Of a DNA stretch of 39,128 nt, positions 1-39,128 are shown piece after piece (position 1 is the stretch's first letter; each line of letters starts with the position of its first letter). The position numbers and the translations under genes are program-made. Source of the DNA: a virus (taxonomy: Duplodnaviria; Caudoviricetes); IMG/VR virus record IMGVR_UViG_3300017716_002050, positions 1-39,128 of that record; one strand, 5' to 3'. Below the pieces are notes generated by a model. It saw nothing but the letters and a program-made list of their open reading frames with translations, ran no database searches and had not been told where the DNA came from.

Positions 1-123
1 AATACGGGCCGTCAGTTCATCGAGTTCGTCGGCCTGATCCTGATACTGCACGTAGTCCGCAACCGGGATTGTGCTGTCGTTGGCCGTCGTGGCGTTCAGC
101 GGAGGCGGGCACGGGAAGAACTC
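1..123. repeat. Terminal direct repeat, left copy (circular assembly overlap)
   Basis: 1-123 is identical to 39006-39128, giving a unique genome length of 39005 bp. Confidence 0.97.
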
Positions 124-978
124 GTTAAGCCCCAGCGGGTCTTCGCGCTTGTCCAGCACTCCCGCCGTATAGCCCTTGCAGACCCAATAGGCCGTCTTGC
201 TAGGCTTGTCCCAAATCTCATAGACCTCGCCCGTCTGCGTCGCCTGCTTTTGGGCCTCCGTCGATGTGTTCGCGCTTGTGGTCGTGGTGACAATCGGGAC
301 GTTCTTCGCCATCTCAGCGCCGAACCGCTCCGTAAGCTCGGCCTTCGTCATGTAGACGCGGCGAGCCACCCAACGCACTTCCGCCCACTCCCTAGACGGG
401 TTCGTCAGCCAGTCTTTCCAAGCGACGTGGTCACACTGGACCTCTTCGTAAACGACTTCCTCGCCAATCTCGCCCGTCTCCGAACGGTCTGCGTCTTCCT
501 CGCCCTCGCCAAGCTCCGGGTCTTGCTCCGGGTTTAGCTTCCGCATGTGCGGGATGTAGCGAACCCACACTTGACCCCGTCCGGGCAGCAGATAGTCAAG
601 AACACACAGTTTCACGCGTCCGTCAAAATCGTACTGGTCAAGGCTGAACCCTAGCGCACGTTCCAGCACATCAGATGCGACCTTGCCGACCGGGTCTTCA
701 TCACGATAGCGCCTGTCCACCATAGGCTTCGGCTGCTTCGCATAGATGGCAGGCTGCAACGTCTGCACATTGGACCACAGCACAGCAAAGCGACGCTTGG
801 CATAGCTGGACGACGGACGGCCCCCGCCACGGTCGCGGTTCTCATTCTTGAAGCGGCGGACGATAGCGTCACCGGACTTCCAGAACGGTTGCAACTCCCG
901 CTCGGATAGCTCGATTTCCTCGATCCACTTGGTGACGAGGTCAATGTCGGCCTGATTCACAGGTTCGTCGGGAAGCAT
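1..978 (-). CDS. Portal protein, N-terminal part (continues across the circular junction to 37914; ~689 aa total)
   Basis: ATG at 978 with GAGGGG RBS. Reads MLPDEPVNQADIDLVTKWIEEIELSERE...LWSNVQTLQPAIYAKQPKP. It is in frame with ORF 37914-39056 through the repeat and follows TerL. Absent from the ORF track because it runs off the window end. Confidence 0.9.
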   Translation of the reverse strand, partial: MLPDEPVNQADIDLVTKWIEEIELSERELQPFWKSGDAIVRRFKNENRDRGGGRPSSSYAKRRFAVLWSNVQTLQPAIYAKQPKPMVDRRYRDEDPVGKVASDVLERALGFSLDQYDFDGRVKLCVLDYLLPGRGQVWVRYIPHMRKLNPEQDPELGEGEEDADRSETGEIGEEVVYEEVQCDHVAWKDWLTNPSREWAEVRWVARRVYMTKAELTERFGAEMAKNVPIVTTTTSANTSTEAQKQATQTGEVYEIWDKPSKTAYWVCKGYTAGVLDKREDPLGLNEFFPCPPPLNATTANDSTIPVADYVQYQDQADELDELTARI

Positions 979-1001
979 GGCCCCTCGCAAGCGTTCAGGG
1001 G

Positions 1002-1030
1002 ACAATAACTTGCGCGGTCCCGCTTGTCGA
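1002..1030 (-). promoter_or_regulatory. Putative sigma70-type promoter for portal/head genes
   Basis: TCGACA-N17-TATTGT on the minus strand in the TerL-portal gap. Confidence 0.35.
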
Positions 1031-1038
1031 TAGAACGT

Positions 1039-2358
1039 CTATGCGCGCTCATAGCCCGTGTGTCTGGGCTGGTTAGCGATTAGCTCATCCCATGTCATAT
1101 CACGAACGCCTCTGACCGGCTTCTCGGATTCCTTCACCTCGGGCTTGATCTCCCGGTAAGCCATGGCGAGGTATCGGAACGCATCCGCCGCGTGGCTGGT
1201 CCAGTCGTGCTTAGGCCCATCACGGAACACACGGGCTTTTTCATCATAGTCCGCCCGGTACTGGCGCAGGCACTCTAGCCCCGGCTTGCACTTGTCACGG
1301 TCAAACCAGATGCGCGGGAACAGAACACGGCCTGCGTTGATGCCGTCCAGTATCTTGTGGCTAGGCACCAGCTTAGGCTTGAGCTTGAGGGTTAGCATCG
1401 TCTCAATGCGCGTCCGACCCGTGCCTAGCTCCCTGACCCGTGCGTCATGCGGAACCCAGTCGTGTTCGTACCTGTACGGCTTGGCCTGCAAGACCTTGGC
1501 GTAATGCTCAATGCTTTCCCCGCTGGCCTCATAGAAGTCGATCACCCGTATCTCAGGACCGTGAGCCTGCCAGAACCAGATTGCGGTGCTGTCGCCTATG
1601 CCTAGGTCCCATGTGGTGTGGACGGGCAAGGCAGGGTCATACGGAACGTCTGTGATCCGCCCAGCCCTCTCAGCCTCGGCCATGTCCTTCCCGTAATAGG
1701 CCCCGATGATAGCGGCCTCGAATGAGCATTCGAACTCCTGTTCATACTGCTCTGGCGTCATCTCACGGGCAGCAGCGATAAGCTCGCTCTGGGGGAGAAT
1801 CTGCGTCTCACTGGCAGGCAGGAAGAACGGGAACCAGTCCGGATCGGTCTTGGCCCGCTCGAACAGGTCAAAGAACGCGTTGCGGCCCTTGGGTGTACCA
1901 ATGAACGTAGCTGTGCCCTGTCTGTCAGCCAGCATGGGGCGGATGATTGAGCCGAAGATGCCGGGATACATATCCGCGTATTCATCAAGCGTGGCGTCAT
2001 CCAGATAGCCACCGCGAAGAGCGTCCGGGTTGTCTGCCCCGTATATCTTGATGCGCTTGCCGCCTAGCAGTTCAACGTACAACTCCGACTCATTCGGAGG
2101 CTTGGCCCATACCGGCTGGCTATACCGCTTGAGATAGTCCCAAGCCACGTCCTTGGCCTGCTTTAGATACGGCGCGAGGTATGCGGCCCGGTAGTTTGGC
2201 TTGTCGCTCTCAATGGCCCGTTTGATCTTGTCATTGATGCAAGCCACGGTCTTGCCGCATCGCCTGTGTGCCACCCCGATTGCAAAGCGTTGCGTTCGGT
2301 TGTGGAACGGGAGAAAGACGCGGCGAGGCGCGTAGGGGATTACTCGGGTTTCAGCCAT
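1039..2358 (-). CDS. terL: Terminase large subunit
   Basis: Walker A-like HRRCGKT, Walker B LDEYAD, coupling motif IGTPKG, RNase H-like nuclease WDLGIGDSTAIW and C-terminal HDWTSHAADAFRY. Confidence 0.96.
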   Translation of the reverse strand: MAETRVIPYAPRRVFLPFHNRTQRFAIGVAHRRCGKTVACINDKIKRAIESDKPNYRAAYLAPYLKQAKDVAWDYLKRYSQPVWAKPPNESELYVELLGGKRIKIYGADNPDALRGGYLDDATLDEYADMYPGIFGSIIRPMLADRQGTATFIGTPKGRNAFFDLFERAKTDPDWFPFFLPASETQILPQSELIAAAREMTPEQYEQEFECSFEAAIIGAYYGKDMAEAERAGRITDVPYDPALPVHTTWDLGIGDSTAIWFWQAHGPEIRVIDFYEASGESIEHYAKVLQAKPYRYEHDWVPHDARVRELGTGRTRIETMLTLKLKPKLVPSHKILDGINAGRVLFPRIWFDRDKCKPGLECLRQYRADYDEKARVFRDGPKHDWTSHAADAFRYLAMAYREIKPEVKESEKPVRGVRDMTWDELIANQPRHTGYERA

Positions 2359-2756
2359 GTGACCGCGATAGCGCCACCGTCAGGGCCTGACACTTCGGCT
2401 TGCACCTTGTCGCCGTACTTCTTCGGCAGCAGCTTGGATGCCACCCATTTACGCGCGTCAATCCGTAGCCTGTCCCGCGCAACGTCAATCGCGCTTGGGT
2501 CGGCGCAGGAAACCCCATCAGCGATGGTCACGATTTCATCCGCGTGGGTTTCGGCCTGAACCTCTCTTGCCCTCGCGTATTGTTCACGAAAGTCGGGCTT
2601 CTCGCTAACCCAGCGAAGGATTGTGCCGATAGAGGGCATCCAATCATCACGGTCTGAACTGCAAATGGCCCGCAACGATTCCCCGTTAGCGAGCCTTGTG
2701 CAAATCTCGTCCGCCAGTTCTGGCGTATAGTCAGAGGGTCGGCCTAGACCGGCCAT
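2340..2756 (-). CDS. terS: Terminase small subunit (Sf6 gp1-like)
   Basis: GRPSDYTPELADEICTRLANGESLRAIC HTH and RLRIDARKWVASKLLPKKYGDK; overlaps the terL start. Confidence 0.93.
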   Translation of the reverse strand: MAGLGRPSDYTPELADEICTRLANGESLRAICSSDRDDWMPSIGTILRWVSEKPDFREQYARAREVQAETHADEIVTIADGVSCADPSAIDVARDRLRIDARKWVASKLLPKKYGDKVQAEVSGPDGGAIAVTWLKPE

Positions 2757-2817
2757 CTGTATCTCCGTGGTTTTGCGTCTAGCCTTATTGCCTTGGCTCG
2801 GGCTTAGAGCGGGGATG

Positions 2818-2846
2818 ATGATGCCTTAGAGGGCTTGGCGGGTCAA
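2818..2846 (-). promoter_or_regulatory. Putative promoter for terS/late genes
   Basis: TTGACC-N17-CATCAT on the minus strand upstream of terS. Confidence 0.35.
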
Positions 2847-2855
2847 GTGGGTGGC

Positions 2856-2869
2856 GGGGCCGAAGCCCC
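2856..2869 (-). terminator. GC hairpin with UUCG tetraloop at the end of the leftward early arm
   Basis: GGGGC-TTCG-GCCCC just after the stop at 2874. There is no U-tract, so terminator function is uncertain. Confidence 0.4.
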
Positions 2870-2873
2870 TGTC

Positions 2874-3005
2874 CTAGTCGTTATATTCATCCGCGATTTC
2901 GCGAAGCAGCTGCTGAATGCACTCCTCGCTAACGCCCTGCCTTTTTAGGCGGGCCACAAGGTTTTCGATTTGCTTGCGTGGCTGGGCTGGGGTTTGCTTG
3001 TTCAC
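2874..3005 (-). CDS. Small hypothetical protein (43 aa)
   Basis: GTG start after GGGAGCAGGA. MNKQTPAQPRKQIENLVARLKRQGVSEECIQQLLREIADEYND. Below the ORF-track cutoff. Confidence 0.6.
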   Translation of the reverse strand: MNKQTPAQPRKQIENLVARLKRQGVSEECIQQLLREIADEYND

Positions 3006-3017
3006 TTTCCTGCTCCC

Positions 3018-3230
3018 TTAGCGCGCAATATAGCGGTGAACGATCCGGCCATCGCGGGCGCGGATTTCGCAAAGGCCCTTCTTGGCCTCGACGGCGCGGT
3101 GTGCGGCACTGGCGCGGGCGTAGTCGGCAGATGCGCTAGCGCGGGCAGCGGCACCGGCGACGCAACGGTCTTCCTGCTCGCGCGCAACGTCCGCAAGCCA
3201 TTCCGCGCTTCCATAATATTGGCTGGTCAT
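3018..3230 (-). CDS. Hypothetical protein (70 aa)
   Basis: ATG at 3230 (MTSQYYGSAEWLAD...) preceded by the repeated leader motif and promoter TTGCGT-N17-GATAAC (3280-3308). Confidence 0.6.
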   Translation of the reverse strand: MTSQYYGSAEWLADVAREQEDRCVAGAAARASASADYARASAAHRAVEAKKGLCEIRARDGRIVHRYIAR

Positions 3231-3270
3231 CTGCTTAGTTCCGTTCGGGTGCTGCTTGATTGCCGCGCCC
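3228..3270 (-). repeat. Repeated 5' leader motif, copy 1
   Basis: GGCGC..GGCAATCAAGCA..GAACGGAA..CAGATG, also present at 3693-3737. Confidence 0.65.
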
Positions 3271-3339
3271 CGTTGATTTGTTATCCCACATAGGCAGAAT
3301 GTACGCAATAGGGAAAATGCACGACGGACGAAAAAAGAT

Positions 3340-3516
3340 TCACCCCTTTTCCAAGCCGTGCTTAAGGGCCATCAGGATAGCGCGTTGGGCCGGGCCGCTA
3401 GGGCCTTTTGTGGCGTAGTTCTGTGCGGTCTTCGGGCTGACCATGAGCCAACGGCCCGCAGCTTGTTGCGACAGGCCGAGGGCTGAGAGGGCGGCGCGGT
3501 ATTCGGTGTTGGTCAT
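3340..3516 (-). CDS. XRE-type helix-turn-helix protein (58 aa)
   Basis: MTNTEYRAALSALGLSQQAAGRWLMVSPKTAQNY is a typical HTH. ATGA overlap with the upstream ORF. Confidence 0.8.
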   Translation of the reverse strand: MTNTEYRAALSALGLSQQAAGRWLMVSPKTAQNYATKGPSGPAQRAILMALKHGLEKG

Positions 3517-3695
3517 TTGAAATTCGGGTCCCACTTGGCGCGGAACTCTTCGGCAGTCATTTCGCCGCGCTGGAAACGGCCCATGTCTTGAACCATCGGT
3601 TCAGCGTCCATGCGGGCATTCAAGGCAGCGACAACGCGGGGATCACGGGGAGCGCCCTGCATTATGCGGGCAACGGTGCGGTTCGGCTTGCACAT
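3513..3695 (-). CDS. Hypothetical protein (60 aa)
   Basis: ATG at 3695 (MCKPNRTVAR...) after the leader motif and promoter TTGCAG-N16-TACGTT (3746-3773). Confidence 0.6.
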   Translation of the reverse strand: MCKPNRTVARIMQGAPRDPRVVAALNARMDAEPMVQDMGRFQRGEMTAEEFRAKWDPNFK

Positions 3696-3737
3696 CTGTC
3701 TGTTTCCGTTCCGGCTAGTGCTTGATTGCCCTGCGCC
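3693..3737 (-). repeat. Repeated 5' leader motif, copy 2
   Basis: GGCGCAGGGCAATCAAGCACTAGCCGGAACGGAAACAGACAGATG. Confidence 0.65.
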
Positions 3738-3796
3738 GATGACTGAACGTAGCATCTTTTACGTAGGCTGCAACAGAAAAATGCACTTGGGCCGAT

Positions 3797-3970
3797 TTAT
3801 TTTCGGGACGCCTGAAACTGCCGCATAAACGCTCCCGGCGGGTCGTCATGTTTTCCAGCGATCTGATGTACTGGCATTCCGACTGATAGGCGGTAGGAAA
3901 GCCAATTGTCCCTTGCTGCACGGCTTTTCGGGCAGGCGTAGGACCTAACTGCGTATAGAGGGTCAGTCAT
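3797..3970 (-). CDS. Small hypothetical protein (57 aa)
   Basis: MTDPLYAVRSYACPKSRAARDNWLSYRLSVG...; overlaps the upstream stop and fills the gap to the next promoter. Confidence 0.45.
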   Translation of the reverse strand: MTDPLYAVRSYACPKSRAARDNWLSYRLSVGMPVHQIAGKHDDPPGAFMRQFQASRK

Positions 3971-4298
3971 GCAGAACCGGCCTCAACGCAGCGTTCATGG
4001 CCGCCTCGGACATCCCAACCAAAAGCCTATGGGTGGCCTTCAGTGCCTCTCTCTCCTCGGGAAAATCGCCGTCAAACCCGGCCGCCGCCTCCTGCTTGGC
4101 AGCTTCGCTAAAAACATGGGCGAGTGTCTCGAATGCCCACTGGAAACTGTATGGTCCAAGCACGGACGCCGGAAGTTCGATACAGCCATAAAGCGTTTGT
4201 AGCGCGTCGTGGTGGCCAATCATATTGGACGTGCGTTTAGCTCGATCCTTCATCATCCGATGATACTTAAGCAGGTCGTCAACCGAATCCATATTCAT
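3963..4298 (-). CDS. Hypothetical protein (111 aa)
   Basis: ATG at 4298 in ATGA overlap with the ninB stop; helical sequence. Confidence 0.65.
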   Translation of the reverse strand: MNMDSVDDLLKYHRMMKDRAKRTSNMIGHHDALQTLYGCIELPASVLGPYSFQWAFETLAHVFSEAAKQEAAAGFDGDFPEEREALKATHRLLVGMSEAAMNAALRPVLHD

Positions 4299-4684
4299 GG
4301 CGTGTCGCTCCATACGATGCCGTTTCGGTTGCCCCATTCGTACACAATGGAAAGCAGCCCTGAAAACTCTTCCTTGCTCAAGCTGGACGATGACCGGCCT
4401 ATTCCGACCATCCCCGTTCCGTCCAAGTTTGGAACCATACGGGTTTCCCGGTCCAAGGCGTCCATAAAGAGGATTTTATAGTCCTCGGGCGAGAGCTTGA
4501 GGCCGTGGTAGTCTCGCTGTCTGGCAATGTCCCCGAGAGCGGCCCACAGGGCGCTGTTCTGGTCGATGCTTCGTTGTGGTCCATGAAAGACAACCTTTGA
4601 GCCTGTAGCCACGCCCTGCGCCCAGCGACAGACCTTATCCCGGTCGGCCTGAGTGCGGAGCGTGACTATAGCGCGATCAGACAT
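4295..4684 (-). CDS. ninB: NinB-family recombination protein
   Basis: RSIDQNSALWAALGDIARQ, LSPEDYKILF, RSSSSLSKEEFSGLLSIVYEWG...GIVWSD. Confidence 0.9.
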   Translation of the reverse strand: MSDRAIVTLRTQADRDKVCRWAQGVATGSKVVFHGPQRSIDQNSALWAALGDIARQRDYHGLKLSPEDYKILFMDALDRETRMVPNLDGTGMVGIGRSSSSLSKEEFSGLLSIVYEWGNRNGIVWSDTP

Positions 4685-4687
4685 GGC

Positions 4688-4954
4688 CTAAAAAGGTATA
4701 TCGTCTGAGAAGGTAGCGCCACGTTGCGGCGGAGCTTCACGGGCGGGGCCTGCGTCGCGTTGCGTCGGGAACTTCACCGATCCGGCCAGCATGGTTCCGC
4801 TGTCGCCCTTGGCCCAAAACGCCACTTCCAGCTTATCGCCGGGCTTTGCGCCTTCGGGAACAATCAGGTTCCCGCGCCAATCTGGCGCACGATCATTCCG
4901 CTTTTCCTTTTCCTTGAAGACGGCAATGTCTCCGGGCTTTTGCTCATACGCCAT
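4688..4954 (-). CDS. Small single-stranded DNA-binding protein (DUF736-like)
   Basis: PDWRG motif and acidic SSB-type tail DDIPF; sits next to ERF. Confidence 0.7.
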   Translation of the reverse strand: MAYEQKPGDIAVFKEKEKRNDRAPDWRGNLIVPEGAKPGDKLEVAFWAKGDSGTMLAGSVKFPTQRDAGPAREAPPQRGATFSDDIPF

Positions 4955-5634
4955 TACATCGCTCCTAGTTCACGTCCGCGCCGGTCGAATGCCTCGCGGA
5001 CTTCAATGCGCCAGCCCTTGGGCATGGTGCGGATAGTGTCGCCGTTCAGGTCTGCCCAGTCTCGCAGCGCGCCAACGGTCGGGATTGTCTCAAGGTCGCC
5101 CAGCCACTGATTGACCAGTTCGCCCAGCCCCTCGGCCTTGGCCTTGGCAGCGGACATTCCTGCACCTTCCGTTTTGTACCAGTCTGGCCCTTCCGGGTGA
5201 ACCGACACGTTCGGATTCTTTGCCTCGCCGGGCTTTGTGCTGCGGGGCATGGACGCTTCCCCGTCATCATCCACGGCAGGAAGACCAAGGATGCCCATAA
5301 GGCTATAGCGCCGGGCATAGGTTGAGGCACTGGCGGTTCCCTGCGGGTCAGCCTTGCTAACCGGCATTTGGAAATCGCTTTCGATCCACTCTCCGCTTTC
5401 GTGCAGGATGCGGGTGGAAACCGTCATAGCCCCGCCGACATACTCGCCAAGCCCCTGCATGAAGGCCAAGCCATGCGCGGCCAACACAGGGCGGGCAACG
5501 TCAATCACCGCCTCCAAGCTGGCGTAGTCATTCTTGAAGTGCGGGTTCTTGCTGTCCTTAGCGACGCCCCTCATTTCGCTAAGGGCCTTGACCAGCGCCG
5601 GGCTGATCTTGGCTAGACTTTCGCTGCTTCTCAC
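4954..5634 (-). CDS. erf: ERF-family single-strand annealing protein
   Basis: KDSKNPHFKNDYASLEAV, ILHESGEWIES, QGTASASTYARRYSLMGILGL, DDDGE. Confidence 0.93.
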   Translation of the reverse strand: MRSSESLAKISPALVKALSEMRGVAKDSKNPHFKNDYASLEAVIDVARPVLAAHGLAFMQGLGEYVGGAMTVSTRILHESGEWIESDFQMPVSKADPQGTASASTYARRYSLMGILGLPAVDDDGEASMPRSTKPGEAKNPNVSVHPEGPDWYKTEGAGMSAAKAKAEGLGELVNQWLGDLETIPTVGALRDWADLNGDTIRTMPKGWRIEVREAFDRRGRELGAM

Positions 5635-5834
5635 GTCGCATCCTCCATTGCGGCTTCATATTGCTGCAAGGCGTCTCGGCATTCTTGCGCCATTTGCCTC
5701 GCGTCGGGTCCGTGGTTTGATTGCATGACCACGAGCATACTCAGGACAGTGAACCGGCCTACAGGTTCGTAAACACCGCCCCGGTCAAGCCAAAGCTGAC
5801 GGCTTTCGTATTTGGCAAGCGGACGGTCACGCAT
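5631..5834 (-). CDS. Hypothetical protein (67 aa)
   Basis: ATG at 5834 (MRDRPLAKYESRQ...), coupled to both neighbours. Confidence 0.6.
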   Translation of the reverse strand: MRDRPLAKYESRQLWLDRGGVYEPVGRFTVLSMLVVMQSNHGPDARQMAQECRDALQQYEAAMEDAT

Positions 5835-6027
5835 AGTTGCCGCCCGAGTGTTCGGTGTATGCCGCCGAAAGCCTGACGACGGCAGCGCGAAGCCGCTCGA
5901 TCTGGTCAGGCTCAAGGTTTTCCAGCCGCTCAACGTCGCCAATCGCAACGGTAAGGCCGGACATGACCCGTTCAAACGTCAGGGTCTGGTTTCGGAGGCC
6001 GCGAATGGCGTCTATTACGTCAGTCAC
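5827..6027 (-). CDS. Hypothetical protein (66 aa)
   Basis: GTG at 6027 with AAGGAG RBS and GTGA overlap; amphipathic helical. Confidence 0.6.
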   Translation of the reverse strand: MTDVIDAIRGLRNQTLTFERVMSGLTVAIGDVERLENLEPDQIERLRAAVVRLSAAYTEHSGGNYA

Positions 6028-6200
6028 AGGTCGCGCTCCTTCCATGCGTCTTTGGCACGGTCGGCCATATCGGCCAGACGGTCGGTCATGGCGTCGTAAG
6101 CCTCCCGTGCGGCGAGGGCGGCGGCGGCGGACTCACTTTCACCCGCATCGATGTATTCCCCGACGATGCGCTCAAACTCTTCGATGTAGAGGTCTTTCAT
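6024..6200 (-). CDS. Small acidic hypothetical protein (58 aa)
   Basis: MKDLYIEEFERIVGEYIDAGESESAAAALAAREAYDAMTDRLADMADRAKDAWKERDL; start and stop overlap both neighbours. Confidence 0.65.
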   Translation of the reverse strand: MKDLYIEEFERIVGEYIDAGESESAAAALAAREAYDAMTDRLADMADRAKDAWKERDL

Positions 6201-6499
6201 ACGTCCACCCCCGCTAGAGCAGGATGAGAACCGTCTGTAATGTCAGCGGCGATGGCAAACCAATCCTTGTCCGTCCGATAGTCATACGGGACGCGGGTGG
6301 CCTTCGGAGGCTGTTGTTGGCGGCTGGCCAGAACCCAAGCCATCGGGTCGGCAGTCTCGACAATCGGCACATCATCAAACGGATGATTTGAGTAGGACAT
6401 AAAGCCCCACACCTTGGCGTGAAGGCTGTCCGGGAGAGGCGCGAGGATTTGCGTCTGGCAGTCTCTCGACCGGATGTAGCGGAGCGGTGCGTAGGTCAT
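6197..6499 (-). CDS. Hypothetical protein, first gene of the leftward arm (100 aa)
   Basis: ATG at 6499 with GGGAGAG RBS, downstream of the leftward promoter. Confidence 0.65.
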   Translation of the reverse strand: MTYAPLRYIRSRDCQTQILAPLPDSLHAKVWGFMSYSNHPFDDVPIVETADPMAWVLASRQQQPPKATRVPYDYRTDKDWFAIAADITDGSHPALAGVDV

Positions 6500-6520
6500 T
6501 TGTCTCTCCCTGTTGGAGAC

Positions 6521-6549
6521 ATTAAGCACCCGACCCGCGTTGCCGTCAA
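6521..6549 (-). promoter_or_regulatory. Leftward early promoter
   Basis: TTGACG-N16-GCTTAAT on the minus strand. Confidence 0.6.
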
Positions 6550-6562
6550 CACCTTTTTTCGG

Positions 6563-6591
6563 TTGCGCTATCGATTTGTCCGGTCTAGGCT
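6563..6591 (+). promoter_or_regulatory. Rightward early promoter
   Basis: TTGCGC-N17-TAGGCT, followed by AGGAGG and ATG at 6616. Confidence 0.55.
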
Positions 6592-6615
6592 GCGCTTATT
6601 GAAACAGGAGGCCGC

Positions 6616-6807
6616 ATGGCTAGGAAGTACGATTGGGAGACGCACCTTACACCCGCAGAGCGGATTGCGCTACACAACTACGACATCAACATGGCCCCCG
6701 CTCGGGACGTCCTGCAAGCCTATCAGGCGGCCAAAGACGGCATCCGCCGCAAGTGCGTCCAGCGCGCTCGCAACGCTATCCTGAAACAAGAAAGGGCCGC
6801 AAGATGA
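6616..6807 (+). CDS. Hypothetical protein (63 aa)
   Basis: Strong RBS AGGAGG; first gene of the rightward arm. Confidence 0.75.
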   Translation: MARKYDWETHLTPAERIALHNYDINMAPARDVLQAYQAAKDGIRRKCVQRARNAILKQERAAR

Positions 6808-7082
6808 TCGCCGCCATCAAACGCTTGTTTGCCCGCTATGGGTTCAGCCGCACGGCACACGACAACGATTGGATTATGGACAGAGAGGCAAGCCGGTCAG
6901 CTTGGCTTCGCGAACAGGTCACGATTTCAAAGAACCGCCGCCTTGCCCAGATCGTGCAGGAGCGGAACGCTTTGAAGGACAAGCTGGCGAAGGCTATCCG
7001 GGATAAAAAGGCTCGCGCGCCGATCTATCAGGCCCTTCGCGCTCTTTCGATTGAGGAACTGCGGACGGAAACCGGAAAGTGA
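6804..7082 (+). CDS. Hypothetical basic coiled-coil protein (92 aa)
   Basis: ATG at 6804 in ATGA overlap (MIAAIKRLFARY...). Confidence 0.65.
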   Translation: MIAAIKRLFARYGFSRTAHDNDWIMDREASRSAWLREQVTISKNRRLAQIVQERNALKDKLAKAIRDKKARAPIYQALRALSIEELRTETGK

Positions 7083-7234
7083 CAGCCCGTCCTCCCACTG
7101 TCGCCCGCTGGATAGCTCAGAACGCTTGGCGGAAACTTGAGTGTGGCTGGTCGCTAAAGGGATGCGCGGACTATTACCGGGTATCCCTTGGCGGTCTGGA
7201 CTTGGCTATCTGGCGGATGAGGGCTGCGCGGTGA
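7079..7234 (+). CDS. Small HTH-like protein (51 aa)
   Basis: MTARPPTVARWIAQNAWRKLECGWSLKGCADYYRVSLGGLDLAIWRMRAAR; GTGA overlaps on both sides. Confidence 0.55.
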   Translation: MTARPPTVARWIAQNAWRKLECGWSLKGCADYYRVSLGGLDLAIWRMRAAR

Positions 7235-7566
7235 TCGAACTTCCGTTTCCGGCCCCGGCGTTGTGGCCTAACAAACGCGCTCACTTTATGGCCAAGGCGC
7301 GCGAGGCGAAAAAGCACAGAGCGTGGGCTAGGCTGGCGACGCTTGAGGCCAAAGCCGGTTGCGGAGAGGGCCGGGTGCGGCTGGTGGTGACTATGCACCC
7401 AAAAACCCGCCACCCGATAGACGTGGACAACTGCATAAGCGCCCTCAAGTCCAGTTTTGACGGCGTTGCGGACGCGCTTGGCGTGGATGATCGGCGCTTT
7501 GATTCGCCGCTTGTCCGCTTCGGTGAGCCTATCAAGGGTGGTCTGGTCCGGATCGAGATTGCATGA
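7231..7566 (+). CDS. rusA: RusA-family Holliday junction resolvase
   Basis: IELPFP...WPN and RHPIDVDNCISALKSSFDGVADALGVDDRRF; start GTG at 7231. Confidence 0.88.
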   Translation: MIELPFPAPALWPNKRAHFMAKAREAKKHRAWARLATLEAKAGCGEGRVRLVVTMHPKTRHPIDVDNCISALKSSFDGVADALGVDDRRFDSPLVRFGEPIKGGLVRIEIA

Positions 7567-8408
7567 CTGATCACTTCATCATTGACGGTCCGTGCCTCTG
7601 GTCATTCAGCGGCGGCAGAACCTCGGCCTATATGCTTTGGCGGGCGCTGCAAGCCTATGGGGGGAGGCTGCCGGACGATCACGTCGTTGCCTTCGCAAAC
7701 ACCGGCAAAGAGCGGCCCGAAACCCTCGCCTTCGTCAATGAGTGCGCCTCGCGATGGGGCGTAGACGTTGTGTGGCTGGAGTTTGTCGCCCGGTCGGGAC
7801 CGTCTGCCGGTCGCTTTGAGCGCGTCGGGTTCAACAGCGCCAGTCGCAACGGTGAACCGTTCGCCCGGTTGATTAAAGCCAAGTCCTACGCCCCCAATTC
7901 CGTAATGCGGTTTTGCACCGAGGAAATGAAGGTCAACACAATCCGGCATTTTATCACCGCTGAGTTAGGATGGCCCAAATGGGCGAACGCGGTTGGCCTG
8001 CGACACGATGAAGGCCATCGGGTGATGAAGGCCCTAGCCCGCAATCATGAGGGCAAATCACCGTGGGTTACTAAGGTCCCGCTCGCCAACGCAAAGATAA
8101 CCAAGGCGGAAGTGAACGCGTTTTGGGATGCCCAGCCCTTCGATCTTGGCCTCCGGTCTTACGAAGGAAACTGTGATCTATGCTTTCTTAAAGGGCGAGG
8201 AGCCATCAAGGCCCTGATCCGCGAAAAGCCGGGCTGCGCTGATTGGTGGATTGAACAGGAGCGCGCTAATAAGGGGCGCTTTTCTAAAGAATATTCTTAC
8301 GCCGATCTAGCGCGCGAGGTTGCCCAGCAGCCCCACTTTTTTGATGAGCCACTGGACGACGAACACGACGCGGAATGCGGCCTGTGGTGTCCGGGAGAGG
8401 AAGCATGA
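7563..8408 (+). CDS. PAPS-reductase-family (adenine nucleotide alpha-hydrolase) protein
   Basis: SFSGGRTS PP-loop, FANTGKE, RFCTEEMK, GLRHDE, GNCDLCFLK and a C-terminal CGLWC. Confidence 0.88.
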   Translation: MTDHFIIDGPCLWSFSGGRTSAYMLWRALQAYGGRLPDDHVVAFANTGKERPETLAFVNECASRWGVDVVWLEFVARSGPSAGRFERVGFNSASRNGEPFARLIKAKSYAPNSVMRFCTEEMKVNTIRHFITAELGWPKWANAVGLRHDEGHRVMKALARNHEGKSPWVTKVPLANAKITKAEVNAFWDAQPFDLGLRSYEGNCDLCFLKGRGAIKALIREKPGCADWWIEQERANKGRFSKEYSYADLAREVAQQPHFFDEPLDDEHDAECGLWCPGEEA

Positions 8409-8776
8409 CCGACAAGCCCAAACGCCCCGCCATGTCCAAGGCTCGCCGCCTGCGCTTGTTCGCCCGTGACGGTGGCCTGTGTCACCTGTGCAAGCGGAAG
8501 GTTCTGGCTGGGGAAGACTATGAGCTAGACCACATCATCCCGTGGGCCTTGGCCTTCAACGATGACGACGACAATCTCCGCGTGGCGCACAAGGCTTGCC
8601 ATCGGACGAACAAGACCGGGGACGACGTTTCCCGGATAGCCAAGGCGAAGCGCCAAGGCAGGGAGACAGGCCAACAGGCAAGACGGGCAATCAAAGGCGG
8701 TTCTATCCCGTCCCGTCCGTTTCCAAAGACTAAAACCACATGGCCTAAACGGCCTTTCAAAAGGGGAGAGACATGA
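8405..8776 (+). CDS. HNH endonuclease
   Basis: CHLC...ELDHIIPWAL...DNLRVAHKACHRTNKT; ATG at 8405. Confidence 0.9.
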   Translation: MTDKPKRPAMSKARRLRLFARDGGLCHLCKRKVLAGEDYELDHIIPWALAFNDDDDNLRVAHKACHRTNKTGDDVSRIAKAKRQGRETGQQARRAIKGGSIPSRPFPKTKTTWPKRPFKRGET

Positions 8777-9117
8777 GACAGTCAGTTGCCAACGTGCTGC
8801 GAGAGGTCGCGGAAAAGCACCAAGTCCGAGTTAATGACCTGCTAGGCCCGTGCCGCCAGCGTTACATCGCTTGGCCGCGATTGGAAGCTTATTACCGGGT
8901 CTTTGTCGAATGCCCGCACGTCAGTCTGGCAGAGTGCGGAAGGCGTATGGGAGGCCGTGACCACACCACGATCCTGCACGGCGTTCGAGCGCACTGTGAC
9001 CGCATCGGCCTGACCTACGAAGCCGCCAAGATCATGCGAGACCCGCACGGCTTGCGGCACTCTTTCTCCGCTATCGCTACAAACTACGCTCAATCGTTGG
9101 AGGCTGCCCGTGTCTAA
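8773..9117 (+). CDS. DnaA C-terminal (domain IV)-like HTH protein
   Basis: VLREVAEKHQVRVNDLLGPCRQRYIAWPR...SLAECGRRMGGRDHTTILHGVR. Confidence 0.88.
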   Translation: MRQSVANVLREVAEKHQVRVNDLLGPCRQRYIAWPRLEAYYRVFVECPHVSLAECGRRMGGRDHTTILHGVRAHCDRIGLTYEAAKIMRDPHGLRHSFSAIATNYAQSLEAARV

Positions 9118-9313
9118 AGCTGGTCATTATCTTCGCCCGCTCAAGGCTGCCGTTCTGGCGCGTTCTACGCCTCCCGGAATGGACAAGGAACGAGACGCAG
9201 AAGCACGACAGAGAGAAGGAGACGCCCGTTTCGTTCGCAGGCTTGCGGAAGCTATATGGGATGGGGATCATCTTCCGGCTGGGGTTAGGAAGCCGCTGAG
9301 GTTGAGGGCGTAA
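9110..9313 (+). CDS. Hypothetical protein (67 aa)
   Basis: GTG with GGAGG RBS; overlaps the upstream stop. Confidence 0.65.
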   Translation: MSKAGHYLRPLKAAVLARSTPPGMDKERDAEARQREGDARFVRRLAEAIWDGDHLPAGVRKPLRLRA

Positions 9314-9348
9314 AAAAGCCCGGTGCGGAGGGTTCACGCACCGGGCTT
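9312..9348 (-). terminator. Intrinsic terminator (U-tract on the minus strand; possibly bidirectional)
   Basis: AAGCCCGGTGCG/CGCACCGGGCTT 12-bp inverted repeat adjoining A6 on the plus strand. Confidence 0.8.
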
Positions 9349-9505
9349 CCTTCCTCCGCGACGGGCACAAGGGGGAGCAAATCCCCGCCGCGTTCCCTTG
9401 TTTCCCGCCTTGATATTTTCAGACCAATGACGGATAACATTCGGTGCGGATCAGGGCTGAGTCTGAACCGCAGAACGCCAACGGCTTATCACAGGAGCCA
9501 TCGAC
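9312..9505 (-). ncRNA. Putative OOP-like antisense RNA (~190 nt)
   Basis: Minus-strand promoter TTGCGT-N17-TAAAAC (9512-9540), internal hairpins and a U-tract terminator at 9312-9348. Confidence 0.45.
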
Positions 9506-9556
9506 CATGCGGTTTTACCGCCATCCGCCAAATCACGCAAGCCTTCGGGGCGTACC

Positions 9557-10468
9557 GTGAGCGTCCCCTTCATGCAGCTTTATGTGGCTGACTATTTGGG
9601 TGACACCCGGCACCTGACAACCGAACAACACGGGGCCTATCTGCTGCTCCTCATGACCATGTGGCGGTCAGGCGGCGTCCTGTCATCCGACCCGGTCAAG
9701 CTCGCCAGAATCGCGGGCTTAAGCCCGTCCCGCTGGCAGAAAATCAGCACCGAAGTTCTGGAGTTTTTCGCGCCTTGCGAGGGCGGATTTACGCAGAAAA
9801 GGCTGGCCGCTGAACTCGCAATTGCCGAAGAAAAATCGGAGAAAAGATCACAGTCGGGGAAAGCCGGTGCGCGGGCTAAGGCGTTGAAATCTAACAAGGT
9901 GGAGTCAGCAAATGCTTCACGATTGCTTAAGCATTCTCCAGAACCAGAACCAGAGTTAAAGAAAGAGAAGACTACGTCTTCTCCAAAGAAAGGCGCTCGC
10001 TTGCCTCCTGATTGGAAGCCATCGGAAGCCGACCTGACATTCGCCGCCAGCCAAAACATGACCTCCGAGGAGACGAGACGTGAAGCCGATCAATTCCGTG
10101 ATTTCTGGATTAGTAAGCCGGGCGCAGGCGGATGCAAACTCGACTGGTCCGCAACATGGCGGACGTGGTGTCGCAACCGGCGCGGCGCTGGCCAAGCTGG
10201 AAAGCCAAGCGCCAGCGGAAACGGATCGAAACCTCTTGGCATGGCTGGAATCCTCGCTGAACGTCGCCGCCAAGCCCCAGTCCCGAATGATGTTTCCGCC
10301 GGAGGGTGGGTACTATCGCCGGACGACGGGCTTTCAGGTGTCTGGATTAACCCCGGAGAACCGGGAGGCGGCGCGGCAAGCGGCCCTGTCAGCCATGACG
10401 CGGCCCCCGCTGGACAGGTGCGAGGAATGGATAGCGGGCCTTCACGCGGTAACGGCTCGCCGTGGTGA
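9557..10468 (+). CDS. Replication initiator, DUF1376/YdaU family (lambda O-like)
   Basis: PFMQLYVADYLGDTRHLTTEQHGAYLLLLMTMW, QKRL, PEPEPE linker, RLPPDWKPS and FRDFW...KLDWSATWRTWCRN. Confidence 0.9.
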   Translation: MSVPFMQLYVADYLGDTRHLTTEQHGAYLLLLMTMWRSGGVLSSDPVKLARIAGLSPSRWQKISTEVLEFFAPCEGGFTQKRLAAELAIAEEKSEKRSQSGKAGARAKALKSNKVESANASRLLKHSPEPEPELKKEKTTSSPKKGARLPPDWKPSEADLTFAASQNMTSEETRREADQFRDFWISKPGAGGCKLDWSATWRTWCRNRRGAGQAGKPSASGNGSKPLGMAGILAERRRQAPVPNDVSAGGWVLSPDDGLSGVWINPGEPGGGAASGPVSHDAAPAGQVRGMDSGPSRGNGSPW

Positions 10469-10670
10469 TGACACCGCGACCCTTGACCTGACGATGAGCC
10501 TCTATGCCGCCTGTCTGGCGCAATACCCCGCCGACATAGCCAAGGGCGTTTGCATGGCCTTTGCGATGCGGACGGTTAAGCCGAATTGGTTTCCGACGCT
10601 TAGCGAACTGAATGAGCGGTGCGAACGCGAGGCGGCACAACGGAATCAGCTTCTCAGCGCGCTAGTGTGA
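10080..10670 (+). CDS. Putative helicase loader/replication partner, overlapping the initiator in the +1 frame
   Basis: GTG with GAGGAG 7 nt upstream. C-terminal YAACLAQYPADIA...WFPTLSEL resembles phage loader/inhibitor motifs. Start position uncertain. Confidence 0.65.
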   Translation: MKPINSVISGLVSRAQADANSTGPQHGGRGVATGAALAKLESQAPAETDRNLLAWLESSLNVAAKPQSRMMFPPEGGYYRRTTGFQVSGLTPENREAARQAALSAMTRPPLDRCEEWIAGLHAVTARRGDDTATLDLTMSLYAACLAQYPADIAKGVCMAFAMRTVKPNWFPTLSELNERCEREAAQRNQLLSALV

Positions 10671-10706
10671 AAAGTGAGAAAGGGGGAGATACAGACAGAA
10701 AGGGAG

Positions 10707-10734
10707 TTGACTATGTGTGAGGGAGGGGTAAGTT
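10707..10734 (+). promoter_or_regulatory. Putative promoter for the accessory gene block
   Basis: TTGACT-N16-TAAGTT, 6 nt before the ATG at 10741 (possibly a leaderless mRNA). Confidence 0.5.
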
Positions 10735-10740
10735 AACGGA

Positions 10741-10911
10741 ATGAAGCAGCCAAACCCGATTGCCGTTCGCCCCCGCCAAGGCTCCAAACTGGAGGCCGTG
10801 TGGAATGACAAAAAGCGTTCTAACCGGGAAATGGGCGAGATTATTCATAGCTGGGCTGAAACCTTCGCAGAGAACGTGAAGCAGTCCGAAAGGGAGGAAA
10901 CCAATGATTGA
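10741..10911 (+). CDS. Small hypothetical protein (56 aa), possibly ribbon-helix-helix
   Basis: MKQPNPIAVRPRQGSKLEAVWNDKKRSNREMGEIIHSWAETFAENVKQSEREETND. Confidence 0.55.
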   Translation: MKQPNPIAVRPRQGSKLEAVWNDKKRSNREMGEIIHSWAETFAENVKQSEREETND

Positions 10912-11104
10912 CCGTGCAGACTACACAGACCACCGCATGAAAGCGGCTCAGGCTACCAATCAGTCCTATCGTGGCTGGGACTTCTCTCGCGCCGTTGACG
11001 AATCTCCCATCTGGATTCGTGCGCTTGCCGAGACGTTCCGTCCGCGCTCCCTCATCCTGCTGGCGGTAATTGCTGGCGTCTGCTCTTTGTGGTGGCTGAC
11101 ATGA
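10904..11104 (+). CDS. Small membrane protein (C-terminal TM)
   Basis: GGAGG RBS; hydrophobic segment SLILLAVIAGVCSLWWL. Confidence 0.7.
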   Translation: MIDRADYTDHRMKAAQATNQSYRGWDFSRAVDESPIWIRALAETFRPRSLILLAVIAGVCSLWWLT

Positions 11105-11424
11105 CCACTGAGGAAACAGGGCGGGGGCATACTCCCGGGCCTTGGCGGGTGTTTCTCACTCGCGACGGGCGCAGCGTTATCGGCGTCGGGGACCGTGACG
11201 GTGGCGGCATCACCGATCAAGGCGATGTTTCGACCAACAATCAAGGCGTGTGGCGCTCCGGCTCTGAAAAGAGCGCCAACGCCAGACTGATAGCCGCCGC
11301 TCCGGAGCTTTTAGAGGCGCTGCTGGCCATCGTGAACGGCCCCGGCCTTGAGTGCATCCCGGATGCCGATGTTCAGGTCGCGATCAAAGCCGCCATTCGC
11401 AAAGCCACCGAGGTTTCCCAATGA
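11101..11424 (+). CDS. Conserved phage hypothetical protein
   Basis: HTPGPW...ANARLIAAAPELLEAL motif pair, typical of phage early accessory genes; ATG at 11101. Confidence 0.8.
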   Translation: MTTEETGRGHTPGPWRVFLTRDGRSVIGVGDRDGGGITDQGDVSTNNQGVWRSGSEKSANARLIAAAPELLEALLAIVNGPGLECIPDADVQVAIKAAIRKATEVSQ

Positions 11425-11885
11425 CTGAACGAGAAGATGGCTGGGTTGAATGGTCGGGAGGCCCCAATCCTGTGCCGGGGGCGATGGTCGATGTGCGCTT
11501 GCGCGACGGAACGCTCGGCACAAATTGCAGGAGCCATGTCTTTGCGTGGGGCCACCCCGGAAGCGCAGGCGACATCATCGCTTACCGCGTCACCCCCTCT
11601 AGTGATGGGGGTTCACTCCCGGCTTCGCCGTCCATACCTACCGAGCAAGCTGAGACGCCGGTTGTAGGCTGGCAACCGATTGAGACGGCTCCTGTCGAGG
11701 ACCGCGTTCTGATCTTCCGCCCGTCCATCTTCGAGGAAGACCGCATCTTTCTCGCGTCGCTCGACGGCGAAGGCTGGTGGACCGTCCACGACGGCAAGCA
11801 CGACCACAATCTGCGGGGAGCCGACCCGACCCACTGGATGCCTTTGCCCGCTCCACCCATCACCCCACCGGAGGCCAAGTCATGA
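11421..11885 (+). CDS. DUF551-domain phage protein
   Basis: N-terminal GWVEWSGGPNPV...DIIAYR module and C-terminal WQPIETAP...PTHWMPLPAPP; ATG at 11421. Confidence 0.8.
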   Translation: MTEREDGWVEWSGGPNPVPGAMVDVRLRDGTLGTNCRSHVFAWGHPGSAGDIIAYRVTPSSDGGSLPASPSIPTEQAETPVVGWQPIETAPVEDRVLIFRPSIFEEDRIFLASLDGEGWWTVHDGKHDHNLRGADPTHWMPLPAPPITPPEAKS

Positions 11886-12331
11886 CCACCCGCACAGATT
11901 TGGTCGCCATGCTGGAAGCAGCAGAGGCGGGGAGCCGGGAGTTGGATGCGGCTGTCTGGCTCGCCGCGACCGGCGAGGTAGTGGCGTGGCCTTGGGGACA
12001 GCCTGACGCAGATGGTCCGTGGTGCGTTTACGGAAACGCCATGTGGACGCCGCTTGCCGGTCTCACCACCTCCCTAGACGCTGCCCTTGCTCTGGCAGAG
12101 CGGGTTCTGCCGGGGTGGCGTCGTCACCTGAACGAACTGCCGCCGTCCACCGGACTAGGCTGGGAGGCAACTGTCTGGACCGATGCGGCGGACCTGTCTG
12201 TTCACCCGTCCCGCGCACCAACGGCTCCGCTCGCCCTCTGCATTGCTGTCCTGCGGGCTACCGCAGCCGCTGAAACTGGCGCGGTGGGTATGAGCGAAGC
12301 GAATGAACCAAAAAACGAGGGGGAAGCATGA
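11882..12331 (+). CDS. Conserved phage hypothetical protein
   Basis: GSRELDAAV...TTSLDAALALAERVLPGW...TAPLALCIAVLRA; ATG at 11882. Confidence 0.75.
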   Translation: MTTRTDLVAMLEAAEAGSRELDAAVWLAATGEVVAWPWGQPDADGPWCVYGNAMWTPLAGLTTSLDAALALAERVLPGWRRHLNELPPSTGLGWEATVWTDAADLSVHPSRAPTAPLALCIAVLRATAAAETGAVGMSEANEPKNEGEA

Positions 12332-13050
12332 CCAACACCACAGACAGAGACGAGCCGGTGGCGTGGGCGAGACGCTGGTATATCGACGGCGAGACCCCGC
12401 GCAAGGAACGCAACGCCAACGGACGGATGGCTTGGCCCAAGAAGTTCACCTACCACGAGGTCACGAAGACCAAGTGCTTTGCAGACGATGAACCCCTCTA
12501 CACCCGCGCCTCCCCCGCCCCTGACGATGGGATGCGGGAACGGGTGGCGAAACTGGAAGCCGCTTTGACCTTGGCGCTCGACTATCTCGGCGAAATGGAG
12601 CCGGGCGATAGTCGGGCGGTGTCCGACGAGTGCGGCGCGATGTCAGCGGTCCTGTGCGGCATCGAGCCAAACAATCCCGGCGAGGAAATGGCCATCATCG
12701 GCGCGGCACTCAAGGCAAGAGACAATCCGAACGCCGACGCCATCCTCACCCTCACGAACCGTACAGAAGGTGCATCGCTTCGCGATGCCCACCGAGAGGC
12801 GGGTGGGGCTGTTGTAGCTGACGACCTGTGCGAAGCCGTGCGCCTGTTGAGCCGAATCGTCCGGGTCTATGGCGACATTCAGGACGGCAACGGCAACACT
12901 CCGACCGAGATCAGGAAAGCCGCGCGCTTCGTTGAGCGTCTGTCCGCCCCTGCCAGCGACAACACCGCCGGGTACGAAGGAGCCGAAGGCGACGAAGTGA
13001 AACCCAAACTCACGAACCCAGCCCCAGCCAGAGAAGGAGAGACGCCGTGA
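12328..13050 (+). CDS. Mosaic phage hypothetical protein (240 aa)
   Basis: EPVAW...PLY module; ATGA overlap. Confidence 0.7.
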   Translation: MTNTTDRDEPVAWARRWYIDGETPRKERNANGRMAWPKKFTYHEVTKTKCFADDEPLYTRASPAPDDGMRERVAKLEAALTLALDYLGEMEPGDSRAVSDECGAMSAVLCGIEPNNPGEEMAIIGAALKARDNPNADAILTLTNRTEGASLRDAHREAGGAVVADDLCEAVRLLSRIVRVYGDIQDGNGNTPTEIRKAARFVERLSAPASDNTAGYEGAEGDEVKPKLTNPAPAREGETP

Positions 13051-13688
13051 GCGTTTTTGACTGGCCCGAGGAAGAACGAACCCCGCACCCCGCCCCCTCG
13101 GACGCCGCCCCTCCCCTTGGTGTGGAGCAAGGCTGCGTGAACTGTGACGAAAGCATCTGCCGAGACTGTGACCCTTGCGCCGACCCGGACGCGGGGTTCT
13201 GGAAAGAGCCTTTCGCCGCGCGGCTTGACGCTCCTGCGGAAGTGGGGGGACTGGTAGGCCAGCATATCGGCTGGCTCAAGCTGCGCGCTGACCGTCTCGA
13301 TGACAGAGCGGGTCCGGGCGATGCGCTCAACGCCGAGCACGCGCGCGACGTTGCCACCACCCTTGAACGCCTCTCCCGTCAGGTAGAGGGAGCCGAGGCC
13401 GCATTGGTGGAGGCGCGGACGCTGGATCGCGGCTTCTATGATTGGATGATCGAGCGCGACCTTCTCGCCCGAGGCGATGAAGTAGAATGGCCAGACATCG
13501 TTGTTGCCCTCACCGAGCATGAGGTCGAATGCCTCGCCGCCCTCTCCCGTACGGTAGAGGTGCTGCGGGAGAAGGCGAGCGCCATCGCGAAACTGGCAGG
13601 TGACGGGCGGCGAACAGCAAACCTGCCAGCGATCGAACGGCTCGCGGCTGAAATGCTAGCCCTCTCCGCTCAAAAGGATACTGACTAG
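13047..13688 (+). CDS. Hypothetical protein with Cys cluster (213 aa)
   Basis: AGGAGA RBS; CVNCDESICRDCDPC; converges on the spanin stop. Confidence 0.65.
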   Translation: MSVFDWPEEERTPHPAPSDAAPPLGVEQGCVNCDESICRDCDPCADPDAGFWKEPFAARLDAPAEVGGLVGQHIGWLKLRADRLDDRAGPGDALNAEHARDVATTLERLSRQVEGAEAALVEARTLDRGFYDWMIERDLLARGDEVEWPDIVVALTEHEVECLAALSRTVEVLREKASAIAKLAGDGRRTANLPAIERLAAEMLALSAQKDTD

Positions 13689-13963
13689 CGGAACACCTGC
13701 CACCAACGCCGGTTCTGACTCTCTGCAATCTTGATAACGGCCTCTTTCTTGAGGCTGCACTCGCGAAGGTCAGCATCCCCCGCAAGGATAGCGTCGCTCA
13801 AGTCGTCCAGCACGGTCACGTCTGAAACGTCAACCGTCGAACGGCACGGCGCTTTCAGGCTATTCGGGATCGTTATGTTTGCCGCCCCGCCGCACCCGCT
13901 CAAGGCTACGCCCGAAGCCATCAGGGAGACGAGTATTAGCGCCCTCGATCTTTTCAGCCTCAT
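13685..13963 (-). CDS. Outer-membrane spanin (Rz1-like lipoprotein)
   Basis: Lipobox LSGC after a basic/hydrophobic signal; overlaps the i-spanin 3' end. Confidence 0.8.
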   Translation of the reverse strand: MRLKRSRALILVSLMASGVALSGCGGAANITIPNSLKAPCRSTVDVSDVTVLDDLSDAILAGDADLRECSLKKEAVIKIAESQNRRWWQVFR

Positions 13964-14183
13964 TTTGCTTCTCCGCTTGCTCTTGACGAATGACAGGGGT
14001 TTCCGCCGCTACACGGTCTAGCGCCTCACCCGTAGCTTGTGCCACAGACGCCTCCGCACGGGCTTTGCGGGCTTGGCCGCGTTCATGGCAATACGACAGC
14101 GTCAGGCCGAGGAAGATCAGCACCACGATCAGCGCGCCGATCTGGACGATGCGGGTTGCGGCTCTATCCAATCCGAACATCAC
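13860..14183 (-). CDS. Inner-membrane spanin (Rz-like)
   Basis: N-terminal TM (IGALIVVLIFLGLTLSY) plus helical periplasmic domain; follows the endolysin. Confidence 0.8.
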   Translation of the reverse strand: MMFGLDRAATRIVQIGALIVVLIFLGLTLSYCHERGQARKARAEASVAQATGEALDRVAAETPVIRQEQAEKQNEAEKIEGANTRLPDGFGRSLERVRRGGKHNDPE

Positions 14184-14728
14184 GCGCTCCCATACAAAGC
14201 GGCTTCCGCAGCCCTACGCCGCGTCAGACCCTTCATCACTCTGCCGTCGTTTTTGTCCCAACGGCTGAATTGCAGCTTCGCCCCAGCGTAGTCGCCCGCC
14301 TTGTGCATCCGCAACAGGGTGCTGTCATTCAGGGCATTCAGGCCGACATTGTAGGCAAACGAGACAAGCGCATCGAACTGGTTCTGCGTCGTCACAGGGG
14401 CCATTAGGGCGACGGCCTTCTCGAACCGGCCAAGGTCAGCCGCGAACCGCGCATCGGCCTGCTCCTGCGTCCAGACCACGCCCTTGGCGATGCCGGGGCC
14501 AGTGCTGCCCCAGCCGATAGTCCACGGCTTTCCGTCAACCGAGCCGGGATCGGGATAGGCCGTCAGCTTGCAGGACTCAAACGAGTGGATCAGGTCAATC
14601 CCCGCCTTGCTCACCCGTTTGCCCGTAGGAGCCGCTACAGGGGCCATAGCCGCGTTTATGGCGTCCACGTCCGCTTGTGTCAGCGGAGCGCCCTTGATAG
14701 CCCTTACAGCGTCAAATAGAGCCTTCAT
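14180..14728 (-). CDS. Endolysin, GH24 lysozyme
   Basis: GIDLIHSFESCKLTAYPD...WTIGWGST, QNQFDALVSFAYNVG, GLTRRRAAEAALY. Confidence 0.96.
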   Translation of the reverse strand: MKALFDAVRAIKGAPLTQADVDAINAAMAPVAAPTGKRVSKAGIDLIHSFESCKLTAYPDPGSVDGKPWTIGWGSTGPGIAKGVVWTQEQADARFAADLGRFEKAVALMAPVTTQNQFDALVSFAYNVGLNALNDSTLLRMHKAGDYAGAKLQFSRWDKNDGRVMKGLTRRRAAEAALYGSA

Positions 14729-14943
14729 AGGTTATCCGTCGTGGTTTGAGTGGGAGGGTCGCCTGCGGTCGTGGTCGTTACCTTGCCAGACCCTCGCGCC
14801 ATCCATCCACCGATAGCCCCTACAGCCGCAGCAGCAACCGTCTCGCCGTCGCCGTGGTTGATAGCCACCACCCCGATCATGCCGAGGGCTACAAGGCCAG
14901 CAATGGCCGTTATGTCGATGTGCCAATCATTCATGTCGGTCAC
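14725..14943 (-). CDS. Putative holin (2 TM)
   Basis: 72 aa with two hydrophobic segments and a polar tail; ATGA-coupled to the endolysin. Possible dual start (GTG 14943, ATG 14934). Confidence 0.6.
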   Translation of the reverse strand: MTDMNDWHIDITAIAGLVALGMIGVVAINHGDGETVAAAAVGAIGGWMARGSGKVTTTTAGDPPTQTTTDNL

Positions 14944-14960
14944 ACCCCTTCACCCGCTTC

Positions 14961-15449
14961 TCACTGGCGACCATACGACACAGCAGACAACCGCCGCCGA
15001 TCAGAAACCCAGCGGCCAATATAATCCAGACCACAGCGCGCTCCAACGGTGCCGAGGGTTGCAAGTATGATGCAGAAGACAGCATTTAGAGCCACCGCGT
15101 AGTTGTAAAGGATTCCGGTCGTTAGGTCGCCGTCTCGCCACATGAAGATGATCGGAAGGTGCATCGCAAGCTGCCCGACCAGACAAGCGACGATGACCAC
15201 CTTCCAGCCCTCCCGGCTCTTAAGCCAAGAGTCGTAGATCATCAGCGCCAGCACGAAATCCAGAAACGGGGCCACCACCGTTGCGCTTAAAAAGCTGAAC
15301 TTAAGCACCATGATGTTACCCGCTGCCATGTTCAGCGCGACCAGCGACGCTGCGCCCAGAAGGTCGGAGTTTTGCTTCGGGGAAATAACGAAGGCGGCGA
15401 CCGAAAGCGCCAGAACCAGCCCCATCGCGATGGCGTACCAGATAAGCAT
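14961..15449 (-). CDS. Polytopic membrane protein (~5 TM, 162 aa)
   Basis: ATG at 15449 with GGAGG RBS. Five hydrophobic segments carrying polar residues (LD, QLAMH, YAVALN) and a basic C-tail. Confidence 0.8.
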   Translation of the reverse strand: MLIWYAIAMGLVLALSVAAFVISPKQNSDLLGAASLVALNMAAGNIMVLKFSFLSATVVAPFLDFVLALMIYDSWLKSREGWKVVIVACLVGQLAMHLPIIFMWRDGDLTTGILYNYAVALNAVFCIILATLGTVGARCGLDYIGRWVSDRRRLSAVSYGRQ

Positions 15450-15453
15450 TAGC

Positions 15454-16119
15454 TCAATCCTCCGGGTTTTTGTGGACGCCAAGCCCGCAGACGTAGCAGT
15501 CCTGACCCAACTTAAATGACCATTTCACCCCGACGAAACTTCCCCGGACTCCGGTCAGGACGGAATAGACCTTTTCGTCAATCTCAACCACCTCTCCCGA
15601 GGTGTAAGCCTTTTCGTCGTTAGCCGCAAAAATTGCAGCGACCTCAGCAGGCCAGACATCCCCATCCGTGCGCCCGTTATAGGCCGAGGCCACGCCGCCC
15701 AGATACTTGTCCGCGTAGACCTGACTAACTTGGACCATCCGAAACCGTCCCGCACCCTCACGCCGCTTAATCCACATGAGGCGCGGCATCGTCAGGATGA
15801 ATGTTTCCAGTTCCTGCACAGTCACGCTCTGCCGATGGACCATCTCTTGAACCATCGACAGCGTGATTTGCTCAAACTTGAGGCCGGTCGCGGCGGACAG
15901 GACGGCCCTGATCTGCCCGAGTTCCATTTCGGTTTGATGCGCCCGCTCGCGCAGGGTGTCGATCACTTCGCCGGTCTTCGACGCCTCGATCTTCCTTGCG
16001 CGCCAGTTGGCCGTTACCCATGCGACCGCGCCAGCCGCCGCCGTGGAGGCGATAGGCCAAAGGGCCGTTACCTGTGCGACCAGATCGGGCGCGGGCGGAA
16101 TATCCTCCGGCACGATCAA
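15454..16119 (-). CDS. Single-TM, coiled-coil, PAS-domain protein
   Basis: TM ALWPIASTAAAGAVAWVTANW followed by RARK. C-terminal FILTMPRLMWIK...GRF..VSQVY...GRTDGDVWPAEVAAIFAANDEKAYTSGEVVEIDE...FVGVKW fits the PAS_4 pattern. Confidence 0.78.
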   Translation of the reverse strand: MIVPEDIPPAPDLVAQVTALWPIASTAAAGAVAWVTANWRARKIEASKTGEVIDTLRERAHQTEMELGQIRAVLSAATGLKFEQITLSMVQEMVHRQSVTVQELETFILTMPRLMWIKRREGAGRFRMVQVSQVYADKYLGGVASAYNGRTDGDVWPAEVAAIFAANDEKAYTSGEVVEIDEKVYSVLTGVRGSFVGVKWSFKLGQDCYVCGLGVHKNPED

Positions 16120-16355
16120 GGCTTGATCGGCTGGTCGGGGTCGTCGTTAGGCGGCTTGTCCGTGCCGCCAGAGAAGGCCACGATGTTATCCCCGTCCCGC
16201 GATGCGACGTAGGCTTTCTGTGCCTTGTCTAGCCGGGCGTGGAGGAGCGCGTGATGCTCCTCCACCAGCTTGAGCGCGCGGCGGGTTGCCTTGACGGCTT
16301 CCTCCGACTTCATCAAGGCCCGCCCAATGGCGTCGATGTGGTCTTGAGGGGTCAT
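16116..16355 (-). CDS. Small helical protein with SGGTDKPP tail (79 aa)
   Basis: ATG at 16355 in ATGA overlap with the tailspike stop; its own stop overlaps the TTG of the PAS gene. Confidence 0.75.
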   Translation of the reverse strand: MTPQDHIDAIGRALMKSEEAVKATRRALKLVEEHHALLHARLDKAQKAYVASRDGDNIVAFSGGTDKPPNDDPDQPIKP

Positions 16356-19300
16356 TTGGCCACCCATCCTGTGTTCCCGGTTCCGCTTTCCTTAACATAA
16401 AATGACGTGCCCGCACCCCCATCCGTACGCTGGAAAGTGGAGCCGATGCCGCCCGTAACCGCGCCCTCTGGCGTCCCGGTCCCGATGCCTTGGATGACGG
16501 TTGCGCTGCGGTAGATCGTGCCGGTGTAAAGAAGCGATCCAGCCGCGTCCGCCGTGGTCCAGCCGCGATACGGCCCGTTGTCGTAGAAGCCTGCGAACGA
16601 GTTGTTCGTGTAAGGCGACGTGCCAGTGATGGACCCGGTGACGTTCGTCAGCGCGCTACAGCCGGTGAAGACGTTGCCGGTCGATGTCGTGGTGTTGTAG
16701 CCGTAGCCTTGACCGCCGATGAAACCTGTTGTCGTGCCGTTGCCCGAGCGACAGCCGGTGAACAGGCTGTTCGTTCCGGTGTCCAAGTTCCAGCCGTTAT
16801 AGGTGCCGTTCTGGATCGTGCCGTCCACATAACTGTTATCGACCGCCGTACAGGCCGCAAAGCTGCTGCGGGTGGTGTTGCCGATCAAGCTGAACCCGTG
16901 TTCCGTATTGCGAACCGCGACGCAGCTTGTGACCGTGAACTGCTGGCAGTTGTTGAACACGAAGCCCGCGTTTCCGTTCTCGACCGAGATCAGACCGGAA
17001 ATGACGATTTGGCGGGCCTCTTGGAACAAAAAGCCGTTAAGCGTGTTGCCCTGCGCCACACAGTTAGCGACGGCGCTTTCGCGGTCCACATAGGTTGCAG
17101 CCCCATAGGAACCACCAAGCGTCCCCTTGATCTGGAAGCCCGCCGCCGTGTTGTTATAGGCCGTGCAGTCAGCCAGAACAGACGAAATGAACCCGTCGTA
17201 GGTGTCAAAGCCATCTTGGGCGTTGCCCTCAGAGTGGCAGCCGATGATCTTGCAGAAGGTCGATCCGCCGCCGGTCTTGAAGCCGTCCTGATTGTCGGAG
17301 TTGTAGGCTTCGCAGTTGATGAACTCGCAGGCCGTCGCAAAGTCCATGAAGAAACCATAGGACCGCGAGACGTATGAGACGCACTCGATAGCTTTGTTCC
17401 GTAGGTTGGTGGTCGTCGGCGGGACCGCACCCGCATCGCGGGCAAACACAAACCCTTGCGTCAGGTTGGTCTGGTCGCAGCGATAGACCGTACAATCCAC
17501 GCAATCGAGGAAGTTAAAGCCGTTGTTGCCAGAGGTCCGCAGCGTAGATGCCTCAAGCGACAGGTCCGCAATGAAGACGTTGCTCTTTGCGTTGACGTTT
17601 ATAACGTCCGTCGTGGTGTCCAGCCCCGTGAAATACAGGATCGTACGCCCCCGGCCCGCGCCGACAATCCGGGTGTTGTCGAGAATGTTGAAGACGGGCG
17701 AGGCGTCCGAGATGGTCAGTTGGCCAGCCGGAAGAATGAGCGTCTTGCCCGCCGCGTTGGCCGCATCAAGCGCAAGGTTGATGGCCGCGAGGTTGGACGG
17801 ATTGGACGCGCTGACGCCGTAGCTTTCCGCATAGACCGCATCCAGAGCGGAGGTCATGGCCGTCCAGCCGGTGTTTGTGCCTGCGCCGGACTCCTTGACG
17901 TAGAGCGCCGTTCCGGGGCCACCGTTGGTGCGCGTGTACAGGTCGGCTACGCTGCCAGTATCAGACCCTTCCGGAGTTCCTGCACCTGTAATGATCCGAG
18001 CGGCAGTAGCCAAGCTAGGCGCAATGCCTGCTCGCCGCCAGCCGCCGCCCGATCCGTCGTAAACCACCGTGCCTGTCTGACCGGGCCGAATGGTCATGAT
18101 GGTCGAAAGCGCCGCGTTGCGGATCAGCCACGAGCCGACGCCAGAACCGGACGCCATGAAGGTAAACGTGGCCCCGTCCGGCAAGCCGGTTTCTGACAGG
18201 GTGATGTTGGTGGTCGCTGCAATAGAACCCGACAGGCGGATGGTCGGAGCGTAGTCCAGATACGTGACGGTGAAATCGACCGCCGTGGAAACCGAGCGGT
18301 TGCCGACGTTTTCCGCCTTCACCCACACCGTGCCGTTGGAATAGACCCAGCCCGCCGGGGAAATGTCAGAGACGTTCCACCACTCGCCCTGACGTTCCGT
18401 AGCGTCCAGCGTCGCCAGTTGCGCCTTGGTGATGGTGTTCTCACCACGCGGACGGATGCCTGCGGGCTGTTGCAGGCGATATTGCGTGACTGCGCCCTGA
18501 CACCAGAAGTCGTCTTTGTTGAAGTTGGAGTTGATCGCCGTCTCAGCAATCTCGACACCGCGCGCCGTCTTCTTCCACCGCCCGAACTGATAGGCCGCGC
18601 CGGTAATGGTCGTCAGGGCCGTGGCCGAAAGGGTAATCGACTGTGCATTGTTGACCGAGGCAATCTCCCCGATCAGCACATCACCGTTGGTAAAGATAGC
18701 GTCCCCGGCGACCAGAACATCCTCGAAGTTGTACCCGTACTTGAAGTTGGCCGTCGTCACGACGCCAGACGCTTCGACGTTCGCGACAAGGGTCAGTGTG
18801 TCAGCGTCGGTAATGGACGCGATCTGACCGATAGACACGTCTCCAGTCGTGAAGAGGTGCTGGCCGACGACGTATTGGTTAGCGAAATCCGTTCCTTGCC
18901 CGCTCACCGTCTTGGAGCCAAGCGTGGTCGTGATCGTCCCGCCAAGGTCCGCAGCCGGAGCCGGGATGGTCATGGCCGTGCCCGACACCGTCGCCAGACC
19001 GCCGCCGTCCGTGTAGAAATAGGCGTCAGGCGTCCGTTGAGCGTAAGAGCTACCGATCTGGAAGCCCGTGCCCGCCGACACCTCAATCTTCGCGCCGGGC
19101 GAAACCAGAACAAGCGTATCAAGGTCCGTCACGCTGGCGACGCGGCCAACGTAAGCCCCCGCCGCCGTGCAGATGGTGTCCCCGGCTTCAACCTCGTTGA
19201 CGAAGTCCGTTCCGGTGCCAGATACCGACGTGGTGTTGATCGTGACCGCGATAGTGCCCGTGCCCGCCGTGACCGTCTCAAGAGAACCGCCCGAGAGGGT

Positions 19301-20926
19301 AGCCGTCTGCGAGGCATGGTCCGCAGCCGAGGGCGTAAGGGTCGTGGTCGTCTCTTGAACGTCCAGCCAATAGGTCTTAGCCGAGATGGCCGTGACCTGA
19401 CCCAAAAGCTCCTGATCGTCATTGAACAGGAAGTCACCGACGCTCAGGTCATCAAAGCAGTTGATGTCCTGACCACGCAGAACCGTGTCCCGGTTTACAA
19501 TCGTGTTCGTGCCCGAGGTCGCCGTGATGGTGCCGAGGCCCACGATGTACTCATCAGAGGCAAACGTAGCAGGACCGAAACCCCAGCCCACGCCTTCCGC
19601 GATGACTACCGCTTCCTCATTCGGGTTGGAGATGCTTTCCCCGTCCTCATCACCCGGAAGCGGACGCCCGTTGCCACGGTTCGGACCAATGCCGGAGCCG
19701 ATGCCGACGCCGGAGTTCTCCGACACTTGGTCTTTGGAGTTGAACAGAACCGCAGGGCCGAGAATGTCGCGGAACGAATAGTTGTTGACGAAACAGGCGT
19801 CCGTGTCCGTCAGGCGGATCAGGCGGAACATTCCCTCGCCGTACACATAGTCAATCGTGATATTGGCCGCGCCATTGCCCAGACGAACCGTCGCGTACTG
19901 CGTCGGATAGGGCATTCCCTCTTCCGTCCAGCGGTTCCAAACGCCGTACACGCGCCCGACGTACAGACGGCCTTCCGCCTCCAAAACCGAGACGTTGAAG
20001 CACGACTTGGTCATGTTGGTGGAGACAATCTCCCCGATGTAGCCGCCGCCCGTCCCTGCCGTGGTTGCGTCCCCACCGCCCGTGATGCCGTGGCCTTGCA
20101 CATCGACAGTCTCGATCCGGCCAATGTTCCACGAGTCCACCGCCTTGACGCCGGGCTGGGTTGCATCATCGAGGAACCGGAGGGCCTTGTAACGATAGCG
20201 GACGTTGGTTCCCTCAATGGACCCAGCCGCTTGCGCCTTGTGGCCAAAGTTAGAGGTGATGCCCGCGCAATCAAACTCGATGTTTTCGAAATAGACGTTA
20301 GCGCCGTTGGTCTGAGTGACGAACGCGCGGGCCTCCGAAGATGAGGTGTAGGTTCCGCCCGACACCGCGCGCCATGCCGGGTCCACAAGCGTCAGGCTGG
20401 TTTGGCTTTCGATGCTTTCGATCTTGCCGATGTACTCGCCATCTTCGTTTTGAAGGTTGTGGCCTACCGTCAGGTTCGTTTGGAACAGGGCAAGCCCAGA
20501 ACCCGTAACCGTCGTGCTGTTCAGTTCGCAGGTGATGGTTCCCGGACGGGCCGTCAGGGGCAGTTTGAACGTCGCCCAGCCGTCACGGCAGACAAGCCCG
20601 ACCGTACCCGCACCAGCCAAGCCAATCACGCCGTTGGCGTTGTAAGCCCCGTCAATCGTATAGGTGCCAGCGGGGACCAGCACCCACTTGCCCGCCGCCA
20701 CACCGGCAGCGATGGCCTCGCGGAAAGCGTCGCCGTCCGTGCCATAGTCTTCAAGGTCAATGAAGCCGTCAGCGTTGACAATCTTGGTCCGCATGTAGTC
20801 CGCCAGAACATCGGCGGTGATGCTCTTGAGAGGGCCGGGCGAGCGGTAGGAAGCCAAAAGGTCGCTATCAACCACCGTCGTTTGGCTGGTCAGTTGCGCG
20901 TATGTCTTGCGGGGCAGTTCGGCCAT
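16352..20926 (-). CDS. Tailspike/depolymerase with two right-handed beta-helix regions (1524 aa)
   Basis: Two pectate-lyase-3-like entries (LEDYGTDGDAFREAI...VPAGTY and AESYGVSAS...AINLAL...LILPAG), parallel beta-helix repeats and a duplicated GTPEG...YVKESG motif. Confidence 0.88.
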   Translation of the reverse strand: MAELPRKTYAQLTSQTTVVDSDLLASYRSPGPLKSITADVLADYMRTKIVNADGFIDLEDYGTDGDAFREAIAAGVAAGKWVLVPAGTYTIDGAYNANGVIGLAGAGTVGLVCRDGWATFKLPLTARPGTITCELNSTTVTGSGLALFQTNLTVGHNLQNEDGEYIGKIESIESQTSLTLVDPAWRAVSGGTYTSSSEARAFVTQTNGANVYFENIEFDCAGITSNFGHKAQAAGSIEGTNVRYRYKALRFLDDATQPGVKAVDSWNIGRIETVDVQGHGITGGGDATTAGTGGGYIGEIVSTNMTKSCFNVSVLEAEGRLYVGRVYGVWNRWTEEGMPYPTQYATVRLGNGAANITIDYVYGEGMFRLIRLTDTDACFVNNYSFRDILGPAVLFNSKDQVSENSGVGIGSGIGPNRGNGRPLPGDEDGESISNPNEEAVVIAEGVGWGFGPATFASDEYIVGLGTITATSGTNTIVNRDTVLRGQDINCFDDLSVGDFLFNDDQELLGQVTAISAKTYWLDVQETTTTLTPSAADHASQTATLSGGSLETVTAGTGTIAVTINTTSVSGTGTDFVNEVEAGDTICTAAGAYVGRVASVTDLDTLVLVSPGAKIEVSAGTGFQIGSSYAQRTPDAYFYTDGGGLATVSGTAMTIPAPAADLGGTITTTLGSKTVSGQGTDFANQYVVGQHLFTTGDVSIGQIASITDADTLTLVANVEASGVVTTANFKYGYNFEDVLVAGDAIFTNGDVLIGEIASVNNAQSITLSATALTTITGAAYQFGRWKKTARGVEIAETAINSNFNKDDFWCQGAVTQYRLQQPAGIRPRGENTITKAQLATLDATERQGEWWNVSDISPAGWVYSNGTVWVKAENVGNRSVSTAVDFTVTYLDYAPTIRLSGSIAATTNITLSETGLPDGATFTFMASGSGVGSWLIRNAALSTIMTIRPGQTGTVVYDGSGGGWRRAGIAPSLATAARIITGAGTPEGSDTGSVADLYTRTNGGPGTALYVKESGAGTNTGWTAMTSALDAVYAESYGVSASNPSNLAAINLALDAANAAGKTLILPAGQLTISDASPVFNILDNTRIVGAGRGRTILYFTGLDTTTDVINVNAKSNVFIADLSLEASTLRTSGNNGFNFLDCVDCTVYRCDQTNLTQGFVFARDAGAVPPTTTNLRNKAIECVSYVSRSYGFFMDFATACEFINCEAYNSDNQDGFKTGGGSTFCKIIGCHSEGNAQDGFDTYDGFISSVLADCTAYNNTAAGFQIKGTLGGSYGAATYVDRESAVANCVAQGNTLNGFLFQEARQIVISGLISVENGNAGFVFNNCQQFTVTSCVAVRNTEHGFSLIGNTTRSSFAACTAVDNSYVDGTIQNGTYNGWNLDTGTNSLFTGCRSGNGTTTGFIGGQGYGYNTTTSTGNVFTGCSALTNVTGSITGTSPYTNNSFAGFYDNGPYRGWTTADAAGSLLYTGTIYRSATVIQGIGTGTPEGAVTGGIGSTFQRTDGGAGTSFYVKESGTGNTGWVAK

Positions 20927-20935
20927 GACGGTTTC

Positions 20936-22111
20936 CTAGAACTTGATAATGAACATCAGGGCGATGTTGCGGGGGCGCGTCTCAGCCGCACCGCCTGCCG
21001 AGGCCGTGTTGTAGGGCGTGATGGTTTCCGCCCCGCCCGTACCCGTCGTGGTCAGGCCAGACGACGTGTCGTCATTCGCAGCGGGAGGCGTGACACTGTG
21101 AACGTGCGCTTCAAACTCATCCGTTTGAGCAGAACCAAACGCACGGGCCGGATCGACACCGCGTCCATTGTCCCAGCCCCGCGCAAACTCACCGCGCATT
21201 TCAGGAAGGTTGAACGTGGTCGAGCCATCCCCGACACCGAACGTGGTCCCGATGACAGCGAACAACGCCGCATAGGTCGTGCGCGAGACAGCCGCCGCGT
21301 TGCACTCAAGCCAGCCAGTCGGGACAACATCGTCCGCATACATGATGACCGAACCCACCGGGACACTGGTAGCCCATGTGCCGTCAGCCCGAAGGAACTT
21401 ACGCGCCGCCGCATCGCCAGAGCCGGGAGCCGGGGCTAGGCCCTTGGTTCCACCCGACCCGCTATCCCCGACGACCGCCGCGAGAATGGCCGTAGCCTCT
21501 GCCGAGGTAAGGTCTTGCGGAATGCCTGTCCCTGCCGTGGTGCGTCCCTTGATCGTCTGCGTAGCCATATCGGCCAAGCGGGCATTGGTGATCGAACCGT
21601 TAGGGGGAGCGAAAGCGCCCGTCATGGTCACGTCACCCGCAAAGGTCGAGGTGGCGTTGACCGTCAGCGTATCAGCCGCCGCATCACCAATCGTGGTGTT
21701 GCCCGTGGTGGACAGCGCGGCAAAGGTCGCGGCCCCGGAGACTGCGAACGTGCCCGTAACAGACGTGTTTTGCAGCAGGGCAATAGCCGCCGCTTCAAAG
21801 CGAGCCGAGGCCACCCCGCCCGCTGCAATGCCGACCTGATTAGCAGCCGGGAAATACACCCCCGTATCCGTGTCAGAGATAGCCGCCAAGGCAGGCAGGG
21901 ACACGGTACCGTTAGACACGCGAGCGCCTTGGGCAAACGGGATTGCCGCCGTCGCCGTGGTCTGGCCATCGGAAGCAAGGCTTTCCGTCAGGCCGGTTGC
22001 AAGCGAATCCGCAACGTCGTTCCAGTCATCCGCCAGAATAGGCGTGTCAGGAGACGCGGGGTTCCATGAGTTAGAGGGGAGGGTAAAGACTCCCGATCCG
22101 TTGCGAGCGAT
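20936..22111 (-). CDS. Tail fibre with tail-collar domain (start probably non-canonical ATC at 22111; first canonical start GTG at 21919)
   Basis: Collar domain VPVGSVIMYA...GWLECNAAAVSRTTYAALFAVIGTTFGVGDGSTTFNLP..RGEF and ETRPRNIALMFIIK. In-frame extension (I)ARNGSGVFTLP with GGAGG 7 nt upstream. Confidence 0.85.
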   Translation of the reverse strand: MARNGSGVFTLPSNSWNPASPDTPILADDWNDVADSLATGLTESLASDGQTTATAAIPFAQGARVSNGTVSLPALAAISDTDTGVYFPAANQVGIAAGGVASARFEAAAIALLQNTSVTGTFAVSGAATFAALSTTGNTTIGDAAADTLTVNATSTFAGDVTMTGAFAPPNGSITNARLADMATQTIKGRTTAGTGIPQDLTSAEATAILAAVVGDSGSGGTKGLAPAPGSGDAAARKFLRADGTWATSVPVGSVIMYADDVVPTGWLECNAAAVSRTTYAALFAVIGTTFGVGDGSTTFNLPEMRGEFARGWDNGRGVDPARAFGSAQTDEFEAHVHSVTPPAANDDTSSGLTTTGTGGAETITPYNTASAGGAAETRPRNIALMFIIKF

Positions 22112-22113
22112 GG

Positions 22114-24948
22114 CTAGTCCTCCTGTCCTGCCGAAAGGGCCACGCCTGCACGGACGCGATTAGCCCCCCGAGGTCGATTGATTGCGCGGGTCAGGCGCGC
22201 GTTAAACTCTTCGGAGTTGGCCATGAGAAGATCAGCCAACGTCTCCGCATTGCGGCGGGCGGTCCAATCATCAATCCCCCGCCCGACCCGGCCAAAAACG
22301 CCAGTCGGATTGGTAATGGTTTGAGCCGCGCCGGTTGCGAGATTGCCGTTTCGCATCTGCTGTTGAAGCTCTTGTATAAACGCAGTCTGCGAGCCGCCTT
22401 TGTGCCGCTGGCCGGTGGCCATCAGAACCTCAACCAGATTGGCCATCGGGTCGGAGCCGCGAGCGGGAGCCGCGTTCGCGCTAAGAGGCGGGAACGCCAT
22501 GTTGGGATCGGGGCGGTTCACAACGTCCAGCGCGCCCATGACCGTCCGGCGTTGTTCCGGATTGCCAAACACACGGGCCGCAAAATCAGCCCCACCAAAC
22601 TGGTTAGGGCCGCTTGGCGTGTCTTGCATGGATTCCATCGCCTGCCGCGACAGATGCTGCCGAACCAGAGGGCCTCCGACAGTCGGATCAATCTCGCCCA
22701 TCAGTTCAAGCGCGCGAGCGGTTTCCTGCGCTTGACCCTCAAAGGGCTTATCGGGGAACAAGCGTCCCGTCATGCCAGCAAGGTTCGGGGCGGCTTCATT
22801 CGCATCCGCAAGCGCGCCAATCGGTCCGGCTTTGAGCGGGTCGATAAACGCTTCATTGACCCCGCGTACCGTGTCGTGCGCCATGCGCCAATCTGGCGAC
22901 GCTTCCGATGCCAAAGCGTCCGCCAACGCCCGGGCTTCGCGCCGCTGAGACGCCCGCGTCATAGACCCGCCAACACGCATAGAATTAGGCGCGGCTTCGT
23001 CGGCCATCGTGTCGAGTTGCTTCACAACCTCATTGATGACGTTGAGGTCGTTATCAGGCGTGGGAGCGGCAAACGGATCAAAAGAAGATCGGATTTGATC
23101 GGGCGAAAACGCCACCACCTCTTCTGCATCAGGACGAACAATGACGCTGTCATACCCCTCGGATTGAAGCCGGTTGCGCCATCCCGAAAGGTCGTCACGA
23201 TAAGCGTAAGCGTCGTTATAGAATTCTGATGCCGTGTCATAGCGTCGTGGATTTTGCGCCCTAACCCTTAGCGGCATTACATACGGGTCAGCCGGAACGC
23301 GGTCAGGTCGCCAGCCGCCCCTTGATGCAATGGTCGCGTATTCGTTTGCCAAATCCGGGCGAGCGCTGGAAAAGAATCCCAACTCCCCTTCAGATTGCCG
23401 GGTATTGGAGCCTAGTCGAGCAGGATCAAAGGAATCAAACGCCGTTCCGTCCCGAGTGGCCGTCCCGTGATAAGTTTCCAGCCCGAACCCTTGCTGCTGC
23501 GCTCGCAGCATCCGCACGTCTTGTTCCATCGGCGGGGCGCGATTGAGAAGCGGTGCAAGTTCCTCATCATCCCGCACCGCGCGAAGGGCGGCGGCAAACG
23601 ACGGGTTCTCTGTCAGTTGTCCAAACTGTTCAGGCGGCAGCGACTGGCCCGGCAGGCGGTCATAGAACTGCCCCGCATCCTCATTCGCACGACGGCGAAG
23701 GGTGTCCAGAACGCCACCCGCCGCTTGTTGAACGCGAGGCGCAAGGGCGGACGGCTCAACGCTAGGGCCTATTTGGTCGAGTTGTGCGCCAACAGCGCCG
23801 CGCACTTGTTCCGGAAGGGCGGCAAAGTAGCTTTGCAGGCGCGGAGACGAACCCTCCACCGCCCGTTGCAGTTGTCCTAGTCCCGTTCCGCCGCCCGTGA
23901 CTTGCTGAACGGCGTTCGCGTTAGTCAAGTTGATGCCAAAGGAATCTGCATCCCGGCGAAGAAGAGCCGCCATCTCAAGCTGTTGAGGCGTGACGCCTTG
24001 AGCCGCATTGCGGAGCGAAATATCAGCGCCGCCGCGAACCGTGTTGACACCACCAACACCCAAGCCGCCGAAGAAACCACCGGCCATGCGGGCATAGCCT
24101 TCCGCCGCCGTGTCGCGTTCGCCGCCTTGCAGCATCCGGGCAAGTTGGCCTGCCCCCTCCGATGCTCCGGCAGGGACGAGCCACGACGCTAGTTTGGTGC
24201 CCGTGCTGCCCGGAACGAGCGCGCCGGGCGCAAACTCACCAACCGTCCGGGACCATTCCCCCAACGGGGTCTGCGGCTGATAATAGTCGTATCCGATATG
24301 GTTACGGATGCTTTCGTTAATCTGTTCGCCCGAAGGCCCGATGACACCCAGTCCGGGGAGATAGTCTCCCTGACGCAGGCCGATCATTTGGCCCAAGGTT
24401 CCCTGCGCCCCTAAAGTGCCCGTCAGCCCCTCGACAACGCCGGTCGGGAGCGACTTGGCCATGTCTTCCGGGATCGTGGATTGCGCCTCTAGGAACAAGC
24501 CGGGGGCAATCTGTTCCGCACCTTCGCCGCCAGCATTCGGACGCGCATCGGCCATCAGGCGACGGACTTCACCGTTCGGCAGTTTGACGTACCAGCCGCC
24601 ATTCAGATAGGCGCGGTCCTCCGGAGGAAGTGTAGCAAGGTTGATTGGGTCGCGTTGCGTTCCTTGCGCGCCAAACACCGCCGCATTGGCCGTCGCTTGA
24701 TCCGGGTCGATTTCATGCACCGGAGGCGCAGCGGGAACCGCGTTAGGGCGCATCGTCGGATAGATGCCGTTGTCACCCGGCAGGAGTTCCGGCTGAAACG
24801 GTGCGTTTTCGTCCTCTTGCGGCTGGGGAGCCGCAGCCGGGGCCTGACGACGGTTGCGGTTCGTCGGAATAGGCGCGGCAATATCGGCGTAAGGGTCGCC
24901 CGTCTGAATAGGGAGCGCAATATCGGCGTAAGGGTCTTGCTGTCTCAT
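22114..24948 (-). CDS. Internal virion/DNA ejection protein (944 aa) with inserted ART-PolyVal-like domain
   Basis: Third gene of the ejection cluster; DPYADI repeats and Gly/Ala hydrophobic stretches. Insert YHGT..FDSFD..GFF..ANEYA..GYDSVIV..VAFSPDQIRS at ~23070-23490. Confidence 0.75.
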   Translation of the reverse strand: MRQQDPYADIALPIQTGDPYADIAAPIPTNRNRRQAPAAAPQPQEDENAPFQPELLPGDNGIYPTMRPNAVPAAPPVHEIDPDQATANAAVFGAQGTQRDPINLATLPPEDRAYLNGGWYVKLPNGEVRRLMADARPNAGGEGAEQIAPGLFLEAQSTIPEDMAKSLPTGVVEGLTGTLGAQGTLGQMIGLRQGDYLPGLGVIGPSGEQINESIRNHIGYDYYQPQTPLGEWSRTVGEFAPGALVPGSTGTKLASWLVPAGASEGAGQLARMLQGGERDTAAEGYARMAGGFFGGLGVGGVNTVRGGADISLRNAAQGVTPQQLEMAALLRRDADSFGINLTNANAVQQVTGGGTGLGQLQRAVEGSSPRLQSYFAALPEQVRGAVGAQLDQIGPSVEPSALAPRVQQAAGGVLDTLRRRANEDAGQFYDRLPGQSLPPEQFGQLTENPSFAAALRAVRDDEELAPLLNRAPPMEQDVRMLRAQQQGFGLETYHGTATRDGTAFDSFDPARLGSNTRQSEGELGFFSSARPDLANEYATIASRGGWRPDRVPADPYVMPLRVRAQNPRRYDTASEFYNDAYAYRDDLSGWRNRLQSEGYDSVIVRPDAEEVVAFSPDQIRSSFDPFAAPTPDNDLNVINEVVKQLDTMADEAAPNSMRVGGSMTRASQRREARALADALASEASPDWRMAHDTVRGVNEAFIDPLKAGPIGALADANEAAPNLAGMTGRLFPDKPFEGQAQETARALELMGEIDPTVGGPLVRQHLSRQAMESMQDTPSGPNQFGGADFAARVFGNPEQRRTVMGALDVVNRPDPNMAFPPLSANAAPARGSDPMANLVEVLMATGQRHKGGSQTAFIQELQQQMRNGNLATGAAQTITNPTGVFGRVGRGIDDWTARRNAETLADLLMANSEEFNARLTRAINRPRGANRVRAGVALSAGQED

Positions 24949-26396
24949 CGCCGCACCCTCGGATTACCGTCCATGTCGTGAAACGGCGTTCCGGACGGCA
25001 GTTCAGCGGCTTGGGCAGGCGTCAGACGGCGGGGAGCGTCAGGGGCAGGCGCACTTTCCCAGCCGTAAGCCTGACGGACAGACGGCGGGACAACATCATC
25101 AAACGCGCCAGCGCCAAGGCTGCGGTTGATGAAGTCACGACGGCCCATGATCTGTTCGCGAATCATCGGCATTTGCGTTGAGTAGAGCGTTTCGGCAACC
25201 GCACCGATTTGCGCGCGAATCTCCGGACTAAACTGTCCAGTGGACGTGAGGTATCCGCGCAACTGCGAGATGCCGCCAGCGAGGCCCTGAGAGCGCAGCT
25301 GGAGGTCAACGTCGCCCTCTTTAACGACACCCTCATCAATCAGCCTTTGAAGGCCGTTAATCGCCGCGATGTCACCCGCGCCGTTATTTGCCCCCACCCC
25401 GGCACGGACAGCGCCAATGTTCCGCGTGATGGCCGTGGCTTGGTCGAGAATCGGGCGGAGGCGCTGCTGCTCTGCCGTGATCGCCTCAAACCGAGCGCGC
25501 GGGTTGTTCGGCAAGTCCTGCGTTCCGCCAACTTCCGGTGCCAATCCACCGCCCGGCTGGCGCGTGTATCCTTCCGGCGGACGCCCGACGACGGACGGAA
25601 CGCCGAATGGACTCATGGAGACGCCTGCGCCTTCTGGCAAACCAAAGGCGTTGCCCGCACCAACCACCTGATTAGTGTTCATCGCCTCTTGCGGGATGCC
25701 GCCTTCAATCGGCGTCCAGCGGCGAGTAACCGGGTCAACAACGCCCGGAACCCCATTGATCGACTGAAACTCTTGGCGCAGCGCCGGGTTTTCGGCCATC
25801 TGCATTTCGATTTCGGCCCACAACTGCTGCCCCCACGCGACGCGCGCCGGGTCTTGGCTGTTGACCGCTTCTGTAATCATCGCGATTTGGCCGGGCGTTG
25901 GACCAAGCGGGTTACGCGGCGCTTGTGGCGGAGCGGCTTGGGGGGGTGGTTGTGGCGCGGCTTGGGGCTGCGGAGCCGACAGAAGCGCATCCTCAAGGCT
26001 CGCTGGCGCAGGGGCGGCAGCAGGGAGGGGCGAACCCGTTACAGCACCAACTGGAGCCATTGCGGCCTCGCGCGGCTCTTGCGTGTTCGTCAGCGCAGCA
26101 CCCAACGCAGCGCCGGGAGCCGGGGTGGACGGCGGGGAAAACGCGGCCAAATCCCCCAACACGTTGTCACGGATGCCCGCAAGGTGTTGCTCGCGCTCAC
26201 CCCGCGCTTCCTTTTCAGCCTTCCCTTGTGACCATTGCGTAATCCCTTGCGCGAGCAAGCGAGCGCCTAGATCACCATAGCCGCCGATCTGTTGCGGAGG
26301 CGCACGGAGGTCTTCCAAGGCTTTCGCCAAGGCTGCGCTACGCCGCATCGCGGGCGTTTCAATCATCGCGGGGGCTGGCATGGGGGCGCGGGCCAT
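24945..26396 (-). CDS. Internal virion/DNA ejection protein (483 aa)
   Basis: Position in the cluster, Pro/Ala/Gln-rich linker, GDIAAINGLQRLIDEGVVKEGD and C-terminal LPSGTPF..DG..R. Confidence 0.7.
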   Translation of the reverse strand: MARAPMPAPAMIETPAMRRSAALAKALEDLRAPPQQIGGYGDLGARLLAQGITQWSQGKAEKEARGEREQHLAGIRDNVLGDLAAFSPPSTPAPGAALGAALTNTQEPREAAMAPVGAVTGSPLPAAAPAPASLEDALLSAPQPQAAPQPPPQAAPPQAPRNPLGPTPGQIAMITEAVNSQDPARVAWGQQLWAEIEMQMAENPALRQEFQSINGVPGVVDPVTRRWTPIEGGIPQEAMNTNQVVGAGNAFGLPEGAGVSMSPFGVPSVVGRPPEGYTRQPGGGLAPEVGGTQDLPNNPRARFEAITAEQQRLRPILDQATAITRNIGAVRAGVGANNGAGDIAAINGLQRLIDEGVVKEGDVDLQLRSQGLAGGISQLRGYLTSTGQFSPEIRAQIGAVAETLYSTQMPMIREQIMGRRDFINRSLGAGAFDDVVPPSVRQAYGWESAPAPDAPRRLTPAQAAELPSGTPFHDMDGNPRVRR

Positions 26397-27466
26397 TAGA
26401 GCTTCCCGTAATCAACCATGAGGAAGCCCGTCCAGTGACGGACTACGGCGTCAATCCCGGCCTTAATCACGTCTTGCGCCATCACGCCGACGTGGCGCTT
26501 ACGGCCCCAAACGTACCGATATTCATATACAGGAAGGCCGTTCGGATGCGTTCCAAGGCGGACAATGTCACGCTTGAGCCGTCGATCAGATGCGCCAATC
26601 GCAGCCCCGCCAAGTTGGAAGAGGCCCTGCATGAGTGCCTGATTTTGCGCGTTCCGGGCCTGATAGTTCTGGTTCTGCTGGCCCAGCGAGAGGGCATTCG
26701 CGCCCATCACGTCCGTCTGGCCTACGCCGGTCGGGCTGTACTGGACGCCCTGAGGCATACCGACCTGACCCGTGCCTAGCAGGGCTTGGAGTTGGGCAAG
26801 CGGCTGGTTCTGGACGTATGCCCGCTCTTGAAGGCCCTGCGTCCGCGCCTGATTACCGAATGTCCCACCGGCAATAGCCTGCTGAATAGCGCGAGATTGT
26901 TCCGCGCCACCGGCCTGAATGGACTGGTTACGGGCCTCGCCGTAGGCGTCGTTTCGATCACGTGCAAAATCTTGGCGAAGATTTCGCGTCGCCTCGCTGT
27001 TTGCTCCAAGACCCTGAGCGGCAAGTCTCGCATCCTGCGAGCGTTCCATTCGGTCAAACTGCGGGTCAAGACGACGTGTCGCGCTCGCATATACCGAATC
27101 CTCAAACCGTTGGCGGTCAAAGTCGGGGGCGTTGAACCCTTGCAATTCGGGCAGGCCCTCAGTGTTCAGTTGCTGGCCAAGCGCCGTATTGACGCGGCCA
27201 AGCTGGTCACCCGCCGTTTGCAGCGCGCCGCCGTAGACCGCCGTTGAGCGGTCGTAGTTCTGCTGCTCACCTTGGCTAAGCGCGGTTTCCTGACGATAGC
27301 CACCGGGAGCGGTCGGGTCCGCAACGTAACGCACCGACCCCTGAGGACCGGACGTGTTAATCATGTTCAGGCGCTGCTGTTCGCGAGCCGTCGCGGTGTT
27401 AGCCGCCGATTGCGCGTTCGCCAGTTGGACAGGGTCCGGGGCTGCGGGAGGCTTGGGCTTGCTCAC
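26396..27466 (-). CDS. DNA pilot/ejection protein with C-terminal Peptidase_S74-like intramolecular chaperone domain
   Basis: KPKPPAAPDP N-terminus, Gln/Ala-rich helices, then SDRRLKRDI...YEYRY...GVMAQDV...VDYGKL. Confidence 0.8.
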   Translation of the reverse strand: MSKPKPPAAPDPVQLANAQSAANTATAREQQRLNMINTSGPQGSVRYVADPTAPGGYRQETALSQGEQQNYDRSTAVYGGALQTAGDQLGRVNTALGQQLNTEGLPELQGFNAPDFDRQRFEDSVYASATRRLDPQFDRMERSQDARLAAQGLGANSEATRNLRQDFARDRNDAYGEARNQSIQAGGAEQSRAIQQAIAGGTFGNQARTQGLQERAYVQNQPLAQLQALLGTGQVGMPQGVQYSPTGVGQTDVMGANALSLGQQNQNYQARNAQNQALMQGLFQLGGAAIGASDRRLKRDIVRLGTHPNGLPVYEYRYVWGRKRHVGVMAQDVIKAGIDAVVRHWTGFLMVDYGKL

Positions 27467-27902
27467 TCACACGGTCCTTGTTGAAGCGATGGACGCGCCA
27501 TTCGCTTTCGAGGAGACCGGATATGATGCAATCATCGTCACCATAACCACGCCGGACAGTCCCCTCATGTTTGAAACCAAACTTTGAGAGAAACTGGCGA
27601 GCGCGACGAAGCCGCTTAGGCGTCAGGCTGGTGATTCTCGCCGCCCCTAACTGTTGGAACGGATAACGCAAGATACCCGTGACCAGCGAAGGCGTCAACC
27701 AATCAGCGCGGATAGAGGCAAAGCTAACCTCTATGTTGCGATATTGGGGCTGATATTGGTTGAAGACGACGCCGCCGACAAGGTTATCATCCTTGTCCAC
27801 AACGCCGATTGCCTCGCATGGCCCCCAGTCCAGTCCATGCCCGATCTGCTCCGCTACCCATTGAGCGACTAGGGGGCTGAACGGGCTGCTGACAAGTTTC
27901 AT
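27399..27902 (-). CDS. GNAT-family acetyltransferase
   Basis: GGAGG RBS, ATG at 27902; LRYPFQQLGAARI...LSKFGFKHEGTVRRGYG; usual position before the pilot protein. Confidence 0.85.
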   Translation of the reverse strand: MKLVSSPFSPLVAQWVAEQIGHGLDWGPCEAIGVVDKDDNLVGGVVFNQYQPQYRNIEVSFASIRADWLTPSLVTGILRYPFQQLGAARITSLTPKRLRRARQFLSKFGFKHEGTVRRGYGDDDCIISGLLESEWRVHRFNKDRVSEQAQASRSPGPCPTGERAIGG

Positions 27903-28024
27903 TTGCGCTTCCTCCAAAGCCGTGCATAACTAACGACTAGACCGAACCCCTGAAATGGCCCGGTCAAATCCCTAACCCTCCGGGCGGGGCCGTCTGCGTC
28001 AGTCTAATAAACGGCAGACAATCG

Positions 28025-29710
28025 TTACAACTGCCCGCCCGTCTGGTTCTCGTATTTCAGATTGAAGGCGATAACTTCAACCGGGGCCGACGTGTTTCGG
28101 GTTGCGTGAGTGACCACCACCCCGTCCCCATACGAGACGTTATAGTCATCATCCACGGCTAGATCGACGTAGAGGACCGGCGTTGGTGTCGCGCGCATCC
28201 GGACGGCTCCGCAGTAACCAATCCCCGTTGCCCCCGTCCAGTTAAGCCGGTTCTGCGTCCTAGCGGCCCATCGTGCCGTGTCCCATAGACCCACGTCCCA
28301 AAGCGCAACGCTGGTCGTGCCCGTGGTCGGGACCGCAGTCGGAACCCTGTCTGTGAAATCCACAACCACTTCAATTGCAGGGGCTACCGTTGAGGCAATC
28401 CGCAACACCGGCTGGATCATCTCAAACTTCTTAAGCTGACCGCGCGACCCGAAATAGTTATAGGCCGTCAGCATATCCCCGACGATGCCGGACTCATCAT
28501 CCGCATATCCGGTGTCCCAAAGGCAGACGACACCGTTTCCGCCGAAATAGGCCTGATCGTTGGCCACGGCCCAGCAAAAGGCGTCAATCCCGGTGAACCG
28601 GCACCACGCGCCCGTCTGGACGTTCTGGACGTACTGCTCCGACCGGGTAAGCTCCGACACCGGCACATTCACAATCGCCAAGCCGCCCTTTTGGTAGAGC
28701 GTACATTCCCACCCAAAGCGGTTTCGATAGGCCGTGGATGCGCTCGCAAAGGCGTTCTGAATACGCTGCGTCAGGGCCACAAGGTTCTCTTGTGCGCGGT
28801 CGAGGTTCAACGCTTGGCTTAGCGGGACCATGCCGTCAGAGGTCAAGATGACAAGGTCCGAACCGTATTTGATGAGGCTACGGCGCGAGAGGGGATAGCC
28901 AAGGTCATACACCCCGACCAATGCCCAGTTGTCCGCGTCCGAGGGGTCTAGCCCCTGATAGACCGCTACCTGACCCTGCGTGGTGGCCCATACCGCATAG
29001 TCATCAATCCCGGACCCGCCGTCTAGCGACCACGTACCCTGACAGATAATCGCCCCGCCCTTGGTGAAGACGGTCCCGAGGTCCAGCAGATTAGCCGTGC
29101 CTTGAATAGCCTCCGGCTCAAGATACCAGACGCGAAGGCTGTCTTTCTGGACGAAGAACAGGCGCGACTTGTGGTCCATTACGTCCACAAGTGACGTAGG
29201 GTCCAGCGTGATAATCCCTGCCGTTCCAGAGATAGACGTAGAGGCAAAGGCCGTGCCGTTGTAATAGATCGGCGCAATCGCCCCGTTGGCGGCAATCAGG
29301 AACGTGCCCGCGTCATTGGCGAAGTTGACGGACTGAAACCGCGCATTGCCGGTGCTGGTATAAACCTCTAACGGCGTGTCCCCGTCATTCGACACGTCAA
29401 AGATCGAGCCACCCGAGGCCGCGAAGATAGCATCATCATCCGCCGCGATGTTCCCGCGCCAGACCATGAGGCTTTCAACACTGTTGCCCGTGCCCTCCTG
29501 CCAAATCCGATAGCCCTTGCGGAGTTCAACGTAGCCCGCGCGCGGGATGAAGTTGTCCAGAATGACCGCGTTTTCCGATGGCATATTCGCCAAGGGAGAT
29601 TGCGCATCCCAACCACCAGTAGGAGCCGGAACGGGAGAACCGACCGAAACACGCCGCTGCGTCGCCGCTCGCATGGCCTGACGCCCGTAGCGTTGTGCTG
29701 CCTGCCTCAT
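28025..29710 (-). CDS. Head-closure/tail nozzle protein (P22 gp10 / tail tubular B-like)
   Basis: PAPTGGW...AVILDNFIP...LRKG start, beta-rich ~560 aa; ATG at 29710 in ATGA overlap. Confidence 0.8.
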   Translation of the reverse strand: MRQAAQRYGRQAMRAATQRRVSVGSPVPAPTGGWDAQSPLANMPSENAVILDNFIPRAGYVELRKGYRIWQEGTGNSVESLMVWRGNIAADDDAIFAASGGSIFDVSNDGDTPLEVYTSTGNARFQSVNFANDAGTFLIAANGAIAPIYYNGTAFASTSISGTAGIITLDPTSLVDVMDHKSRLFFVQKDSLRVWYLEPEAIQGTANLLDLGTVFTKGGAIICQGTWSLDGGSGIDDYAVWATTQGQVAVYQGLDPSDADNWALVGVYDLGYPLSRRSLIKYGSDLVILTSDGMVPLSQALNLDRAQENLVALTQRIQNAFASASTAYRNRFGWECTLYQKGGLAIVNVPVSELTRSEQYVQNVQTGAWCRFTGIDAFCWAVANDQAYFGGNGVVCLWDTGYADDESGIVGDMLTAYNYFGSRGQLKKFEMIQPVLRIASTVAPAIEVVVDFTDRVPTAVPTTGTTSVALWDVGLWDTARWAARTQNRLNWTGATGIGYCGAVRMRATPTPVLYVDLAVDDDYNVSYGDGVVVTHATRNTSAPVEVIAFNLKYENQTGGQL

Positions 29711-29901
29711 AGCGCGACCCACGTTCCTGAGCGGTTCTGATAGCCTTGCGAGCCGATATAGAACAAGCGACCCTCGGGGCTTTCCTCCGCATCCGGCAGG
29801 GCCGACCCGTAACCCGGCGCATACGCCTCAAACAGAGCATTGATGCGCCGACGCTGCGTCTGCGGGTTCTTCGTGTCATTGATGGAAAGAAACAAGGTCA
29901 C
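29707..29901 (-). CDS. Small virion-associated protein (64 aa)
   Basis: Coupled on both sides between the adaptor and nozzle genes; LPDA...EGRLFYI...GTW. Confidence 0.6.
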   Translation of the reverse strand: MTLFLSINDTKNPQTQRRRINALFEAYAPGYGSALPDAEESPEGRLFYIGSQGYQNRSGTWVAL

Positions 29902-30602
29902 GACGGGAAGTTGCCTTCCTGAATGTTTGTCGCGAACCCGTAGTAGGTGCCGCCCGCACTGTCGATGACGCCGTTACCGCCGTCACGGGCCATGCGCTGA
30001 CTACGTTCTGACTGGTAGGTCCGAAAATCCTCTGCATAATCAAGCCCCTTGGACTTGAGGAAGCGCCACCGGATGCCAAGCGGGAAGAGCTTGTCATCGA
30101 GATAGGTCAGGTCCGTATCGGCCTCAAACATCGACTGCGCCGAACCAGCCGCCGACTTGGCCCAGTCCGTCGTGATGTACTCGTAGGCAATCTCTTGACC
30201 GGCGGGCGGGGTTGGCGTGACCAGAAACTGACCGTCACGCTCCACGAACGCCAGAAACACGCGGTTAAGCTGGGGCTGCGCTTGGATAGCCTGCCACTCT
30301 TGCGGAGTGATCGGGCCATAGATGTTCCGCATGGTCGTGCGGTTGAAAAACGAGTTAGCAATGAAGTGGTCAAAGTCAGACGGAAGCGCCGACGATTGAA
30401 CCGCAGAGGCCACCGTATCAAACAGGTGCTGCCTCCGCATGATCTGCCAATCATACGAACCCGCTAGCTCGTCGCCCTCCTCATTGGCCAGCGCGTACAG
30501 TTGCTGGACCTGAATGTCAGTCGAGGTCACGACTTCCGTAGGCACCGGAAGCGAGAGCAACCGGCACGAACGCTGGATAATGGCAAGCAAGTCCATGGCC
30601 AT
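29898..30602 (-). CDS. Head-tail adaptor (P22 gp4 / tail tubular A-like)
   Basis: LLAIIQRSC...LANEEG...LPSDFD...LGIRWRFLKSKGLDY; gene position. Confidence 0.8.
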   Translation of the reverse strand: MAMDLLAIIQRSCRLLSLPVPTEVVTSTDIQVQQLYALANEEGDELAGSYDWQIMRRQHLFDTVASAVQSSALPSDFDHFIANSFFNRTTMRNIYGPITPQEWQAIQAQPQLNRVFLAFVERDGQFLVTPTPPAGQEIAYEYITTDWAKSAAGSAQSMFEADTDLTYLDDKLFPLGIRWRFLKSKGLDYAEDFRTYQSERSQRMARDGGNGVIDSAGGTYYGFATNIQEGNFPS

Positions 30603-30605
30603 GGT

Positions 30606-30938
30606 TTAGGCTTTCGGAGGACGCCCGCGCTTCTTAGGGGCGGGGATGGATTCATAATCCGCAGGAACGTGCTTATGCTCGTCGCTAACGGGACGGATTG
30701 AACCGCCGGGGCCATCCACCCCGTCGTGATTGAATGCCTCTAGCGGAGCGTTGTGGAACGCCTCCGACAGATAGCGTTCGTACTCAAAGCCATGAGCCTT
30801 CTTGTCGGCTTCCGTGGCTTTGCGAGGGCCGATGACGGACGACGAATCCGCCTGATAGCGGAACATCAGGTCATCGCCTTGCTTGAAGAACGATGCGCCC
30901 GGCTTGTACATCACGTCGCGTTCCAGACCGTTTGTCAT
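30606..30938 (-). CDS. Hypothetical protein with KKRGRPPK tail (110 aa)
   Basis: ATG at 30938; basic AT-hook-like C-terminus common in head operons. Confidence 0.7.
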   Translation of the reverse strand: MTNGLERDVMYKPGASFFKQGDDLMFRYQADSSSVIGPRKATEADKKAHGFEYERYLSEAFHNAPLEAFNHDGVDGPGGSIRPVSDEHKHVPADYESIPAPKKRGRPPKA

Positions 30939-31279
30939 TGTCCGCTTTCCTTTTCCGGGCCGTCCGGTATGGGCATCCAATGGGTCGGCCTTGTGAACAG
31001 TAGCTTTTGCTGGTTCGGATGATCGTTAAACCACTCTGGACAATCACACCAACCGTCCGCCCCGTCATAATCATGGTTCGGCGCAAACCATCCATCACGC
31101 TTTACGGACGTGGACTTCAATCGTCCGCTAGGGGCATCATAGCGGTATTGATTATCCCACGCATCCTTGACGAAATACGCGTCCGCTTCTCGCCACTCGC
31201 GGCCCTCTTCGTCCACTACCCACAAATCAACGCGCGTTCCGTCTTTTGGAGCAGTTTCAATCAGCTTCCATGCGCTCAT
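30935..31279 (-). CDS. DUF551-like protein
   Basis: WKLIETAPKDGTRVDLW...PTHWMPIP; ATGA overlaps on both sides. Confidence 0.75.
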   Translation of the reverse strand: MSAWKLIETAPKDGTRVDLWVVDEEGREWREADAYFVKDAWDNQYRYDAPSGRLKSTSVKRDGWFAPNHDYDGADGWCDCPEWFNDHPNQQKLLFTRPTHWMPIPDGPEKESGQ

Positions 31280-31800
31280 TCTGCCGCAATCCTCGCTGAT
31301 TTGTCCTCAAGCGCAAGCGTCAGCTTTTCCTCTAGCTCGCGGATGCGCTGCTCCATCGCCGCAATCGGCTTCTCTGCCTCGGTCTGCTCAATGAACCGTT
31401 GAGCCTTCGCCCGCAAGCCGTGGCCACCCATAGGGATGCACTTGGCGAGTTGGCTATCAGACAGGCCCGCAAGCTGCTCCACAGTCCGGATATGGACGCT
31501 GTTAAGCTCCATCACCTGACTACGGCCAACGCCCGCCCATTCGTCCAGCGGGGTGCCGCTTTCCGGGGCTTCCATGTTGGCTTTGAACGCAGCGTATTTC
31601 TGCGGCCAGCGTTCGCGGTGTTCGTCCTTCACGGCAATATCAACGATGTTCTTGTTATCGCCCGGAACGATGATTTCGACGTACTCAACGTCGTTCCAAA
31701 CCTCGCGGCCTTCCTTCTCTGACAGGAAGTTGTTACGCACGGGCTTGATGTGGAAACGGGGAATCACGCGGTCCCGACCGTCTGGCGCTTGATAGTCCAT
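31276..31800 (-). CDS. Conserved phage protein with HhH-like motif
   Basis: YVEIIVPGD, GTPLDEW, HIRTVEQLAGLSD and C-terminal coiled coil. Confidence 0.78.
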   Translation of the reverse strand: MDYQAPDGRDRVIPRFHIKPVRNNFLSEKEGREVWNDVEYVEIIVPGDNKNIVDIAVKDEHRERWPQKYAAFKANMEAPESGTPLDEWAGVGRSQVMELNSVHIRTVEQLAGLSDSQLAKCIPMGGHGLRAKAQRFIEQTEAEKPIAAMEQRIRELEEKLTLALEDKSARIAAE

Positions 31801-31941
31801 CTACTTGCTCGATCCTGCTTTGACGCGAAAGCGCGGCTTGGCCACTACCGCAGGGGCCGGGCGGCAGCGGTCAGTTTCTGACGAATCCGCCTTGGTGTTC
31901 CAATACGTCTTGCTGTCGCTGTAAGCGGCGGGGTGTGCCAT
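31801..31941 (-). CDS. Small hypothetical protein (46 aa)
   Basis: GGAGG RBS; MAHPAAYSDSKTYWNTKADSSETDRCRPAPAVVAKPRFRVKAGSSK; fills the gap exactly. Confidence 0.55.
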   Translation of the reverse strand: MAHPAAYSDSKTYWNTKADSSETDRCRPAPAVVAKPRFRVKAGSSK

Positions 31942-31942
31942 C

Positions 31943-32521
31943 CTATGTCCTCCGATACACAGTGTCGTTTCCTACGCGGGTCACGCGCTCATAGCCGGGC
32001 AAGTCCGCCTTTGGACCTAGCCCTTTCTCTTCGAGCACTATGATAGGCGAAAACTTCTCGATTGTCGCCCTCGCGCCTTTAATCGCGTCCGCCTCGGCTC
32101 CCTCAATGTCCAGCCAGAGCAAATCGCAGGCGTCTAGGTTCAGGCCGTCAATGGTGTGAACAGGGATAGCCGTACCCGGCAGCGTCTTGTGAGAACCGCA
32201 GTTGTCCGTGTCGATGCGGAGGATGCCGCAAGTTCCCGGTTCAGCCCCTAGCGCCGCGTTGAACTTCGTAATGGATGAATCAATGATGTTGCGACGCAGG
32301 CAATCATAGTTGTCCCCGTCCGGTTCAAACGTGATGACCCGATCAAACCAAAGGGCCAGCGCGATAGGATAAACGCCGACGTTACCGCCAGCTTGGACGC
32401 AGACGCGGCGCTCCTTCACCAGCGGAACCACGACGGTCATTGCTACGGCGCACTCATCCACCACCACCGCACGGCAGCGCACGTCGAAATTAGGCCACCA
32501 AAGACCGTCGATCTGTTTCAT
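31943..32521 (-). CDS. FkbM-family SAM-dependent methyltransferase
   Basis: VQAGGNVGVY, TFEP, NAALG, TIDGL, LWLDIEGAE, PIIVLE; start ATG at 32521 (MKQIDGLWWP). Confidence 0.9.
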   Translation of the reverse strand: MKQIDGLWWPNFDVRCRAVVVDECAVAMTVVVPLVKERRVCVQAGGNVGVYPIALALWFDRVITFEPDGDNYDCLRRNIIDSSITKFNAALGAEPGTCGILRIDTDNCGSHKTLPGTAIPVHTIDGLNLDACDLLWLDIEGAEADAIKGARATIEKFSPIIVLEEKGLGPKADLPGYERVTRVGNDTVYRRT

Positions 32522-32598
32522 CGGCGCGTGTTCACAAAGATGCCGACGACAAGCAGCCAGAGCAGCCAAATGGCGAGAAGTCCGATTGCGAGCATCAT
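32518..32598 (-). CDS. Membrane micropeptide (26 aa)
   Basis: MMLAIGLLAIWLLWLLVVGIFVNTRR; GGGAGG RBS and ATGA overlaps with both the GT stop and the FkbM start. Confidence 0.7.
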   Translation of the reverse strand: MMLAIGLLAIWLLWLLVVGIFVNTRR

Positions 32599-34028
32599 GC
32601 GAGTAACCTCCCCATGTCGGGAATAAGGCCCTTCCCGTGAGCAATCACCTTAACGCCACGGTCCCGCAAATACAAAAACTGCTGCTGGAACTCCATAGCC
32701 TGACGGATCATCCACCGGGCGCAAGTGTACGTCTTGTCGCCTAGAACGACTTCCATTGTAGGCTCGCCGTCGTTCAGGCTTTGCGAGTAAGCGTGATGCT
32801 GGCCATCGGCATACGAACTGTCGAAGCCGTACAGGTGGATTTTCTTGTACCCCGACAGCCACGCCAGATAGATGGCCCGAAGCCCTACAGTCCCGCCCCC
32901 CGGCACCAGAACACAAGGCCGCTGGTTAGGGCCTTCATCAAACCACGGGGCTAGAATCTCCCTCAGTTCCTCGCCGGAACCCATCCCGTTGTGCCACATC
33001 ACAACATCATGCCCCGAAAGCGCATCAAACACGCACGGATGAACCTGCGAGGCGAGGAAATAGCGCACGTTCTTAGGCGCGTTCTCGACCATGTGCAGGT
33101 TTTCCTCCCGCGCATCCAGCATCACATGAGCGTCGGGCGTAATCCCCTTGTCCGTCAGGAACCGCAGGGCATTGTTGACGGTGATAATCTTGAGACCACG
33201 CCTCCGCTGGTCTTTAATCGCCTTCACACTGTCCGAAAGCGAGGGACCGCCGCCGACGATGACGCAGCCCTTGTCCTGCTCACCAAAGCCCGTGAACCAC
33301 GGCACATCGCGAAGCACGTTCGCTCTGACATTCCCGTAGGCAAACTCATGGGTGACGTTCATGCCCTTTAGTTCTGGCATGGCCGTATAGCCGCCAACGC
33401 GCCAGACACCGGGAACCCAGCCGTCTTTGATAGCGTCAGGCTTAGGCTCGCCGTGGAATATGACCGCCTTAGCCGTCTCGGGAGGCCATGCTACCGCGTC
33501 ACGGTAGGAGACGAACATACCGGGCGGGAACGTGTCCCATGCGCTGACTTGGCTAATCCACTCTTGATCCCCGCCGTTGATCTGGCCAGCGGGGAGGAGG
33601 CCCTTGAGGCTTTCCGTGGGGTGGTCGATTACGTCCAGCGTGAAGCGATCCCATATGTCCGCGTGGTCGCCATGACGCCAGCGCATCACAGACGAGTTGT
33701 AGCAAGGCCAGTGCCAATCCTTGATGATGCCGTGCGGAAGGCCTTCAAGACGGCCCGTCACGCATACGTCCAAATCCATGTACAGAACCTCCGCGCCGGT
33801 CCTCCATGGCATTGTGTCCAGATCAAACAACTGGACCTTCGCCCACCAACCGGGCAGCGACGGGTCAGCCAGTATCGGCTCAATGCCTTCCGGCAGGCTG
33901 TCTGGATCATCCGTCAGGCACCAATGGCACTGGGGTTCGTCCAGATGCCGCGCTATACCGTCGTGAAGGCGGGTGACGTACTCAATGGGGTACTTGGTGC
34001 CTACCCGGACGCTGACGACGTTGATCAT
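32595..34028 (-). CDS. Two-domain glycosyltransferase: GT-A (GT8-like) plus DUF115/Maf (MptE-like) domain
   Basis: N-terminal GTKY..EYV, CLTD, GWWAK, YMDLD, NSSVM, GDQEW, FHGEPKP. C-terminal IVGGGPSL, TVNNA, ITPD..VMLD, GGTVGLRA, IHLYGFDSSY, HAY. Confidence 0.85.
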   Translation of the reverse strand: MINVVSVRVGTKYPIEYVTRLHDGIARHLDEPQCHWCLTDDPDSLPEGIEPILADPSLPGWWAKVQLFDLDTMPWRTGAEVLYMDLDVCVTGRLEGLPHGIIKDWHWPCYNSSVMRWRHGDHADIWDRFTLDVIDHPTESLKGLLPAGQINGGDQEWISQVSAWDTFPPGMFVSYRDAVAWPPETAKAVIFHGEPKPDAIKDGWVPGVWRVGGYTAMPELKGMNVTHEFAYGNVRANVLRDVPWFTGFGEQDKGCVIVGGGPSLSDSVKAIKDQRRRGLKIITVNNALRFLTDKGITPDAHVMLDAREENLHMVENAPKNVRYFLASQVHPCVFDALSGHDVVMWHNGMGSGEELREILAPWFDEGPNQRPCVLVPGGGTVGLRAIYLAWLSGYKKIHLYGFDSSYADGQHHAYSQSLNDGEPTMEVVLGDKTYTCARWMIRQAMEFQQQFLYLRDRGVKVIAHGKGLIPDMGRLLA

Positions 34029-34042
34029 GCTACCTCCATAGC

Positions 34043-34074
34043 AAAACAGCCGCAGGGACGAACCCCACGGCTGT
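34043..34074 (-). terminator. Intrinsic terminator/attenuator after the capsid genes
   Basis: ACAGCCGTGGG-GTTCGT-CCCTGCGGCTGT-TTT; a second hairpin lies upstream at 34085-34106. Confidence 0.7.
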
Positions 34075-34119
34075 CAAGCTATCACCTAACCCCAGTGGAG
34101 GCTAGGGCAGGCGAAAGGA

Positions 34120-34407
34120 CTAGAGGGCGGTCTTCTTCGCAAAGAAGTACTGCGCAGCAGTCACGCCGCCCGTGGTGTTGACCGTCCAACCAGCCGAACC
34201 AGCATCAGACGACGCAGAGCCGCTGGTGCCGATCAGGATGGTTTGCGTCGAAGACAGAGCCTCCGAAGCGCGGGCGTAAACGTGCTGGCGGCCATCATTG
34301 CCCCAAACAATCGTGTTGGTGGCGAAGGCCGGGGTGGACGACTTGGAGTCGAGGTCGATCCCCAGAGTCGGAGTGGTCGAGAAGACCGTAGCGGCAGTCG
34401 ATGCCAT
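34120..34407 (-). CDS. Putative capsid decoration/cement protein (95 aa)
   Basis: Directly after the MCP with AAAGGAG RBS; GNDGRQHVYARA...YFF; Ser/Thr-rich. Confidence 0.7.
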   Translation of the reverse strand: MASTAATVFSTTPTLGIDLDSKSSTPAFATNTIVWGNDGRQHVYARASEALSSTQTILIGTSGSASSDAGSAGWTVNTTGGVTAAQYFFAKKTAL

Positions 34408-34431
34408 GTTAGTTGCTCCTTTCGGGGGCGA

Positions 34432-35403
34432 TTAGCTTTGGAACAGGACGCCTTGGAGGAAGGCGTTCGACAGGGTCATGTTGCCCATCCACACAATGGG
34501 CTTGACCATTGCGTCTTGGTTGATCGAACGCACGTCTTCCAGCGGGACCATGTTCCGCTCAGTGTGCGGACGCCAGTGGATGTAGCCGGTGTTGAGCATG
34601 TACATGTGGTTGTCGGGGCAAGCGCCGCCGTAACCGCCGTCATACACAACGTCCGTGCCCTTGTACTTCAGGGACACGTAACCAGCATCGGCCTCATTGG
34701 CGTTGGTGACACGCTGAATGTCCTGCAACGCCGACTCGTAGAAGCCAAAGTAGTTGTCATCGCACAGGATCAGGTCAGGCTTGTCGGTGCCGCGCGAGCA
34801 CGAACGATAGAGGGTGTTCATGAACCGCACGATGTTAGCCGCCGAAGCAGCCGAGCCACCGTCCGAGGTCGCTTGGAACTTCTGATTACGCCAGAAGGAC
34901 CAAGTAGCCCGGTTGATGCCGCCGACAGTGCCCGTGGTCGGGTCGTCAGCCACAAGCAGTTGCAGGCCACCGATCTGCTTTCCACCGGACGCGGTGCCGT
35001 TGGAGTACAGGTCTTCCGCCACACCGTTCTGCATGGTCTTCTCAGCGTTTTTGATGCGCGAGGAGAGCAGGTCGATGATGGCGTCTTTGCCGCTGTTCTG
35101 CATTTGCTCAAGGCCGCTGATCGTGACGTTCACCGCGATCTGCTTCCAGTCGAACTCAGCAGCCGTGAACACGTCGCTAGGCGAGATGTTCAGGACTTCG
35201 TAGCCGGAATAACGCTGGTAAGTGACGTTCTCGGCGTACTCAAGCTCTTGCAGGATGGTGCGACCACCCGGAGCCAGTTTGATGGTGCCACGACGGTTCA
35301 TGCGCGACAGAATCGCGTTGTTGTTCGTGACGTTGTCGGCCAGCTTGCCCGTGCGAAGACGCAGGGTAGTGGTCGCGATTTCCGAAAGATTCGGGGATGC
35401 CAT
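34432..35403 (-). CDS. Major capsid protein
   Basis: 323 aa; ATTTL...LADNVTNNNAIL, YSGYEVL, AEFDWKQ, GGINRATWSFWRN, WMGNMTLSN; follows the scaffold. Confidence 0.93.
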   Translation of the reverse strand: MASPNLSEIATTTLRLRTGKLADNVTNNNAILSRMNRRGTIKLAPGGRTILQELEYAENVTYQRYSGYEVLNISPSDVFTAAEFDWKQIAVNVTISGLEQMQNSGKDAIIDLLSSRIKNAEKTMQNGVAEDLYSNGTASGGKQIGGLQLLVADDPTTGTVGGINRATWSFWRNQKFQATSDGGSAASAANIVRFMNTLYRSCSRGTDKPDLILCDDNYFGFYESALQDIQRVTNANEADAGYVSLKYKGTDVVYDGGYGGACPDNHMYMLNTGYIHWRPHTERNMVPLEDVRSINQDAMVKPIVWMGNMTLSNAFLQGVLFQS

Positions 35404-35414
35404 TTGTCTTTCCT

Positions 35415-36443
35415 CTAGGCGTTACCGGCAAGCTCGTCCCAAGCCGCCGCTATATCGCCTTCAATGGTGCCATTTGATCTGGGAATCGGGGACTTGCCCG
35501 GAGACCCTGTGACGCTGACTGCCGCCCGTCTCGCTTGCGCCGCCTTGTCCTGCGTAGGAGCCGCCGGGGCCTGCGTGGTTTGCAGGAACGGGCGAATGTC
35601 CGGCCTCATCCAACACGCCATCTCGTAGGCTTCCTTGAGGTCCGACGCCTTACCGTTGTTCAAGAGGACCGCCATATCATCGCGGACGTTCTCAAAATAC
35701 AGATTGGCAGGATCGTTCTGGAAGGCTTCGATCTGGCTGAGCAACGGTGCGGTTTGCGCCGTCTGGACTTGGGCTTGCAGGTCTTGGAGTTGCTGCTTGA
35801 GGTAAGCAATCTCGGGATGGCTGTCCGGTGCGGGCTGGGCCTGTTGTGGCTGTCCCTGCGGCTGGGCCGATAGGTTCGCAATGTTGACGCCATACGAACG
35901 GGCCAGAAACTCAAGCCCCTGCATCGGATTCTTCTCAAGCAGGTCTTGTGCCGCAAGCAGCGTCTTGACCGCGTGAACCTCATCCATCCCTTGCGCGGCC
36001 CATTGAGCGCGGCGAGGGGCAAGCACTTGTTCCAGCGGCTCATACCGCTTCACTTCCTCAGACTTGCGCCGGAGACCGTGGTCGATCTCTTGCTCCCGCT
36101 TTGCAACTGCCTGTTGCACCTCGGGAGGAAGCTTATCGAACGTGGCCTTAGCCGCAGGCGACCATGAAGCCGGGGCGCGGATGGCGAGCTTTACAGCAGG
36201 GTCCGCGACTGCCTCTGAGGGCTGGTCGGGAGTATCTTGCACCGTTTCAGGCTGTTTGGCAATAAACTTGCCGTCCGGACCACGTTCGGGGCCTTCCGCA
36301 GCCTTTTCCTCAACCTCAGGGGCCGGTTCAGCCTCAGTGATGATGGCTTCCGGAGCGACCACCACTTCCTCAACGGGTGCGGGTTCGGATGTTCCGCTAA
36401 CCTCGGCCATTGCTGCCCGAATGTCGTCTTCCATGTCGCTCAT
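35415..36443 (-). CDS. Scaffolding protein
   Basis: Acidic N-terminus, RGPDGKF, APASW, helical core, LKEAYEMACW; directly upstream of the MCP. Confidence 0.82.
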   Translation of the reverse strand: MSDMEDDIRAAMAEVSGTSEPAPVEEVVVAPEAIITEAEPAPEVEEKAAEGPERGPDGKFIAKQPETVQDTPDQPSEAVADPAVKLAIRAPASWSPAAKATFDKLPPEVQQAVAKREQEIDHGLRRKSEEVKRYEPLEQVLAPRRAQWAAQGMDEVHAVKTLLAAQDLLEKNPMQGLEFLARSYGVNIANLSAQPQGQPQQAQPAPDSHPEIAYLKQQLQDLQAQVQTAQTAPLLSQIEAFQNDPANLYFENVRDDMAVLLNNGKASDLKEAYEMACWMRPDIRPFLQTTQAPAAPTQDKAAQARRAAVSVTGSPGKSPIPRSNGTIEGDIAAAWDELAGNA

Positions 36444-36769
36444 AACCTAGCCTCCAACTGGTCGTAGACGGTTGATATGTCCTGCTTAAGCTCGCGCTCA
36501 CACAGTTCTGTCGGTCCCTTGGGTGTCAGCGCCTCATTGCCGACAATCTCGCAACCCGCATCCTTCACGCCCCGGTAATAGGCGGACTTGCTGTCGTACA
36601 TCTGCCCGTCCGCGTGGTTCATGGTCGGGTCCATCCCGTCCGAACGGATATACGGTGCGGGTAAGTCAGACCGCTTACGCTTGAACTGCTCAAGGCACGG
36701 GCCGGGCCATGCGGATACTTCGTGCATATCCCCGCAAGCCTTGCAGATGCGATAGGTAGCGCGGCTCAC
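36440..36769 (-). CDS. Conserved head-region protein (109 aa)
   Basis: CKACG...C and DGQMYDSKSAY...GCEIVGNE motif. Confidence 0.72.
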   Translation of the reverse strand: MSRATYRICKACGDMHEVSAWPGPCLEQFKRKRSDLPAPYIRSDGMDPTMNHADGQMYDSKSAYYRGVKDAGCEIVGNEALTPKGPTELCERELKQDISTVYDQLEARL

Positions 36770-37914
36770 AGGCTCAACTGTGAAACCGTGGCGGTTCCAC
36801 CCGTTCCCGGCGTCGTTCCAGAGGCAGCCGTGCCAGCAACCGGCGTTGCAGCGGAGATCGTCTCCGTAACAACGCCCGTGGTCACGTCAATGACCGTCAG
36901 ACGGCCTCCACCACCAGACGAACCACCAGCCCCGCCGATGCCCGTCCCGGTGCCAGTGCCGCCATTGCCGCCATTGCCGCCCGAAACGTCAACCGCGTCA
37001 GCCTTGGCAGCGCCCGTCAGACCCAGAGTGACGATATAGACGTAACCGCCACCACCCCCGCCTGCACCGCCACCGCCGCCACGGTTGCCGCCCGCAGGCT
37101 TACCGCCATTGCCGCCGTTCCCGCCCTTGTTCTGGATGGCTCCCGCAGCCGTAGAGGCTCCGCGAAGGATGGTGTGAGCGTAGATCGAGACGCCGGGAAC
37201 GGCAACAGCGCCTGATCCGCCACCGCCGCCCGCCGTGCCGTCGCCGCCGCCGCCCGAGGCAGACTGGCCCTGCATCCCGCTTCGACCGACACTAGTAGAG
37301 ACGTTGTCTTGGATCATGGCGCGGCGGTAAGAGAAGGCGGTAGGCGTTGTCGGCGTAACTGCCGCGCCGCCTGCGCCCGACGCACCCAAACCAGCAGCAC
37401 CGGACGGACCCCCAAGGCTGGCATAGGGAGATGCGGCAATGGCCGTCGCCGTGGTGCCCGCTGCGGTTCCGCCTGCGCTACCCGCAACGCTGCCCGCGCC
37501 TTGAAATATGCCGACGCCGCCCGATTGGGAGACGGCGGTGCCGCCCGCGTTCACGACGGCGTTGTTGCCGTTCGCTCCGTTCTGATAGATAGCGCCGGTC
37601 GGAGCCGCCGACAGGTCGAGCGTTTCGCTGACGAAGATGCGGAACAGGTTCGTACTGATCGCCGCACCCGCGCTCAGGGTCAGGTTGCGATAGTACATAT
37701 CGCGGGTCAGCGTTACCGGCCCCGAGACCGTCACATCACCGTCAGACCCGTCCCCGAAGAACTGGTTCAGCATGAACTCGGACGGGCCGCTTCCGCCGTC
37801 AAGATAGTACTGCGCCGCCCTGCGGATTGCCTCGTTGAACGGGAGGCTTGTCGTATCGCCAGTGTAGGTCATGGCCACTCTCATCAGGAGTTCGTTAAGG
37901 GTTTCGTCCGGCAT
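36766..37914 (-). CDS. Glycine-rich virion-type protein (382 aa)
   Basis: FFGDGSDGDVTVSG...Y.NLTL followed by GGxGG polyglycine repeats. Confidence 0.75.
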   Translation of the reverse strand: MPDETLNELLMRVAMTYTGDTTSLPFNEAIRRAAQYYLDGGSGPSEFMLNQFFGDGSDGDVTVSGPVTLTRDMYYRNLTLSAGAAISTNLFRIFVSETLDLSAAPTGAIYQNGANGNNAVVNAGGTAVSQSGGVGIFQGAGSVAGSAGGTAAGTTATAIAASPYASLGGPSGAAGLGASGAGGAAVTPTTPTAFSYRRAMIQDNVSTSVGRSGMQGQSASGGGGDGTAGGGGGSGAVAVPGVSIYAHTILRGASTAAGAIQNKGGNGGNGGKPAGGNRGGGGGAGGGGGGYVYIVTLGLTGAAKADAVDVSGGNGGNGGTGTGTGIGGAGGSSGGGGRLTVIDVTTGVVTETISAATPVAGTAASGTTPGTGGTATVSQLSL

Positions 37915-39128
37915 TACGCGCTCCCTTGGGGGGTTGGGTCACGGGCTAGGGCTGCGGCTTTCACCTGCAACTCTTGGCCCTTAAGTTGCAGTTCAGCCGC
38001 GCCTAGCTGGCCTTCCATCTGCGTCCGCTGCTGCTCGATCTGCGCTTGCATCTGGGCCGTTTGCGACTTCATCTGCTCAACCGCGATGGCACTCTCATCA
38101 GGCGGCGGTGGTCCCGGAGGCGGGGCAGGCGGTTGCGCCTCGGCTTGCTCAAACACCTTGTCAATCACGTCTTCCATGGACCGCGAAACATTGAACGTTC
38201 GTGCGCCTTGCTTAAGGATTTCAGCGAAGAGCGGGGCCGTGTAAGGGGCAGTCGGGACGATACCAGCCGCAGCCGTCATCAGGCCCACCACAGCGCCCGT
38301 GAACTCCGTAAACGCCAGCTTGGCCGCGTTCTCATCCGGTTCCACCGTGCTATCCGTCTCAACGTCAATGCGGAACGAACGCAGCGCATCGTTCTTGAGC
38401 AGGGCTTGAACCTCTTCCCATGTCGGCTCTTGCATCAGTTCCAACATGGCAGGATCGGGAGCCATGCCGGGAGGGATAGGCATTCCCGCTTGCTCGGCTT
38501 GCTGGATCAGCGGCATGATCTGCTCAATCTGCTGCTTCTCGGCTTGCGTCAGGAGCTTAACGTTCGTCATCGCCTTGAGCGTCTCAATGCTGAAATGCTC
38601 TGCAATAATCTCGGCCTTCAAGCGGATGGCGTCACGGCAGAACCGCTGCAAATCCCGCTGACGGTCACGAACCCGCAGGCTTCCCCACTGACCCTTGATG
38701 CGCTGGGCCGTCGCCGTTTCATTCGGGTTCGACTCGCCCCGGATGATGTCTGACAGGCCGGTGATCTGGTAAATGTCGTTAAGGACTTGCTGGCGGGCCT
38801 CATAGCAGCCCTTCAGCACTTGGATGACCATATCGACCGGCACCCACTCGATCAGGCCCTTGACCCCGCCCTTCTCTTTCCAGAGGTCGAACGTATCAAT
38901 CGGGATAAGCTTGTTCTCATTGCCCGGCGAGAACACGAGTTGAAGCTCGCGGTTGGCTTCACCGGCATAGACACCGACCATCCGCAGCGCGTCTTGCAGC
39001 TTACCAATACGGGCCGTCAGTTCATCGAGTTCGTCGGCCTGATCCTGATACTGCACGTAGTCCGCAACCGGGATTGTGCTGTCGTTGGCCGTCGTGGCGT
39101 TCAGCGGAGGCGGGCACGGGAAGAACTC
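37914..39128 (-). CDS. Portal protein, C-terminal part (joined to 1-978)
   Basis: YQDQADELDELTARI, IYQITGLSDIIRG, ETATAQRIK, FRIDVETDST and a Gln-rich C-terminal barrel helix. Confidence 0.92.
   Translation of the reverse strand, partial: EFFPCPPPLNATTANDSTIPVADYVQYQDQADELDELTARIGKLQDALRMVGVYAGEANRELQLVFSPGNENKLIPIDTFDLWKEKGGVKGLIEWVPVDMVIQVLKGCYEARQQVLNDIYQITGLSDIIRGESNPNETATAQRIKGQWGSLRVRDRQRDLQRFCRDAIRLKAEIIAEHFSIETLKAMTNVKLLTQAEKQQIEQIMPLIQQAEQAGMPIPPGMAPDPAMLELMQEPTWEEVQALLKNDALRSFRIDVETDSTVEPDENAAKLAFTEFTGAVVGLMTAAAGIVPTAPYTAPLFAEILKQGARTFNVSRSMEDVIDKVFEQAEAQPPAPPPGPPPPDESAIAVEQMKSQTAQMQAQIEQQRTQMEGQLGAAELQLKGQELQVKAAALARDPTPQGSA
39006..39128. repeat. Terminal direct repeat, right copy
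   Basis: Identical to 1-123. Confidence 0.97.

Follow-up and report, generated by a model that had tools for sequence, protein, structure and literature searches.

Signal control of lysis timing is known from T4-type lysis inhibition and a few similar cases, and the PAS-dependent sensing known from phages, that of VqmA, acts through transcription. The domain carried by the T4 holin T is GAF-like. T is a single-pass protein with N-in, C-out topology, regulated with the antiholins RI and RIII, and its globular C-terminal domain is periplasmic (PMC11413866). The class IIIB holin gp142 of phage phiKZ is accompanied by a cytoplasmic regulator, gp143; the text of PMC12894885 places the setting of lysis timing at the cytoplasmic domain, describes that domain of the holin as largely dispensable for triggering, and names no PAS or GAF domain for either protein. 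LysF1b of the mycobacteriophages Girr and NormanBulbieJr is a tested holin with one transmembrane (TM) segment and N-out, C-in topology that needs a multi-TM neighbour, the 2-TM protein LysF1a, to time lysis (PMC13056207). VqmA of Vibrio cholerae and of phage VP882 is a soluble PAS-HTH transcription factor, in which F67 and K101 are required for DPO binding (bioRxiv 10.1101/2019.12.19.881847). In listings from a mostly open-access literature, no paper was found that describes a role for a PAS protein in phage lysis. New in the locus described here are the exchange of a PAS gene with a 62-aa gene, its co-transfer with a subtype of a five-TM (5-TM) gene, and the presence of the plain allele in a cultured phage.

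The window, i.e., the whole stretch of DNA analysed (39,128 bases), is a whole phage genome with 60% G+C, a 123-nt terminal repeat and a podophage-type gene set, and is classed as 100% complete. Its nearest cultured major capsid protein, 59% identical, belongs to a Bradyrhizobium phage. Since the only cultured phages with relatives of its 5-TM gene infect Caulobacter, we infer a Caulobacter-like host. Scans of GTDB genomes with the PAS family and the 79-aa family gave 0 matches and thus no prophage copy pointing to a host.

All genes of the locus are read from the minus strand. The tailspike gene upstream (16352-20926; beta-helix, Pfam Beta_helix E=8.5e-11), whose place is taken by different tail proteins in the relatives L283-L290, is followed by three genes. 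These encode a 79-aa helical protein, a core gene of the phage clade (16116-16355; homologues in alignment A6), an optional TM-coiled coil-PAS protein (15454-16113, with TTG at 16119 as a possible start; model, fold matches and alignment) and a 5-TM membrane protein of no named family and of a PAS-linked subtype (14961-15449; alignment A5, model and trees). Behind a 17-nt gap (14944-14960), where relatives have a 62-aa gene for a coiled-coil protein with a C-terminal TM segment, come a 72-aa membrane protein with one or two hydrophobic segments (14725-14943), a GH24 endolysin (14180-14728; Pfam Phage_lysozyme E=4.7e-40), an inner-membrane spanin (13860-14183; PHROG Rz-like spanin E=7e-4) and an outer-membrane spanin (13685-13963; PHROG spanin E=1.8e-5, Pfam LysC E=1.2e-4). 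An earlier note, made from the sequence alone, had placed three open reading frames between the tailspike and the lysis genes; all three were found there on the minus strand, together with the ATGA overlap between the tailspike and 79-aa genes and the 4-nt gap ahead of the 5-TM gene. The TTGA overlap with which that note began the PAS gene is probably a wrong start. The codon in question is CTG in L015, and a GTG two codons past it is kept in the window, L014 and L015, which makes GTG at 16113 the likely start, giving a protein of 219 aa and a 2-nt gap to the 79-aa gene. The small holin postulated at 14725-14943 is indeed a membrane gene, but it had no Pfam, NCBIfam or named PHROG match and is a holin candidate by position only; among relatives it is swapped independently for other small membrane genes, with a match in 3 of the 40 5-TM loci described below. 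The three genes are real and constrained by purifying selection, with dN/dS values of 0.03-0.21 in seven pairwise comparisons (PAS gene about 0.03-0.21, three pairs; 5-TM gene 0.10, one pair; 79-aa gene 0.08-0.12, three pairs). A promoter scan found none, and the only terminator-like site lies inside the 5-TM gene, fewer such sites than expected by chance.

The claim that the middle gene encodes a PAS domain was confirmed by an AlphaFold model and by structure matches in the PDB, using the Foldseek check that had been proposed. Residues 111-220 form a block with pLDDT 93-97; the N-terminal part is poorly modelled (pLDDT 38-54, residues 1-80), including a long helix of low confidence. Foldseek gave 148 PDB matches at E<=0.001, and the top ones among the matches listed are PAS/LOV domains. 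With VIA-align, Z scores reached 14.1, and DvhD, HTR-like PAS and phage VqmA were tied at the top (VqmA, PDB 7dwm: Z 13.3, rmsd 2.9, 116 residues aligned). Pfam PAS_4 stayed under its cut-off for the window protein (E=0.0013; 19.4 vs. a gathering score of 23.1 bits) and reached the gathering score in the relatives L001, L009, L028 and L034. A search of PDB sequences with the close PAS family found no relative. LOV photosensors contain the flavin-adduct motif N-C-R. As this motif is missing from 29 of the 29 members of alignment A1, a LOV-type light sensor was rejected.

VqmA and the PAS protein share a phage-borne PAS domain of the same subtype. The pocket positions F164, D168 and K199 are retained in 83-96% of 134 family members. 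In weak alignments, F164 and K199 lie opposite F67 and K101 of VqmA, K199 coinciding with the Lys of the F-x-K motif of phage VqmA, and a sister profile pairs Y, F, D and E with Y36, F67, D71 and D85 of VqmA in a match that is likewise weak (E=0.22). These positions suggest a pocket of a small-molecule-binding subtype; DPO itself is not implied, as the positions may be general to the subtype. Unlike VqmA, the PAS protein is membrane-anchored, has no DNA-binding part and has Gly at the position of VqmA F99. A VqmA-type C-terminal HTH of the LuxR type was looked for and rejected, since the protein terminates with the PAS domain. More generally, no signalling output (kinase, cyclase, receiver or DNA-binding) was found in the PAS protein or the adjoining cassette, and no kinase, cyclase, response regulator/receiver, GGDEF or EAL domain in 171 ORFs (23 + 148) of the complete genome, the 148-ORF part excluding ORFs mostly nested in large genes. 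The DNA-binding-type matches in the window, a DnaA-type HTH (8773-9117) and a weak DnaT match in a replication protein (9557-10468), both lie in the replication region.

The anchor of the PAS protein is weakly hydrophobic (mean best 19-residue Kyte-Doolittle value 1.37 in 29 relatives). Basic residues are concentrated after it, on average 3.6 compared to 0.3 before it in 29 close relatives, and this predicts an N-out, C-in topology with a cytoplasmic PAS domain. The N-in, C-out topology of T4-like class IIIA holins is thus not predicted for this protein. The analogy to T4 drawn in the earlier note is therefore a loose one: both proteins are single-pass and have a globular C-terminal domain that serves, or might serve, as a regulatory input, but this domain is periplasmic in holin T and predicted to be cytoplasmic here. 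The PAS protein resembles LysF1b (PMC13056207) in its single N-terminal TM segment, predicted N-out, C-in topology, basic residues after the TM segment, long and charged helix on the presumed cytoplasmic side, and multi-TM neighbour. This likeness is one of layout, given the weak anchor of the PAS protein, and LysF1b differs in its length of 124 aa, its lack of a PAS domain and its Gram-positive host. The layout of phiKZ gp142/gp143 is like that of the 62-aa gene and of a split form in which the PAS gene and a coiled-coil/TM gene are separate (see below). Homology to gp142/gp143 was rejected, because scores with the PAS, 62-aa and 5-TM profiles were near zero. No member of the 5-TM, 62-aa or PAS family reached the cut-off of a holin family; among the fold matches of the PAS protein, a class III holin appears at rank 45, a weak hit (E=0.32).

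The PAS protein has 30 relatives with 54-84% identity, and a profile search yielded 755 proteins at E<=0.001. Among 149 newly listed ones, 103 are shorter than 300 aa and 56 have an N-terminal hydrophobic segment by a loose threshold; the ESM Atlas, used as a lead only, contains virus-only clusters of such a shape, one of them with 1,142 members. The family is present in podo-, T4-like, crAss-like and jumbo phages, and its cultured carriers include the Chryseobacterium jumbo phages MA9V-1/2, Brevundimonas jumbo phages and Cellulophaga phage phi19:1. With the family profile, 52 loci were collected, of which 26 were kept and 26 dropped as contig repeats, near-identical copies or too short; DNA motif scans for additional loci contributed few new ones. 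An endolysin or spanin gene was found within 2.5 kb on the same strand in 16 of the 26 loci (15/25 without the window); among 123 loci from motif scans that were 5 kb or longer and lacked a PAS gene, a lysis gene was that close in 4. This comparison is biased in favour of the PAS loci since the lysis seeds were taken from these loci themselves. Pfam or PHROGs confirmed most of the lysis genes, and that of L043, a lysozyme, was assigned only by eye. The neighbouring endolysins are of GH19, GH24-type, GH108 and amidase types. The ten loci with no lysis enzyme within 2.5 kb comprise L015, which is cut off, L009 and L042 with a small holin-like neighbour, L022 and L074 with a coiled-coil/TM neighbour, and five that lie among virion genes (L027, L028, L033, L040 and L041). 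No separate small holin gene is found between the PAS gene, with or without a 5-TM gene, and the endolysin in L001 and L021.

In T4-like genomes (L009 5732-6681, L032 1369-3737, L192 1849-3830), the TM-PAS gene directly precedes the primase gene and follows either a small membrane gene or spanins together with multi-TM genes; this may be an unrecognised lysis locus. The small membrane gene preceding it is 47% identical to a gene between endolysin and spanins of Caulobacter phage RW.

Our preferred reading, to which we assign a probability of roughly 0.45, is that the PAS protein crosses the membrane once, carries a sensor and, as a partner of membrane lysis proteins, shifts the timing of lysis. 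The PAS gene is optional; in its place, relatives encode a membrane anchor with a plain coiled coil. Its predicted cytoplasmic domain would bind a small host molecule, and the coiled coil would relay the state of this domain and thereby shift the moment of hole formation. The partner would be the 5-TM protein or, in phages lacking it, a small 2-TM protein, and the module as a whole would act in lysis. The same lysis linkage and topology could belong to a LysF1b-like holin or co-holin whose PAS domain is ligand-free and drives dimerisation or a fixed triggering time. Relatives that manage without any PAS domain are compatible with such a holin, as is the largely dispensable cytoplasmic domain of the phiKZ holin (PMC12894885). 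But inward polar and aromatic positions would then hardly be kept so widely among 134 diverse members, and with dN/dS values down to 0.03 the conservation exceeds what a spacer needs. We therefore regard a ligand-free holin as rather unlikely.

We used the 79-aa protein as a query and obtained eight close relatives (81-90% identical); a ninth match was spurious. In all eight, the order is tailspike, 79-aa, 5-TM, 62-aa, small membrane gene, endolysin and spanins, with no PAS gene, and the PAS profile found nothing in their records, five of which are at least 90% complete, while two controls matched. The 79-aa, 5-TM and 62-aa genes are fixed in L283-L290 (4900-5800), which freely exchange their small membrane gene and their endolysin (GH24, GH108-like or peptidase-like). 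The 5-TM alignment, used as a query, matched 40 viral loci, seven of them on the same contigs; the 79-aa gene is present in 39 of them, and the 62-aa gene follows directly behind the 5-TM gene in 37. Two of the remaining loci end at the contig edge, and one, on the L001 contig, has a PAS gene and no 62-aa gene. Thus, the 62-aa gene occurs without a PAS gene in 37 of the 38 uncut loci, and the reverse holds for the 38th. The window and L014 also carry the PAS gene without a 62-aa gene, which in the window is absent genome-wide. The PAS gene and the 62-aa anchor gene are never found in company. The locus counts overstate independence because the loci form one clade and include duplicates, and the swap may be a single event in two lineages.

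This distribution does not agree with the three genes forming one sensory cassette, as had been proposed, since the full set was found in no locus other than those of the window, L014 and L015. In 39 loci, the 79-aa and 5-TM genes stand without a PAS gene. Conversely, PAS genes without 79-aa or 5-TM neighbours are found in L004, L005, L006, L009, L016 and L021, and a complete T4-like genome (G011) has a PAS gene and neither of the other two. The gene swaps point to the 5-TM protein, rather than the product of 14725-14943, as the probable partner. That the three genes are a dedicated sensor unit acting on a holin at 14725-14943 in the manner of RI/RIII, which would explain their tight coupling in the window, L014 and L015, is very improbable given that the parts occur separately in most loci, that the small holin candidate is exchanged independently, and that L001 combines PAS and 5-TM genes without such a small holin gene. 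What stands of the proposed lysis control is a PAS protein without output that is linked with lysis genes across many unrelated phages and has a predicted topology suiting membrane lysis proteins; the three-gene cassette does not.

The 5-TM protein of the window is only 36-45% identical to those of the relatives, compared to up to 90% for the flanking 79-aa gene and 82% in DNA for the lysozyme gene. In phylogenetic trees, it groups with the PAS-linked 5-TM protein of L001 (SH-aLRT 99; support 99-100 in three trees), and a topology holding it with its own clade was rejected (p-AU 0.017); in this tree L001 forms a long branch, and P0036-P0039 were included without gene contexts. L001 belongs to an unrelated phage of 87 kb with 44% G+C, in which PAS and 5-TM genes lie directly before a GH19 endolysin, and its record (79% complete) has no 79-aa gene. 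On the simplest reading, PAS and 5-TM genes came in as one block replacing the 5-TM and 62-aa genes, which would let the 5-TM protein keep one single-pass coiled-coil partner. Anchor-less PAS forms have a coiled-coil/C-terminal-TM gene directly after them in all four flanked loci (L022, L043, L074 and L233), the one in L233 being weakly holin/hemolysin-like, and this arrangement would fit the same logic in a split form. In Brevundimonas jumbo phages (L022 4941-5871), the anchor-less PAS gene coupled to its coiled-coil/TM gene follows a tRNA cluster. Pfam XhlA gave 16.4 and 15.1 bits for two of four scanned 62-aa proteins of the relatives, below the gathering score of 34.7 bits. A complex prediction for the PAS and 5-TM proteins scored 0.01 against a mark of 0.32 and was counted neither way.

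The 79-aa protein has 64 homologues, and its gene is always upstream of the 5-TM gene; it seems to go with the 5-TM protein rather than with the PAS protein. A role as a tailspike-specific chaperone was rejected, because it is 81-90% identical among relatives while their tailspikes change. In alignment A6, the motif V-x-F-S-G-G-x-x-K-P is invariant and followed by a short Pro/Asp-rich tail. The 5-TM protein has five hydrophobic segments (determined on the L014 copy, 98% identical) and invariant polar residues in or near its helices (D29, D64, Q93, H97 and N122 in alignment A5); its model has a pLDDT of 84, and all matches to its fold in the PDB were generic helical bundles (best Z 11.2). Searches of plasmids for relatives of the 5-TM protein yielded nothing significant, and the phiCbK protein K4JPZ4, which resembles the 5-TM fold, was not located in the 40 kb around the phiCbK lysis cassette.

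These features raise the possibility of a phage-to-phage signal that delays lysis: the 79-aa protein would be the precursor of a secreted peptide, processed or sensed by the 5-TM protein, with the 62-aa or PAS partner signalling to the holin and the PAS form adding an internal input. The helical leader, Gly-Gly and Pro/Asp tail would suit a precursor, as would the motif F-S-G-G-x-x-K-P, which lies close to the C terminus of all 28 aligned sequences and is kept in the Caulobacter phages CcrBL9 and RW though the leader has diverged. So would the fixed 79-aa/5-TM adjacency in three phage types, the invariant polar residues and a weak match of one 5-TM protein to the receptor domain 7TMR-DISM_7TM (E=0.023). 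A small precursor and a multi-TM partner are reportedly encoded by the agrBDC genes of the Clostridioides phage phiCDHM1, which could serve as a model for the 79-aa/5-TM pair. Presumably, pairs of small helical and multi-TM genes also lie beside LuxR-type regulators on Caulobacter and Sphingomonas chromosomes. However, unlike agrBDC, the pair has no family match and no kinase: neither protein matched Pfam or NCBIfam, nor any peptide-precursor, AgrB or receptor family at cut-off. AgrB uses a catalytic His/Cys pair; His97 is invariant in the 5-TM family, and no Cys is. Moreover, no exporter or peptidase is encoded nearby, the leader is 80-90% conserved within the clade, which suits a folded protein, and L001, in a record 79% complete, has the 5-TM gene without a 79-aa gene. 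Altogether, a peptide signal appears improbable to us.

In the cultured Caulobacter phage RW, a 79-aa-like gene, a 5-TM gene and a coiled-coil/TM gene are likewise arranged in this order (gp079c-gp077c, L334 3726-4665), with three further genes and 2 kb between them and the endolysin downstream. The 5-TM match has E=5e-20, the other two are weak. All three are annotated as hypothetical, and the endolysin, small membrane gene and spanins of RW (L334 6676-7858) are unannotated. CcrBL9, a cultured jumbo phage with a distant copy of the 79-aa gene, carries a 79-aa/5-TM pair (gp274c-gp273c, L336 4899-5627) about 65 kb from its endolysin and with no third gene; for gp273c, 5142 (161 aa) is the likely start instead of the annotated 5220. 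In Brevundimonas phage Bambus, also a cultured jumbo phage, about 40 kb separate the endolysin from a PAS gene paired with a coiled-coil/TM gene. In L310, an HNH endonuclease gene (3504-4004, plus strand) occupies the 79-aa/5-TM junction, where the PAS gene sits in the window, and ends with a copy of the last residues of the 79-aa protein, preserving the overlap with the 5-TM start. This junction therefore also admits unrelated genes, and RW, CcrBL9 and L310 indicate that the 79-aa/5-TM pair is able to live apart from lysis genes. Such distances, the HNH insertion and the five PAS loci that lie among virion genes and show no lysis gene would be expected of a membrane module that merely uses the late operon and has nothing to do with hole formation, for example in superinfection exclusion or by pairing with PAS sensor kinases of the host. 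This we consider unlikely, since, in unrelated phages, PAS genes are linked to spanins and to endolysins of four unrelated types, and those of T4-like genomes follow spanins or the RW-like small membrane gene. Distance, too, need not mean another function: LysA2b of phage D29 is said to be a lysis regulator unlinked to lysis genes.

If our preferred reading of a sensor-bearing lysis partner is true, a PAS domain wired to membrane lysis proteins would constitute a cytoplasmic, post-translational input into lysis, and a putative signal inside the host would likely adjust burst timing wherever the PAS form takes the place of the plain anchor. The natural allele pair of 62-aa anchor and PAS form, together with RW as a cultured carrier of the plain form that grows on a laboratory host, makes this idea directly testable. 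A more far-reaching version, which we regard as a long shot, is that Caulobacter-like phages possess a modular, transcription-free lysis timer, in which a peptide-like 79-aa protein and a 5-TM receptor would act through a coiled-coil transducer on the holin; some phages would swap in a VqmA-type PAS pocket, so that bursting would follow a quorum or metabolic molecule of the host.

Further genes of the window were noted outside the lysis region. A gene in the replication region (7563-8408, plus strand) encodes a PAPS-reductase domain. A probable ejection protein of 944 aa (22114-24948, minus strand) contains the ADP-ribosyltransferase domain of polyvalent proteins (Pfam E=8.7e-10). Within the head gene block, an FkbM-type methyltransferase and a glycosyltransferase/MptE-like fusion (31943-34028, minus strand) hint at possible virion glycosylation.
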